The translations under genes were made by a program, and so were the position numbers. Source: an uncultured Bacteroidales bacterium (GTDB taxonomy: Bacteria; Bacteroidota; Bacteroidia; Bacteroidales; P3). Taken from it: a stretch of 24,000 bases of DNA. Positions 1 through 24,000 of this stretch are shown one piece after another. The stretch covers positions 63,540-87,539 of the forward strand of contig ONBK01000009.1 in assembly GCA_900316055.1 (NCBI GenBank). Reading direction: 5' to 3'. The notes beneath the pieces are model-generated. The model was not told the origin of the DNA and searched no databases. It saw only the letters and a program-made list of their open reading frames with translations. Numbering within the stretch: position 1 is the first letter of the stretch; each line of letters starts with the position of its first letter.

Positions 1-348
1 GCGGCCCAGTGTGCGGGGGGCTTTATCGCGAGCTGCATCAACGACCCATCGCTGGCCATGAGTGTGTGTACGATCTACAGCGCCATGTCGTTCTCGCTGA
101 GCGGATTCTCCTTCCCCATCGACGCCATGCCGGGATTCTTCAAGAGTTTCTCGTGGCTCTACCCCATACGGCACTACTTCCTGAACTACACCGACATAGC
201 CATCAACGGAAACAACCTGCACCAGTGCTGGCCGCATTTCTGTGCGCTGATAGCCTTTGGACTGTTGCTGATAATTGGAGCCATGGTGCTGAAAGGACAG
301 GTGAACAAAAACACTGCAGAGGTCAGGCTGAACAAGTTTAAAGTTTAA
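1..348 (+). CDS. ABC-2 family transporter permease, C-terminal part (5' end lies upstream of the window)
   Basis: Frame 1 is open from nt 1, so the listed 58..348 ORF is only the tail of a longer gene. The stretch SFSLSGFSFPIDAMPGFFKSFSWLYPIRHYF plus a final hydrophobic helix is the usual C-terminal region of ABC-2/YhhJ-type permeases. A second permease gene follows in tandem. The last codons (KFKV) and the TAA stop are supplied by the GTTTAAA array. Confidence 0.7.
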   Translation, partial: AAQCAGGFIASCINDPSLAMSVCTIYSAMSFSLSGFSFPIDAMPGFFKSFSWLYPIRHYFLNYTDIAINGNNLHQCWPHFCALIAFGLLLIIGAMVLKGQVNKNTAEVRLNKFKV

Positions 349-399
349 AGTTTAAAGAAAGCTGCCGCCTTAAAACTTCTTAAACCTTTTAAACCCTTT
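336..399 (+). repeat. Intergenic module copy A: GTTTAAA x3 plus CTTAAACCTTTTAAACC arm
   Basis: Read directly: GTTTAAA at 336-342, 343-349 and 350-356, then CTTAAACCTTTTAAACC at 379-395, running into the ATG at 400. The same module recurs at 1598-1675 and 2311-2385. Confidence 0.9.
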
Positions 400-1596
400 A
401 TGAAAAAGATAAGAATCATATTATACGATATTCGCGAGGTGCTGTATGCCGAGATGGGACGTGTGTTCAAGGACAGCACGGTGCTGCTTATCTTCTTCAT
501 CGCCCCCCTGCTCTACCCCGTCATCTTCTGCTTCATGTACGGCTATGAGAACGTGACCAATCTGCCGGTGGCGGTGGTGGATCAGGCCCTCTGCGACGAG
601 AGCAAGCGCTTCATCCACAAGATGGATGCCACGCCCGAAATCACGGTTGAATACAAATGTGCCACTATGGCAGAAGCGGAACGGCTGATGAAGAACGGCG
701 ACGTACACGCCATCTTCTACTTTCCGAAGGATTTCGCCACGGACCTGATAGCCAAGCGGACGGCCCATGTGGCTGTCTTTGCCGACATGAGCTCGTTCTA
801 CTACTACAAGGCGGCACTGCTGGGTTCCAATGCGGTGCTCATCGACGAGATGCACACCATCCAGCTCGAACGCTATGCTGCCGATGGCCTCACGGGCCTG
901 CAGGCACGGGAGCAGATGCAACCGGTGGTGTATGAAGAGTTTACCTCTTTCAATCCCACGGGCGGCTACGGAGCTTTCCTGCTGCCGGCACTGATGATCC
1001 TGGTGGTGCACCAGACGCTCTTTCTGGGCATCTGCCTGCTTTGCGGCGACGCCCGCGAGAACAAGCGCTCGCTGCTGGTCATCCCAGCACGTCTGCGCAC
1101 CCACTGCACCCACCGTGTGACCATCGGACGTGCGCTGTGCTACCTGCTCATCTACACCCCCATCTGCATACTGACGCTGTGGTTTATTCCAAGGATATTT
1201 CAGTTGCCGCAGCTGGGCAACCTCTACTCCATCCTTATCTTCCTGCTGCCCTTCATCCTGTCTGTCATCTTCTTCGGCATCACGGTGGGCAACATCTTTG
1301 TCCGCTACAAGGTCTCTCCCCTACTCTGCTTCGCCTTCTTCAGCCTCATCCTCTTCTTTGCTTCGGGCATGGTGTGGCCGCAGAGCAATATGCCGGGGTT
1401 CTGGTACGGCTTCTCCCAGATCTTCCCCTCGACCCCCGGTGTGCAGGGATTCGTCAAAGTCTCCTCGATGGGAGCCTCGCTGGCCGACGTGCGTAGCGAA
1501 TACCTGACGCTCTGGATCCAAGCCGGCATCTACTTCATCACCGCCTGCTTCTCCCTCCGCTTCATCAAACGCTACAAAATCTTCAATGCAATATAA
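400..1596 (+). CDS. ABC-2 family transporter permease (YhhJ/YbhS-like)
   Basis: 398-aa ATG ORF. It has one N-terminal hydrophobic helix, a large soluble loop, then a C-terminal bundle of hydrophobic helices (LLPALMILVVHQTLFLGICLL, ILIFLLPFILSVIFFGITVG, LLCFAFFSLILFFASGMVWP). This is the ABC-2 permease layout, and it sits in tandem with the upstream permease fragment. Confidence 0.8.
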   Translation: MKKIRIILYDIREVLYAEMGRVFKDSTVLLIFFIAPLLYPVIFCFMYGYENVTNLPVAVVDQALCDESKRFIHKMDATPEITVEYKCATMAEAERLMKNGDVHAIFYFPKDFATDLIAKRTAHVAVFADMSSFYYYKAALLGSNAVLIDEMHTIQLERYAADGLTGLQAREQMQPVVYEEFTSFNPTGGYGAFLLPALMILVVHQTLFLGICLLCGDARENKRSLLVIPARLRTHCTHRVTIGRALCYLLIYTPICILTLWFIPRIFQLPQLGNLYSILIFLLPFILSVIFFGITVGNIFVRYKVSPLLCFAFFSLILFFASGMVWPQSNMPGFWYGFSQIFPSTPGVQGFVKVSSMGASLADVRSEYLTLWIQAGIYFITACFSLRFIKRYKIFNAI

Positions 1597-1597
1597 A

Positions 1598-1675
1598 GTT
1601 TAAAGTTTAAAGTTTAAAGTTTAAAGTTTAAAGCAAAACCTCTTAAACCTTTTAAACCTTTTTAACAAAAGAAAA
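1598..1675 (+). repeat. Intergenic module copy B: GTTTAAA x5 plus CTTAAACCTTTTAAACC arm
   Basis: GTTTAAA x5 at 1598-1632, directly after the TAA stop at 1594-1596. It continues GCAAAACCT, CTTAAACCTTTTAAACC (1642-1658), TTTTTAACAAAAGAAAA, then the ATG of adk. Confidence 0.9.
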
Positions 1676-2323
1676 ATGATCAACATCGTCATCTTCGGTG
1701 CCCCCGGCGCCGGCAAAGGCACCCAGGCGAAGCTCCTGGCCGAGAAATACGACTTTCTGCACATCTCCACCGGTGACCTCCTGCGTCAGGAAGTGGCGCT
1801 GCAGACCCCCATGGGGCTGCGGGCGAAGGCCATCATGAACCGTGGCGACCTGGTGGGCGACGACATCGTGGTGTCGCTCCTCGGACGCGCTCTCGAGTTG
1901 CGCTCCACCCTACCCGACCCCGATGCCGCACTCGACCCGTGGGATGTGGAACGCTATGGCAAGCCGCACCGTCCGGAGGGCTGCATCATCGATGGATTCC
2001 CGCGCACCGTCTCGCAGGCGCAGACGTTGGAGTTCCTCTTCGGGAAGTTGAAGCGCAAGATCGACTGTGTGGTAGCCATCGATGTGCCGCGTGACGAGTT
2101 GGTGAAGCGCATCCACGAGCGTGCGGCCATCAGCGGCCGTGCCGACGATACCGAGGAGGTCATCCGTCACCGCATCGAGCTCTACGACCAACAGACCACC
2201 CCCGTCCTCGACTATTACCGAGTCTCGGGGTTGTTGGTGACTGTCGATGGCAGCGGCGAGATAGCCGAAACCAACGGCCGCATCTGCCAGACCCTCGACC
2301 TGGTGATGAAGTTTAAAGTTTAA
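1676..2323 (+). CDS. adk: Adenylate kinase
   Basis: N-terminal P-loop GAPGAGKGTQ, HISTGDLLR, DGFPRT and GRADD..E..RHR motifs. Size and layout match a short (LID-less) adenylate kinase, with an extra segment before DGFPRT. The C-terminal KFKV and the stop lie in the GTTTAAA array. Confidence 0.9.
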   Translation: MINIVIFGAPGAGKGTQAKLLAEKYDFLHISTGDLLRQEVALQTPMGLRAKAIMNRGDLVGDDIVVSLLGRALELRSTLPDPDAALDPWDVERYGKPHRPEGCIIDGFPRTVSQAQTLEFLFGKLKRKIDCVVAIDVPRDELVKRIHERAAISGRADDTEEVIRHRIELYDQQTTPVLDYYRVSGLLVTVDGSGEIAETNGRICQTLDLVMKFKV

Positions 2324-2385
2324 AGTTTAAAGTTTAAAGCAAAACCTCTTAAACCTTTTAAACCCTTTAAACAAAAGAAAAGAAC
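2311..2385 (+). repeat. Intergenic module copy C: GTTTAAA x4 plus CTTAAACCTTTTAAACC arm
   Basis: GTTTAAA x4 at 2311-2338, then GCAAAACCT, CTTAAACCTTTTAAACC (2348-2364), CTTTAAACAAAAGAAAAGAACAA. It is nearly identical to copy B but is followed only by an 8-codon stub (ATG at 2388). Confidence 0.9.
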
Positions 2386-2399
2386 AAATGCAACTCCTC

Positions 2400-2424
2400 G
2401 GCAGAGAGGTTTGAGGCCTCTGCC
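2400..2424 (+). terminator. Hairpin downstream of adk (possible terminator)
   Basis: GGCAGAG (2400-2406) pairs with CTCTGCC (2418-2424) around an 11-nt loop. There is no clear U-tract afterwards, so confidence is low. Confidence 0.3.
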
Positions 2425-2503
2425 TTCCGAGTCCTGAAGTAGCAATAGGTCCGCGCCCCTCTCGACTTCCATTGCTCTATGTAATAACTGAATTGGATTA
2501 AAA

Positions 2504-2518
2504 GGTTTAAAAGGTTTA
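2504..2518. repeat. Inverted copy of the TAAACCTTTTAAACC arm
   Basis: GGTTTAAAAGGTTTA at 2504-2518 is the exact reverse complement of TAAACCTTTTAAACC at 2350-2364. It contains the stop codon (2516-2518) of the 356-aa minus-strand gene. Confidence 0.85.
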
Positions 2519-3586
2519 AATGGTTTGAGATTCTGAATTATTCCTATTCTTCCTAATCACAATCGAGGCATCTTTCTGTTTGGGCACACAATAGGAAGAA
2601 TAAAGTTCCTCGTTTTCTTCTTTGAATGTTTTCCTATCAAACTGTAAGATTGTTTTGAGAGGATAGTAGTTGACGCTGTATTTCGTGGATGTATATTTAT
2701 CTAAATGTCTATCTTCCATCTGCTGTAGGAGTTGAGAACGAAGTTCTTTTATCTTTTCCTCAACATTGGCTTTTTCAAGCAGTAATTCATCTAATTCCCG
2801 CTCATATTCATCAAACCAATCCTGGTTTTGCTTCTGGGGAGCGACTTCAAATGAAGGCATATCATCCTTCTTTTCATCCACAACGGATGGGACATCGCCC
2901 TGTGGTTCCCAAGGCATCTTATCCTCTTTAGGTTTCCCTTGAATCAAACACCCAGACAACTGCAGGTAGCAGCGTTCTTCATCGTCCGAATCCTCAGGTT
3001 TCCACCAGTGTGCCAGCGAGAGACGTATCAGCGAGCCTTCCTCTATCGTGTCCAAGGGTTTTTCGGCACCGACGTAGGAGATGGTGTAGCCATAGCGGTT
3101 CGACATGTTATTGTAGCGGTATTGCCATCGCCCACGACTTTCGTATCCCAACAGCCGTTTGTCGTTGATCCAAAAGCAGGTGCTGTAGGCCGGCACATCT
3201 TCTTTCGAGATGTAAAGCTTATCCATGTCGGTCCGTTTCAACTTGCCATCGAACACCGAAAACAACGAACCCTGAAAAAGTGGGATTCTGGCTCTTTCGA
3301 GCCATCCAGCAAACCGATTGATTGACAAATTCAGTATATCTACCCTATCCACCTTCTCACGTCGCGTCACATTTGCATCCTCAGTATGCGGGTTGGGGCG
3401 TCGCGGATTTAGGTGATAATCTATATTCCAGATTTCCCATATCTCATAAGGGCAATCTTCAGCTGTCTCGTGGCCTCCATTGGCTGTGAGGAGCCGCACA
3501 GAGCGACAGAAATCCACATCCACTCCACCGACACATACGTAGCCGTTTGCCATTCTCGTTCTCGATACAATAATTACACGTGCCAT
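2516..3586 (-). CDS. Hypothetical protein, 356 aa (third gene of the DUF488 operon)
   Basis: Long ATG ORF whose start overlaps the upstream stop as TAATG at 3586. I recognise no N-terminal ~215-aa domain (MARVIIVSRTRMANGYVCVGG ... LSLAHWWKP ... CYLQLSGC). An acidic linker and a coiled-coil-like tail (ELDELLLEKANVEEKIKELRSQLLQQMED) follow. Confidence 0.7.
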   Translation of the reverse strand: MARVIIVSRTRMANGYVCVGGVDVDFCRSVRLLTANGGHETAEDCPYEIWEIWNIDYHLNPRRPNPHTEDANVTRREKVDRVDILNLSINRFAGWLERARIPLFQGSLFSVFDGKLKRTDMDKLYISKEDVPAYSTCFWINDKRLLGYESRGRWQYRYNNMSNRYGYTISYVGAEKPLDTIEEGSLIRLSLAHWWKPEDSDDEERCYLQLSGCLIQGKPKEDKMPWEPQGDVPSVVDEKKDDMPSFEVAPQKQNQDWFDEYERELDELLLEKANVEEKIKELRSQLLQQMEDRHLDKYTSTKYSVNYYPLKTILQFDRKTFKEENEELYSSYCVPKQKDASIVIRKNRNNSESQTI

Positions 3587-4062
3587 TATAGATGAGTTAT
3601 TGGATATCCGAATAATTTATGCAACTCATTTGCCACAATCGAGCGATGACAGGCATAGGGTGACTCCTCAACACAAAAAAAGACAACCCGTCTGGCGCCC
3701 ATTGCCTTGAGTTCCTCAACCAAAACCTGAAAATCGTAGCCCGCGATATGTTTCTTGTATCCGCTGACAAACACATCACCCAGCCGCGTGCGGTCTTTCT
3801 TTTGGATTCCGTTTAGTTTGTCGGCCTCTTTCTGTTTTTCACGAATTCCTTTGGTAGGCGATAAATCCTTGAGATAAGAATATCTGATATTCATTTCCGC
3901 GAGCCGCTGCAGCAGACGCTGAATGTTGACGAAGGCGTACTGGCTTCCCCGTACCCCACGCCGCTGCCGGATGTCGCAGAAGGTGTCGATATGGTTCTCA
4001 GCCAGTTTGCTGAAGAATCGCTGCTCGGTGGAGTTGTAGACCCCTAATGTGAAGACCTCCAT
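3586..4062 (-). CDS. DUF488 domain protein (paralog 2)
   Basis: VFTLGVYNSTEQRFFSKL..IDTFCDIRQRRG at the N terminus and VVFFCVEESPYACHRS near the C terminus match the two conserved DUF488 blocks. The listed start at 4065 is GTG. The ATG at 4060-4062 gives a TGATG junction with the upstream stop. Confidence 0.75.
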   Translation of the reverse strand: MEVFTLGVYNSTEQRFFSKLAENHIDTFCDIRQRRGVRGSQYAFVNIQRLLQRLAEMNIRYSYLKDLSPTKGIREKQKEADKLNGIQKKDRTRLGDVFVSGYKKHIAGYDFQVLVEELKAMGARRVVFFCVEESPYACHRSIVANELHKLFGYPITHL

Positions 4063-4604
4063 CACTCATACGTTTTTCGTGACATGAAACTTTCTTCGCC
4101 AAAGAGCGTCATGGTGCCCAGCCCTTTGGTCAGGATAGCCATCACGGTCTCCTGCGATTGGCTTTTGCCGATGCCGACGATGTGGTTCATAGAGATGTCA
4201 TGTTTTATCAGTTCCTGACCGATGAGTTTGCTACGGTGGCATTTTTCGGGTTCCGACTCACTGCACATCACAGCCACTTTCAGTCCCTTCTCGGCAGCTA
4301 CCAGCAATCGGGCAAGACCTTCTTGGAAGAACGCTTTTTCGCGCACTTTGGCGTAGTCGATATGTCCATCGGTATAGCAGGAGGTGTCGCTCGGCAGCCC
4401 ACCGATGCTGTCGCCCATATAGACGTAGACGAAGCCCCGCTTTTGCAGCAGCGCTCGCAGCGCCTCCTGGTTGAAAGAGGGGTTCCATTTTGAGTAGGGC
4501 TTGGTACGCACATCAATAAGGTACTGTATGCCAAACGACCGAAGTTCCTGTTCGAATTCCTCGAAGGTCTTGTTCCCGTGTCCTATGGAATAGATAGTCG
4601 ACAT
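4062..4604 (-). CDS. DUF488 domain protein (paralog 1)
   Basis: IYSIGHGNKTFEEFEQELRSFGIQYLIDVRTKPYSKWNP and VAVMCSESEPEKCHRS are the canonical DUF488 blocks. ATG start at 4604. Confidence 0.8.
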   Translation of the reverse strand: MSTIYSIGHGNKTFEEFEQELRSFGIQYLIDVRTKPYSKWNPSFNQEALRALLQKRGFVYVYMGDSIGGLPSDTSCYTDGHIDYAKVREKAFFQEGLARLLVAAEKGLKVAVMCSESEPEKCHRSKLIGQELIKHDISMNHIVGIGKSQSQETVMAILTKGLGTMTLFGEESFMSRKTYE

Positions 4605-4905
4605 GCCTTTAATAATACTGATTTTATTGTCAATAACGTCACATTTGCTGAATTATTGCGCATCGCAGAATCAAAAAAAATGCTCAGTCATATGTAACAT
4701 TTCGCCTCCCGTCCATACTATAAAAGCAGAAAAACACAAAAACCACAGTATATGATATACATCATTCAAAATCGCATGGTATGGATTCTCTACACCGAAA
4801 GAGACATCACTTCGCCTTGTCGACGCCTATACCTCCCCAGCATCCGCAATGAGCACAAATGGTCACCGATGGTAATACGATTGTAAATTCACAAAAAAGT
4901 AAAAC

Positions 4906-5223
4906 ATGACACCCACACACGAACAATTTAAAGAACTAATGGCATTCATAAAGAATGCCCAGGAAAAAGAAGACAAAATCAATGATGCCTTAAAAGTCAT
5001 CTGGGACGATGAACAGGGCCAATACCCTCCCTTATACATCTCGCCTTGGTGCAATGCCTCCATCCTCAATGAAATTCCTGTTCTCTGCAAACTCCAGATG
5101 CAGATCCGATGCGTATTGAATTTTCATATTATTAGTTCGTTTTCTTTTAAATCTTCCGCAAACATCCTCAATATCTTCAGCATCGCCTCATTTGCCGACA
5201 TAAACGCCTTGTCGTTTATTTGA
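4906..5223 (+). CDS. Possible small hypothetical protein (doubtful)
   Basis: The first ~60 codons look protein-like (MTPTHEQFKELMAFIKNAQEKEDKINDALKVIWDDEQGQYPPLY). The last ~100 nt run antisense through the 3' end of the 552-aa gene and read as low-complexity sequence. Confidence 0.2.
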   Translation: MTPTHEQFKELMAFIKNAQEKEDKINDALKVIWDDEQGQYPPLYISPWCNASILNEIPVLCKLQMQIRCVLNFHIISSFSFKSSANILNIFSIASFADINALSFI

Positions 5224-6782
5224 ATCTTGTCCTGACCATTCTTCCTGCCATACAAATAGCAGTGCTGGTGGTCGTCATAGTTGGTGATGCCCACACCGAT
5301 GCCATATTTCTCATACAGTCGGGCGAGTATTGCGCACACTGTCATCGCCTCCGAAACCTCATCCCTAATGGGGTCATACACCGAATCCTCCTGCGGAACG
5401 GGCTCATCCAACTCCAACTGTCCCACAGGATTCCACGTAGCCAGCGACACAATCTCATCGTACTGTTCACAAGTAATTTCTTCGTCCAATCCCAAGTAGC
5501 ACTCATACGGCAATGAGAACACACTGCCTTCCTCGTGATGGTTCAGGTAGTCGTGAAAGGTATGTGGCGTCAGCCTTACATAGTCCTTAGCCTCCAGAAT
5601 ATCAAGCATTTTCTGCGCATTGTGCAGTAGCAGCGGAGCCCCAGCTTCGTAGAGCGCCAGCGCGATCTCGCAACCCGCATCCACCCAAGCCGAGTAGCTT
5701 ACGCCAAAACTGATGAGCCAACCACCAGGGGTGTAATAATCCGTGGCATGCACGTCGTTCCGCGACAAACCCAGCTCACCATAGTGGTCGAACGCCATCT
5801 CCTTGAAAGCCTCCTCGCTATCGAAATCCGTCTCATCCGTGATCTCGCCACGGTTTCCCATCTGATATCGACGATAGAACCCGATGTCATCCAGTTTCGT
5901 TGACTCCTCAAGAAATTCAGCATATTCCAATCTTTCCCTCTTGTTTCGACGATACAAACGCTGGAAATGCGCTTCGTAGGCTTCATATGCCACTCTGAAG
6001 TACTTGGCATAAATCCGGATGCTCATTTTGGGAAGCGGTTCCCTATAACACGAAGGCAACTGACCTTCATCTTTCGATGTTTCCGGTCGTTCAAACTTGT
6101 CGCCAACCCATTTCGGCTCCGTCCTTCGGTAAACCTCCTCATTGGCGATACACTCCTTCAACATCTTGATCACCTTCTTCACATTCTTCGGCCTTCGCCT
6201 CTGCCACGGCACAATCCTATCCAGATCCTTTCTCGCTATCCGTCCCGTCCGCTGCCGTTTGGGCAGATGCTCATCCACATAGCGGTTATACGCCTCCACG
6301 TCAGCTGCAATCTCCGGCACCTTCTCTCGCAGAAACTCCGCCAGCGGTTCCAGCAGCCACTCCATATCCCGATGGTGCACATGCTTGTCGTCATCGTCGT
6401 GAATCTGGCACCACCAATGCACGTTCTCCACCATGTGCAGATAGGTATGTCCCCGGTATTGCGTCACCGCGATATGATACCATTGCGACTCCCTTGGGTA
6501 GTTCGACTTCCACTCCTTCAGATAGTCCGCCCGCGTATAGACCTCCTCCTCGGCCCAGTACTTCGCATCATTGAACGAGCACCAGTCCGAAGGCTTTCCC
6601 CTCGGCACCTCAATCCACAGCGAGTGCCGATAGTCGTCCCCCGAAGGCGCAAACACATCCAGCAGCCCTTTGATCTCCATCAGCAGCTCCAGCGACCTAC
6701 CACTCACGCAAATCCCGTTCAAATCATGATTCCCCGCATCCGCCCGCTCCATCAGCGGCACAGTCAATTTTCTCTTTGCCAT
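5124..6782 (-). CDS. Hypothetical protein, 552 aa, no recognisable domain
   Basis: Uninterrupted ATG ORF with a normal-looking, charged and aromatic-rich composition. Its 304-nt AT-rich upstream region suggests a monocistronic gene. I recognise no motif. Confidence 0.7.
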   Translation of the reverse strand: MAKRKLTVPLMERADAGNHDLNGICVSGRSLELLMEIKGLLDVFAPSGDDYRHSLWIEVPRGKPSDWCSFNDAKYWAEEEVYTRADYLKEWKSNYPRESQWYHIAVTQYRGHTYLHMVENVHWWCQIHDDDDKHVHHRDMEWLLEPLAEFLREKVPEIAADVEAYNRYVDEHLPKRQRTGRIARKDLDRIVPWQRRRPKNVKKVIKMLKECIANEEVYRRTEPKWVGDKFERPETSKDEGQLPSCYREPLPKMSIRIYAKYFRVAYEAYEAHFQRLYRRNKRERLEYAEFLEESTKLDDIGFYRRYQMGNRGEITDETDFDSEEAFKEMAFDHYGELGLSRNDVHATDYYTPGGWLISFGVSYSAWVDAGCEIALALYEAGAPLLLHNAQKMLDILEAKDYVRLTPHTFHDYLNHHEEGSVFSLPYECYLGLDEEITCEQYDEIVSLATWNPVGQLELDEPVPQEDSVYDPIRDEVSEAMTVCAILARLYEKYGIGVGITNYDDHQHCYLYGRKNGQDKIQINDKAFMSANEAMLKILRMFAEDLKENELII

Positions 6783-7052
6783 ACTATAATTCGTTTAATT
6801 GTTCACCCCTATAGTATGCTCCGGGACCAAAATGTTACATGCTCCCGTAAAATATTTTTGAAATATTTATTCCACCATTTACTCCACCATGAATTTCTGG
6901 CAGATTTCCAAATCCTCACATTTTTTCTTCTGCAATTATTCCAAAATCTCACAATTTATTTCTCAAAAACACCAAAACCGGAAATGTCACATGCGCCAGC
7001 AGAAATACAACGTTTTTGGCAAAAAACGCAAAAATTGCCAAAATCATTGTAC

Positions 7053-7084
7053 AAAAAAAGGCCAGCGCGTTGGTGCCAGCCTTT
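7053..7084 (-). terminator. Intrinsic terminator after the PIN-like gene
   Basis: The minus-strand RNA reads AAAGGCUGGCACCAACGCGCUGGCCUUUUUUU. It forms a 7-bp stem (GGCUGGC/GCUGGCC, two G:U pairs that exist only on this strand) followed by U7, 3 nt after the stop at 7087. Confidence 0.6.
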
Positions 7085-7086
7085 AT

Positions 7087-7614
7087 TCATATCTTCGTAC
7101 AGACATACGTGTCGAAGTTTACCAGAGGCGGGAAACTGCCCATACTTCGAACCTCCGAAATGAAAGCATTGGCCTCAGCCTTGGTCATCTTACCACGACG
7201 GATAGCATAGTACAGGAAGTCACAGGTGGTCAGGTAGGTAATACCCTTTTCCTCGCAGTAGGCCGTCACGTCCTTCGTGTTGCTGCTGCCCACCACATCG
7301 TGATGATAGAGGCAATACACCATACAGGCACTCTCTCCCCGTCCCAGTGCCGGTCCGTCCTTGGATATCAACCGCGCATACTCCTTCACCTCACCGGCGG
7401 TCTTTCCGAAAGTCTCCTCAGCAATCGTCTTCTCCTGCGATATTTCCTTCTGTAGCATCGACAGCAAAAGGGCCGGTATCTCCCACTTCACCACGTCCAG
7501 AACCATAAACTGGAACTCAGGCAGTATCAACGGCAGCTCATGCAACCTCCCGGCCTTGGCAAAATGGATGATGACATCCGCATCCAACACTATCTTAGTC
7601 TTCTTCACTGCCAT
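7087..7614 (-). CDS. PIN-like nuclease domain protein (DUF3368/VapC-like pattern)
   Basis: IVLDADVIIHFAKAGRLHELPLILPEF..VLDVVKWEI resembles the N-terminal PIN/DUF3368 block. Further acidic positions sit in GRGESACMVY and SSNTKD. It overlaps the ImmA gene by 20 nt. Confidence 0.5.
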   Translation of the reverse strand: MAVKKTKIVLDADVIIHFAKAGRLHELPLILPEFQFMVLDVVKWEIPALLLSMLQKEISQEKTIAEETFGKTAGEVKEYARLISKDGPALGRGESACMVYCLYHHDVVGSSNTKDVTAYCEEKGITYLTTCDFLYYAIRRGKMTKAEANAFISEVRSMGSFPPLVNFDTYVCTKI

Positions 7615-8299
7615 ACAGCATATTCATCAACTCGTTATAATGCCCCTCTGAAATCTTGCCTGTCTCAAACAGCGCACGCGCTTTTTCGCCAAAGTCACCT
7701 ATCACCAGCCCCTCGTTGCCAGGCTCATAGAGCGACATGTCGTAGCCGTATTCCCGTGCCGACTCTTTCACGCCAACTGCCTTCAAAGCCTCAAGCTGCT
7801 GCTGCGAAATCAGTCCGATGTCCTTCAACCGTATCAATAGCGTTATCCTCGACACCCCGAAATACTGCTCCAGCTTGAGCACCGTGGCCAGCGAAAGCTT
7901 GTGACCCATAATTTCCTCCTTGCTCACCATCGTCAGCACCCCCTCGCGAGGCATCAGCAGCGACGAGGCAAAACGGTTGGCGTTCTTTTCCTCGCCATCA
8001 ACACCGTCACCGCACATGTGAGGCATGGGCTTCTCGTCGAAATAAAGATGATACAGCTCGTGTGCAATGGTGAAATGCTGGCGGCCACGGGTAGAGTTGC
8101 TGTTGACCAGCATGAAACGCTTCTGGCCCGACATACAGCTGATACCGAACGAGTTTTCCGACAGCGGACGGTAAACCAGGGTCACGCCCAGCTTGCGGAT
8201 CAGCGTCTTGGCGTTGATGGGCTCAGCCAGGCCCAATCCCAAATCCGACCTGAACTTGGCGGCCAGTGAATCAGCTTCGATAATGGTTAGTGTCTTCAT
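7595..8299 (-). CDS. ImmA/IrrE family metallo-endopeptidase (COG2856)
   Basis: HExxH motif in FTIAHELYHLYFD, preceded by the typical RQHFTIAHE context. ATGA overlap with the upstream XRE gene at 8296-8299. Confidence 0.8.
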   Translation of the reverse strand: MKTLTIIEADSLAAKFRSDLGLGLAEPINAKTLIRKLGVTLVYRPLSENSFGISCMSGQKRFMLVNSNSTRGRQHFTIAHELYHLYFDEKPMPHMCGDGVDGEEKNANRFASSLLMPREGVLTMVSKEEIMGHKLSLATVLKLEQYFGVSRITLLIRLKDIGLISQQQLEALKAVGVKESAREYGYDMSLYEPGNEGLVIGDFGEKARALFETGKISEGHYNELMNMLYGSEED

Positions 8300-8637
8300 C
8301 GGCCAAGCAGTTTATCCATTTTCAACGAATTCTTCACGATGCGCTTGAAGGCAGCCAACTGCGCCATGTCCTCGGGCGAGAGCGCATCCACACGGAAAGC
8401 CGTCACCAGCATGCCTGCCAGAGCGGTCTCATCCTCGGTGTACAGATCAAGCAACTCGCAGCCGTAAAGGTCTGCCAACTTCTCCATCACTGCGAGCGGA
8501 ATCTCTCTATCCCCGGCCTCGTAGTTGGCGTAAGCCGACCTCCCGATGCCCAGGAAGCCTGCCACATCCTCCTGCGTGTAGCCGCTCACCTCCCGCATCC
8601 GCTTGATGTTATTCGCTACCAACATTCTCTTTTCCAT
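8296..8637 (-). CDS. XRE-family helix-turn-helix transcriptional regulator
   Basis: NIKRMREVSGYTQEDVAGFLGIGRSAYANYEAGDREIP is a canonical Cro/C1-type HTH. It is the first gene of a three-gene chain. Confidence 0.85.
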   Translation of the reverse strand: MEKRMLVANNIKRMREVSGYTQEDVAGFLGIGRSAYANYEAGDREIPLAVMEKLADLYGCELLDLYTEDETALAGMLVTAFRVDALSPEDMAQLAAFKRIVKNSLKMDKLLGR

Positions 8638-8674
8638 TGCATTACGTATTTTTCATTACTTTCAAAACCTGTGG

Positions 8675-8703
8675 CAAAAATACGAATAATTTTTGAATTC
8701 AAA
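8675..8703 (-). promoter_or_regulatory. Candidate Bacteroidetes-type promoter and palindromic operator for the XRE operon
   Basis: The minus strand carries TATTTTTG (8682-8675), which fits the TAnnTTTG -7 box, about 40 nt upstream of the ATG. A TTTG lies 17 nt further up, inside the perfect 12-bp palindrome TTTGAATTCAAA (8692-8703). Confidence 0.35.
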
Positions 8704-8744
8704 CAATTTTGTCACACTTTTTTAATCTATCACATTTTTCAAAG

Positions 8745-8767
8745 AAAAAAATGCCGATGCCCCGGCA
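8745..8767 (-). terminator. Possible intrinsic terminator
   Basis: The minus RNA reads UGCCG-GGGCAU-CGGCA followed by U7, about 40 nt after the stop of the AlbA_2 fragment. The stem is short (5 bp). Confidence 0.4.
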
Positions 8768-8807
8768 CCAGCCTTTATGAGCCATTTATGAGCCATTTAA
8801 TAATTTC

Positions 8808-9008
8808 TTATTCGGTAGTAAGCACCAGCGCCATGTCCTTCTTGCACCAAAACCATATCTTTGAATCTTCCACGCCCACCACTTGGCGATCATCATCTAC
8901 ACCAATATAGACGCGACCACCCTGAGCGTTGGCGAACCCGCAAATCCATTTCAGATATTCGTCACGCCACGATTCTTTATGCTCTATATTCTGAGATTCT
9001 TCAATCAT
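8808..9008 (-). pseudogene. N-terminal fragment of an AlbA_2 / Schlafen-type DNA-binding ATPase-regulator gene
   Basis: IEHKESWRDEYLKWICGFANAQGGRVYIGVDDD..VVGVED is the conserved start of the ~450-500-aa AlbA_2 family. Here the frame ends after 66 aa. Confidence 0.6.
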
Positions 9009-9098
9009 ATTGTATTCTTTTTCATTTGGGTATCACAGATTGCGACACCTCGCTCTCTTTTTTGAAATGCCAATTTGGCAAGTCAAAGAGACTCTATG

Positions 9099-9106
9099 CA
9101 AATATA
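9099..9106 (-). promoter_or_regulatory. TAnnTTTG -7 box upstream of the AlbA_2 fragment
   Basis: The minus strand reads TATATTTG, a perfect match to the Bacteroidetes -7 consensus. A similar AATCGTTA.ATTTGCA context recurs at 11031-11046 upstream of the DUF4143 remnant. Confidence 0.3.
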
Positions 9107-9194
9107 ACGATTCTGTGGCGATTTTATTGCGCATTATTACAAGAATTGGATATCACAATTTGTGACATCCATTGCCCTTTCAGGGCATATCCAC

Positions 9195-9255
9195 GCCCCC
9201 AACGGGGGCAAATATCCTAGCACAGGGGCTTGCCCCTGTGCATCCGGATACGGAT
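9195..9255. repeat. Three consecutive GC-rich perfect hairpins
   Basis: GCCCCC-AAC-GGGGGC (9195-9209), CACAGGGGC-TT-GCCCCTGTG (9221-9240) and ATCCG-GATA-CGGAT (9242-9255). Confidence 0.7.
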
Positions 9256-9289
9256 AAAAAAGGGAACCTTGCCATCACAAGATTCCCTT
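9256..9289 (-). terminator. Strong intrinsic terminator
   Basis: The minus RNA AAGGGAAUCUUG-UGAUGG-CAAGGUUCCCUU forms a 12-bp stem (one G:U) followed by a U-run. It overlaps the stop codon at 9275-9277. Confidence 0.75.
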
Positions 9290-9368
9290 CTTTCCGAGTT
9301 TCACCACGATGATGAGTACAATTCCCGCCACCAGAATCCAGAAGATCCATTTCAGTGTAAGGAGGAGG

Positions 9369-9421
9369 GTTGAGGGCCGAGGGTTGAGGGAACTCTTCAC
9401 TCTTAACTCTTCACTCTTAAC
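9369..9421. repeat. Tandem word array GTTGAGGG-type followed by CTCTTCA/CTCTTAA x4
   Basis: Read directly: GTTGAGGGCCGAGGGTTGAGGG, then CTCTTCACTCTTAACTCTTCACTCTTAAC. GUUGAGGG can pair with CUCUUAAC only with G:U pairs, and only on the + strand. Confidence 0.85.
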
Positions 9422-9498
9422 TAGAATGCTGTCGCGCACAGCGACGTATACAGTGTCCGTCCTCTCCACAATCTTCACCTCCGCCGCCACCCGAGAAT

Positions 9499-9530
9499 CC
9501 TGAAACTTGGAACTTGAAACCTGGAACTTC
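9499..9530. repeat. Tandem word array (GAAACTTG / GAACTTG type)
   Basis: CCTGAAACTTGGAACTTGAAACCTGGAACTTC read directly. Confidence 0.8.
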
Positions 9531-9573
9531 GTCCTGTCCGTCACCCGTTCCACTTTCAGCGTATCCCCTTCCT

Positions 9574-9600
9574 GTAAGCAGTAAGCAGTAAGCGGTAAGC
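9574..9600. repeat. GTAAGCA heptamer x4
   Basis: GTAAGCAGTAAGCAGTAAGCGGTAAGC read directly. Confidence 0.9.
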
Positions 9601-9767
9601 CAGTCACCGTCTCCGTCACCACCTCGTGTTCTGCCAGATTTTCGTTCAGATTCTGGGAGATTTGACCTTCGGTCTTCCTCCTCCTTGCAAGGCATAGCCC
9701 AAGCGAGCTTGGTCTCTGCTCTTGCTTCGTTCGTCGGTTCTTCGCGTAGCGAATCCCTTGTCTCCCC

Positions 9768-9802
9768 AACCTTGAACTCTTGAATTTTGAACCTTGAACT
9801 CT
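9768..9802. repeat. Tandem word array (CTTGAAC type)
   Basis: AACCTTGAACTCTTGAATTTTGAACCTTGAACTCT read directly. Confidence 0.85.
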
Positions 9803-10020
9803 CAGCGGTCTTCCGCTGAACGCTGCAGCTCACCAATAACAGGGCAAGTGTCCCTGTGAGGGCAATCGCTAACACGCTCAATCGCATAGCGCAGCTCTGC
9901 CACCTCGTTCCGGAGCTCCCCCACCTCCCGCTGCGAGAGCTTGCTGTAGAGTTCGGGCTGCAGCACATACGCCCACGGGCCGATAAGGGCCGATGGGACC
10001 GATGCCGAAGGCAGTTTCGC

Positions 10021-10106
10021 GTTAACAGTTAACACTTGTCCCCTGCTCACAACAAAAGGCCCCGCACCCGCGAGACCTTCCGTTTAACATTTAACATTTT
10101 AACTTT
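10021..10106. repeat. GTTAACA and GTTTAACA word arrays
   Basis: GTTAACAGTTAACACTTG (10021-10038) and GTTTAACATTTAACATTTTAACTTT (10082-10106). Confidence 0.8.
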
Positions 10107-10119
10107 CGGAGCAGCGAGC

Positions 10120-10146
10120 ACAATGCCAAGCTCGCTTGAGCATTGT
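10120..10146 (-). terminator. Hairpin downstream of the DUF4143 remnant (possible terminator)
   Basis: ACAATGC (10120-10126) pairs with GCATTGT (10140-10146) and encloses CAAGC-TC-GCTTG. There is no U-tract. Confidence 0.3.
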
Positions 10147-10181
10147 CGAGTTGTGACGAAGGTCAGCGAAGCTAACACCCC

Positions 10182-10973
10182 CTAATCCTTCAAGCACCCA
10201 ATCGGTACCACATACACACCGTCCTTACGTCTGTAAGCATAAGCACCTGTTCCCGTCAGCACCATCATAAACGAAGGCGATTTCATCTTTGTGGTATCTA
10301 TCTTTTCTGACAGAGCTTTCAGGTTTGCTGCTCCTTCCTCAATCAAGCCCTCCCCACCTAACTTAATTTCTATCAATCCATAGGTCCCGTTACGCCTATG
10401 CAGCACAGCATCACACTCCAGTCCATTCTTATCCCTATAGTGATACAACTCTCCGTCCAACGGGTCTGCGAACACACGCAAATCCCTCACAGCCATAGTC
10501 TCAAAGAATAGCCCGAACGTATTCAAGTCGTTCAGAAAATCTTTCGGTCCAATACCCAGCGCAGCCACACCTATCGAAGGGTCTGTAAAATAACGCGTAT
10601 CGCTTGTCCTTACTGCCGTTTTGCTACGAAGATTCGGATTCCAAGCTCTCATATCCTCCACCACAAAGATCTTCTTCAAAGCTTTCAAATACGAGGCCAC
10701 AGTATCATCATTCAACGAAGAGTTGTCGTTAGTCTTCATATCAGCGCGGATCACGCTGTAGTTCACAGCAGCACCTTGATGTCTGGCATACGAACGCATC
10801 AGCAATTTCACCCTCTCAGGGTCACGATCCACACCGTCAGTCCTTTGAATATCATAATGGACCACCGAATCAAAATAGTCCCTTGCCTGATCCAACGCCA
10901 CAGCGCCATCCAGCATCGATGCCTGCGGCCATCCTCCACGACAAGTGAGATAGGCCAGTTGCTCAACTTCCAT
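10182..10973 (-). pseudogene. DUF4143-only remnant of an AAA(AAA_14)+DUF4143 ATPase gene
   Basis: It starts at LAYLTCRGGWPQA, the position that follows the AAA domain in full-length family members. It ends with the typical EIDAV-type nuclease-like tail (ECDAVL...YGLIEIKLG). The ~150-aa P-loop domain is absent. Confidence 0.55.
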
Positions 10974-10993
10974 ACAATAATTTACAACTCATA

Positions 10994-11030
10994 TTCGGGA
11001 GTTTGGCGCAATTCCGTTCGGGAGTTTGGC
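10994..11030. repeat. 14-bp direct repeat TTCGGGAGTTTGGC x2
   Basis: Exact copies at 10994-11007 and 11017-11030, just upstream of the DUF4143 remnant. Confidence 0.9.
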
Positions 11031-11130
11031 TGCAAATTAACGATTTCCTGCCGAACTTATTGCATTTCTTATCGTTTCTTTTGCATTTTTAACACCTTAC
11101 GCGTTTAAATCACCCATTTTGCTCTCAACT

Positions 11131-11236
11131 CCCCCGCTTCCGGCACATTTGCGGGGCAGGCCCGCAAAAGAGCCTTCAGCTCCCCACGCAGAGAGGCTGC
11201 TCGCCGGGGGCGTGCGCCCACGCTGCCTAAGCCCCC
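11131..11236. repeat. GC-rich hairpin cluster downstream of the HA mini-gene
   Basis: CCCCGC (11132-11137) pairs with GCGGGG (11151-11156), and alternatively GCGGG (11151-11155) pairs with CCCGC (11161-11165). GGGGGC (11206-11211) pairs with GCCCCC (11231-11236) and encloses GCGTG/CACGC. Confidence 0.6.
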
Positions 11237-11239
11237 GCG

Positions 11240-11470
11240 CTACTTGTATTGATTCTTCCTCTTATACCTCTCCTCTAACGCAAGAAGCTCATTGAACCAT
11301 TTTAGGCGTTGTTCTTCCAGCGCATTAGCGTTCATGAGCTTCTTTTGTTGCTTGACCCAATTTCTTAGTCCGCGTTCAGAATCAACGTATTTAGAAGGAT
11401 TCCGCTTATTGGCCTCAATAAACTTAATCACCTCATTATATCTTGTCAACCAACGAGTTTCTTGATCCAT
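11240..11470 (-). CDS. Helicase-associated (HA) domain mini-protein, 76 aa (copy 1)
   Basis: RWLTRYNEVIKFIEANKRNPSKYVDSERGLRNWVKQQKKL....L..QRLKWFNELL fits the single HA-domain pattern (W..y..l..F.......P.......L..W...Q.......L...R...f..L). It is a paralog of 22083-22316. Confidence 0.6.
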   Translation of the reverse strand: MDQETRWLTRYNEVIKFIEANKRNPSKYVDSERGLRNWVKQQKKLMNANALEEQRLKWFNELLALEERYKRKNQYK

Positions 11471-11500
11471 AATTCCGTAAATCCGTAAATTCGTGATTCC

Positions 11501-11518
11501 TGCGTAGCCCGCTACGCA
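11501..11518 (-). terminator. Hairpin overlapping the four-helix-bundle gene stop
   Basis: TGCGTAG-CCCG-CTACGCA: a 7-bp perfect stem that contains the TAG stop (11512-11514). No U-tract. Confidence 0.3.
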
Positions 11519-11907
11519 TTAAGGCGCTTCTTAACCTTGGCAGTGATTGTTATCAGGATTTTATTTATCCGTGAACAATCACTAAGAAGCGACTCAGCTT
11601 GAACAGTTGATAGGTATCCGTTATCCCGGAGCAGCGAGAGCCAATTCTCGCTCTCCCTGGCTTCCTTCAGTGCAATACTGGTCTTACTCAAAAAGTCGGC
11701 ATCGCTTTGTGGATGTTGCGCCTCATTCATATTGGCATTGATGCTTGTAGCAGACCTCAACAACTGCCTACCCAACGCATCGACGATATCTCTATCCGCC
11801 TTACTCAGCTTCCCCTCGTTCAGATATTTATATAGCCTTATAATCCTACAAGAGAAATCATAGCTAAACTCCAGCACTTGCGCCTCCTTCTTCTCAGCCT
11901 CTGTCAT
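11512..11907 (-). CDS. Four-helix-bundle protein (23S rRNA intervening-sequence protein / S23p family, Avd-like fold)
   Basis: LGRQLLRSATSINANMNEAQHPQSDADFLSKTSIALKEARESENWLSLLRDNGYLS matches the family core (Q..RSa.SI.aNiaEg....s..dF...l.iA..Ea.Et.yWL.ll). I place the start at Met39 (11907). The 38 upstream codons of the listed ORF (to 12021) translate the octamer array and look spurious. Confidence 0.75.
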   Translation of the reverse strand: MTEAEKKEAQVLEFSYDFSCRIIRLYKYLNEGKLSKADRDIVDALGRQLLRSATSINANMNEAQHPQSDADFLSKTSIALKEARESENWLSLLRDNGYLSTVQAESLLSDCSRINKILITITAKVKKRLNA

Positions 11908-11944
11908 AAGAGGGCGCAATTCACCTTCAAATTTGCGCACCTCT

Positions 11945-12287
11945 GAATCCACGGATTTACGGAAGTTCGGATTTCCGGACTTCTGTTTCCTGTTGTATGT
12001 TTTAGTTTTTTTCTCTTCCATTGTTCGTAGATTCGTAAATCCTTAAATCCAAAAGTCCACGCACTGCGTGTTCCGCCATTCCGTGGCAACGCCACATGTT
12101 CCGTGTTTCCGTAGATCCGTGGTTCCATTAATCCACGCTCCGCGTGTCCGTGATTCCATATCTCCGTAGTTCCGTATCTCCATAGATTCGCACGTCCGCG
12201 CTCCGCGCCTCCGTGATTCCGTGAATTCCTGGATCCGTAATTCCAGCGAAGCTATGTTCCGTAGATTCGTGATTCCTGCGAAGCATG
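11945..12287 (-). repeat. Degenerate octamer array, GGAnnnAC on the minus strand (GTnnnTCC on +)
   Basis: Hand parse of 12022-12287 gives about 28 consecutive units, for example GTAGATTC GTAAATCC TTAAATCC AAAAGTCC ... GTGATTCC ATATCTCC GTAGTTCC GTATCTCC ... GTGATTCC GTGAATTCC TGGATCC GTAATTCC. An inverted sub-block lies at 11945-11990, and the same words occur at 11471-11500. Confidence 0.85.
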
Positions 12288-12289
12288 TT

Positions 12290-12310
12290 CCAACGCTCGT
12301 CTTGCGTCAT
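12290..12310 (-). pseudogene. 5' remnant of a third HA mini-gene
   Basis: The minus strand reads ATGACGCAAGACGAGCGTTGG (MTQDERW). It matches the first 21 nt of the HA gene at 22316 (ATGACGCAAGAAGAGCGGTGG) at 19/21 positions, then runs into the octamer array. Confidence 0.45.
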
Positions 12311-12337
12311 TTTCAATTGATAATCTAAATGCACCAT

Positions 12338-15300
12338 TCACGCATCAAGCCACTCCTCCTGAAGTGCATTCAAGTTCACTTCAAAAGGAAGGTGATGTCT
12401 GATAACAAACAATGTGTGGTTAGCTTGATTATCCTTCCCTTCATATTCGTCAATTATCTTCATGCCCTTACTCGCAAGGAACGAATAATTCACAAATTCT
12501 TCAGGTTTAGTAAGAATACGAGACCTCCAGAATGATGCTATAAACTCATTAATTACAGTTTTCACCTCACTGCCTATCACCTTAACCAAATCGCTTTCAA
12601 GTCTTACAATAACAGCCATGATATACTTGAATGCCTGATAAGAATCCACATTGATTGTTGTAATAAGGTAAGCGAATATGTATACTGGATAGTATCTATT
12701 CATATCCAGTTTATTTACCTCGTCAATATAAGTCTTATTATACTCTTTTCTTTCCAAAACGGCAATCACCTCTTTAACAACTTCGTCGTGTATGACAGGC
12801 TGATAACTGCGCAGAATGTCACGTATCTTTTCCAGCCCGCTTCTATCGCCTGTGATAGCCATCTTCAGAGCCAGGAAAAGCACCGGTGTCATCACATACT
12901 CAATAAATTCAGAGTCCGCACTCTCCCGTTTCATCTCTGGATGCGTCTCAAATGTCTTTGTCTGAGACAAAGTGGAAATGTCTGCTATCTGCGCCACCGC
13001 ATCAAAGTCCTGTTCTTTCAGGAACACAGGCACCAAAAGAGTCACAATAAAATGGATCTCCATTGTTTCACCCCGTCTTTTGATGGCTTCCAGCACTCTA
13101 TATGCCCAATCTGTTTTCATCTTTTCCATCTTTAATGCATCACATATCTGGTACATCAGGTAGCTAGATGTAAAGATTCTATCCTCTGAATAAAGATTAT
13201 CCAAGGCCTGCGCATCCTGTTCCGTAAACATGCCACGGTACGACTTCGCCTGCCCATCTGGAACCTCTCTCACACCTAATTCACCAAGATAGTTTACCAT
13301 CAACCAATCGCAAAGGCAAAGATATGTCTTGGCAAAGGGCGATTTCAATCCTTCTTCACTTGTCACATACTTGACACACTCAGAGATCACGTCAACTGAC
13401 CTAACTCTATCGCCAGCATCCCAATACATTAGTGATAATTCGCCCAAACATTGGTAATACTCATATATTGTACTTGAATGCCCGGGCTTTTGGACATAGT
13501 CAATAACCTTCTTCAACTGAGCGATACCTTCATTCATATCCGTCTCGCTCATCACATACGCCTTTATCTGGCCCAAATGAAGATGAATATTGGGTATCAC
13601 CTCACCATACTCTGCCGTCTGCAAGGCTTCGATATATGGCAATGTTTCTTTATTCTCTACTTCATTATTCGAATAGATTGAGTATGCCATCGAGCCATTT
13701 AACAGCACTTTCGCCAAAGGATATTTTTCAAACTGAATATAATAGTTGCCATAAACTCTTCTAGTATCCTCGTACCGTCCTGCTTTATTGAATGTCTCCA
13801 TCATCTCAAACAGGGCAGAGATCGCCATTTCCGGACATCTATACTCAATTGATTTATCCAATATATGCTGTAAACCCGCTATGATATCCCCCTGTTCCCA
13901 ACTTTTCCACTCTCTATTCACTAACTGGTATCCTGCCAAGTAGCAATGCTCACATATATCACTGTCCGAGTGGTTATACTCAAAAGGTTTAGCTGCAAAA
14001 TCTTTCAGCCAGGTCTCAAACTCTTCTATCTTTGTGAAGCGGAGTGGCAAAAACCAGATGCTCTTTTTGTACAGTTCATCCATCTCGTCCAGTTCATCCA
14101 CGCCCTTGCTATTCTTATTACGTTTTTCGATAGACAGGTTGTGATATTTCAAGCCAGCTTGAATTCTGTCCTCCGACCAACACAAAACGCTCAGCACACT
14201 ATAATAGGCAGCAGTCAGTTCACTTTCCGCCGCGCCCTCAATTATCCTGCAAAGATCATTCAGTATGTAATTTCTCTTGCTAGAAGACAGATTCTTCAGT
14301 ATCGTTAGTTGCTGAACTCTGACAGCAATCCGCAAATTCTCGGTCATCAGAATTGGCAGTTGGACATCCACCCACATAGAAGGAAGAATAGTCAGTTTGG
14401 GCAAATCTTCTTTCCTGATTTTCTCCAAAGCCCGCATATACATCAGTCCTGCTTCATCATACCGTTCTGCATTCTGCGCATAGAGTATGTAGTGAAGCAC
14501 ATCCAATTCATTAAGGGGCCCAGTCTTAATCATTATTCTGGATGCCAATAGCCAGTTACAACTCCTATAGCATTCATTATCCATATCAGGAGTCCATGCC
14601 TTATCATAAAGAGGTGTCACTTTATAGAGTCCGCTTTCTTCCGTCACCCACCCTGGTGTCAGAGACAGCAGCTTACTCCTTGGTTCCGCAATCTGCGGAC
14701 TGACCGAAGCCAAAGCCTTCACATCATCCTCTGAAAAGACTGTTTTCACCAGCATCAGACGGTTCAGCAGACTTCTGGTATCAGAATCAGGAATCATCCT
14801 TTGCATCAACTCTGCCAACGAGCGAGAGAGTTTATGATCAAAAGAATAGTTCAGCATCTGTCCAAACACCTTCTCATCCATCACCCAGTTACAGGAAGAA
14901 AGATATGTACATAGTGCTCTTGCCAATACTGGATGTCCGTAACTGTGTGCCCAAATAAACTTGCTGAAGTCTTGTCTTGGCGAATAGGTCTCTATCAGTT
15001 CCTTGGTTTCTACTTCTGTCAACAACGGGACTTCCACCTGTGCCACACGGCTCATATCCACCAAAGTCATATTCTCATCTATAGGAGCGTCTGTAGTGAC
15101 GACGGGCTTTTTTCCTTCTTGTAATTCTTGATAACAGAGCCGTATTACTTCATTGAGATGACCTGATGGCACATCCGTACAAACAAAACCATCTTTGACA
15201 TTGCTGAGCACCAGCTCTGACAAAGTTCGTTTCCCTGTTTTCACACTCCCGAACAACACAAGCACCTTTCCTTCGTTACAATGCTGAACACATTGCTGCA

Positions 15301-15898
15301 CCAGTGCTTCGCGTTTCACAATATGCAGATTATTCCTATCAGCATTCCGCAATACTGATAGCGAGGATGGAATGACCGACACCTGTTTCAATTCAGGTGA
15401 AGCCTGCACATTCTTGACAATTATGTCAAGTTTATCATTGATAGCGGTCAGGCTTTGTTTTGTTTCTTTTCTTGCACCTGACAGTTGTTCTAATATAGTT
15501 TTCTGGTCGTTCTCTATTTGCTTCAGACTGGCAGCTGACATTCTTAGCAGCTTGAATTGCGTCCAAACCTTCAGTCGAGTATCCTTGCAAACTTCTTCTT
15601 CAAACAGTTCTAGTAATTTCTTGTATTGTCCTTTCTGCGGGTCAAAATCCGGGGCCGCCTTAATTTCTTCTTTAAGTGCCTCCAGATAATGATCGTATTC
15701 CCTCCTTGCTTCGTTCCCTGCATATTCGGGGTCTGCATAAAACCTGCTGATAGCCCTCTCAAAAGCATTCCTATACCTTTTCTCCATCGACTTCTTGTCT
15801 GCAAGAAAAGACACGCTTTCCTTCCCCGACTCAAAAATTGCCGTGGCAATCAGGCTCTGAAGGACAGGTGCTAAAAACAATGAAATAGAGGCTATCAT
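12338..15898 (-). CDS. Large STAND-like NTPase, 1186 aa: N-terminal hydrophobic helix and coiled coil, degenerate P-loop, long helical-repeat C-terminus
   Basis: P-loop-like GSVKTGKRT (nt 15224-15250), hhhhD stretch PVVTTD, VEVPLLTEVETKELIETY, and a SYGHPVLARAL block resembling the GxP/GLPLA motif of STAND NTPases. About 800 aa of helical-repeat-like sequence follow. ATGA overlap with the upstream gene. Confidence 0.55.
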   Translation of the reverse strand: MIASISLFLAPVLQSLIATAIFESGKESVSFLADKKSMEKRYRNAFERAISRFYADPEYAGNEARREYDHYLEALKEEIKAAPDFDPQKGQYKKLLELFEEEVCKDTRLKVWTQFKLLRMSAASLKQIENDQKTILEQLSGARKETKQSLTAINDKLDIIVKNVQASPELKQVSVIPSSLSVLRNADRNNLHIVKREALVQQCVQHCNEGKVLVLFGSVKTGKRTLSELVLSNVKDGFVCTDVPSGHLNEVIRLCYQELQEGKKPVVTTDAPIDENMTLVDMSRVAQVEVPLLTEVETKELIETYSPRQDFSKFIWAHSYGHPVLARALCTYLSSCNWVMDEKVFGQMLNYSFDHKLSRSLAELMQRMIPDSDTRSLLNRLMLVKTVFSEDDVKALASVSPQIAEPRSKLLSLTPGWVTEESGLYKVTPLYDKAWTPDMDNECYRSCNWLLASRIMIKTGPLNELDVLHYILYAQNAERYDEAGLMYMRALEKIRKEDLPKLTILPSMWVDVQLPILMTENLRIAVRVQQLTILKNLSSSKRNYILNDLCRIIEGAAESELTAAYYSVLSVLCWSEDRIQAGLKYHNLSIEKRNKNSKGVDELDEMDELYKKSIWFLPLRFTKIEEFETWLKDFAAKPFEYNHSDSDICEHCYLAGYQLVNREWKSWEQGDIIAGLQHILDKSIEYRCPEMAISALFEMMETFNKAGRYEDTRRVYGNYYIQFEKYPLAKVLLNGSMAYSIYSNNEVENKETLPYIEALQTAEYGEVIPNIHLHLGQIKAYVMSETDMNEGIAQLKKVIDYVQKPGHSSTIYEYYQCLGELSLMYWDAGDRVRSVDVISECVKYVTSEEGLKSPFAKTYLCLCDWLMVNYLGELGVREVPDGQAKSYRGMFTEQDAQALDNLYSEDRIFTSSYLMYQICDALKMEKMKTDWAYRVLEAIKRRGETMEIHFIVTLLVPVFLKEQDFDAVAQIADISTLSQTKTFETHPEMKRESADSEFIEYVMTPVLFLALKMAITGDRSGLEKIRDILRSYQPVIHDEVVKEVIAVLERKEYNKTYIDEVNKLDMNRYYPVYIFAYLITTINVDSYQAFKYIMAVIVRLESDLVKVIGSEVKTVINEFIASFWRSRILTKPEEFVNYSFLASKGMKIIDEYEGKDNQANHTLFVIRHHLPFEVNLNALQEEWLDA

Positions 15899-17001
15899 GC
15901 GTATTTCTCCATCAACTGGTTTATATTGTACTGTGTCTCAACACTAGCTATATAATGAAAAAACAAAGGATTATTGTCAAGTGACCTTTTCAGCACTTTG
16001 TTCAGAAGTCTATAACGTTGCATTTGCTGTTTATCGAATTTTTCTATGTCAGCAACAATCTCATTTAATGTCCTGTCTACAAAGATGAAATATTTTCTCA
16101 ATATTGAGACCACATAATCACATACTTGAATCATTGGGTTGGTTGCAGAATCAGAAAAACTATAGTTATTAAGCTTCGTACCATTTACTTCAATTGTGTC
16201 TTCCGTCAACAGTTTTTCGACCTGTTTCTCAGTATCAAAAACCAAAGTCCTATTTGGATAAGAATATATTTCAGCAGAGTAGAATTGTACAAACATTTTC
16301 ACCCATTCATCTGGGGTCTCATCCTGTATGAATGTGAGTTCATCTTTCTTCTTTGCTTCATTAATCTTCTTCACCAGAATACTCGCCATCATTTTATCGG
16401 GTGGATTTGGCACTGTTCCAATGAACTTTAAAACCTTTGCTTCCAAACCGTCTAAAAACACTATTTTATCTTTGTCTTTAATATCAGGATAGTGATACTT
16501 CCCAAACAGTTTAACGGTTTCCTCTGGTGATGACTTCAATATTCTGTAAAGAATCGCTTTTAGATTATGCGCCAACATAACATCATCACAGATGGAATCT
16601 ATCACATCCACGAAGGCATAATACCACACCTGAACCATGATGAAATGCACATTCCACCTCTTGCTTTCAACCAAGTCAAACGTCCTCTGAAAGGCATCCT
16701 TACGCAGAATTTCTACAAAAGAGCCTCTCAAATCTTTCGTTGATTTCAGTTCTCGTCCCGGCTCTTTACCTAATGCAGCATGAAGTTCATCATCCGAAAT
16801 AATATCCTCTGTCTGTACACCACCCAAAACAAAACAGGCATTTTCTGAGGCATTTACACGCTTTTCTGGCAATAGCACTAAATGCTTCACGTTGTCCGTC
16901 TCATCGTAATACCAAGTTTCCCTTTTATCGTATTGTTCTTCTGATACTCCCTGAGCCAAGGCCATCAGCCTGTTCAATTGATATACTCTGCTGTAATCCA
17001 T
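15895..17001 (-). CDS. DUF3800-like protein, 368 aa
   Basis: N-terminal WYYDETDN and C-terminal FSDSATNPMIQVCDYVVSIL correspond to the two conserved DUF3800 blocks (DE.. near the N terminus, DS....iQ.aD near the C terminus). Confidence 0.45.
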   Translation of the reverse strand: MDYSRVYQLNRLMALAQGVSEEQYDKRETWYYDETDNVKHLVLLPEKRVNASENACFVLGGVQTEDIISDDELHAALGKEPGRELKSTKDLRGSFVEILRKDAFQRTFDLVESKRWNVHFIMVQVWYYAFVDVIDSICDDVMLAHNLKAILYRILKSSPEETVKLFGKYHYPDIKDKDKIVFLDGLEAKVLKFIGTVPNPPDKMMASILVKKINEAKKKDELTFIQDETPDEWVKMFVQFYSAEIYSYPNRTLVFDTEKQVEKLLTEDTIEVNGTKLNNYSFSDSATNPMIQVCDYVVSILRKYFIFVDRTLNEIVADIEKFDKQQMQRYRLLNKVLKRSLDNNPLFFHYIASVETQYNINQLMEKYA

Positions 17002-17016
17002 TTCCTTCCAATCCTT

Positions 17017-18048
17017 TTATTCCACATACCAATCCGGCTTCACCCATTCAGGGAACAATCTCTGCCTCGTTTCCCTTAGTTTTGCCAAATAAAAATCATA
17101 GAAATCCCTATAGAAATTGAAGGGTTTTAGAGCCATGTCTTCTGCGATAGAATAACCTCCATACACCATGAGCCATAATCTCAGTGCGCTACCAACATAA
17201 CCCCACAACACATCTATCTCCGGGACGTCCATTCGCTTCATCAGCAAATCAATTCTGATATCCATATGTGGATGACTACCTCCACCACTAACACTGTCTG
17301 GCCCCATGAAAAGCAAGGCACACAACAGGTTGGCAATGCCAACTTTGTTTGTATAGCCATCATCTGCGCCAAACGTCTCAGCCAACCAATCAAAAGCCAA
17401 CTCATCAGCAGCTATTTCATCCTTTACCATTTGATTTGCGTTGCTAACAGTTTGTGTATGTCCTAAATAACTATGAGCCAGTTCGTGTGCAAAAATGAAA
17501 CCCACCCCACTTATCATCAATGCATTTGCCTTTCCAATTTCATCTCTAAAAGCCTGCGGGTCACATATATTGGGTATTTCAAAGAATATTTCCTTTCTCC
17601 ATTGTGTTTCCAGAAGTCTTCTCGCCCTGAAAAAAGAATCGCCTGCAAATTCTACTGCAGCCATGTTTGCTTTATAGCCATGAATATTACACCCCATTGC
17701 ATTCATCATCGGTATTTGAACCACATTGTCGAATACCGTACTGATGTAAAGACCGACGGCCCATAGAAACTGACAGAAAGTCAACGAAATGTTGATTTCA
17801 TACTTCCCATTTTTCTCTATGATTTCTCCAGGTGTCAGACAACCGTTATTCTCTTCCAAAAACAGGATATTCTTTGAAAGGTCATTTGTGTTTACCTCTG
17901 TATTTGCAGCCTCCCAAACGCCTTCAATATTTAGGACATGTTGAATACTCAAATCACGCAAAGCCTGTACTGGCAAATACAAACCAGAGTAGTCAAACAA
18001 TGATTGTTCTATAGGATACGCCATACCATCATCGCTTAATAAGGACAT
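17017..18048 (-). CDS. HExxH zinc-metallopeptidase-like protein, 343 aa
   Basis: A single FIFAHELAHSYLGH motif (nt 17458-17487). The rest is unrecognised and the family is not assignable by eye. Confidence 0.5.
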   Translation of the reverse strand: MSLLSDDGMAYPIEQSLFDYSGLYLPVQALRDLSIQHVLNIEGVWEAANTEVNTNDLSKNILFLEENNGCLTPGEIIEKNGKYEINISLTFCQFLWAVGLYISTVFDNVVQIPMMNAMGCNIHGYKANMAAVEFAGDSFFRARRLLETQWRKEIFFEIPNICDPQAFRDEIGKANALMISGVGFIFAHELAHSYLGHTQTVSNANQMVKDEIAADELAFDWLAETFGADDGYTNKVGIANLLCALLFMGPDSVSGGGSHPHMDIRIDLLMKRMDVPEIDVLWGYVGSALRLWLMVYGGYSIAEDMALKPFNFYRDFYDFYLAKLRETRQRLFPEWVKPDWYVE

Positions 18049-18164
18049 TCCATTCTGCCTGTACGACTTATACTAAAACTAGCATCAAGGTTGAAACAAC
18101 CATTCACCATGAACCCTGAACCAAAAGTGTTCTGTGCTATCTGTGTGACCTTGAGCCATGCCAT
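18036..18164 (-). CDS. Unlisted 42-aa micro-ORF (MAWLKVTQIAQNTFGSGFMVNGCFNLDASFSISRTGRMECPY)
   Basis: Hand-translated. Its ATG overlaps the upstream TAA as TAATG at 18164. Its TAA (18036-18038) lies 13 nt inside the peptidase-like gene. It fills the only apparent gap in the gene chain exactly. Confidence 0.3.
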   Translation of the reverse strand: MAWLKVTQIAQNTFGSGFMVNGCFNLDASFSISRTGRMECPY

Positions 18165-18661
18165 TACTTCAACTTCGTATTAACCCTTATACCCTTTTTG
18201 GTCTCTGAATATGACGATATATAATCTCGTGCCTTTAACACCCTCGCCAATCTCCAGGACTCTTCATTATTTGGGATTTCCGGTTTCTTTCCCTTCTCTG
18301 CAATATACTTGTAGGGGAAAGGCAACGTCTCTATGAAAGCGGAAATGACGTCTTCATCAAACACATTCTTCTCCAATGTATAATTCAGCACCCTCATCCT
18401 TTCGCCTGACATTTTTGTTAGTTTCATCACTTTCAGCAGGAAGTCCTTGTTAAGAATTACCTCTTGCCTATCGAGAAGATGAATAATCTCGTCAGACAAC
18501 TCTTCATTCAAAATAGCCACATCAAAATATGGGATAAGATTTGTCTTCTCAACAATCGTAAGGTTTGATCTCATAAGACCCACAGCAGTTTCAGTACTAT
18601 ACGCTACATCCTCTGGGGTTTTCAGCCATTCCCGTTTATGTTTAAGCAGGTACGCTATCAA
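18164..18661 (-). CDS. Hypothetical protein, up to 165 aa (TTG start; first in-frame ATG gives 136 aa)
   Basis: The ORF is open only from a TTG at 18661, with an in-frame TGA 14 codons upstream. The first ATG is at codon 30 (nt 18574). No motif recognised. Confidence 0.45.
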   Translation of the reverse strand: MIAYLLKHKREWLKTPEDVAYSTETAVGLMRSNLTIVEKTNLIPYFDVAILNEELSDEIIHLLDRQEVILNKDFLLKVMKLTKMSGERMRVLNYTLEKNVFDEDVISAFIETLPFPYKYIAEKGKKPEIPNNEESWRLARVLKARDYISSYSETKKGIRVNTKLK

Positions 18662-18721
18662 TGCAGACGAAGAATAACGGCTTAATATTCCACTGATTGA
18701 TCAATTCCATTCTTCTTCAAT

Positions 18722-18748
18722 AAAAAATAGAGAGTCCAACAGACCTCT
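18722..18748 (-). terminator. Intrinsic terminator closing the drt3 transcript / candidate ncRNA
   Basis: The minus RNA reads AGAGGUC-UGUUG-GACUCUCU: 7 bp with one bulged U, followed by AUUUUUUA. Confidence 0.5.
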
Positions 18749-18938
18749 GGGGGTCATTAGTGTGTGGAGCGAACTCCTCGGATTGGTTTTGCAACTGCCG
18801 TAGCATGGAAGGCTTTCTTGCGCCTCAACGCAATAGGCCTCCGGTGCAGCCCCAGCCCGTATATTCCTCTGCCTCTTCCGTCATGAGTGGAATTGACTTC
18901 GGACTGTCTCTTCGGGTCTGCCGGGCTCTCTAAGGGTC
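18749..18938 (-). ncRNA. Candidate DRT3-associated structured ncRNA
   Basis: A ~190-nt ORF-free stretch, GC-richer than its surroundings, between the drt3b stop and a terminator. It contains AGGC-CUA-UUGCG-UUGAGG-CGCAA-GAAA-GCCU (18810-18840) and GGAG-UUCG-CUCC (18766-18777), directly followed by CACACAC (18766-18760). Confidence 0.45.
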
Positions 18939-20876
18939 TTATTCGTAAGGTGAATGATATTCTTTCTTTTCCAAATACTCTGTCAAGTCGTGGTTCTTGT
19001 CCCAGTCAAAGAACCATCGTTTAGGCTTGGACAATTCTGCACGCTTAGCCCCGGACTTATCCCGTTTAACGTCCAAGCAGTTCGCTATAATTGTCAAACA
19101 GGTATTCTTTGTCACGTATGGACATGTCATCACATCAAAGAACAAGCAGGCATTGTCTGCTTTGCGAAGACGCTTGGGTTCCGACAAGCGCGACATCAGC
19201 TCCGTTTCTACACCACTAAGTACAGCAGAATACTCCGCATCATTCTCAATGAGATATAGTAGCGTACATAACTGGAAATAGTTCAATCGCTCGTATCCCG
19301 TGCCGTCCGCTATCTTCAGTCCAAACAACGAGTCAATTTGTCTGACTGGTATATTGAATCCAATAAGCCTGTGCAAAGTGATGAGCAGGTTGAGCACTTC
19401 CAAATTAGTATTCTCAACTGCAAGGTCTGCCTGATAAATGTCTATCACGCGCTTTGCCTCACGACGTATTCTTGCCGTAAGTTCTATCTTGGTTTCTGGT
19501 TCAACTGCCATGTCCGACCAACGTACAAGACAATCCAGAATAGAGCACAAACGGTATGAAGCCGTGGTGTGCATATCCAGAGAGAAAAGGAAGAACGCAA
19601 TGTCTGCATAACCTGTCAGCAGGTTCTGACTGGGTATCATCTCCTTCTTCATTTCCCGTCTTATCTGGTTCAGCAAGAGTGTAAGCGTATATTTGTTCAA
19701 GTCGCCATAATGTTGCTGGAACTGATGGGTAATAGAGCGGAAATGCTTCACAAAAGAGGTAAAGAGGCTATAATCGCTCCGTATGGCTGTGGCATAGTGT
19801 TTTTTCTCTCCTTCGCCCTCTTTTCTCTTCAGGTGCTTCTCCTTAAACTCCGCCACCATCTTGTTCACCTGCCGCTTGGCATCGCTCACACCAGAAGTAA
19901 ATGGACGGTCAAAATATTCGCGCTTTTTCTCATTGATATCCAGCTTATAGAAAGCAAGCTGTTCTTTGTAGGCAGCACAAATGTCATCCAATACTTTGCG
20001 AGAGTTGGCATAGATGTATGAATCGTCCACATAGCGACGTATCTCATAGTCACGACCAAGGGAGTAACCCATCTCTTTCAATTGACGCAGAATGGCTAGG
20101 TCAACGGCTTGAAGGATAATCTCTGCAAAGATACGTGAGATTTCCGGTCCTACAACAATGCCATTTGTCTCGTTGTAGTTGGCGTGCTGCATTAACTGGT
20201 CAAAATTCTTTTCGAAGGTGTCTGCATTGATATTATCCTTAGCGATTTCTTTTCCTTTCACTGCCCAAGCAACTGTATGGGTATAAATGTGATAGAAACA
20301 GCCTGTGATGTCAAGAGTCATCATATGACTGAACTTTTGCTCCAATCGCAGGTTATCGCCGCTTTCGAAGAACTTATACGCCAAGTCATATTTCTTATAA
20401 CTGAAATAGGAACGGTAGCGTTTCTCTATCGCGTTATTATCCAATTCTATCACCTGACCTGCTGCTTCTTCAGGTAACGCTTCGTTATCATCTTCAGCAT
20501 CTTCCTCTGGTGGAAATACACACTTTGCCTTCTTGCTGATATAGCGTATAGAGAATGGGCTGTGCGAACAGAGGTTGAGCATATACTCATCGTATTTCTC
20601 ATAGTGGTCTACACAGTCCAACTGGGTAAGTGGATGTACTAAACTAAGTTTACGGCTCTTCTCACCACCAACCCTACGGACATTATAGTCAAAAGGAATT
20701 GTCCAATCTCTTCTATTCACGCATTTACCGAAAACACTGACAAACAGATTTCTAATGATATCATCCTGCATATTCTCATAGAATGCCTCGTTGTTGAGTA
20801 TAAGAGGCAATTCATATGGGAGTACTTCTGTCAGCAGCACCCGGTATTTATTATTCAAATCGTTCGCCTGTTTCAT
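18939..20876 (-). CDS. drt3b: Antiviral reverse transcriptase Drt3b (UG8-type)
   Basis: RT motifs LDITGCFYHI, NGIVVGPEISRIFAEIIL, RRYVDDSYIYA (YVDD at nt 20022-20033) and LDINEKK, plus a long C-terminal helical extension. The listed start at 20885 is TTG. The ATG at 20876 forms an ATGA overlap with the drt3a stop. Confidence 0.75.
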   Translation of the reverse strand: MKQANDLNNKYRVLLTEVLPYELPLILNNEAFYENMQDDIIRNLFVSVFGKCVNRRDWTIPFDYNVRRVGGEKSRKLSLVHPLTQLDCVDHYEKYDEYMLNLCSHSPFSIRYISKKAKCVFPPEEDAEDDNEALPEEAAGQVIELDNNAIEKRYRSYFSYKKYDLAYKFFESGDNLRLEQKFSHMMTLDITGCFYHIYTHTVAWAVKGKEIAKDNINADTFEKNFDQLMQHANYNETNGIVVGPEISRIFAEIILQAVDLAILRQLKEMGYSLGRDYEIRRYVDDSYIYANSRKVLDDICAAYKEQLAFYKLDINEKKREYFDRPFTSGVSDAKRQVNKMVAEFKEKHLKRKEGEGEKKHYATAIRSDYSLFTSFVKHFRSITHQFQQHYGDLNKYTLTLLLNQIRREMKKEMIPSQNLLTGYADIAFFLFSLDMHTTASYRLCSILDCLVRWSDMAVEPETKIELTARIRREAKRVIDIYQADLAVENTNLEVLNLLITLHRLIGFNIPVRQIDSLFGLKIADGTGYERLNYFQLCTLLYLIENDAEYSAVLSGVETELMSRLSEPKRLRKADNACLFFDVMTCPYVTKNTCLTIIANCLDVKRDKSGAKRAELSKPKRWFFDWDKNHDLTEYLEKKEYHSPYE

Positions 20877-22054
20877 CTCCAGCAATTTGCAATCTTCGCC
20901 ATTTGGTCGGTGGTGAAGTGATGATTTACATGATGGTAATAGCCAAAGTCGAAAGAGTATTTCTCCAAATCCTTCACTTGTGGCTTTGTAAGTGCGATTG
21001 CCCCGCCCAATCTACCTGTACGGCAATGCAGCAAACGTTGATAGTAAGCATCAATATCTTTCAATGCTCTGACATCATTGGCCATCTTATAGTTGAAGTA
21101 GATACCCACTTTAATAGGCAGGAGTGTATGCGGGTTATAAAGTGTGAAATTACCCGTCAGGAATTTGATACGCAGTTTCAGAAGGTCAAAGTTGTGATCT
21201 TTGGAGTAGCGTACAAATGTCCTTGTCAGACGGGTCTTGATAACTTTCAGTTTATTTTGAGCTATGGTCACGCTTAAGCGGTTCCCAATCTTCTTGAAGG
21301 TATAACCTAGGTATGTGAACTCTGCACCTGGCAGGCTTGGGTCAAGGCTGTATGACTTTTCTTTATTCAACTGCAAACCTATCTTATTCAGTTCCTCGCC
21401 AGCATATTTCCACGCAAGTACCTTGCTTGCCTCACTGCTACAAAAGACAATAATATCATCCACAAATCGGGCATAGTAATAAACACCCTCAATCTTCTTG
21501 AAGTCCAGGTCAAAATACTTCATATATAGCTCTGACAGCACAGCACTGATGCCTAGGCCACGGGGAAGACCTGTTCCTGCAACAATAGCGGGGTCATTGA
21601 AAAGGGACTGCAAAAGCATTAGTGAGTGGTAGCTCAGTCGGGTATCGTCTACCAACTTCGTCAGAATACGCTGACGGTCTATGGACTCATAGAAGTGACG
21701 TACATCTAAGCGTACTATCCGCATCTCTACATTTTCCGCAAGCAGCAGTTTCATCTGCTTTACAATGGTATTGCGGTCTGCCTGTTGCACTGCATATATG
21801 CGCTTGATGTTCTTGTGCAGTTTGCGAAGAACAAGGTTTTGGCAGAGATATGCCATGGTTCTTTTGCCTTGACCGTTAAGATACAAATCCCAGTATTGCT
21901 TAATCTGGAAACGATATGTACCAGCAACTATGGTATTCCCCAATTCTGCCCCAATAGCTTCAATTAGCTCCTCTTTCTGCAAGCCAGAGTTGCGCCGTTC
22001 TGCCTGAGTGGTACAACGGTACAGTTCTGTTGGAGTAAATGATTGGGTATACAT
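20873..22054 (-). CDS. drt3a: Antiviral reverse transcriptase Drt3a (UG3-type)
   Basis: RT motifs RLDVRHFYESID, GLPRGLGISAVLSELYM, YARFVDDIIVF (FVDD at nt 21455-21466), GLQLNKEKS and FTYLGYTF. A ~390-aa RT directly followed by a ~645-aa second RT is the DRT type 3 architecture. Confidence 0.75.
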   Translation of the reverse strand: MYTQSFTPTELYRCTTQAERRNSGLQKEELIEAIGAELGNTIVAGTYRFQIKQYWDLYLNGQGKRTMAYLCQNLVLRKLHKNIKRIYAVQQADRNTIVKQMKLLLAENVEMRIVRLDVRHFYESIDRQRILTKLVDDTRLSYHSLMLLQSLFNDPAIVAGTGLPRGLGISAVLSELYMKYFDLDFKKIEGVYYYARFVDDIIVFCSSEASKVLAWKYAGEELNKIGLQLNKEKSYSLDPSLPGAEFTYLGYTFKKIGNRLSVTIAQNKLKVIKTRLTRTFVRYSKDHNFDLLKLRIKFLTGNFTLYNPHTLLPIKVGIYFNYKMANDVRALKDIDAYYQRLLHCRTGRLGGAIALTKPQVKDLEKYSFDFGYYHHVNHHFTTDQMAKIANCWR

Positions 22055-22082
22055 ATTCTTTATTATTAAAATACTTTCAATT

Positions 22083-22316
22083 CTACTTGTATTGGTTTTT
22101 ATGCTTGTACTGTTCGATTTGTTCTATTAATCTCTTAAACGATTCTATACGCTCAGACTTCAATCGCCCGGCAGTATACAACTTTCTATTATGCTTAAGC
22201 CAGTTGAAGAAACGGCCCCTTTCTTCATCATTATGTTTAGACGGATTCCGCTTGTTAGTCTCTATGAAGTTCTTCACCTCATTATATTTCTCTAGCCACC
22301 GCTCTTCTTGCGTCAT
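22083..22316 (-). CDS. Helicase-associated (HA) domain mini-protein, 77 aa (copy 2)
   Basis: ERWLEKYNEVKNFIETNKRNPSKHNDEERGRFFNWLKHNRKLYTAGRLKSERIESFKRLIE. Both intact copies end in KNQYK. It lies 28 nt upstream of drt3a. Confidence 0.6.
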   Translation of the reverse strand: MTQEERWLEKYNEVKNFIETNKRNPSKHNDEERGRFFNWLKHNRKLYTAGRLKSERIESFKRLIEQIEQYKHKNQYK

Positions 22317-22341
22317 ACCCGAAACTCTTAACTCTGAACTA
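22317..22341. repeat. Short word array (CTCTTAAC TCTGAAC TATCAAC TCTTA) filling the RAYT / HA spacer
   Basis: Read directly. It uses the same word family as 9393-9421. Confidence 0.6.
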
Positions 22342-23154
22342 TCAACTCTTATTTACGGTATTGTCGCCAGCCTCCCTCACCCGCCTATACGACCATCCTG
22401 TGTGGCTCATCACCTGACGGATAGAGGCGCCTTCCGCTTTCGTGTCCAGTACGATTCGCGTCTGTTCCTCCATTGTCAGCCGCTGGAACTCAGCCACGCT
22501 CTTCGCACCACACTGCTCAATGATGAAGTCCCGCACTTCCGAGTCCTGCAGGCGCCTCGTATTGTCCACGTCCACACAATTCGCATCGCACGGCTCGTTC
22601 ACCAGTGCCCTCAAGTCCTCCAGCGAAATGCGCTTCAGCACCGCCCGAACATGGCTAATGGGCCAGCCCAACTCATCCGGTTCACGCAGGTAATCCTGAT
22701 TCCAACTGCTCCACTCGTAGTCAGCCGCATCCTCCACGATTCCTGCCTTCACAGGATTCTGGTGGATATAGCGTAGCAGCGTCGTGAAGTAATCCATATC
22801 GTTACACGGCTCGCTCTTAAAACGCTCCTGAAACAGATGCCCGATGCGCTCGTTCTTCTTGTTGTAGTAGTACACATAGCTGCTCGCCAGACTCTTGATT
22901 ACCTCCGCAATCTTCCAGTCCTTCTCCATCACCAGCAGGTGGAAGTGGTTCATCATAAGACACCATGCGTAAATCACACAAGTACGTATGGGCAGCAGCC
23001 TCCCGTCATCATCATGCTGGAACGGCAAGTCCGCAAGAATATCCATAAACCGCCGGCAATCCTCATCATCGTCGAAGATAGCCTGACGATTTATCCCTCG
23101 CATCATCACATGATAGATGCCACAGCCGCTTTCCTTTCTGGCACTCCGAGGCAT
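22342..23154 (-). CDS. REP-associated tyrosine transposase-like (IS200/Y1 HUH family) protein with a C-terminal HTH-like extension
   Basis: HUH motif in MMNHFHLLV (nt 22939-22947) and a catalytic-Tyr context in LLRYIHQNPVKAG. The N-terminal GIYHVMMRGINRQAIF is typical of this family. Confidence 0.7.
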   Translation of the reverse strand: MPRSARKESGCGIYHVMMRGINRQAIFDDDEDCRRFMDILADLPFQHDDDGRLLPIRTCVIYAWCLMMNHFHLLVMEKDWKIAEVIKSLASSYVYYYNKKNERIGHLFQERFKSEPCNDMDYFTTLLRYIHQNPVKAGIVEDAADYEWSSWNQDYLREPDELGWPISHVRAVLKRISLEDLRALVNEPCDANCVDVDNTRRLQDSEVRDFIIEQCGAKSVAEFQRLTMEEQTRIVLDTKAEGASIRQVMSHTGWSYRRVREAGDNTVNKS

Positions 23155-23166
23155 GATATGACAATC

Positions 23167-24000
23167 TCAATCTTCGTTATTCTCCTCTTCCGGCAGCGCC
23201 TGTACATCCCCTGCTGGTGGCAAGTAGTCCGCCGCCTTGGCAGGAGAAATCACCGAGTGACCAAGTTGCGATTCCAATTTGTCACGAGCGGCCTTAGCCA
23301 CACTGCCACCTTTCTTGGCCACTTTCACACTCTGTTTATAACCCTGAGGGTTCTGCTCTTTTGACAAGTCAGTAGCGGCACTCTCTGCCAACATGTTGAG
23401 GATAAGCTCCGTATTGGTCATATTGTCGCGCAGGCTCTCTTTCTTCAGTCCCTTGAACTGTTTGTATTGCCTAGTCGTTTTACCACTCCACTCGCGTGTA
23501 ATAATATCGGTAAGTGACGCATATTGCTGTCCCTGTTGCACGCCAGCGCGGTCCCACTCGTCGGTGAGGGCCTTGCGCACCTCGATGCTCTTCACCCGAT
23601 TGTTGATCCAACTTTCAGAATACCCCTTGCGGCGCCAGTCTTGTATGGCCTGATCAACCGCCAGCTCCGGGTCGGCCAACTGGTCCAGCCGTTCCTTGGC
23701 CACTTGCGCCATCCACTGCTTGAAGGGCTCTGCCTTCTTTGAAGGAATGCTCTGAATGAGGCGGAAGAGTTGCTCGGTGCTGGCCACATCGGTGAGGCGC
23801 ATCTTGCCGTCGGGAGCAAGCATCTTCAAAGCGTTACAATTTGTAACGGTTTCGTTCCCCTCTTTCTTTAAACGGTTCTTAAGGACACGCCAATAGGTCT
23901 GAGGGTTCTCACTCTCAGAGAGCACCGCACACACGTCCACGATGGAGAAGTACCACTCCTCCCGTTCGTCGTCCCATGCAGTCCGCACCTTCTTGTCCTC
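23167..24000 (-). CDS. Bro-N domain / DinD-like protein (5' end outside the window)
   Basis: VRTAWDDEREEWYFSIVDVCAVLSE...YWRVLKNRLKKEG fits the Bro-N pattern, and the remainder resembles DNA-damage-inducible DinD-type proteins. The listed start is GTG, and the frame stays open to nt 24000. Confidence 0.6.
   Translation of the reverse strand, partial: EDKKVRTAWDDEREEWYFSIVDVCAVLSESENPQTYWRVLKNRLKKEGNETVTNCNALKMLAPDGKMRLTDVASTEQLFRLIQSIPSKKAEPFKQWMAQVAKERLDQLADPELAVDQAIQDWRRKGYSESWINNRVKSIEVRKALTDEWDRAGVQQGQQYASLTDIITREWSGKTTRQYKQFKGLKKESLRDNMTNTELILNMLAESAATDLSKEQNPQGYKQSVKVAKKGGSVAKAARDKLESQLGHSVISPAKAADYLPPAGDVQALPEEENNED

Follow-up and report, generated by a model that had tools for sequence, protein, structure and literature searches.

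The feature at positions 11472 to 11965 of the window, i.e. the whole 24,000-nt stretch of DNA that was analyzed, is best described as one copy of an apparently widespread module that recurs across phyla and consists of a four-helix-bundle (4HB) gene of the S23p/IVS family flanked on either side by arrays of short tandem repeats that are complementary to each other. Judged by sequence comparison, the design of this module matches that of the ORF-bearing intervening sequences (IVS) of 23S rRNA. The window copy is tentatively explained as a rearranged IVS-type cassette outside rRNA, the stem of which would most likely serve as an RNase III site in a read-through transcript; we hold this reading with slightly less than even confidence. 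An IVS-like cassette outside rRNA had already been proposed in a sequence-only reading of this DNA, and the proposal was supported by the assignment of the gene to the S23p/IVS-protein family, by the complementary flanks of other copies and by the IVS of Coxiella burnetii, which is composed of the same parts.

On the forward strand, the two arms of the stem have the sequences attccgtaaatccgtaaattc (positions 11472-11492) and gaatccacggatttacggaag (positions 11945-11965). In the minus-strand RNA, the segment CUUCCGUAAAUCCGUGGAUUC (11965 to 11945) faces the segment GAAUUUACGGAUUUACGGAAU (11492 to 11472), and 20 of the 21 positions are paired, including two G:U pairs, exactly as the initial reading had stated. 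The inverted-repeat search of the window extended this stem, detected as pair I3, to 28 nt with 82% complementarity. A predicted fold of the 901-nt sense stretch from 12340 to 11440 contained the 20 pairs 11945-11964/11473-11492 in the minimum-energy as well as in the centroid structure, with a pair probability of 0.98, and the duplex energy of the 21-mers was -29.1 kcal/mol for the sense RNA and -24.0 kcal/mol for the antisense RNA.

The stem was compared with those of other genes by means of a helix score, defined as the highest value of any ungapped helix that the two 120-nt flanks of a gene can form with each other, with values of 1 for a Watson-Crick pair, 0.5 for a G:U pair and -2 for a mismatch. 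This measure was adopted because two others failed to separate 4HB genes from controls: neither RNAduplex energies of the whole 100-nt flanks nor cross-pair counts in folds of the joined flanks were distinguishable, as long flanks always pair somewhere and adjacent intergenic hairpins share words. The pairing of TRF arrays by duplex energy was likewise discarded as too noisy, since a few word families recur genome-wide. The helix score of the 4HB gene in the window is 20.5, compared with a median of 9 in a control set of 1988 further ORFs from this 2.43-Mb genome; 2% of the control genes reached a score of at least 14 and 0.5% a score of at least 18. The stem is real and lies far beyond a chance match.

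The enclosed gene is predicted to encode a four-helix-bundle protein of the S23p/23S-rRNA-IVS-protein family. Profile searches yielded a match to PF05635 with 74.6 bits against a cut-off of 33.8 (E 8.8e-21) and a match to TIGR02436 (23S_rRNA_IVP) with 81.1 bits against a cut-off of 24, and by sequence comparison residues 44-164 resemble chain A of PDB entry 2RLD (E 3.3e-22). With respect to the family motif GxxRxxxSxxxNxxE (quoted in PMC3936711), alignment A2 shows no variation at R51, S55, N59 and E62 (RxxxSxxxNxxE; numbering of the 131-aa core) and alignment A1 none at I56, N59 and E62; the first motif position of the window protein is occupied by Q, not by G. Genes of this family also occur inside CRISPR-cas loci (PMC3936711).

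The Pfam core of 131 aa (11512..11907, minus strand), delimited by the Pfam match and alignments A1 and A2, starts from a conserved internal Met. The reading frame is open from 11907 back to an ATG at 12021 and thereby adds a leader of 38 residues, which is kept open in 12 relatives with a basic, variable first half and the conserved end RxF.G.L[KR]PLM; the called lengths of 120 close homologues range from 150 to 270 aa. Since the N-terminal leader is conserved among relatives, the ATG at 12021 rather than the codon at 11907 is the probable start of the coding sequence, giving a probable full CDS of 169 aa (11512..12021, minus strand) in agreement with the ORF list and the profile matches. With this start, the 5' arm of the stem would fall within the coding sequence, where it encodes the peptide NPNFRKSVDSE of the partly octamer-encoded leader. 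The earlier statement that the stem encloses only the 4HB ORF at 11512-11907 thus holds for the Pfam core, but not for the probable CDS, which starts upstream at 12021 and contains the 5' arm.

The locus is situated between protein-coding genes of a defence island, and all of its features lie on the minus strand. In the sense direction, it is preceded by an unannotated, STAND-like gene of 1186 aa (12338..15898; ORF list) that is not shared with the cassette-bearing relatives. The stop codon of this gene at 12338 is followed by a long array of about 28 degenerate octamers with the sense consensus ACGGAAnn (12030..12290; repeat families D1/D2, TRF 12100-12291), the ATG at 12021, four to five inverted octamers with the sense consensus TCCGnAAA (11945..11985; repeats I2-I4) and the Pfam core; the central part of the inverted octamers at 11945-11965 constitutes the 5' arm. 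The stop codon of the 4HB gene at 11512, a TAG, is covered by a small 7-bp hairpin (GCGTAGC..GCTACGC; 11503..11518) that was read from the sequence and is present in both folds. Further downstream, four octamers in the orientation of the long upstream array (11465..11501; D1, D2, TRF 11465-11494) provide the 3' arm with their core 11472-11492, and their last unit overlaps the ATG at 11470 of the next gene, a mini-gene of 76 aa with a helicase-associated (HA) domain (11240..11470; PF03457 E 2.4e-5, below cut-off). An HA mini-gene also follows the 4HB gene in loci L041 and L046 of relatives, and an HA fragment precedes the arrays in L042.

Accordingly, both stem arms are pieces of degenerate octamer arrays in opposite orientations, and the inverted run has a second potential partner. 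Pairing with the upstream array would form a hairpin whose 42-nt loop contains the start codon; this structure appears in a fold truncated at 11930, and the duplex of the 260-nt upstream array with positions 11940-11990 was calculated to have an energy of -45.7 kcal/mol, with interior loops present. According to these folds, the upstream array can probably capture the 5' arm first during transcription. An Rfam search of the region 10900-12600 with E values up to 1 matched no family, rRNA and the Gut-1 motif included.

The arrangement of a family gene between complementary arrays is not confined to the window. Eleven family genes were counted in this genome, comprising eight with PF05635 matches above the cut-off and three of a related suffix-domain type, and six of these 11 genes have a helix score of at least 18, compared with 0.5% of the control ORFs. 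The respective repeat words differ from copy to copy and include AGTAGTTAAGT at the copy on contig C19, AGTAGTGCAAG on C20, AACGTTTAAAGG at C12:62276, AAGGTGA on C31 and ACTAGTTAA on C7. In relatives, 21 of 27 sampled loci from 20 genomes, among them three other families of the order, have a score of at least 16. It had been suggested that the idea of a cassette would fail if other copies of the gene family lacked complementary flanks; most of them do have such flanks.

Moreover, a cross-phylum scan was carried out with one genome per species. An alignment of all eight paralogues had no stretch conserved enough for a locus search, and the query was the three-member subfamily of the window protein. 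The scan provided 80 loci, 79 of them with usable flanks, and a score of at least 16 was obtained for 50 of the 79 loci and for 38 of the 46 loci outside Bacteroidales. The armed loci outside this order include those of Clostridia, Acidobacteriota, Desulfobacterota, three lineages of the candidate phyla radiation (CPR), Cloacimonadota and Proteobacteria, and the loci of the subfamily include those of Xylanibacter ruminicola and of rumen metagenome-assembled Prevotellaceae. The armed fractions of 63-78% in the samples of relatives and of the subfamily apply to one order and one subfamily; they overstate the frequency for the family as a whole and are not to be extrapolated.

The arms are locus-specific and matched within each locus. 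The median arm match is 23 within a locus and 10 across mismatched loci, with 9.8% of the mismatched pairs reaching at least 16. Three species share an orthologous site at which the repeat word is AGTAGTTAAG (C19), AGAAGTTAAAG (L018) or AGGAGTTAAG (L019), each accompanied by its own complement, and comparison of these sites suggests that word and complement changed together. In one subfamily, conserved inner ends of the form GACAAT...ATTGTC lie beside the variable arrays.

The closest known counterparts are the ORF-bearing 23S IVS elements of Coxiella burnetii, inserted in helix 45, and of Leptospira (Warrier et al. 2016, PMC4990558; Ralph & McClelland 1993 cited there). The Coxiella IVS has a length of 428-444 nt and forms a 28-bp terminal inverted-repeat stem around an S23p ORF, and its 5' arm contains two to three tandem GACAGAT heptamers, with RNase III cutting at the first repeat (PMC4990558). 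The module in the window shares with these elements a cargo gene of the same S23p/PF05635 family, a similar size (494 nt versus 428-444 nt), complementary ends that enclose the ORF in a stem of 20-28 bp, tandem short repeats of variable copy number in the arm (two to three GACAGAT units there, octamers here) and a sporadic distribution that suggests horizontal spread. It differs in that it lies outside an rRNA gene, between the 1186-aa gene and the HA mini-gene instead of at helix 9, 25 or 45 of the 23S rRNA, and in that its arms are octamers within much longer arrays, the 5' arm being placed in a coding leader. Furthermore, RNase III cleavage was shown for the IVS and is putative for the window copy.

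By analogy with these elements, the module would be transcribed together with the host genes, and the arms would pair within that transcript. RNase III would then cut the stem, as in the IVS of Coxiella and Leptospira, and the cut would separate the 4HB message from the message of the upstream STAND-like gene and from the downstream HA gene; the inverted octamers in the leader might pair either downstream, so that the core is enclosed, or with the octamers of the long array upstream. Several observations were counted in favor of such a role at the RNA level. The upstream neighbor shares the strand of the module in 64 of 70 loci and the downstream neighbor does so in 57 of 65, the Bacteroidetes-type promoter motif TAnnTTTG is absent from the sense strand of 11400-12420, one relative carries the cassette between two tRNA-Leu genes, and this genome contains an RNase III gene (G000 C22:31935); the parallel with Coxiella was counted as well. 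The G:U pairs of the stem had also been taken as a sign of sense-strand RNA, but this argument was lost at the level of the family: the better-scoring strand of the armed loci is the sense strand in 23 cases and the antisense strand in 23, with four being equal, and the corresponding numbers in relatives are eight, ten and three. Due to this symmetry, the mismatches are silent on strand or molecule and do not favor RNA pairing over DNA pairing. Counted against RNase III processing were the missing strand bias, the reversed polarity of the arms, the stemless state of four of the seven nearest orthologues and the competition by the upstream array. In addition, cleavage at the 5' arm would detach the core from its start codon at 12021.

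A first alternative, which we regard as rather unlikely but not negligible, is that the stem at this locus is a by-product. It states that the octamer array is the functional or mutational entity and that a small inversion within the arrays by chance created a 21-nt complement of the downstream units; the arrays could be prone to slippage and code for a variable leader, provide stop codons or bind a protein. Both arms indeed consist of array units of one family, and among the seven nearest orthologues there are four in which the octamers of the leader are in direct orientation, with neither an inverted run nor an enclosing stem, whereas an array segment of opposite orientation is present in the other three (L042, L045 and L047). 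The polarity of the window locus is contrary to the rule of the family, since 42 of 50 armed loci begin with the G-rich, C-poor arm; a C-rich arm in first position fits the reading of the 5' arm as coding sequence. The inverted-leader allele, which encodes the same peptide, was found in at least 31 of the 120 close homologues, and since the inverted segment is kept there as coding NPNFRKSVDSEV, selection on the peptide could explain its conservation. At eight inverted-leader loci, the inverted segment pairs about equally well with upstream arrays (helix scores of 11-18) and with downstream arrays (7.5-20.5), at shifting positions.

The same eight loci, however, also provide the arguments against an accident. 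A helix score of at least 14 was obtained for five of the eight, at 0 to 137 nt past the stop codon, compared with 2% of the control genes, and seven of the eight have complementary-type arrays behind the gene, in different genomic contexts. Moreover, complementary arms are the rule in the rest of the family. The suspicion that the termini merely reflect opposed octamer arrays without conservation was therefore confirmed in one part, since the arms are opposed pieces of arrays, and not in the other, since the arrangement appears to be moderately conserved at this locus, although the exact stem is not. Among the closest relatives the arrangement is only loosely kept, and the stem with 20 of 21 paired positions is its best-matched example. 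The window copy is atypical with respect to the arm in the coding sequence, the reversed polarity and the competing upstream array, and it shows that arms can be rearranged and absorbed into coding sequence.

An alternative that we consider unlikely is that the arms function as DNA and form the ends of a relocating element (terminal inverted repeats, hairpins or cruciforms), with the RNA stem being incidental; their recognition would be due to the 4HB protein or to an enzyme whose gene lies elsewhere. The pattern of gain and loss is in line with this proposal. Nine loci that are filled in relatives correspond to seven sites in this genome at which both flanking genes are present and the gene and its arms are missing. 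The empty site corresponding to L016 (C30:14024-14048) has 23 nt between the neighbors and no array; further empty sites are those of L033 (C19:133124) and L013 (C13:18235-18301), and at the sites of L024 on C26 and of L034 and L037 on C8 the gap is occupied by another array or hairpin. Across these sites of the genus, arms and gene are present or absent together and behave as one insertion/deletion unit; the preferred cassette reading draws on the same finding.

The window module itself appears to be portable. In its closest relatives, with 84-96% protein identity, homology covers the arrays, the gene and sometimes the HA gene, does not cover the neighbors and ends inside the arrays, and five further homologues are located in five other genomic contexts; the inverted-leader allele likewise occurs in unrelated contexts among relatives. 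One arm type, GGGAGTGA, is associated with related genes in three species (G003, G004 and G010), the genomic sites being different. Further points counted toward a role at the DNA level are the conserved inner ends GACAAT...ATTGTC of one subfamily, the symmetry of the mismatches between the strands and a polarity rule that is independent of gene orientation. On the other hand, there is no transposase, integrase or nuclease within the arms, no target-site duplication was seen at the filled/empty junctions of the compared sites, the arms are not common to the copies within one genome and movement was not seen. The strong co-orientation with neighboring genes is also unexpected for a DNA transposon.

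Two known systems provide parallels for a relocating DNA element, as their product cuts flanking hairpin repeats (PMC11893778). In the REP/REPIN-RAYT system, a small gene for a Y1 HUH transposase lies between inverted hairpin repeats, and hairpins without a gene are dispersed intergenically. The cargo of the window module differs in that it matches PF05635 only, a four-helix bundle without known catalytic residues, and is not a Y1 transposase; moreover, arms of the window type vary by locus, with the cross-locus median of 10 against 23 within loci, whereas REP has one genome-wide sequence. A Y1_Tnp gene is present in the window at 22342-23154, 10 kb from the arms and not known to be linked to them. 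Genes encoding Ssn nucleases are flanked by hairpin repeats that Ssn cuts (PMC11893778), and the layout of Ssn with its NTS/SRM repeats is similar to the present one, since a small single-domain gene has inverted repeats of 20-50 nt on both sides that co-vary with the gene and are also dispersed in the genome (PMC11893778). The Ssn cargo, however, is a GIY-YIG single-stranded DNA nuclease that cuts its own repeat, whereas the window module combines a 4HB cargo with tandem-array arms.

Very improbable, finally, is an insulator in which the arms are not cleaved and block translation or transcription, with C-less inward arrays giving stop codons in all frames or the closed stem acting as terminator, attenuator or stabilizer of the enclosed message: the G-rich, C-poor arm does come first in most armed loci (compared with 99:109 in ordinary hairpins), the period is not a multiple of 3 in 80% of the intergenic arrays, upstream genes end within arrays (e.g. 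window 334-348) and 27 of 50 arms are without a stop codon when read outward, but three-frame stops are found in the best-paired segment of only 15 of 50 5' arms, the window locus has the opposite polarity with its 5' arm read through as coding sequence, and the 3' arm is not followed by a U-tract in the sequence.

Beyond the preferred reading of an RNase III-processed, IVS-type cassette, a more far-reaching model, which is speculative and in our view improbable, is that the arms, in the form of RNA or single-stranded DNA, are recognized through their repeat words by the 4HB protein encoded between them. The module would then be self-sustaining and relocating, the free-living ancestor of the ORF-bearing 23S IVS and the source of many gene-less short-repeat hairpins in the intergenic regions of this genome.

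Two further systems share single features with the module. The Avd accessory protein of diversity-generating retroelements (DGR) has a homologous four-helix-bundle fold, but the window protein has no match to the Avd model NF033474, and neither a DGR reverse transcriptase nor template/variable repeats adjoin the gene; the paralogue on C19 reached 44.6 bits with this model, below the cut-off of 80. Two reverse-transcriptase genes are located in the window at 18939-22054, about 7 kb from the 4HB gene. The TAACTGA heptamer repeats of Beggiatoaceae, Cyanobacteria and Bacteroidetes are tandem, intergenic 7-nt arrays that are often located just 5' of start codons and have a patchy distribution across phyla, but they are direct repeats with no linked gene family, and the respective paper mentions neither the 4HB family nor inverted pairs (PMC4679880). 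The literature search, limited to the library used, revealed no description of 4HB genes flanked by inverted repeat arrays at sites other than rRNA.

The module bears on the origin and spread of rRNA IVS and on the function of the very large S23p/4HB family, which have been in question since the 1990s, since the same gene-in-stem arrangement is apparently placed between ordinary genes in many phyla and gained or lost as a unit. If the interpretation as an IVS-type cassette is true, the rRNA IVS would be one particular instance of a small cassette of general occurrence, the biology of which could be tested in operons, where cleavage, polarity, gain and loss are easier to follow than in essential rRNA. 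With respect to genome annotation, short-period arrays at gene junctions that look like noise may be cassette arms, and such arms can act as a source of stop codons, code for variable leaders of proteins and give rise to processing sites. The genome from which the window derives contains 2658 short-repeat arrays, compared with 309 in a shuffled control. The same layout was also observed for GxxExxY genes: two of the three members encoded by this genome reach a helix score of at least 16, as do 18 of 29 loci from relatives.

The four-helix-bundle gene of the window belongs to a subfamily in which the octamer arrays make up an N-terminal leader of the protein (window 11908-12021; close homologues P0001-P0120). 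This leader is variable in length, the homologous proteins being called at 150-270 aa, and it occurs as two alleles, consisting either of inverted octamers (NPNFRKSVDSEV) or of direct octamers encoding [ST]E[ST]R repeats. Its behaviour is that of a variable protein leader driven by repeats. A mini-gene of 76 aa with a helicase-associated domain (window 11240-11470) comes after the four-helix-bundle gene, both in the window and in two relatives (loci L041 and L046); the last octamer and the ATG of the mini-gene overlap. At locus L042, a fragment of this mini-gene is located before the arrays instead of after the four-helix-bundle gene. Additionally, a direct repeat of 21 nt (window 11488-11508 and 12264-12284; sense GC[TA][TA]CGCAGGAATCACGAAT) lies where the upstream array begins on its outer side and again where the downstream array begins. 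Its upstream copy, along with approximately 20 nt preceding it, is also kept in L041, and the repeat may be a marker of the module's outer limit.

Among loci L041-L120, the G-rich, C-poor array came first in 42 of the 50 armed loci, i.e. those with a four-helix-bundle gene enclosed by complementary short-repeat arrays; the polarity of ordinary intergenic hairpins in the source genome G000 was split 99:109. Words rich in stop codons are met when the armed loci are read inward from either side, and 27 of the 50 arms contain no stop in the outward reading.

One four-helix-bundle subfamily has kept GACAAT(AC) and (C)ATTTGTC as its inner ends, immediately inside the variable arrays. It comprises the G000 copies C19:140664-141216 and C20:47391-47866 as well as loci L014, L016, L019, L028, L032, L033 and L036, with two or three repeats of the 3' end and its array in L019 and L033. 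Just 3' of the gene at C21:1518-1832 of G000, a gene-less hairpin carries the loop GAC|ATTTGTC, as if it were a cassette minus its interior. A gene-less cassette (G000 C7:35327-35489) consists of GGTTATAGG arrays and their complement around a loop of about 110 nt without an ORF, and the same word also flanks four-helix-bundle genes in the related genomes G002 and G010 (L034, L037). In the related genome G017, a four-helix-bundle cassette with AATGATC/AATGAAC arms (L025:1302-1960) is enclosed by tRNA-Leu(CAG) and tRNA-Leu(GAG) and thus sits in a transcript that is processed anyway.

The gene-in-stem layout is common to four-helix-bundle genes and small GxxExxY (TIGR04256) genes. Flank helices scoring 17.5-25.5 were found at two of the three GxxExxY copies of G000 (C23:186953-187360 and C23:239256-239648; L121, L122, L124, L125). 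In related genomes (L136-L163), the helix score was at least 16 in 18 of 29 GxxExxY loci versus 0.85% of control genes. The GxxExxY arms are composed partly of tandem words and partly of unique sequence.

Short-period tandem arrays are very abundant in G000, with 2658 TRF rows versus 309 in a codon-shuffled copy, and the commonest period is 7. About 41% of them lie outside ORF calls, although these calls cover 89% of the genome, and among the intergenic arrays, 80% have a period not divisible by 3. Many of the arrays make up gene-less hairpins that lie between co-oriented genes. The window itself contains short-period arrays at 334-400, 1594-1666, 2309-2372, 9365-9802 and 22323-22351.

Follow-up and report, generated by a model that had tools for sequence, protein, structure and literature searches.

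A degenerate octamer array as the putative upstream arm of a portable PF05635 four-helix-bundle mini-gene cassette in Bacteroidales

We know of no accepted explanation for the role of S23p, the four-helix-bundle (4HB) protein of 23S rRNA intervening sequences (IVS), or for the abundance of 7–9-nt tandem repeats in some bacteria. In the 23S IVS of Coxiella, two to three tandem GACAGAT heptamers are located just upstream of the S23p ORF and the 28-bp terminal stem is cut by RNase III, and the S23p protein of Xanthomonas is a homopentameric toroid (PMC4990558). PF05635 proteins resemble Avd of diversity-generating retroelements (DGRs; PMC10053308). Among the short tandem repeats, TAACTGA is found in Beggiatoaceae, cyanobacteria and Bacteroidetes, and post-transcriptional roles have been proposed for TAACTGA heptamer arrays upstream of start codons (PMC4679880). 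According to the abstract and outline of PMC4692102, GGGAATC repeats occur in Xanthomonas and Nostoc, and the GGGNATC repeats of these organisms form quadruplexes in vitro. S23, 'intervening sequence' and 'four helix' are not mentioned in PMC4679880, the abstract and outline of PMC4692102 mention no S23p/4HB-type gene beside GGGAATC repeats, and we found no description of a 4HB gene paired with tandem repeats in the literature searched.

Such a pairing is present in the window, by which we mean the whole 24,000-nt stretch of DNA analysed. The original prediction described about 28 tandem degenerate GGAnnnAC units on the minus strand. These units are real: cutting the minus strand at GGA or CGAA yielded 30 tokens in 270 nt, and token parse and autocorrelation together delimit a 5′ arm of approximately 30 units (12022..12289, minus strand). 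Twenty-one of the 30 tokens were exactly 8 nt long, four had 7 or 9 nt and four were long, each of the latter with a small GC hairpin. The lag-8 autocorrelation of 12022-12287 was 0.47 (z 7.8 against 300 dinucleotide shuffles; lag 16: z 6.9), so that the 8-nt period is clearly above the shuffled control. The same words had also been noticed at 11471-11500 and, inverted, at 11945-11990, and both observations were borne out by the periodicity of the short arm (11471-11510, z 4.6) and of the inverted patch (11940-12021, z 3.7). Because the units are degenerate, Tandem Repeats Finder (TRF) recovered the array as fragments only (periods 8, 16 and 32), and for the same reason the strict pattern (ACGGAN3)x4 does not match the window itself. 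Within the octamer, positions 7 and 8 are conserved (A 0.92, C 0.76) and positions 4 to 6 vary freely; about 12% of the units have GA in place of GG. The small GC hairpins punctuate the 5′ arm at 12245-12253, 12198-12208, 12134-12146, 12083-12095 and 12058-12070 (minus strand), and the first word of the cassette, AACATGCTTCGCAGG (12275..12289, minus strand), carries a mini-hairpin of the GCTTCGC type. Mini-hairpins of the form GCGNAGC/GCTNCGC were not enriched at array boundaries genome-wide (0.9-fold); they are specific to ACGGAnnn arrays. A CRISPR array, which needs repeats of 23–50 nt and unique spacers of similar length, was rejected, in line with the earlier view of the array, since the 8-nt units abut without spacers.

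An array of this kind could be neutral debris without function of its own, the product of replication slippage together with unequal recombination in a family of genomes that puts up with short repeats in tandem between genes. This would fit the 1372 short tandem arrays in the genome (TRF score 40 or more), compared with 52 in a shuffled control, and the arrays of relatives, which vary in length from 87 to 270 nt or more and contain dead fragments of HA (helicase-associated domain) and 4HB gene starts. However, adjacent units were no more alike than distant ones (5.19 and 5.48 of 8 positions, respectively), contrary to what slippage would leave behind, and the A-C-G-G-A core is kept across genera in its 8-nt phase whereas the three middle positions vary. 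Hairpin punctuation was present in every copy examined. Moreover, a 1.2-kb stretch including the array was base-for-base identical in four independent metagenome assemblies, with no length variation among these aligned sequences; a fifth, compared by layout with its DNA unaligned, has the same gene layout. We consider neutral debris quite unlikely, and the core at its fixed 8-nt phase looks selected. The array, recurring in these assemblies, is not an assembly artefact. This recurrence, the degeneracy of the units and the lack of any extra similarity between neighbours also speak against the slippage-prone spacer that the original prediction had entertained. A phase-variable contingency repeat (slipped-strand SSR) was rejected on account of the degenerate units, the identity of the four aligned assemblies and the shared layout of the fifth.

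The 3′ end of the array runs into a gene of 169 aa (11512..12021, minus strand) that matched PF05635 (23S_rRNA_IVP; S23p/Avd-like) with a Pfam E-value of 8.8e-21. The protein matched PDB entry 2RLD by sequence (E 3.3e-22), and its AlphaFold model (pLDDT 83.7) has four helices spanning residues 49-168. Foldseek TM-scores (target-normalised) were 0.87-0.90 for 2RLD, 0.86 for 2GSC and 0.75 for Avd of a Bordetella phage (4DWL), the last with a probability of 1.00. The identity of the 4HB protein rests on four concordant lines, namely Pfam, the sequence match in PDB, the AlphaFold model and Foldseek. The PF05635 gene is the sole cargo of the cassette. No recombinase or reverse transcriptase was found travelling with it: none of the readable flanking genes of its relatives encodes a reverse transcriptase, and the nearest in the window, DRT3a/b, are ~6.7 kb away and part of a separate defence system.

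Residues 1-38 of the 4HB protein (11908..12021, minus strand) form an N-terminal tail that derives from array words, is hypervariable among homologues and is predicted to be disordered (pLDDT below 50 for residues 1-25). Across 120 homologues the tails consist of array-encoded low-complexity sequence of 21-111 aa. In a block of the tail, R-x-F-x-G-x-L-K-P-L-M-T-E, the residues are kept and the codons change synonymously. Read in this way, the sequences show that the 3′ part of the array is translated as the predicted disordered tail of the 4HB protein. Change of tail length in steps of three units (8 aa) only was not supported, as tails of almost all lengths between 30 and 53 aa occur among the 120 homologues.

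The 27-bp direct repeat reported on either side of the cassette was confirmed. Its left copy (12258..12284, minus strand) and its right copy (11482-11508) agree at 25 of 27 positions, the only differences being A/G and T/A. The right copy and the short octamer run at 11471-11500 make up the 3′ arm (11471..11508, minus strand), and this run abuts the start codon of an HA mini-gene of 76 aa (start MDQETRW; 11240..11470, minus strand), whose match to PF03457 (E 2.4e-5) is below the curated cut-off. A hairpin read from the sequence, GCGTAG-CGGG-CTACGC (11502..11517, minus strand), overlaps the 4HB stop codon and is not followed by a T-run. The 21-nt remnant of an HA start beside the array is likewise real. 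It comprises codons 1-7, MTQDERW (12290..12310, minus strand), agrees at 19 of 21 positions with the HA start at 22316 and at 14 of 21 with the HA gene start at 11470. A 60-codon ORF also starts with the remnant and extends into the array.

The junction, ...CGTTGG followed by AACATGCTTCGCAGG, recurs in the loci L007 and L083; in L079, L080, L081 and L084 the same cassette start follows ...AGATGG, each with its own variant of the remnant. A 20-nt word starting at the 12275..12289 element has exact copies in L007 and at five metagenome loci, each time right after an HA-start remnant. In L007, L008, L009, L014 and all five loci with a solo arm, the gene immediately after the arm is an HA gene beginning with MDQ(D/E)TRW, and past this start the window, L007, L009 and L014 have nearly identical 5′ stretches. 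Judging from these loci, the MDQETRW start travels with the array. The comparison shows that the cassette sits in a short octamer leader preceding a subclass of HA mini-genes, and that the remnant represents one side of this leader and the intact HA gene the other. This also accounts for the remnant bordering the DRT3/STAND defence block as one side of a repeat-element insertion in the HA leader; it is not necessarily the scar of a defence-block insertion.

The five solo-arm loci consist of the remnant, a leader of 50-64 nt with three to five octamers and an intact HA gene, and have no 4HB gene. At an orthologous DegT-HA site, L007 is the filled version and G000 C24:124759 the uninterrupted one, and the 27-bp direct repeats are located exactly where filled and solo forms differ. 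We conclude from the solo-arm loci and the orthologous uninterrupted HA gene that the long array with the 4HB gene is an insertion or deletion with array repeats at its borders, in which the solo form may be the ancestral state or the derived one. The array of L014 contains two truncated 4HB 5′ ends. With the array starting at an HA-start remnant and with solo and filled forms both in existence, the suggestion of recombination scars proved sound, and the loci compared show an array that evidently changes by unit-scale and module-scale recombination, not by rapid slippage. Exact-protein look-ups for a cassette-free allele of this locus gave only contigs with the cassette. The locus was absent from 40 relatives (genus and order), in which an HA fragment was the sole match, and a search for a phage-borne origin found no close relative in viral contigs.

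Proteins 71-95% identical to the 4HB protein are encoded at 12 loci in other rumen and gut Bacteroidales, giving a clade of 13 with the window; one carrier, Xylanibacter ruminicola KHT3 (L011), is cultured. All 12 loci have an octamer array with triloop mini-hairpins upstream of the gene and a short arm downstream, and their flanking genes differ (DegT-like, gmd, SOD, rfbB and DUF4143 ATPase, read from flanking translations). ACGGAnnn arms were thus found in 13/13 clade members and in different contexts, and the sequences compared show the array to be inherited together with the 4HB clade across species and genomic contexts. Arrays of 7–9-nt units also bracket every one of the eight PF05635 genes that this genome has above the Pfam cut-off. 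Of 29 relatives from across the order with 43-50% identity, nearly all are bracketed likewise. Several of these loci use GAATTAC, a 7-nt cousin of GGAATTAC, and the paralogue at G000 C24:96613 has a TGAACCnn array. The more alike the proteins, the more repeated flank words are shared (Mantel r 0.38, a value reached in 0 of 2000 permutations); host relatedness and base composition confound this correlation. The statement in the original prediction that no known feature explains the array can be replaced: it is an arm of a widely recurring PF05635 4HB cassette.

Another reading takes the array for an RNA element of the host, unconnected with the 4HB gene, which merely landed in it. Periodic A-C-G-G-A motifs in a UTR or leader would then form a platform for a host RNA-binding protein or for the control of translation or stability; the phylum lacks Shine-Dalgarno-led initiation. 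In a genome of another genus (G170), 24 strict octamer matches are spread over at least eight loci, frequently right behind a stop codon, and its single PF05635 gene is located elsewhere, which indicates that octamer words can be present and maintained with no 4HB gene close by. Three of the G170 arrays start 4 nt past the stop codons of genes that are paralogues, and a terminator-like hairpin comes after them. The expectation that arrays always adjoin 4HB or HA genes consequently holds in one direction, with an array in every member of this 4HB subfamily, and fails in G170. A host element would also be consistent with solo arms that precede intact HA genes, with a rough count of ~8 loci where the array is sense to the flanking genes against 2 to 4 where it is antisense, and with the roles proposed for TAACTGA arrays (PMC4679880). 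In the genome studied here, however, the word family is confined to this horizontally acquired locus, which makes a dedicated host factor unlikely, and both octamer orientations occur inside a single predicted transcript, as they do in L013. The genome has no CsrA gene: PF02599 gave no match in this 96% complete genome but was found in control genomes, and a CsrA sponge of the CsrB/RsmZ type was rejected. Given also the array in 13/13 clade members, we regard a host-level element as unlikely.

On the minus strand, the stretch from 13317 to 9106 contains no match to TAnnTTTG, the Bacteroidetes -7 promoter motif. As there is none in or near the region, it would be transcribed together with the upstream STAND-like gene. 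The array alone folded weakly as RNA (z -2.1) and was mostly single-stranded with mini-hairpins. In the minimum-free-energy fold of a 901-nt putative transcript, the inverted octamer-word patch within the tail-coding region (11945..11979, minus strand) paired with the 3′ arm (duplex dG -46.3 kcal/mol, z -4.3) and formed the 5′ half of a predicted gene-enclosing stem. The outer arms are direct here, and the predicted stem arises via the inverted patch inside the ORF only. L007-L012 and L014 also have direct arms, with 5′/3′ pairing weaker than in shuffles (z +1.2 to +2.1), and the enclosing stem was therefore rejected as a conserved feature of the subfamily. An RNase III gene is present in the genome. 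A search of the whole window with all Rfam families at gathering threshold gave no match.

The GG runs 6 nt apart might also make the array a structural element, in DNA or RNA, that folds as two-tetrad G-quadruplexes, a structure already suggested for the GGGAATC heptamers. Four consecutive units do fit a loose G2-N6 pattern on paper, and GGGNATC offers a precedent in vitro (abstract and outline of PMC4692102). Yet the tracts are only GG, with GA instead in about 12% of the units, and the loops are long. The other 4HB arms in this genome, AGTAGTTA, AAGGTGA and AACGTTT, cannot form quadruplexes, so this idea, which we consider very unlikely, cannot explain the class.

Our best guess is that the array is a cis platform for its own 4HB protein and mediates recombination. 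On the minus strand the cassette comprises, in this order, a mini-hairpin, ~30 GGAnnnAC units, the PF05635 gene, a hairpin and a short arm of the same words. The array RNA would present a mostly single-stranded run of A-C-G-G-A at fixed 8-nt phase, a cis-acting platform that may be recognised by the cassette's own toroidal 4HB protein, a probable relative of the nucleic-acid-binding DGR accessory factor. A protein- or RNA-binding array, one of the possibilities raised originally, appears more plausible now in view of the conserved positions 7-8 and the free positions 4-6. The repeated arms may supply homology for gain of the gene (filled form) or its loss (solo-arm form). In this lineage, pairing of the inverted patch with the 3′ arm would create a gene-enclosing stem that could serve as an RNase III substrate, as in rRNA IVS. 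Taken as a whole, the interpretation of the array as the upstream arm of a portable PF05635 4HB mini-gene cassette, providing both a cis platform and recombination homology, has in our view a somewhat better than even chance of being correct. A bolder version, which we think improbable, is that the pentameric 4HB protein binds its own arm in a TRAP-like manner, with approximately one A-C-G-G-A core per subunit and with help from a basic array-encoded tail, and that the complex copies or recombines the cassette into other arrays. If the 4HB protein does recognise its own arm, PF05635 would be the long-missing factor behind both the abundant 7–9-nt tandem repeats in the genomes of many bacteria and rRNA intervening sequences.

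The locus joins these two puzzles in testable form. One protein clade always occurs with one arm type (13/13 members), and filled, solo-arm and uninterrupted sites are all at hand for comparison. The core motif bears a signature of selection, not of slippage, and the array-encoded protein tail suggests joint evolution of protein and repeat.

Periodic RNA platforms for oligomeric proteins include the 11 GAG/UAG triplets bound by TRAP and the GGA arrays of CsrB/RsmZ. The octamer array resembles them in its short core at fixed spacing, its free spacers, its mostly single-stranded RNA (predicted) and its small hairpins, a likeness that indicates a possible mode of working and not a family assignment; unlike CsrB/RsmZ, it comes with no CsrA gene and no Rfam match. 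In DGRs the avd gene is flanked by two direct near-repeats, VR and TR. The 4HB gene is also located between two direct near-repeats, and its product has the same fold as Avd of Bordetella phage BPP-1 (PDB 4DWL; Foldseek TM 0.75). In contrast to DGRs, the cassette is seen with neither a DGR-type reverse transcriptase nor a VR/TR pair, and DGR membership was rejected because the window and the readable flanking genes of the relatives show no adjacent DGR-type reverse transcriptase and the 27-bp repeats differ at two positions only (A/G, T/A).

Bacterial MITEs and their full-length parents (Correia/NEMIS, Nezha, ERIC) provide a further parallel: gene-less solo arms coexist with gene-carrying forms, copies are found at gene boundaries, and insertion supplies a new start while the downstream gene stays intact. 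Unlike MITE parents, the cassette does not have a transposase as its cargo, its arms are built of tandem micro-repeats and not of unique terminal inverted repeats, and no regular target-site duplication has been established for the cassette. With the intergenic 7–9-nt long simple-sequence repeats (cyanobacterial STRR; TAACTGA, PMC4679880; GGGAATC, as outlined in PMC4692102) the array shares short tandem units between co-oriented genes, units beside start or stop codons and, as far as that abstract and outline describe them, genome-wide abundance (1372 arrays here, 52 expected). It differs from them in its degenerate units with a conserved 5-nt core and a free 3-nt spacer, and in the hairpins between runs.

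The ORF-bearing 23S rRNA IVS (Coxiella burnetii, Leptospira, Brucella and Xanthomonas-type; PMC4990558) differ from the cassette in several respects. The cassette lies outside rRNA genes, within a predicted mRNA leader that has a STAND-like defence gene on one side and an HA mini-gene on the other; Rfam found no rRNA match in the window and the flanking genes are protein-coding. Its upstream arm consists of ~270 nt of degenerate octamers with hairpin punctuation, its array is partly translated, and most of its relatives have direct arms and no enclosing stem. Yet both have PF05635 4HB cargo and short tandem repeats directly upstream of the ORF (PMC4990558), and in the window a stem of ~20-25 bp is predicted to form from terminal repeats around the gene, in a genome that encodes RNase III.

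A 1186-aa STAND-like gene on the minus strand ends with a stop codon at 12338 and is followed by a 21-nt copy of the start of a helicase-associated-domain (HA) mini-gene (12310-12290). Next come a mini-hairpin word (12289-12275), GGAnnnAC units that extend to 12022, and a 169-aa ORF (12021-11512) for a four-helix-bundle protein of family PF05635 (4HB). A hairpin spans the 4HB stop codon (11517-11502), and a short run of GGAnnnAC-type units, here called the 3′ arm (11508-11471), leads into a 76-aa HA-domain gene (11470-11240). The octamer periodicity of the original prediction was recovered by autocorrelation, with a lag-8 identity of 0.47 (z 7.8 against dinucleotide shuffles) and harmonics at 16, 24 and 32. 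Cutting the array at GGA/CGAA gave 30 tokens in 270 nt, 21 of them exactly 8 nt and four of 7 or 9 nt, and four long tokens each contained a small GC hairpin. The predicted 27-bp direct repeat was upheld at 25/27 identity, as was the HA-start remnant, which matches the HA copy at 22316 at 19 of 21 positions. The sequence of a 1.2-kb stretch did not differ among four independent metagenome assemblies, and the gene layout recurred in a fifth; the locus is neither an assembly artefact nor a fast-changing tract.

The array is inherited together with a clade of 4HB proteins. Bacteroidales genomes from rumen and gut, including that of the cultured Xylanibacter ruminicola KHT3, yielded twelve loci whose proteins are 71-95% identical, and all 12 have the same architecture: an opening mini-hairpin, GGAnnnAC runs with interspersed hairpin units (GGAA and a triloop hairpin with a GC stem of 4-5 bp), the gene and a short arm. 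Across 13 upstream segments, which comprise the array and some flanking and coding sequence, 207 tokens were exactly 8 nt long. The neighbouring genes of the 12 relatives, read from flanking translations, vary (DegT-like, gmd, SOD, rfbB, DUF4143 ATPase), and the cassette is therefore portable. Among 41 loci, repeated flank words were shared by 4% of the pairs below 35% protein identity and by 49-63% of those above 60%; the Mantel correlation of flank words with protein identity, which ignores host relatedness, was 0.38 and was reached by none of 2000 permutations. The ACGGAnnn word family (the same units in another phase) is confined to this locus within the window's genome (G000), which fits horizontal arrival within the defence island.

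We compiled a logo from 134 exact octamers of 11 arrays. Position 7 is A (0.92) and position 8 is C (0.76), both independent of the token-cutting rule, and positions 4-6 carry 0.3-0.4 bit and are G-poor. Adjacent units agreed at 5.19 of 8 positions, compared with 5.48 for non-adjacent units. The conserved positions 7-8, the lack of greater likeness between adjacent units and the identical copies in independent assemblies argue for a maintained periodic core and make recent slippage a disfavoured explanation of the array.

The AlphaFold model of the 4HB protein (pLDDT 83.7) has four long helices and a disordered N-terminus (residues 1-25 below 50). It superposes on BT_0352 (2RLD; TM 0.87-0.90) and Xanthomonas Xcc0516 (2GSC; 0.86), and more distantly on Avd (4DWL; TM 0.75), a diversity-generating retroelement (DGR) protein of a Bordetella phage. 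The window's genome holds 12 PF05635 matches. The eight that score above the Pfam cut-off all have short tandem arrays on both sides; the 7-9-nt unit differs from locus to locus, and in most cases the arrays of the two sides are inverted. Bracketing of this kind was also seen in nearly all of 29 relatives (43-50% identity) drawn across the order, several of which have the arm unit GAATTAC, a 7-nt cousin of the window's GGAATTAC unit. A 4HB paralogue of 54% identity in the same genome (C24:96613-96978; L043 686-1197) is a second long form with a different octamer, TGAACCnn, which occurs in direct orientation in the tail-coding region and directly after the stop codon. Elsewhere on that contig, a 36-residue PF05635 fragment (C24:89383-89490) lies inside a stretch rich in GAGCGGA-type repeats. 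The peptide motif ETKLAWAMP is encoded just downstream of it and also in an ORF at window 9417-9968, which adjoins heptamer arrays at 9365-9600; the fragment and window 9275-9968 may represent another decayed cassette family.

The array also contributes to the protein. The ORF begins within the array region in all relatives, and its first 30-50 residues are encoded by octamers. Immediately before the 4HB core, the residues of a block R-x-F-x-G-x-L-K-P-L-M-T-E are kept while the codons change synonymously, and translation therefore begins upstream of this block. The tails of 120 database homologues are basic, low-complexity, array-derived and highly variable (21-111 residues). That tail lengths run in steps of three units was considered and rejected, as the lengths of these homologues are not so restricted.

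When metagenome contigs were searched with the 20 nt that open the arm, five short-form (solo) loci were obtained. Each consists of an HA-start remnant, a copy of the mini-hairpin word and 3-5 octamers, 50-64 nt altogether, and leads into an intact HA gene of 76 aa with the start MDQETRW; a PF05635 gene is absent from all five. The window and L007, one of the close relatives, are the long form of this layout, and the 27-bp repeats sit exactly at the difference between the two forms. L007 and G000 C24:124759 have an orthologous DegT-spacer-HA context in common. At C24:124759 the HA gene is uninterrupted (start MTQDERW); in L007 the sequence switches to the arm past codon 7, and a new start, MDQDTRW, precedes the rest of the HA body. 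An identical arm start is joined to five different remnant variants, and in relative L014 (~900-1500) two truncated 5′ ends of other 4HB alleles (first codons MEEN... and MAEYKKTDKKESTNPRKYGDT...) lie inside the array upstream of the intact 4HB gene. Taken together, these sequence comparisons show the arms as probable recombination sites, between whose repeats the 4HB gene would be gained or lost; either form could have been first.

A conserved upstream ORF of 21 codons (MTQDERWNMLRRNHGTTDLRN) begins with the remnant in four of the five solo loci and stops 5-19 nt short of the HA start (observations at window 12290-12310 and at loci L079, L080, L083 and L084). Because only synonymous changes separate the loci over its first seven codons, this ORF may be functional, as a leader peptide, and not a dead scar. 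A repeat element inserted into one HA leader can account for the remnant and the intact HA gene beside the STAND-like gene. The view that the DRT3/STAND block is flanked by HA genes as scars of its insertion (HA sequences at window 11240-11470, 12290-12310 and 22083-22316) therefore needs re-examination.

The array RNA alone is predicted to fold weakly (z -2.1), as single-stranded stretches with mini-hairpins. In the predicted fold of a 901-nt transcript, the 3′ arm is paired with an inverted octamer patch in the tail-coding region (11979-11945), forming a stem around the 4HB core, and a second hairpin encloses the ATG at 12021. The gene-enclosing duplex is much stronger than in shuffles (dG -46.3, z -4.3). 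Because L005 and L006 have a weaker version and L007-L012 and L014, with their direct arms, have none, this stem, which resembles that of 23S rRNA intervening sequences (IVS), is on these models a trait of this lineage and not of the subfamily. RNase III is encoded in the window's genome. The likeliest source of array transcription would be read-through from the STAND-like gene, since no Bacteroidetes -7 promoter motif was found on the minus strand from 13317 to 9106.

Arrays of this kind were also found away from 4HB genes. In G170, a genome of another genus in the same family, four phased ACGGA cores were matched strictly 24 times, at eight or more loci. The arrays are embedded in mosaics with several kinds of array, and three of them begin 4 nt past the stop codon of a gene, the three genes being paralogues. 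Because they lie apart from the sole PF05635 gene of G170, ACGGA arrays can persist without an adjoining 4HB gene, as spare arms or host elements. The intergenic mosaics (L024, L027, L029, L038, L039) combine the families GTATAGAAA, GACTACGA, GACAAAAG and ACGGAnnn, and a GCTTCGC-type mini-hairpin often introduces each run. The three paralogues (L031, L040, L041) encode a glycine-rich C-terminal tail (...GGGGFEG), and their ACGGAnnn arrays, of very different lengths (56, 136 and 256 nt), are each followed by the same terminator-like hairpin.

Genome-wide, at a TRF score of 40 or more, G000, in which the window occupies C12:63540-87539, contains 1372 short tandem arrays, compared with 52 in a block-shuffled control. 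The most common period is 7, followed by 8, 9 and 11, and the same unit, for example CTTTAAA, recurs in many successive intergenic spacers. About 30 loci carry ORF-less hairpin elements, in which an octamer run of TTGATTGC/TTGAATGC type and its inverted copy surround a short GC loop (for example C14:47041-47200, C19:16313-16472 and C26:267481-267616); these resemble 4HB cassettes that lack the gene.

The identity of the array as an arm of a 4HB cassette is well supported. We infer that it would serve as a cis platform for the cassette's own 4HB protein, combined with arm-mediated recombination. The Coxiella 23S IVS carries an S23p ORF immediately preceded by two to three tandem GACAGAT heptamers, and RNase III cuts the 28-bp terminal stem of this IVS; Xanthomonas S23p is a pentameric toroid (PMC4990558). 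The likeness of PF05635 to DGR Avd has been described (PMC10053308). Heptamer arrays are known from Beggiatoaceae, cyanobacteria and Bacteroidetes (PMC4679880, in which a term search gave no link to PF05635) and from Xanthomonas and Nostoc (PMC4692102, whose abstract and outline contain no such link); our literature searches found no description of a general repeat-4HB link. The present locus adds degenerate octamers with hairpin punctuation, direct arms and an array-encoded tail, together with HA mini-gene leaders that occur in filled, solo-arm and uninterrupted states.

Follow-up and report, generated by a model that had tools for sequence, protein, structure and literature searches.

The 24 000-nt window analysed here carries, next to a DRT3 system, five ORFs of note between positions 12338 and 18661, all on the minus strand. 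The question they raise is whether they form one multi-gene defence system or a series of unrelated modules. A preliminary description had read them as a single translational chain and a candidate unnamed defence system. Rechecking of the ORF coordinates confirmed their strand and positions, and the junctions were as reported (a TAATG overlap at 18164, a 13-nt overlap at 18036-18048, a 15-nt gap at 17002-17016 and an ATGA overlap at 15895-15898). The motifs were also found: HELAH..GH (H188/E189/H192/H197), YYDETDN, DSATNPMIQVCDYV, GSVKTGKRT (residues 217-225), PVVTTD and GHPVLARAL. The block is AT-rich, with a GC content of 0.38-0.44 compared with 0.52-0.58 at the window ends, and the defence-island setting beside DRT3 was borne out. 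Reading along the minus strand, the order is DRT3a, DRT3b with its ncRNA, the orf165 remnant, the Lit-like gene, the DUF3800/PDC-S51 gene, the STAND gene and a disrupted HA-domain gene. A promoter or terminator was looked for inside the 5.8-kb block holding the Lit-like, DUF3800 and STAND genes and none was detected, so these genes are probably co-transcribed. Their tight spacing is, however, no evidence of a system, since unrelated genes in related loci are joined by equally tight junctions: 3 nt between a glycosyltransferase gene and Lit, 11 nt between Avs4 and Lit, and a 16-nt overlap between a DUF6016 (cupin-like) gene and STAND. We favour, with a probability of roughly 0.6, the reading that independent defence modules lie stacked here in one orientation within a Bacteroidales defence island and are probably transcribed together.

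The two small ORFs do not appear to be intact genes, which removes them from any set of five cooperating genes. As called, orf165 runs from a TTG start over 18164-18661, yet by alignment it is the 3′ remnant (18164..18685, minus strand) of a gene that encoded at least 283 aa. Residues 111-283 of P0456, a 283-aa protein that is itself N-terminally partial, align to 18685-18167 at 91% identity, giving the C-terminal 173 codons. Homology begins at 18685, the frame upstream of this point holds stop codons, and the remnant is cut off at the end of the DRT3 ncRNA. It is not present in the closest related loci. The second ORF, orf42 (18036..18164, minus strand), lies over GGTTCA-type repeats that precede the Lit gene and is probably a chance ORF translated from repeat DNA. 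Its last 25 codons alone are conserved (in loci L024-L027) and coincide with a conserved region upstream of Lit (18049..18122, minus strand) with which the 5.8-kb block begins on its 5′ side; the short repeats, present in the window, reach a higher copy number in L024. Neither ORF has a family match in Pfam, PADLOC, NCBIfam or PHROGs. On the DRT3 side, a terminator had been proposed between drt3b and the cluster, and a T-run is indeed present (18727-18722), but the gap is more than a terminator and is most likely the DRT3 ncRNA, part of the neighbouring system. According to a published description, this RNA follows DRT3b and contains an ACACAC template; the segment 18715..18938 (minus strand), downstream of drt3b, has a fold z-score of −2.5 and carries ACACAC in an unpaired stretch at 18765-18760.

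Lit of Escherichia coli e14 is a phage-exclusion protease of peptidase family U49 that cleaves EF-Tu and is activated by the Gol peptide. The 343-aa product of 17017..18048 (minus strand) is a Lit-like zinc metallopeptidase, a distant U49 member by PADLOC, NCBIfam, PF10463 and motifs. It matches the PADLOC Lit model at 3.5e-14 and NCBIfam PRK09672 (Lit) at 7.6e-15, its residues 69-292 aligning to positions 55-276 of the 309-position Lit model, the greater part of its length. It is nonetheless very distant from Lit, scoring 54.9 bits against an equivalog cut-off of 274, and 20.2 bits with the Pfam U49 model, under the gathering score of 23.9. Precomputed PF10463 annotation is present on 105/105 homologues, and HExxH, GHT and HPxMDxRI are invariant across the family, which upholds the earlier assignment as an HExxH metallopeptidase. 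Like Lit, the protein has the zinc-peptidase core and lies among defence genes, and by homology it is a putative protease of a host translation factor. Unlike Lit of e14, its family is found in Bacteroidales and often occurs within capsule loci or conjugative-element-like contexts.

The 368-aa protein (15895..17001, minus strand) had been assigned to DUF3800, and this holds: the Pfam score of 24.5 bits is over the gathering score of 21, and the protein is equivalent to PADLOC PDC-S51 (E 5e-91, full length), which we take to be only a candidate entry in PADLOC-DB. It keeps the DE and QxxD motifs, D33/E34 and Q292/D295 being invariant in the family members compared. An RNase H-like fold has been predicted for DUF3800 (PMC7736814, PMC10910872), and by homology the 368-aa protein is a putative RNase H-like nuclease. 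In part of the family the gene directly follows a Lit-like gene; another homologue lies, with no Lit gene, inside a type I R-M operon. No DUF3800-associated RNA motifs of Rfam were found. The gene combination had been said to match no named system, which stands for the large protein discussed below but not for these two, as PADLOC includes both Lit and PDC-S51.

The 1186-aa protein (12338..15898, minus strand) had been placed outside named families, and searches of Pfam, PADLOC, NCBIfam and PHROGs indeed gave no match for it. Its structural model and superfamily profile nevertheless identify it as a STAND NTPase whose C-terminal arm is TPR-like. In the AF2 model (pLDDT 80) a P-loop core and a winged helix are followed by an alpha-solenoid, and the top PDB match by Foldseek is the STAND+TPR protein 6mfv (E 2.9e-7), TPR proteins making up the bulk of the matches; the core and the 6mfv match agree with the earlier description of a STAND-type NTPase with helical repeats. 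A superfamily profile gathered 1044 representatives, in which Walker A, Walker B and GxP are canonical (consensus GxxxxGK[TS], hhVLDD, STS, IPxL, GHPxL) and extends to DnaA, Cdc6, NRC4 and Apaf-1. The window family itself comprises 52 homologous clusters, each of ∼1180 aa; it occurs in Bacteroidales, is unannotated and is patchily distributed (3/185,579 species representatives).

The N-terminal domain (aa 1-165; 15404..15898, minus strand), a putative effector module, consists of a hydrophobic first helix (Kyte-Doolittle 19-residue maximum 1.88), a helical bundle and a long helix, and is all-helical in both AF2 models. It is conserved across the family and joined to an unrelated C-terminus in P0156; no significant fold match and no recognisable enzyme motif were found for it. 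In relatives the N-terminal ∼190 aa are swapped for Metallophos, PGAP1/DUF676 (lipase), trypsin, SMEK_N, NNH5 or LmuA/Cap4-like nuclease domains, and the wider superfamily is thus one with interchangeable N-terminal effector domains. The reduced P-loop NTPase core (aa 196-294; 15017..15313, minus strand) is a four-strand beta-alpha-beta unit in the AF2 model. Walker A (GSVKTGKRT) has G217, G222, K223 and T225 invariant in the family, while R, G, S and T all occur at position 224. The PVVTTD motif, earlier read as Walker-B-like, is present, but its VVTT is sensor-1-like, FVCTDV being the Walker B strand. In the window clade R replaces S/T in Walker A, Walker B is degenerate and, compared with the superfamily, ∼50 aa between them are missing, so the NTPase switch may be impaired. 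The following helical and winged-helix module (aa 295-440; 14579..15016, minus strand), defined by alignment and AF2, carries the invariant GHPVL (GxP) and is the best-conserved part of the family, at 47-51% identity in the most distant members compared with 29-35% for the NTPase core. The remainder (aa 441-1186; 12341..14578, minus strand) is, by AF2 secondary structure and Foldseek, a TPR-like alpha-solenoid and the putative sensor. Its C-terminal ∼190 aa differ from those of the closest homologue as a swapped allele: nucleotide identity to L024 drops from 99% to 69% toward the 3′ end of the gene, and residues 1001-1100 are 68% identical, compared with 90-100% elsewhere in the protein. Such a swap in the sensor arm is a sign of modular gain and loss.

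Avs proteins were reportedly described by Gao and colleagues in 2022 as antiviral STAND NTPases that are bacterial NLR-like pattern-recognition receptors. Like Avs, the window protein is tripartite (N-terminal module, STAND NTPase, large TPR-like C-terminal arm), has relatives that exchange N-terminal domains and vary at the C-terminal end, and is single and self-contained in a defence island. Unlike Avs, it is matched by no Avs, bNACHT, NACHT or NB-ARC model, its Walker motifs and core are reduced as set out above, and neither a known fold nor an enzyme motif can be recognised in its N-terminal domain. Antiviral STAND NTPases have been sorted into 589 clades (Lee et al. 2026, PMC13581612). 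The best structural match, the MalT/MNS-type STAND-TPR protein 6mfv of Pyrococcus horikoshii, likewise has a STAND NTPase followed by TPRs, but shares only 12% identity, with a TM-score of 0.15-0.26 over the whole chain; it is not defence-associated and lacks a comparable N-terminal domain.

Gene neighbourhoods were compared across related loci sampled from redundant metagenomes, where, without phylogenetic correction of the counts, 11 STAND clusters showed ten different upstream arrangements: Fic/PDC-S04, PDC-M62A/B, AbiE (AbiEi/AbiEii), a DUF6016 (cupin-like) gene ending a capsule locus, a PARIS-like pair plus two small genes, DUF2971/PDC-S31, AbiTii plus a 112-aa gene, DUF3800, Lit, and no co-oriented upstream gene. 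The upstream genes are mostly toxin-like or defence candidates, and in 9/10 arrangements the co-oriented gene ends between 16 nt inside and 63 nt before the STAND start (L016: ∼350-460 nt). The solitary STAND clade adjoins an opposite-strand methylase system. On the 3′ side a small HA-domain gene is usual, 76-aa HA genes lying 28-32 nt past STAND in L018, L021 and L033. By alignment with these, only its start remains in the window (12290..12337, minus strand), broken by an insertion after ∼9 codons; L021 homology stops at 12290.

The Lit-DUF3800-STAND trio occurs as a block only in the closest relatives (∼94% nucleotide identity). The block, which blastn delimits at 18122 and 12344 with 93.9% identity, is common to L024 and L037 and sits in two different flanking contexts. 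In a second arrangement Lit adjoins STAND (82-86% protein identity), and the DUF3800 gene between them shows a precise gene-sized presence or absence, the Lit-STAND spacer of L039 keeping its last ∼27 nt; this too is a sign of modular gain and loss. Co-occurrence elsewhere of homologues of the 343-, 368- and 1186-aa proteins, the pattern a shared system had been expected to show, was found to be confined to these closest relatives. That STAND senses, Lit acts as protease, DUF3800 as effector and the small ORFs as accessories is therefore very unlikely and largely refuted by the survey of neighbours, for all the tight junctions, the lack of detected internal terminators, the recurrence of the block in two contexts and the adjacency of Lit and STAND in the second arrangement. 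Besides the broken or spurious small ORFs and the equally tight joining of unrelated genes, STAND homologues at 84%, 71%, 60%, 51% and 37-40% identity have neither partner, and STAND's own N-terminal domain occupies the position of the effector domain in its relatives. It is similarly improbable that STAND is a hub sensor using whichever toxin-like gene lies upstream (Fic, DUF3800, Lit, DUF2971, AbiTii etc.) as an exchangeable trans-acting effector. The nine arrangements with a co-oriented upstream gene, mostly toxin-like or a defence candidate, would suit such a role; solitary STAND loci exist, however, AbiEi/AbiEii and PDC-M62A/B are complete systems themselves, the DUF6016 gene is the end of a capsule locus, and the N-terminal domain is conserved family-wide.

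A genuine two-gene system of Lit-like and DUF3800 proteins (for example a protease sensor or effector with an RNase H-like nuclease), with STAND an unrelated neighbour, is conceivable but doubtful. Lit precedes DUF3800 by 15 nt in the window, L024 and L037, which represent the first of three Lit clades with this order; the same 15-nt gap is seen in L117/L118 (Lit 55%, DUF3800 80%), where a RES-domain gene and not STAND comes next, and the same order, again with a short gap, in L125/L126 (Lit 61%, DUF3800 58%). Equally long longest contigs for ∼8 Lit and DUF3800 clusters give a further hint only. Against this, DUF3800 was found in just 1/80 Lit-family metagenome loci (STAND in 2/80), other Lit neighbours including Avs4, PDC-S46, PDC-M62A and capsule genes. 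L033, L039, L052 and L057 have Lit proteins 80-86% identical to DUF3800-linked alleles and no DUF3800, L039 having lost it while retaining Lit and STAND. DUF3800 relatives are common without Lit (144 plasmids carry full-length relatives, compared with 1 carrying Lit-like), the divergence between the window and L117 is incongruent for the two proteins, and PADLOC lists Lit and PDC-S51 each as a single-gene entry. Least probable of all is that the locus has no role in phage defence, with STAND-TPR a MalT-like regulator, for instance, and a housekeeping role for the peptidase: 6mfv is a non-defence protein and capsule loci house some homologues, but a DNA-binding output domain is absent, the neighbours are overwhelmingly known defence genes, the superfamily has nuclease, protease and lipase N-termini, and the distribution is patchy.

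In the stack of independent modules that we prefer, the simplest view of Lit-like and DUF3800 is that each forms a single-gene module of its own, and STAND most likely acts alone as an Avs/NLR-type sensor-effector. Its domain architecture, STAND fold, defence-island context and variable neighbours, and the N-terminal swapping of its superfamily, are observed; ligand sensing, oligomerisation, effector activity and an anti-phage phenotype would follow by analogy. As in characterised Avs proteins, a ligand of phage origin would bind to the TPR-like arm, the reduced P-loop domain, on binding nucleotide, would then drive oligomerisation, and the oligomer would gather the N-terminal domains as an effector, possibly at the membrane, whereby infection would be aborted. 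The chief interest of the locus, of modest novelty, is an unannotated family of STAND/NLR-type sensors.

Five ORFs beside the known anti-phage system DRT3 had been taken together as one unnamed defence system. All lie on the - strand, as had been described: orf165 (18164-18661), orf42 (18036-18164), a gene for a 343-aa Lit-like peptidase (17017-18048), a gene for a 368-aa DUF3800 protein (15895-17001) and a gene for an 1186-aa STAND protein (12338-15898). They are joined by a TAATG overlap at 18164, a 13-nt overlap (18036-18048), a 15-nt gap (17002-17016) and an ATGA overlap (15895-15898). The sequence motifs quoted in the preliminary description are all present, and the block is indeed AT-rich, with a GC content of 0.38-0.44 compared with 0.52-0.58 at the window ends. 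However, orf42 and orf165 are not intact conserved genes. The orf42 frame crosses short GGTTCA-type repeats 5' of the peptidase gene, and in the closest related metagenome loci its last 25 codons alone are conserved, coinciding with the conserved upstream region of the Lit-like gene. The start codon of orf165 is TTG. Residues 111-283 of P0456, a 283-aa protein of the same 90% cluster, align to window positions 18685-18167 with 91% identity, and stop codons close the orf165 frame upstream of 18685. Thus, orf165 is the 3' remnant of a longer gene, and its truncation point adjoins the end of a GC-rich 220-nt stretch that follows drt3b. The ORFs of ~173 aa found 5' of distant Lit homologues, considered as a sign that orf165 is a conserved partner of Lit, belong to an unrelated family with a hydrophobic N-terminus, and the small ORFs of two further loci (L016 and L125) are unrelated too.

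The GGTTCA-type heptamers lie at 18090-18125, just 5' of the Lit-like gene and at the 5' edge of a 5.8-kb block shared with the closest relatives. There are ~3 copies in the window, compared with at least 7 in one of these relatives (L024 6700-6790), and a regulator may bind them, or they may mark a boundary of recombination.

A terminator was thought to separate DRT3 from the five ORFs. A T-run is present at 18727-18722, but the gap is more than this. The GC-rich stretch after drt3b (18715-18938, - strand) is a probable DRT3 ncRNA with a template motif: ACACAC (18765-18760) falls in an unpaired region, the T-run follows it, and the stretch folds better than its shuffles (z = -2.5). In a 2026 preprint, the DRT3 ncRNA contains an ACACAC template and follows DRT3b directly, so the 'terminator gap' is most likely the third component of DRT3. 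An Rfam scan of the whole window at E values up to 1 gave no matches, and the window therefore holds neither a catalogued DRT3 RNA nor any of the known RNA motifs associated with DUF3800.

Genomic context was sampled for 11 STAND clusters, with the contexts drawn from redundant metagenome assemblies, and ten different arrangements were found upstream of STAND. Where STAND is 92% identical to the window protein (L024-L027 and L037), the Lit-DUF3800-STAND block is retained (18122 to 12344 in the window, 93.9% nucleotide identity), with 275-aa, HATPase_c_3 and Metallophos genes upstream and neither orf165 nor DRT3. At 82% identity, a DUF4238 gene precedes a Lit gene that lies directly before STAND (8 nt), with no DUF3800. 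The upstream genes are AbiTii and a 112-aa gene at 84%, two DUF2971/PDC-S31 genes at 71%, a PARIS-like pair with two small genes at 60%, and, at 51%, a DUF6016 (cupin-like) gene that ends a capsule locus and overlaps STAND by 16 nt. At 37-40%, STAND is preceded by Fic/PDC-S04, by nothing, by PDC-M62A/B or by AbiE. The trio is thus confined to the closest relatives, with STAND at least 92% identical to the window copy, and the Lit-DUF3800 pair is partly conserved beyond them. Since the components do not co-occur across divergent genomes, the claim of one multi-gene defence system does not hold, and the five-gene 'system' is no real unit. Unrelated neighbours are packed equally tightly across the loci, which makes the tight junctions a property of these arrays and not a sign of functional coupling. 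Scans for sigma-70-type promoters and terminators gave none above shuffled expectation, and none of the five ORFs is preceded by the Bacteroides -7 motif TAnnTTTG. With no internal promoter or terminator found, the whole stack may be co-transcribed, although co-transcription says nothing on whether stacked genes work together.

The zinc-peptidase signature proposed for the 343-aa protein was borne out, with an HExxH motif within a U49-like domain. H188, E189 and H192 do not vary among 16 diverse homologues, and homologues as distant as 36% identity all keep HExxH, GHT and HPxMDxRI. The protein matches the PADLOC Lit model (3.5e-14) and most of the NCBIfam Lit model (7.6e-15; 54.9 bits, far short of the equivalog cut-off of 274), scores just under the gathering score of Pfam U49 (20.2 bits against 23.9), and PF10463 is precomputed for all of its homologues (105/105). 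The Lit profile had no match among PDB sequences. By its sequence, the protein is distantly related to the phage-exclusion protease Lit (peptidase U49) and is no equivalog of the E. coli enzyme. The target of E. coli Lit is EF-Tu, which it cleaves once activated by the phage capsid Gol peptide bound to EF-Tu; by homology, the Lit-like protein, when triggered, would likewise cleave a host factor. Among 80 Lit-family metagenome loci, STAND is present in two and DUF3800 in one. Other neighbours of Lit include Avs4 (11 nt upstream), PDC-S46 (10 nt downstream), PDC-M62A, capsule glycosyltransferases (3 nt) and a small ORF family with a hydrophobic N-terminus. A 730-aa gene after a 55% Lit homologue, considered as a cryptic STAND relative, proved to be PDC-S46.

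In the related loci L046, L050-L052 and L105, the gene for an Avs4 homologue of 1491 aa (PADLOC E 6e-295) ends 11 nt before a Lit-like gene that shares 53-55% identity with the window copy. Here, independently of the first case, a Lit-like gene again abuts a STAND gene. SeAvs7, for its part, assembles on capsid protein and EF-Tu together (PMC13581612), and the EF-Tu/capsid theme common to E. coli Lit and SeAvs7, together with the abutment of Lit-like genes on both Avs4 and the window-family STAND, is offered as a lead and not as a claim.

The assignment of the 368-aa protein to DUF3800 was upheld (Pfam, 24.5 bits against a gathering score of 21). Its residues 11-366 align to positions 10-371 of the 376 in PADLOC model PDC-S51 (E 5.2e-91), a single-gene candidate in that library, and D33, E34, Q292 and D295 of the DE and QxxD motifs are invariant. 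An RNase H-like fold has been predicted for DUF3800 (PMC7736814, PMC10910872), and by homology the protein may act as an RNase H-like nuclease; its profile drew spurious PCNA matches alone from PDB sequences. A 42% homologue lies within a type I R-M operon. Full-length DUF3800 relatives occur on 144 plasmids of many phyla, compared with one plasmid for the Lit-like protein, and a look for a hidden peptidase among the ORFs 5' of the plasmid DUF3800 genes turned up no HExxH motif. Viral contigs yielded DUF3800 relatives at 24% identity only, and no STAND relative. Between Lit and STAND, DUF3800 is present or absent as an exact gene-sized unit: in the related locus L039, the 30-nt Lit-STAND spacer (L039 4655-4684, compared with window 15899-15927) still contains ~27 nt from the 3' end of the DUF3800 gene, which was thus lost with its neighbours kept.

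It is doubtful that the Lit-like and DUF3800 genes form a real two-gene system of their own. The Lit-then-DUF3800 order does recur in three Lit clades: the window type, a second (L117/L118) in which Lit is 55% and DUF3800 80% identical to the window copies, with the same 15-nt gap and an HEPN_RES_NTD1-RES gene downstream, and a third (L125/L126) with identities of 61% and 58%, respectively. Several other Lit and DUF3800 clusters also agree in the length of their longest contig, a hint that they may be linked. However, Lit alleles 80-86% identical to the DUF3800-linked ones occur without DUF3800, and the divergence of the two proteins is incongruent between loci.

By its predicted structure and domain order, the 1186-aa protein is a STAND-type NTPase. 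It matched nothing in Pfam, PADLOC (2023 copy), NCBIfam or PHROGs. Its family comprises 52 unnamed metagenomic clusters of homologues, each about 1180 aa long, and is carried by three of 185,579 species-representative genomes, all Bacteroidales; the family profile gathers 1044 representatives at 50% clustering. The earlier guess of a STAND NTPase with helical repeats is supported by the AF2 model, by Foldseek and by the superfamily consensus. The model (pLDDT 80) of this - strand gene product has a helical N-terminal domain (aa 1-165), a disordered linker, a four-strand P-loop core (aa 196-294), a helical and winged-helix module (aa 295-440, winged-helix hairpin 418-427) and an alpha-solenoid (aa 441-1186). 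The best Foldseek match in the PDB is 6mfv, a STAND+TPR protein (E 2.9e-7), with TPR proteins next. The consensus of 38 diverse aligned members (GxxxxGKTQL, WIxL, hhVLDDhP, hLSTS, IPxLxxxE, GHPxLV) is textbook STAND, and the domain order, with the helical/GxP module, winged helix and repeat C-terminal arm after the NTPase core, is that of a STAND protein.

The NTPase core of the window protein is reduced. In its Walker A sequence, GSVKTGKRT, K223 is kept and R takes the S/T position; Walker B reads FVCTDV, compared with IVLDD in the superfamily; PVVTTD, previously read as the Walker B-like strand, is instead a sensor-1-like strand. A clade at 37% identity has the canonical GKT and IIDDV. Compared with the superfamily, the window clade is some 50 residues shorter from Walker A to Walker B, and one strand-helix unit is missing from the P-loop beta-alpha-beta core of the AF2 model. 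Across the family, GHPVL (GxP) is invariant, the GxP/winged-helix module being the most conserved part and the NTPase core the least. The window protein matches none of the curated STAND models in Pfam (NACHT, NB-ARC, nSTAND, AAA_16/22) and none of the PADLOC Avs1-5 models. A few distant superfamily members match weakly (NB-ARC 3.5e-5, NACHT 1.5e-6, nSTAND3, AAA_22), and one of the 38 matches PADLOC Avs2 (3e-30, not localized to a region). The A1 STAND profile found nothing significant among PDB sequences.

The protein bears a putative output module of its own. Ahead of the P-loop, superfamily members have anywhere from about 90 to 400 residues, and the N-termini are modular: Metallophos, PGAP1/DUF676 esterase, trypsin, SMEK_N and NNH5 domains occur, as do regions matching the PADLOC LmuA/DUF4297 nuclease models. 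A homologue in Parabacteroides sp. An277 keeps window residues 192-1185 behind a metallophosphoesterase, and the window-type N-terminal domain is fused to an unrelated C-terminus in another protein cluster (P0156). This domain opens with a hydrophobic helix (Kyte-Doolittle maximum 1.88); modelled separately (pLDDT 70), it gave nothing below E = 2.8 in Foldseek. At the other end, the gene is 99% identical at the nucleotide level to its 92% homologue in L024 over the 5' half, compared with 69% in the last 300 nt, and residues 1001-1100 are 68% identical, compared with 90-100% elsewhere. The last ~190 residues are thus a different allele (window 12338-13400, L024 11470-12531). As judged from this alignment, the pattern indicates that recombination has swapped the C-terminal end of the sensor arm, as fits a sensor region under diversifying pressure.

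Avs proteins, reportedly characterized by Gao et al. in 2022, were used as the model for the mechanism. By analogy with the characterized Avs proteins (PMC13581612), the TPR-like arm would bind a phage protein. Nucleotide-dependent oligomerization would be next, and the clustered N-terminal domains would then bring about death or arrest of the cell, perhaps by acting at the membrane. A more specific reading, to which we give a probability of about one in five, is that the protein founds a Bacteroidales resistosome-like STAND family, in which a reduced NTPase would drive oligomerization and the N-terminal module would attack the membrane. On this reading, ligand would still induce oligomerization through the stripped-down NTPase, although this may no longer hydrolyse nucleotide, and the conserved, portable hydrophobic first helix and helical bundle would insert into or disrupt the membrane, as does the N-terminal helix of plant CC-NLRs. 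Compatible with the resistosome-like reading are the hydrophobic first helix, the helical and portable nature of the domain, and its position in the slot where relatives carry enzymatic effectors. The protein is the same in kind as the Avs/NLR-like STANDs and sits beside two PADLOC entries (Lit and PDC-S51). Structurally distinct STAND families associated with defence number at least 90 in a published catalogue (198 clades), mostly with TPR-like sensors and with many N-terminal effectors, including transmembrane ones (PMC13581612); the window protein is an unannotated representative of this kind.

The defence-island context extends beyond these genes. The rest of the window (2516-10973 and 22342-23988) has the appearance of mobile/defence-type cargo, all on the - strand: Bro-N, an IS200-like Y1 transposase, a truncated DUF4143 ATPase, an ImmA/IrrE M78 peptidase, two DUF488 genes, a DuOB-domain protein and a 552-aa protein with no Pfam match (5124-6782). 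Small HA-domain genes (76-77 aa) punctuate the array (22083-22316, 12290-12337 and 11240-11470) and recur in related loci (L018 11591-11821, L021 11589-11819, L033 12610-12840). One precedes DRT3a, and in relatives another usually lies 28-32 nt behind the STAND gene. The window copy at this position breaks off after about 9 codons, and 0.8 kb beyond it there is an intact one, the gene being split by an insert of about 800 nt (11482-12284). Direct repeats of 27 nt (11482-11508 and 12258-12284, 93% identical) flank the insert, which carries a four-helix-bundle gene of the 23S rRNA IVP family (11512-12021) and is filled with 8-nt-periodic TCCGTARA repeats. The HA-domain genes may be recombination anchors for module exchange. 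STAND and Lit-like genes also lie inside, or are appended to, Bacteroidales capsular-polysaccharide operons (L013-L015, L028-L032, L044, L053-L057), with gaps of 3-16 nt or overlaps to glycosyltransferase or DUF6016 (cupin-like) genes, and the first gene of L024 is NusG/UpxY-like. Capsule-type long transcription units may carry defence genes along.

For automated scans, overlapping or near-abutting co-oriented genes in Bacteroidales are no evidence of a shared system, as whole defence islands, and even capsule operons with inserted defence genes, are packed equally tightly. Three leads arise, none of which changes the current picture of bacterial immunity: a STAND/NLR-like family overlooked by current HMM libraries, whose NTPase is minimal and degenerate, whose N-terminal domain is portable and whose C-terminal end recombines; the recurrent adjacency of Lit-like and DUF3800 genes as a candidate two-gene system; and direct evidence of gene-sized module gain and loss within one array.

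Follow-up and report, generated by a model that had tools for sequence, protein, structure and literature searches.

The locus at positions 18722-22054 (minus strand) of the analysed DNA, a stretch of 24,000 nucleotides referred to below as the window, is very probably an intact, self-contained DRT type 3 (DRT3) anti-phage module of an uncultured gut Bacteroidales bacterium. It is composed of two reverse transcriptase (RT) genes and a noncoding RNA (ncRNA) in the order drt3a, drt3b, ncRNA, all on the minus strand. The analysis established the family membership, the retention of catalytic, priming and templating residues, the position, structure and template of the ncRNA, the limits of the module and purifying selection, while the DNA products and the defence phenotype would, by homology, be those of Escherichia (E.) coli DRT3. 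DRT3 is an already described system, and the Bacteroidales locus brings no new principle. The features discussed below are, in the order of transcription:

22083-22316, minus strand: HA-domain mini-gene, 77 aa, separated from the drt3a ATG by 28 nt
20873-22054, minus strand: drt3a, UG3-class (Class 2) RT, 393 aa (PADLOC, NCBIfam, PDB)
20873-20876, minus strand: ATGA in which the drt3a stop codon overlaps the drt3b start codon (sequence; ~55 related loci)
18939-20876, minus strand: drt3b, UG8-class (Class 1) RT, 645 aa with the ATG at 20876 as start (PADLOC, NCBIfam, PDB)
18722-18932, minus strand: DRT3 ncRNA, 211 nt (minimum free energy (MFE) folding, RNAalifold, covariance model (CM), covariation)
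18915-18932, minus strand: 5' strand of the closing helix P1, UAGAGAG.CCGGCAGACC (helix 1: 86% paired; compensatory changes in each of its 17 pairs)
18901-18916, minus strand: junction block CCCGAAGAGACAGUCC, conserved and single-stranded (columns of the ncRNA alignment, A2, invariant or nearly so)
18766-18777, minus strand: stem-loop 4 (SL4), hairpin GGAG-UUCG-CUCC (helix 12: 99.5% paired, with A-U exchanged for G-C in 15 sequences)
18760-18765, minus strand: predicted template 5'-ACACAC-3' for poly(dT-dG) synthesis by Drt3a (invariant in A2)
18728-18745, minus strand: 3' strand of P1, GGUCUGUUGG.ACUCUCUA (RNAalifold subclade folds and pairing counts)
18722-18727, minus strand: U-tract after P1 (sequence; T-run conserved in A2)

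The two reverse transcriptases

A sequence-only reading of this DNA had recognized two neighboring RT open reading frames, at 20873-22054 (393 aa) and at 18939-20885 (648 aa when counted from a TTG), and had assigned them to Drt3a and Drt3b of DRT3. Both frames are found at these positions on the minus strand, and the assignment is upheld by PADLOC and NCBIfam equivalog models, which match over the full length and above their cut-offs. An RT of the UG3 class of ~400 aa, followed by a UG8 RT of ~650 aa and an ncRNA, is the arrangement of the DRT type 3 anti-phage system that Gao and co-workers are reported to have described in 2020. Here, drt3a is followed directly by drt3b on one strand, and the two genes are adjacent in every related locus having enough upstream DNA.

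Drt3a matches the PADLOC Drt3a model over residues 1-393 (E-value 2.4e-112, 374 bits; next-best class UG17, 126 bits) and the NCBIfam equivalog NF041747 at 363.5 bits (cut-off 200), and its best match in the PDB is the solved Drt3a structure (9z6y_A, 2.6e-37); the E. coli protein is 32% identical over the full length. Drt3b matches its PADLOC model, also over the full length, at 1.2e-176 and 587 bits (next-best class Drt6, 145 bits) and NCBIfam NF041748 at 598.2 bits (cut-off 350), and its best PDB matches are the solved Drt3b structures (26cz_A, 2.6e-85; 9z6y_H, 1.9e-75), with which it aligns end-to-end. It displays the RT-like domain, the alpha-repeat domain and the C-terminal tail of a Drt3b of about 650 aa. 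Thus, in the profile searches and alignments to tested proteins that had been proposed as checks, both RTs score highest with the Drt3a/Drt3b (UG3/UG8) profiles, other RT classes being far lower. With E-values of this size the two-RT pattern is not a chance one.

It has a negligible probability that the genes are instead RTs of other classes that are adjacent by chance, i.e., those of a retron, a group II intron, a diversity-generating retroelement, DRT10/UG17 or an AbiK/DRT4-like enzyme. Both RTs do contain the generic RVT_1 domain, and weaker matches link the first to RT_UG17 (5e-37) and the second to Drt6, Drt4 and AbiP2 (1e-43 to 1e-34), but the Drt3a/Drt3b models score 250-440 bits above these alternatives over the full length, the NCBIfam models of group II intron RTs, retron RTs, Drt2, Drt4 and Drt5 all fall far under their cut-offs, and the pair is found side by side wherever upstream DNA suffices. 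A group II intron was rejected on the scores of TIGR04416 (75 and 38 bits against a cut-off of 300) and on the absence of intron RNA in an Rfam scan of the window, a retron on model scores of at most 46 bits and on the absence of inverted repeats in 17000-23500, and a diversity-generating retroelement on the absence of direct repeats longer than 32 nt around the genes and on the classification of the RTs as UG3 and UG8.

Translation confirms the motifs reported earlier, FVDD at 21455-21466 in Drt3a and YVDD at 20022-20033 in Drt3b, so that both RTs carry a putative catalytic YxDD motif; Drt3a has F in place of Y in 53 of 67 homologous loci. In the alignment of Drt3b, residues E22, R71, R241, YVDD and Y666 of the E. 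coli protein correspond to E22, R75, R248, YVDD and the penultimate Y644, respectively, and the latter set is invariant across the clade (protein alignment A1). Relative to the homologs, dN/dS is 0.05-0.06 for drt3a and 0.03-0.06 for drt3b.

The junction of the two genes reads ...TGG AGA TGA AAC..., where the ATG occupies 20876-20874 and the drt3a stop codon TGA 20875-20873, with the TTG at 20885; the ATGA overlap proposed for a start at 20876 is thus present. Because this overlap is common to ~55 related loci of the Bacteroidales clade, the ATG start and the 645-aa product are supported, and the overlap likely results in translational coupling. As a side observation, drt3b is already annotated automatically by RefSeq in Bacteroides; the NCBI pipeline names such genes, i.e., the call is routine.

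The noncoding RNA

Between the drt3b stop at 18939 and the next listed minus-strand open reading frame at 18661, ~277 nt are free of long minus-strand frames, in agreement with the non-coding stretch noted earlier. As judged from its sequence, this stretch is the DRT3 ncRNA. The terminator that had been placed here is the P1 closing helix together with the T-run at 18727-18722, and the U-tract is the probable transcript end of both the operon and the ncRNA. In the predicted topology P1 is the outermost helix, and inside it lie the junction, SL2, a multibranch domain (P3), SL4 and the template; the MFE z-score is -3.2.

Alignment of all 48 ncRNAs with MAFFT and folding with RNAalifold gave only a partial structure because variable helices misalign, and this approach was replaced by separate folding of subclades and realignment with a CM. 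In the fold predicted for each of the four subclades the closing helix is long and ACACAC is flanked directly by a hairpin; the inner helices vary among them. The CM (R1) matches the ncRNA at a single site in the window (248 bits, E-value 7e-84, model positions 1-211 covered) and in 54 loci it yields a single match each, located immediately 3' of drt3b. In the alignment 88.3% of cells are paired, as compared to 66.1% for shuffles and 39-48% for slid controls, counts that are biased toward structure since the alignment was fitted to the model; double changes are seen in 56 of 58 pairs. The ncRNA is far more conserved than the synonymous sites of the neighboring genes: it is 90% identical to those of two relatives (L018 and L021), while synonymous sites of the adjoining genes differ at 61-73%. 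No Rfam family reached its gathering score anywhere in the window.

The hexamer ACACAC is found 62-240 nt past drt3b in all 66 related loci having downstream DNA, and also in the E. coli ncRNA. On its own it is not enriched in the window (11 matches, 9 expected), and its significance lies solely in the conservation of its position. Of 40 distinct ncRNAs, 37 have a hairpin immediately next to ACACAC, compared with 41% of shuffles, and SL4 is the predicted template-boundary element. Collectively, structure prediction and covariation support a structured ncRNA directly 3' of drt3b, with an unpaired ACACAC beside a stem-loop.

Comparison with E. coli DRT3 and other systems

The E. coli reference is EcoDRT3 from strain ECOR12 (structures PDB 26cz and 9z6y/9z6z), the locus being taken from Table S3 of the paper describing it and from an E. 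coli genome collection; a search of plasmids and phages with an E. coli Drt3b fragment did not find the exact locus. Drt3a, the ncRNA and Drt3b form a 6:6:6 assembly. The two systems share the gene order on one strand, the UG3 and UG8 pair and a YxDD motif in both RTs. They also share an ncRNA with a closing helix, a stem-loop 5' of the template and a single-stranded segment, ACACAC followed by UAWUG, that immediately precedes the 3' strand of the closing helix. A segment of the E. coli ncRNA, CCUGAAGCAGAUACC, resembles the junction block CCCGAAGAGACAGUCC of the Bacteroidales ncRNA; the two RNAs have in common only the topology and the short motifs ACACACUAWUG and CCYGAAG..AGA.

In contrast, protein identity is only 30-32%, the genes in E. 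coli are separated by a 3-nt spacer (TGAttcATG) instead of overlapping, and Drt3a has YVDD there where FVDD is found here. At 211 nt, the Bacteroidales ncRNA is larger and has additional helices; its closing helix runs straight into the U-tract and doubles as terminator, while E. coli has a separate terminator hairpin, and SL4 abuts the template, from which a linker of 6-7 nt separates it in E. coli. The present locus is part of a defence island on a Bacteroidales chromosome, the E. coli one part of a P4-like satellite. The E. coli locus (L074) was not reached by the CMs R1 and R2 or by an nhmmer profile, which reached relatives down to about 37% Drt3b identity. With default filters R2 found nothing in the E. 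coli ncRNA; with filters off it gave only terminator-like hairpins in which the whole interior was deleted, and these were rejected.

Among other systems, DRT10 (UG17) and DRT9 (UG28) are also Class 2 UG RTs that reuse a short template in a structured ncRNA to make tandem-repeat or homopolymer DNA, and UG17 is the second-best class of Drt3a; these systems, however, have one RT, other templates and products, and no protein-templating partner RT. DRT10 is reported to add a SLATT effector protein. Drt3b resembles the Class 1 UG/Abi enzymes AbiK, DRT4 and DRT6, which are protein-primed and untemplated, in its RT-like and alpha-repeat architecture and tyrosine priming, and it also matches PDB 7r08, UG15 entries and the PADLOC models Drt6, Drt4, AbiP2 and AbiK. 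In contrast to Drt3b, which makes a defined dinucleotide repeat and always occurs with Drt3a, those enzymes work on their own and synthesize single-stranded DNA of random or homopolymeric sequence.

Proposed mechanism and implications

The mechanism of E. coli DRT3 is known in detail from papers of 2026 (Wang et al., bioRxiv, PMC13174585; review PMC13314766; Deng et al. 2026, in the form in which that review cites it). The catalytic motifs of both RTs are needed for defence, stem-loop 4 is described beside the template of the ncRNA, and in Drt3b the residues for priming (Y666) and templating (E22 and R241, plus R71) of poly(dC-dA) have been identified (PMC13174585). The products, poly(dT-dG) and poly(dC-dA), anneal to double-stranded DNA, and the anti-phage outcome is abortive infection; the system is restrained by RecBCD and triggered by a phage inhibitor of RecBCD, lambda Gam (PMC13174585).

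By analogy, the operon transcript would yield Drt3a and then, by coupled translation via ATGA, Drt3b, and its 3' end would fold into the 211-nt ncRNA. Drt3a is predicted to bind this ncRNA and to copy the ACACAC template repeatedly, with SL4 as the 5' bound, to give poly(dT-dG). Drt3b would use no nucleic-acid template: it would prime on the penultimate tyrosine, Y644, and E22 and R248 would enforce alternating addition of dA and dC to give poly(dC-dA), so that the two strands could anneal to a poly(GT/AC) duplex. In E. coli, RecBCD keeps the duplex at a low level, and inhibition of the nuclease by a phage leads to accumulation, growth arrest and abortive infection. In a Bacteroidales host the role of RecBCD may fall to another nuclease.

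DRT3 is among the most unusual polymerase systems known because amino acids specify one of the product strands. In a large clade of gut Bacteroidales, neither the template and its boundary hairpin nor the priming tyrosine and the pair of gating residues have changed, despite only ~30% identity to the E. coli proteins and a rebuilt RNA scaffold, which supports the view that the poly(GT/AC) product is general. For structural comparison, the clade also provides a second ncRNA family, comprising about 50 sequences that align well and covary strongly.

Module boundaries and integrity

DNA homology to relatives begins ~10-18 nt before drt3a and ends at 18717-18738, i.e., at the U-tract, which implies that the 3.3-kb module is self-contained; the flanking genes vary between DRT3 loci. 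The 28 nt that precede drt3a contain no recognizable promoter, and scans for sigma-70 promoters and terminators gave counts at chance level, P1 and the U-tract being missed because the stem encloses a large loop. A 23-nt similarity of the regions upstream of drt3a and upstream of the ncRNA was dismissed as coincidental, as it departs from the promoter consensus of Bacteroides.

The Bacteroidota context proposed earlier is borne out by the nearest DRT3 relatives, found in Bacteroidales, Prevotella and Segatella, and by an adenylate kinase gene at 1676-2323, the product of which shares a 90% cluster with a protein of a metagenome-assembled "Bacteroidales bacterium". Viral contigs gave one distant relative only, which suggests that the clade is not typically phage-borne.

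In a 99%-identical locus (L076) the ncRNA is followed by a 402-aa gene, which in the window is broken off at 18674, and in another relative (L006) an insertion disrupts drt3b. These signs of rearrangement would fit a recombining defence island in which DRT3 survives only as a decayed or inactive remnant, a reading that we consider very improbable: both RT frames are full length with all key residues kept, the ncRNA is complete (CM model positions 1-211), dN/dS is 0.03-0.06 across both genes, and the proteins are 99.7% identical to those in an independent metagenome. The frame p165 (18164-18661) shows no similarity to the 402-aa gene, and the idea that it is a leftover of that gene was rejected.

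The HA mini-gene

The 28-nt gap that separates the HA mini-gene from drt3a is confirmed. The position of the gene outside the DRT3 system stood up to comparison with relatives: it is missing upstream of drt3a in most of them, including those of 85% identity. It is not a DRT3 component but a recurrent gene of Bacteroidales defence islands. That it should nevertheless be a working fourth part of DRT3 here, e.g., a small DNA-binding regulator co-transcribed with drt3a, is quite unlikely. The short gap on one strand with no terminator-like site in between, the same arrangement in L076, an HA gene directly upstream of drt3a in three further loci (L025, L034 and L046) and the lack of a conserved promoter of the module's own, as deduced from the point ~10-18 nt before drt3a at which homology begins, are consistent with such a role. 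However, the 85%-identity relatives have LRR or glycosyltransferase genes in this place, HA lies downstream of DRT3 in three loci (L018, L024 and L028) and also adjoins unrelated defence genes (TIR, AbiEii, Septu and helicases), and, at 11243-11470, the window contains a second copy that is not next to a DRT3.

Conceivable, though unlikely, is a broader reading in which HA mini-genes are functional, repeated elements of defence islands and, as a milder proposition, the scaffold of the DRT3 ncRNA is evolutionarily replaceable with ACACAC and the boundary hairpin fixed. Either as small regulators or as cassette-boundary genes, the mini-genes could then drive the expression or exchange of the defence module that follows, and DRT3 expression in this lineage would depend on HA. 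The modules that follow HA elsewhere are TIR, AbiE, Septu and helicase systems; here it is DRT3.

The DRT3 Module and Its Reverse Transcriptases

The locus at 18722-22054 is an intact DRT3 module with two overlapping reverse transcriptase (RT) genes:

20873-22054, minus strand, first RT gene (drt3a), 393 aa
18939-20885, minus strand, second RT gene (drt3b), 648 aa counted from TTG

Upon translation, the motifs FVDD and YVDD are found at 21455-21466 and 20022-20033, respectively. The gene junction reads TGG AGA TGA AAC, where an ATG at 20876 overlaps the upstream TGA stop as ATGA; the alternative TTG start is located nine bases upstream of this ATG. The open reading frames (ORFs), translation and junction sequence bear out all coordinates of the sequence-only reading, i.e., those of the two RT genes, their FVDD and YVDD motifs, the ATGA overlap with ATG 20876 and the 28-nt gap to an HA-domain mini-gene.

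The same reading had assigned the proteins to UG3 and UG8, i.e., Drt3a and Drt3b, and in profile searches the Drt3 models are indeed the best matches. With PADLOC, Drt3a is matched at 2.4e-112 over residues 1-393 (runner-up class UG17, 5e-37) and Drt3b at 1.2e-176 (runner-up class Drt6, 9e-43), while the NCBI equivalog models yield 363.5 bits (cut-off 200) and 598.2 bits (cut-off 350), respectively. The two RTs could instead have grouped with other RT classes, but models of these classes are far weaker; the NCBI models of group II introns, retrons, Drt2, Drt4 and Drt5 score far under their cut-offs for both proteins. Among solved structures, 9z6y (Drt3a and Drt3b chains) and 26cz (E. coli Drt3b) match best, and alignment to the experimentally tested E. 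coli proteins gives end-to-end identities of 32% (Drt3a) and 30% (Drt3b).

Drt3b alignment supplied 51 metagenome loci and 17 loci of species-representative genomes for comparison, and exact look-ups added more. Drt3a is encoded upstream of drt3b in every locus having sufficient upstream DNA, and dN/dS is 0.03-0.06 for both genes. RefSeq already names drt3b on a Bacteroides finegoldii plasmid, and another copy of this known system type, with a kind of gene that is already labelled automatically in Bacteroides, is therefore no surprise to a specialist. In a Paludibacteraceae metagenome-assembled genome (L006), drt3b is split by a ~650-nt insertion (6540-7195) with 33-nt terminal inverted repeats, which contains a DDE transposase remnant.

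In E. coli, Drt3a copies 5'-ACACAC-3' of a noncoding RNA (ncRNA) encoded just after drt3b, yielding poly(dT-dG) (Wang et al. bioRxiv 2026, PMC13174585). Drt3b uses no nucleic-acid template, but primes on Y666, and E22 and R241, aided by R71, direct alternating dA/dC addition; the strands anneal to dsDNA, which is restrained by RecBCD, and lambda Gam triggers growth arrest (PMC13174585). The Drt3a:Drt3b:ncRNA complex is summarised in PMC13314766 as 6:6:6 (Deng et al. 2026). Residues E22, R75, R248, Y282-V-D-D and the penultimate Y644 of the window's Drt3b (numbered from ATG) align to the E. coli key residues and show no variation across an alignment of 61-92% identity.

The Noncoding RNA

The hexamer ACACAC is found 62-240 nt past the drt3b stop in 66/66 loci whose sequence covers the C-terminus and the DNA beyond it, in the window at 18765-18760. 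By itself it is common (11 in the window vs 9 expected), and it is meaningful because of its fixed place in the invariant block ACACACUA.UG, not because of rarity. Separate folds of four subclades all contain P1, a long closing helix, as well as a template-adjacent hairpin, with less consistent inner helices. The predicted fold of the window's subclade comprises, from 5' to 3':

P1, closing helix, 17 bp
CCCGAAGAGACAGUCC, conserved junction after the 5' side of P1
SL2, hairpin after the junction
GAAUAUACGG, conserved, between SL2 and P3
P3, branched domain
SL4, 4-bp hairpin abutting ACACAC
14 unpaired bases, then the 3' strand of P1, then a U-tract

With a covariance model trained on this subclade, each of 54 Bacteroidales-clade loci yields a single full-length site, in every case immediately 3' of drt3b; the window's ncRNA scores 248 bits (E 7e-84), and the model finds no second site in the window. 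Paired cells amount to 88.3%, vs 66.1% in column shuffles (0/500 reach 88.3%) and 39-48% with partners slid, and changes on both sides are seen in 56/58 pairs, counts that favour the structure since the underlying alignment was fitted to the model. The overall predicted fold is nevertheless credible given the size of the margin, and the closing helix and template-adjacent hairpin recur in the subclade folds, which are independent. A hairpin ends ≤2 nt from the template in 37/40 distinct ncRNAs from all clades, vs 41% of shuffles. The position of ACACAC, the single model site and the pairing counts thus uphold the earlier suggestion of an ncRNA and terminator after drt3b, the latter as P1 followed by the U-tract. 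Each of two relatives (L018, L021) has an ncRNA with 90% identity to the window's; synonymous sites of the adjacent genes differ at 61-73%.

The E. coli ncRNA (161 nt; Table S3 of PMC13174585) also forms a closing helix on folding, with ACACACUAUU unpaired just ahead of its 3' strand, and has CCUGAAGCAGAUACC and GAUAUUCGCG as counterparts of the window's CCCGAAGAGACAGUCC and GAAUAUACGG. A broader covariance model (R2) picks up relatives with 37-44% Drt3b identity (L063, L064, L069), but finds no match at the E. coli locus (L074) or in the Cytophagia, Flavobacteriia and Proteobacteria loci, and an nhmmer profile reaches no further. What places the RNA among the DRT3 ncRNAs is thus its position, template, boundary hairpin and topology, not detectable homology to the E. 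coli RNA. The ncRNA scaffold may be replaceable around a fixed template.

In the window the RT genes overlap, as in about 55 loci, whereas a 3-nt spacer is found in E. coli, and Drt3a carries FVDD, common to 53/67 homologues. The window's ncRNA is larger, SL4 lies directly against the template, and the U-tract directly follows the closing helix, whereas E. coli has a separate terminator hairpin. The module resides in a chromosomal island, that of E. coli in a P4-like satellite. These differences leave the kind of system unchanged. The E. coli reference (within L074, NZ_CP019271.1 719622-728782) is located between the integrase and psu/delta genes of the satellite; its ncRNA, at 4501-4661 of L074, is unannotated in RefSeq, and the ncRNA of E. 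coli DRT3 is found in only 13/5426 complete E. coli genomes.

Module Boundaries

DNA similarity to relatives starts at 22054-22072 and stops at 18717-18738, in agreement with the span 18722-22054 proposed from sequence. The flanks vary even among 85%-identical copies, one with LRR and peptidase genes and another with glycosyltransferases. From 23901 down to 18674 the window shares 98.6-99.5% identity with a metagenome contig (L076), and there the two diverge. In nine loci, with six distinct sequences (L076, L018-20, L024, L025, L028, L029, L066), the ncRNA is followed by a 402-aa gene (L076 5245-6453; L018 8180-9385) with a weak DUF5677 match and no PADLOC match. The window retains just the ~12 first codons of this gene, up to 18674, beyond which the sequence is unrelated: an ORF at 18164-18661 without family match, then a Lit-like peptidase gene. 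Position 18674, 48 nt past the ncRNA, thus marks a recombination breakpoint.

HA Mini-Genes and the Defence Island

The 77-aa HA ORF ends 28 nt before drt3a (Pfam HA domain 31.5 bits, cut-off 28.4). HA immediately precedes drt3a only in the window, L076, L025, L034 and L046, and lies downstream of DRT3 in L018-20, L024 and L028. The family comprises at least 1158 clusters, almost all of 77 aa, and every context examined is on the same strand within defence-gene arrays (ThsB/TIR, AbiEii, Septu, AAA_15/21, DEAD helicase, GmrSD). Because of this variable placement and recurrence, HA is a defence-island gene and not a DRT3 component, as the sequence-only reading held. HA may be co-transcribed with drt3a in the window's lineage; it has the look of a "punctuation" gene in defence islands, and the island-wide mini-genes may have a functional role. 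A second copy in the window (11243-11470) is 55% identical to that at 22083-22316, both being on the minus strand, and a possible 7-codon remnant is seen at 12290-12310. Stand-alone HA genes recur in Bacteroidales/Prevotella defence arrays, often adjoining capsule loci (L076, L077-L088).

The window is a defence island, and its adenylate kinase cluster places the host in Bacteroidales, consistent with the Bacteroidota setting proposed earlier. In addition to HA and DRT3, the members are:

Bro-N/PDC-S13 gene
22342-23154, IS200-like Y1 transposase, intact
17017-18048, minus strand, Lit-like peptidase, 343 aa (PADLOC 3.5e-14; NCBIfam 54.9 bits vs cut-off 274; Peptidase_U49 below cut-off)
12338-17001, minus strand, PDC-S51/DUF3800 gene (PDC-S51 5e-91) and, with a 4-nt overlap, a downstream 1186-aa ORF
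DUF4143 fragment
8296-8637, minus strand, HTH_3 protein
7595-8299, minus strand, M78/IrrE-type peptidase (capP-like 2e-22)
2516-4604, minus strand, two tandem DUF488 genes (one matching PDC-M45B, 1e-47) and a DuOB-domain gene

The product of 17017-18048 weakly resembles Lit, a phage-exclusion protease, and is a predicted distant Lit-like metallopeptidase. The DUF3800 gene and the 1186-aa ORF, which has no match in Pfam, PADLOC or NCBIfam, are likely a two-gene candidate defence system. The HTH_3 and M78 genes are followed by 175-aa and 552-aa ORFs (5124-8637 in all, minus strand) without confident family match, the former with only a weak PDC-S70 match (3.6e-4); this arrangement is reminiscent of a CapH/CapP-type pair of regulators ahead of a putative effector. 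The DUF488 and DuOB genes mark the island edge, directly after housekeeping genes (adenylate kinase, ABC-2 permease).

A ~78-nt hairpin-containing, REP/MITE-like element (AGAACCGACG.ACGAAGCAAG.GCAGAG...GCCTTGCAAG.AGGAGGAAGAC) is found at 9672-9741 of the window, L076 1142-1219 and L003 1103-1168. It splits the IS200-like Y1 transposase gene in L076 and is absent from the window's intact copy of that gene (22342-23154). The element also occurs in Segatella albensis and at a different place in the window, and the Y1 transposase may mobilise it.

What the first reader, a model, noticed from the sequence alone, without database searches (positions are those of the whole stretch)
18749..18938. Candidate DRT3 ncRNA with a UUCG-capped hairpin abutting a CACACAC tract
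Seen: 190 nt between the drt3b stop and an intrinsic terminator (18722-18748) carry no ORF and are visibly GC-richer than the flanking AT-rich genes. Hand folding of the minus-strand RNA gives a two-tier hairpin, AGGC/GCCU plus UUGCG/CGCAA (18810-18840). It also gives GGAG-UUCG-CUCC (18766-18777) immediately 5' of CACACAC (18766-18760). Inference: this is where the DRT3 ncRNA is expected. If the RNA supplies a short reiterated template, as in other RT defence systems, the CA-repeat next to a stable tetraloop hairpin is the obvious candidate. I am not certain of the published template details for DRT3.
Basis: partly seen in the sequence, partly recalled or inferred. Interest (0 to 1): 0.7.

Follow-up and report, generated by a model that had tools for sequence, protein, structure and literature searches.

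The report
DRT3 template RNA downstream of drt3b
This roughly 205-base stretch is the non-coding RNA partner of a phage-defence system with two reverse transcriptases (DRT3), and its invariant ACACAC loop is very probably the template for poly(GT) DNA; the RNA type was described in E. coli in 2026, and this is a divergent Bacteroidales version of it.

Summary
On the minus strand, drt3a (20873-22054) and drt3b (18939-20885) are followed by a GC-richer, non-coding stretch. It contains GGAG-UUCG-CUCC (18777-18766) directly abutting ACACAC (18765-18760).

Wang et al. 2026 (PMC13174585) and Deng et al. 2026 (Science) showed that the E. coli DRT3 ncRNA lies downstream of drt3b. Its conserved 5'-ACACAC-3' loop templates poly(dTdG) synthesis by Drt3a, and Drt3b makes the complementary poly(dCdA).

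New points from this work:
- ACACAC lies 62-240 nt after the drt3b stop in the window and in all 66 loci examined, across several phyla.
- A covariance model places one hit in the window, at 18726-18932(-), with 177.8 bits.
- Across 47 distinct homologues, 83.7% of pair cells are paired (35-44% in slid controls), and 61 of 63 pairs show compensatory changes.
- The UUCG loop itself is not conserved; only its stem is.
- The model does not detect the E. coli ncRNA. This is therefore a divergent, larger member (about 205 nt against about 135 nt) with the same architecture.

Verdict: new member of a known kind, low to moderate interest.

The parts
20873..22054 (-). drt3a, a 393-aa Class 2 (UG3) reverse transcriptase and the predicted RNA-templated enzyme
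   Evidence: PADLOC Drt3a E 2.4e-112. NCBIfam NF041747 scores 363.5 bits against a cut-off of 200. PDB 9z6y_A Drt3a E 2.6e-37. The catalytic motif is FVDD at residues 197-200, where E. coli has YVDD.
18939..20885 (-). drt3b, a Class 1 (UG8) reverse transcriptase. The ORF is called from TTG at 20885, but the likely start is ATG at 20876, which overlaps the drt3a stop as ATGA.
   Evidence: PADLOC Drt3b E 1.2e-176. NCBIfam NF041748 scores 598.2 bits against a cut-off of 350. PDB 26cz and 9z6y. The E. coli functional residues map to E25, R78, D192, F197, R251, YVDD 285-288 and Y647.
18722..18932 (-). Predicted DRT3 ncRNA of about 205-211 nt. The covariance-model hit is 18726-18932, and the U-run extends to 18722.
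   Evidence: R1 gives a single hit in the 24-kb window, 177.8 bits, E 4e-57, covering model positions 1-212. Rfam has no match.
18915..18932 (-). P1 5' strand, UAGAGAG-C-CCGGCAGACC
   Evidence: It pairs with 18728-18745 in the MFE fold. Helix 1 is 85.9% paired, and all 17 pairs show changes on both sides.
18903..18916 (-). Conserved 5' motif CCCGAAGAGACAGU, drawn as single-stranded
   Evidence: It is at least 90% conserved across 47 distinct sequences.
18865..18903 (-). P2, a three-tier stem-loop: UCC/GGA, GUC/GGC and UUCC/GGAA
   Evidence: Present in the MFE fold. Helices 2 and 3 are 66% and 84.5% paired, and all 13 pairs show compensatory changes.
18857..18866 (-). Conserved GAAUAUACGG junction motif leading into P3
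   Evidence: AUAUACG is at least 90% conserved.
18852..18859 (-). P3 5' strand, CGGGCUGG
   Evidence: It pairs with 18779-18786. Helix 4 is 84.9% paired, and 6 of 7 pairs are compensatory. The window has one C.A mismatch (18855/18783) where its nearest relatives have U:A.
18808..18842 (-).
   Evidence: Present in the MFE fold. Helices 7-9 are 71-81% paired, and all pairs are compensatory even though the sequence is not conserved.
18796..18805 (-). P3b, a small hairpin UGC-UACG-GCA inside the P3 domain
   Evidence: Helix 10 is 92% paired, with GC to AU changes in 12 sequences.
18779..18786 (-). P3 3' strand, CCAAUCCG
   Evidence: helix 4.
18766..18777 (-). SL4-like hairpin GGAG-UUCG-CUCC. Its 3' strand abuts the template with no linker, and it is the predicted 5' template-boundary anchor.
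   Evidence: Helix 11 is 99.5% paired, with A-U to G-C changes in 14 of 47 sequences. There are 19 loop types, and UUCG occurs in 10 of 47. A hairpin 0-4 nt 5' of ACACAC is found in 22 of 25 diverse DRT3 loci.
18760..18765 (-). ACACAC, the predicted template for poly(dTdG) synthesis by Drt3a
   Evidence: Invariant in alignment A2 and present in the window and all 66 loci. It is unpaired in the MFE fold. The function was shown only for the E. coli homologue.
18746..18759 (-). Conserved 3' linker UAAUGACCCCCAGA between the template and P1
   Evidence: CUAAUGA..C.CA.AGG is at least 90% conserved. The E. coli RNA has only UAUUG here.
18728..18745 (-).
18722..18727 (-). U-run directly after P1, the probable transcript 3' end
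   Evidence: In 46 of 46 homologues, at least 5 of the 8 bases that begin at the first TTT after P1 are T. Identity to the closest relatives falls from 86-94% to about 50% beyond it.

Best explanation
The region encodes the non-coding RNA subunit of a DRT3 anti-phage system.

The RNA is about 205 nt and is transcribed on the minus strand just after drt3b. It folds into a scaffold closed by a 17-bp stem (P1) between its two ends. Inside are a three-tier stem-loop (P2), a multi-branched domain (P3, P3a, P3b) and a short hairpin (GGAG-UUCG-CUCC). The hairpin is followed directly by a single-stranded ACACAC.

Inferred mechanism, by homology with E. coli DRT3:
1. Drt3a binds the RNA and is anchored at the base of the hairpin, which sets the 5' limit of the template.
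2. Drt3a copies ACACAC into d(GTGTGT).
3. The product slips back by one or two AC units and is extended again, in a telomerase-like cycle that gives poly(dTdG).
4. Drt3b primes from its penultimate tyrosine (Y647 here). It uses a Glu and an Arg gate (E25, R251) and makes poly(dCdA) without any nucleic-acid template.
5. The two strands anneal into poly(GT/AC) duplex DNA, whose accumulation causes abortive infection.

Shown here: gene identities, conservation of the functional residues, the position, conservation and covariation-supported structure of the RNA, and invariance of ACACAC. Inferred only: transcription, the RNA ends, binding, templating, the product and the trigger.
For: The genes are Drt3a and Drt3b by PADLOC and by NCBIfam equivalogs above their cut-offs. 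They match the solved DRT3 structures 9z6y and 26cz. All residues shown to matter in E. coli Drt3b are conserved: E22, R71, R241, YVDD and Y666.

Published experiments place the E. coli ncRNA downstream of drt3b and show that its ACACAC loop templates poly(dTdG). ACACAC is found 62-240 nt after the drt3b stop in the window and all 66 loci, from Bacteroidota and from Alpha-, Beta- and Gammaproteobacteria.

On the plain MAFFT alignment, 81.4% of pair cells are paired against 33-48% when the partners are slid. On the model-fitted alignment of 47 distinct sequences the figure is 83.7% against 35-44%. There, 61 of 63 pairs have compensatory changes, and the covariation score is 0.508 against at most 0.10. 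The model finds exactly one hit per locus. Sixteen of those hits are sequences not used to build it.

The same architecture is seen in 14 of 25 diverse DRT3 loci, including E. coli, against 2.8% of shuffles. It consists of a closing stem, a hairpin just 5' of the template, and an unpaired template.

A study of DRT10 states that in the DRT2, DRT3, DRT9 and DRT10 structures two stem-loops frame the template. The RT contacts the base of the 5' one to set the boundary.

Conservation ends at the U-run, and the downstream ORF is not shared with any other locus.
Against: There are no expression, end-mapping or product data for this locus or for any Bacteroidales DRT3.

The models built from this clade do not detect the experimentally characterised E. 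coli ncRNA, even with filters off. The link to it therefore rests on genomic position, the ACACAC motif and shared topology, not on alignable sequence.

The single-sequence fold is only modestly better than shuffles, with z = -2.2. The window's MFE pairs part of the 3' linker (GGCUGG/CCCCCA) instead of forming P3. The comparative model is 2 kcal/mol less stable than the MFE.

Drt3a has FVDD rather than YVDD. In E. coli the stem next to the template is a larger stem-loop with a 3-8 nt linker, not a 4-bp hairpin with no linker. The boundary role of this hairpin is therefore an inference.
Confidence: 0.9

Rival explanations
1. The RNA is a real DRT3 scaffold, but templating differs from E. coli. 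The template window might be another length or register, for example CACACAC or ACACACU. Alternatively the hairpin might not act as the boundary, so that the product or its processivity differs.
For: The hairpin abuts the template with no linker. In E. coli the adjacent stem is separated from the template by 3-8 nt. In most loci the base 5' of ACACAC is C, which extends the CA repeat into the stem. A 14-nt conserved 3' linker is present here but absent in E. coli.
Against: The six bases ACACAC are the only part that is invariant across all phyla. Drt3b keeps the dA and dC gate residues, so a (GT)n partner strand is still what is needed.
Confidence: 0.06
2. The region is only a structured 3' UTR and terminator of the drt3ab operon, and the CA tract is incidental.
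For: A U-run follows the structure. A local hairpin of -7.2 kcal/mol can form just before it. CACACAC alone is not rarer than chance in the window.
Against: A terminator does not need 200 nt of conserved, covarying multi-helix structure. It also does not need an invariant ACACAC across phyla. The local hairpin is weak in most homologues, with a median of -2.7 kcal/mol. The terminator scan does not call the site.
Confidence: 0.02
3. The region is a cis-regulatory leader or a small gene serving the downstream 165-aa ORF (18164-18661). Alternatively it encodes a small protein on either strand.
For: The ORF starts 60 nt after the U-run on the same strand. Mechanical ORFs of 57, 29 and 23 aa overlap the region.
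Against: The 165-aa ORF has no homologue in any of the 70 loci then held, yet the RNA element is present in all that include the region. Indels that are not multiples of three separate close relatives. Substitutions are compensatory for base pairs.
Confidence: 0.01
4. The RNA is a retron-like msr/msd. The end-to-end stem would play the role of the a1/a2 repeats, and a branched msDNA would be made.
For: A long stem joins the two ends of the RNA, as in retron ncRNAs.
Against: The RTs score as Drt3a and Drt3b. The retron RT models score far lower: RT_Ec107-like has E 1.4e-12 against 2.4e-112 for Drt3a. The published DRT3 product is a tandem repeat, not msDNA.
Confidence: 0.01

Closest known systems
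E. coli (ECOR12) DRT3 ncRNA, 161 nt (Wang, Yoneyama et al. 2026, bioRxiv, PMC13174585; Deng et al. 2026, Science, PDB 9z6y/9z6z)
   Same: It is encoded in cis just after drt3b on the same strand. It has an invariant 5'-ACACAC-3' in a single-stranded stretch, followed by UAUUG (UAAUG here). A stem sits on the 5' side of the template. A closing stem joins the 5' end to the segment 3' of the template. It is partnered with Drt3a and Drt3b proteins that carry the same functional residues.
   Different: Protein identity is about 34%. The RNA here spans about 205 nt, against about 135 nt from P1 to P1. It has a three-tier P2, a branched P3 domain, an extra 4-bp hairpin touching the template, and a conserved 14-nt 3' linker. 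It has no separate terminator hairpin, because the U-run follows P1 directly. Models built from this clade do not detect the E. coli RNA.
DRT10 (UG17) ncRNA, with telomerase-like tandem-repeat synthesis (PMC12632851; bioRxiv 10.64898/2026.06.29.735271)
   Same: A short single-stranded template is framed by stem-loops. The 5' stem-loop, anchored by the RT, sets the template boundary, and microhomology resets the product. Drt3a is the closest relative of the UG17 RTs: RT_UG17 is its second-best PADLOC family, with E 5e-37.
   Different: DRT10 has one RT plus a SLATT effector and uses a longer repeat unit. Here the system has two RTs and a 2-nt repeat, and the second strand is made by Drt3b.
DRT9 and DRT2 ncRNAs
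   Same: Both are Class 2 UG RTs that use a dedicated ncRNA as template.
   Different: DRT9 makes poly-dA. DRT2 makes concatenated gene-encoding cDNA by rolling-circle copying. Neither has a second RT.
Telomerase RNA template plus template-boundary element
   Same: A short reiterated template lies next to a helix that stops the RT.
   Different: The telomerase system is eukaryotic and extends a chromosome end. Any relationship is only through the proposed Class 2 RT lineage (PMC12632851, title and abstract).

Membership tests
DRT3 defence system | A Drt3a (UG3, Class 2) reverse transcriptase gene | tested here: met
   NCBIfam NF041747 equivalog scores 363.5 bits against a cut-off of 200. PADLOC E 2.4e-112.
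DRT3 defence system | An adjacent Drt3b (UG8, Class 1) reverse transcriptase gene on the same strand | tested here: met
   NCBIfam NF041748 scores 598.2 bits against a cut-off of 350. The gene overlaps the drt3a stop.
DRT3 defence system | Intact catalytic motifs in both RTs, plus the Drt3b priming Tyr and the dA/dC gate residues (E22, R71, R241, Y666 in E. coli) | tested here: met
   The residues map to E25, R78, R251, YVDD 285-288 and Y647. Drt3a has FVDD 197-200. The residue roles are from PMC13174585 section 7.
DRT3 ncRNA | Encoded in cis directly downstream of drt3b on the same strand | tested here: met
   The model hit at 18726-18932(-) starts 7 nt after the stop codon.
DRT3 ncRNA | A conserved 5'-ACACAC-3' in a single-stranded loop | tested here: met
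   It lies at 18765-18760. It is invariant in alignment A2, present in the window and all 66 loci, and unpaired in the folds.
DRT3 ncRNA | A stem-loop next to the 5' side of the template (SL4 in the E. coli RNA) | tested here: met
   The hairpin at 18766-18777 is 99.5% paired with compensatory changes. Its geometry differs from E. coli, with no linker and a 4-bp stem.
DRT3 ncRNA | A match to the published DRT3 ncRNA covariance model (32-41 E. coli-like systems) | not testable with these tools
   The model is not available here, and Rfam 15 has no such family (no hit). The reverse test failed: models R1 and R2, built from this clade, do not find the E. coli ncRNA.
DRT3 ncRNA | The RNA is expressed, co-purifies with the RTs and templates poly(dTdG) | not testable with these tools
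   This needs RIP-seq and cDIP-seq or a biochemical assay. It has been shown only for E. coli.
Retron msr/msd | A retron-type RT, and an ncRNA whose msd is copied into a discrete msDNA | tested here: not met
   The retron RT models score far below Drt3a: E 1.4e-12 against 2.4e-112. NCBIfam retron_St85_RT scores 31.8 bits against a cut-off of 235.

The most novel reading that the evidence does not exclude
The Bacteroidales-type DRT3 ncRNA may be a structurally distinct subclass that the published E. coli-based covariance model does not capture. It has an extra hairpin fused directly to the template, a conserved 14-nt 3' linker, a branched P3 domain, and a closing stem that doubles as the terminator stem. 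If so, template-boundary geometry in DRT3 is not fixed. The family would range from minimal RNAs of about 85-115 nt (Gilliamella L011, L062) to RNAs with ACACAC 240 nt from the stop (L017, L064), all around the same six-base template.
Probability: 0.45. Interest if true: 0.35.

Novelty: new member of a known kind. Interest (0 to 1): 0.25.

Why it matters
The finding does not change what is known about DRT3. It does show that the RNA-templated half of the mechanism holds well beyond E. coli. The same six-base template is found in the window and all 66 loci examined, including abundant gut and rumen Bacteroidales, while the surrounding RNA scaffold has diverged past recognition by a covariance model.

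It also provides a covariation-supported structure and a working model for annotating these RNAs in Bacteroidales. Neither Rfam nor RefSeq annotation currently marks them. Finally, it offers natural variants of the template-boundary geometry that could be used to test the 'anchored stem-loop' model of repeat synthesis.

Tried and rejected
- Rfam scan of 18000-22600 at E up to 1 gave nothing.
- blastn of the region against 5,426 E. coli genomes gave no match. The only plasmid match was a 175-nt stretch of drt3b in Phaeobacter.
- Deng et al. (PMC13533446) is not held in the library, so the cryo-EM RNA model could not be consulted.
- tblastn with an E. coli Drt3b fragment found nothing above 44% identity in plasmids or phages. 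The protein search returned only a copy truncated by IS1. I then used its DNA to reach an intact E. coli locus.
- RNAalifold on a broad MAFFT alignment recovered only 12 pairs, because sub-clades were out of register. I replaced it with a sub-clade alignment and a covariance model.
- Searching E. coli and other distant loci with R1 (filters off) and with the broadened R2 found no E. coli hit. It recovered only L066 and L062.
- A viral-contig scan with E. coli Drt3b gave too few distinct sequences to build an E. coli-type model.
- Longest stop-free stretches in the region were uninformative as a coding test, because the region is short and GC-rich.
- The sigma-70 promoter-like site inside the drt3b 3' end (18986-18959) is not beyond chance, with 11 sites found against 9.1 expected. 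The scan's own documentation warns that it does not cover organisms with other promoter types.
- Hard-constraint folding did not take effect. I used energy evaluation of an explicit structure instead.
- I tried to map Drt3a Y419, the residue said to contact the 5' stem-loop. The numbering of the deposited chain did not let me identify the residue.

Full report
**What is in the sequence**

Read on the minus strand, the window carries two overlapping reverse-transcriptase genes: 20873-22054 (393 aa) and 18939-20885 (648 aa from a TTG). An ATG at 20876 overlaps the upstream stop as ATGA, and it fits the 645-646 aa of the homologues. They are Drt3a and Drt3b. PADLOC gives E 2.4e-112 and 1.2e-176. 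The NCBIfam equivalogs score 363.5 and 598.2 bits against cut-offs of 200 and 350. Both match the solved DRT3 structures 9z6y/9z6z and 26cz.

- GGAG-UUCG-CUCC at 18777-18766
- CACACAC at 18766-18760
- the two-tier hairpin at 18810-18840

The element has GC 0.55, against 0.37-0.48 in the flanks. Only mechanical ORFs overlap it: 57 aa on the + strand, and 29 and 23 aa on the - strand. Close relatives differ there by indels of 1, 2, 4 and 10 nt.

**What is already known**

Two 2026 studies describe this kind of RNA in E. coli. Wang, Yoneyama et al. [quoted passage not shown] It has a highly conserved 5'-ACACAC-3' loop next to a stem-loop. Mutating the loop abolished both defence and the poly(dTdG) product. 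Purified Drt3a needed the RNA to make poly(dTdG). Drt3b made poly(dCdA) with no nucleic-acid template, priming on Y666 and using E22 and R241 as gates. Deng et al. (Science 2026) solved a 6:6:6 Drt3a:Drt3b:ncRNA complex. I know that paper only through a review, because it is not in the library.

A later DRT10 study states that in the DRT2, DRT3, DRT9 and DRT10 structures two stem-loops frame the template. The RT contacts the base of the 5' one to fix the template boundary.

**Comparative evidence**

Using an alignment of Drt3b homologues, I fetched 17 genomic, 51 metagenomic and 1 viral locus. I also reached the E. coli reference locus L019 by an indirect route. The published 161-nt ncRNA is L019:5721-5881.

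The window and all 66 loci that include the region downstream of drt3b (63 distinct sequences) have ACACAC on the coding strand, 62-240 nt after the stop. About 0.08 occurrences per locus would be expected by chance. Elsewhere in the loci the hexamer occurs at background frequency. In the window itself CACACAC is not over-represented, with 4 found against 2.6 expected. The hosts span Bacteroidales, Cytophagia, Flavobacteriia, and Alpha-, Beta- and Gammaproteobacteria. The window's closest relatives are rumen and gut Bacteroidales, at up to 92% protein identity in metagenomes.

**Structure**

Single-sequence folds of about 25 Bacteroidales-type RNAs give the same plan. In 5'-to-3' order it is:
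1. a long closing stem, P1
2. the conserved motif CCCGAAGAGACAGU
3. a three-tier stem-loop, P2
4. the motif GAAUAUACGG
6. a 4-bp hairpin
7. ACACAC
8. the conserved linker UAAUGACCCYCAGAGG
9. the P1 3' strand
10. a U-run

On a plain MAFFT alignment of 22 sequences this structure gives 81.4% paired cells, against 33-48% when the partners are slid. Compensatory changes occur in 34 pairs, against 12-17 in the slid controls.

A covariance model built from that alignment (R1: 212 positions, 63 pairs) finds exactly one hit in each of 50 sources (the window and 49 loci). Sixteen of these were not used to build it. In the window the hit is at 18726-18932(-), with 177.8 bits. On the resulting alignment of 47 distinct sequences:
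- 83.7% of cells are paired, against 35-44% slid
- 61 of 63 pairs show compensatory changes
- the covariation score is 0.508, against at most 0.10
- no shuffle out of 500 reaches any measure

That alignment is fitted to the structure and so leans towards it. The unfitted result points the same way. The comparative structure costs the window RNA only 2 kcal/mol relative to its MFE, -72.6 against -74.6. The window has a single C.A mismatch in P3 where its nearest relatives have U:A.

- The 'intrinsic terminator' at 18722-18748 is mostly the 3' strand of P1. The local hairpin is -7.2 kcal/mol in the window, but its median is -2.7 across 46 homologues, and only 8 reach -5. The P1 duplex is -28.3 in the window, with a median of -24.0. 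All 17 P1 pairs covary. The terminator scan does not call the site.
- A U-run follows P1 in 46 of 46 homologues, and conservation decays beyond it. The RNA probably ends there, with P1 serving as the terminator stem. This last point is an inference. E. coli instead has a separate GC-rich terminator hairpin after P1.
- The UUCG loop is not special. There are 19 loop types among 47 sequences; UUCG occurs in 10 and CUUG in 13. The closing pair is G-C. What is conserved is a stem whose last base pair touches the template (99.5% paired, with A-U to G-C changes in 14 sequences).

**Relation to the E. coli RNA**

R1 with filters off does not detect the E. coli ncRNA. R2, rebuilt from all 50 hits, also misses it and its relatives L074 and L076. 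R2 does reach L066 (56.8 bits) and a 114-nt minimal form in L062 (22.1 bits).

The topology is nevertheless shared. In 25 representatives from all clades, including E. coli:
- the template is fully unpaired in 18
- a hairpin ends 0-4 nt 5' of the template in 22
- a stem of at least 6 bp joins the 5' end to the segment 3' of the template in 24
- all three features occur together in 14 of 25, against 2.8% of shuffled controls

Possible motif correspondences are CCUGAAGCAGAUACC in E. coli against CCCGAAGAGACAGUCC here, and GAAUGUUC against GAAUAUAC. These are visible by eye but remain unresolved. I therefore file this as a member of the DRT3 ncRNA kind, on position, template and architecture. It is a divergent and larger structural form.

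**Mechanism**

The Drt3b of the window keeps every residue shown to matter in E. coli: E25, R78, D192, F197, R251, YVDD 285-288 and the penultimate Y647. Drt3a has FVDD. The most likely mechanism is therefore the published one:
1. Drt3a, anchored at the hairpin base, copies ACACAC (18765-18760) into GTGTGT.
2. It resets by AC microhomology and repeats, giving poly(dTdG).
3. Drt3b makes protein-primed poly(dCdA).
4. The strands anneal to form duplex DNA.

The gene and RNA identities are shown here. Expression, ends, binding, product and trigger are inferred.

**Rivals**

- A mere UTR or terminator is excluded by 200 nt of covarying structure and by a phylum-spanning invariant hexamer.
- A leader for the downstream 165-aa ORF is excluded, because that ORF has no homologue in any other locus.
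- A small protein is excluded by frame-breaking indels and by pair-compensating substitutions.
- A retron-like RNA is excluded by the RT family assignments.
- The only live alternative is a difference in template register or boundary behaviour relative to E. coli.

**Verdict**

The finding is a new, divergent member of a kind of RNA that was published in 2026. It is useful for annotation, because Rfam 15 has no family and RefSeq leaves even the E. coli ncRNA unannotated. It also offers natural variation in template-boundary geometry. It would not surprise a specialist.

Noticed in passing
window 18164-18661 (-): A 165-aa ORF starts 60 nt after the ncRNA U-run. It has no PADLOC, Pfam or NCBIfam hit and no homologue in any of the 70 DRT3 loci then held, so it is not part of the conserved system.
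   Followed up: partly
window 17017-18048 (-): A 343-aa protein resembles the Lit phage-exclusion peptidase (PADLOC Lit E 3.5e-14). NCBIfam scores 54.9 bits, far below the cut-off of 274.
   Followed up: no
window 12338-17001 (-): A 368-aa PDC-S51/DUF3800 protein (E 5e-91) overlaps by 4 nt a 1186-aa protein that has no family hit. This looks like a candidate two-gene defence module next to DRT3.
   Followed up: no
window 22342-23988 (-): Upstream of drt3a lie two genes. One is a Y1/IS200-like protein that resembles REP-associated tyrosine transposases (62.5 bits against a cut-off of 80). The other is a Bro-N / PDC-S13 protein (E 4e-126).
   Followed up: no
window 2516-4604 (-) and 7595-8299 (-): A DuOB-domain protein is followed by two DUF488 proteins, and there is a separate M78/IrrE-like peptidase. 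These are more defence-island-like content. Housekeeping genes (an ABC-2 permease and adenylate kinase) lie at 400-2323.
   Followed up: no
window 20873-20885: The drt3b ORF is called from TTG at 20885. An ATG at 20876 overlaps the drt3a stop as ATGA and fits the 645-646 aa of the homologues, which suggests translational coupling.
   Followed up: partly
window 18855 / 18783: P3 of the window RNA has a C.A mismatch where the nearest relatives (L021, L063) have U:A. This lets the MFE fold pair GGCUGG with the conserved CCCCCA linker instead.
   Followed up: partly
window 18728-18749: The conserved CAGAGG just before the P1 3' strand mimics the P1 5' strand (UAGAGAG). CUCUCU can therefore pair locally (-7.2 kcal/mol) or at long range (-28.3). 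It could be an alternative fold during transcription. The local version is weak in most homologues.
   Followed up: partly
L011:4882-4970, L062:3342-3455, L017 and L064: The size of the DRT3 ncRNA varies widely around the same template. In Gilliamella the P1-to-P1 element is about 85 nt. L062 has a 114-nt form that model R2 recognises. In L017 and L064 ACACAC lies 240 nt after the stop.
   Followed up: partly
L019:5705-6152 (E. coli NZ_AP027487): RefSeq annotation has no feature for the published ncRNA between drt3b and the next gene. The E. coli system sits in a P4-like satellite, flanked by an integrase and by ogr/Delta and psu genes. In Klebsiella locus L018 the same drt3b is cut by IS1.
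   Followed up: partly
window 18959-18986 (-): A sigma-70-like TTGACA-16-AAGAAT site lies inside the 3' end of drt3b, about 27 nt upstream of the P1 5' end (18932). It is not more than chance in this scan, and the scan's documentation warns that it does not cover organisms with other promoter types.
   Followed up: no
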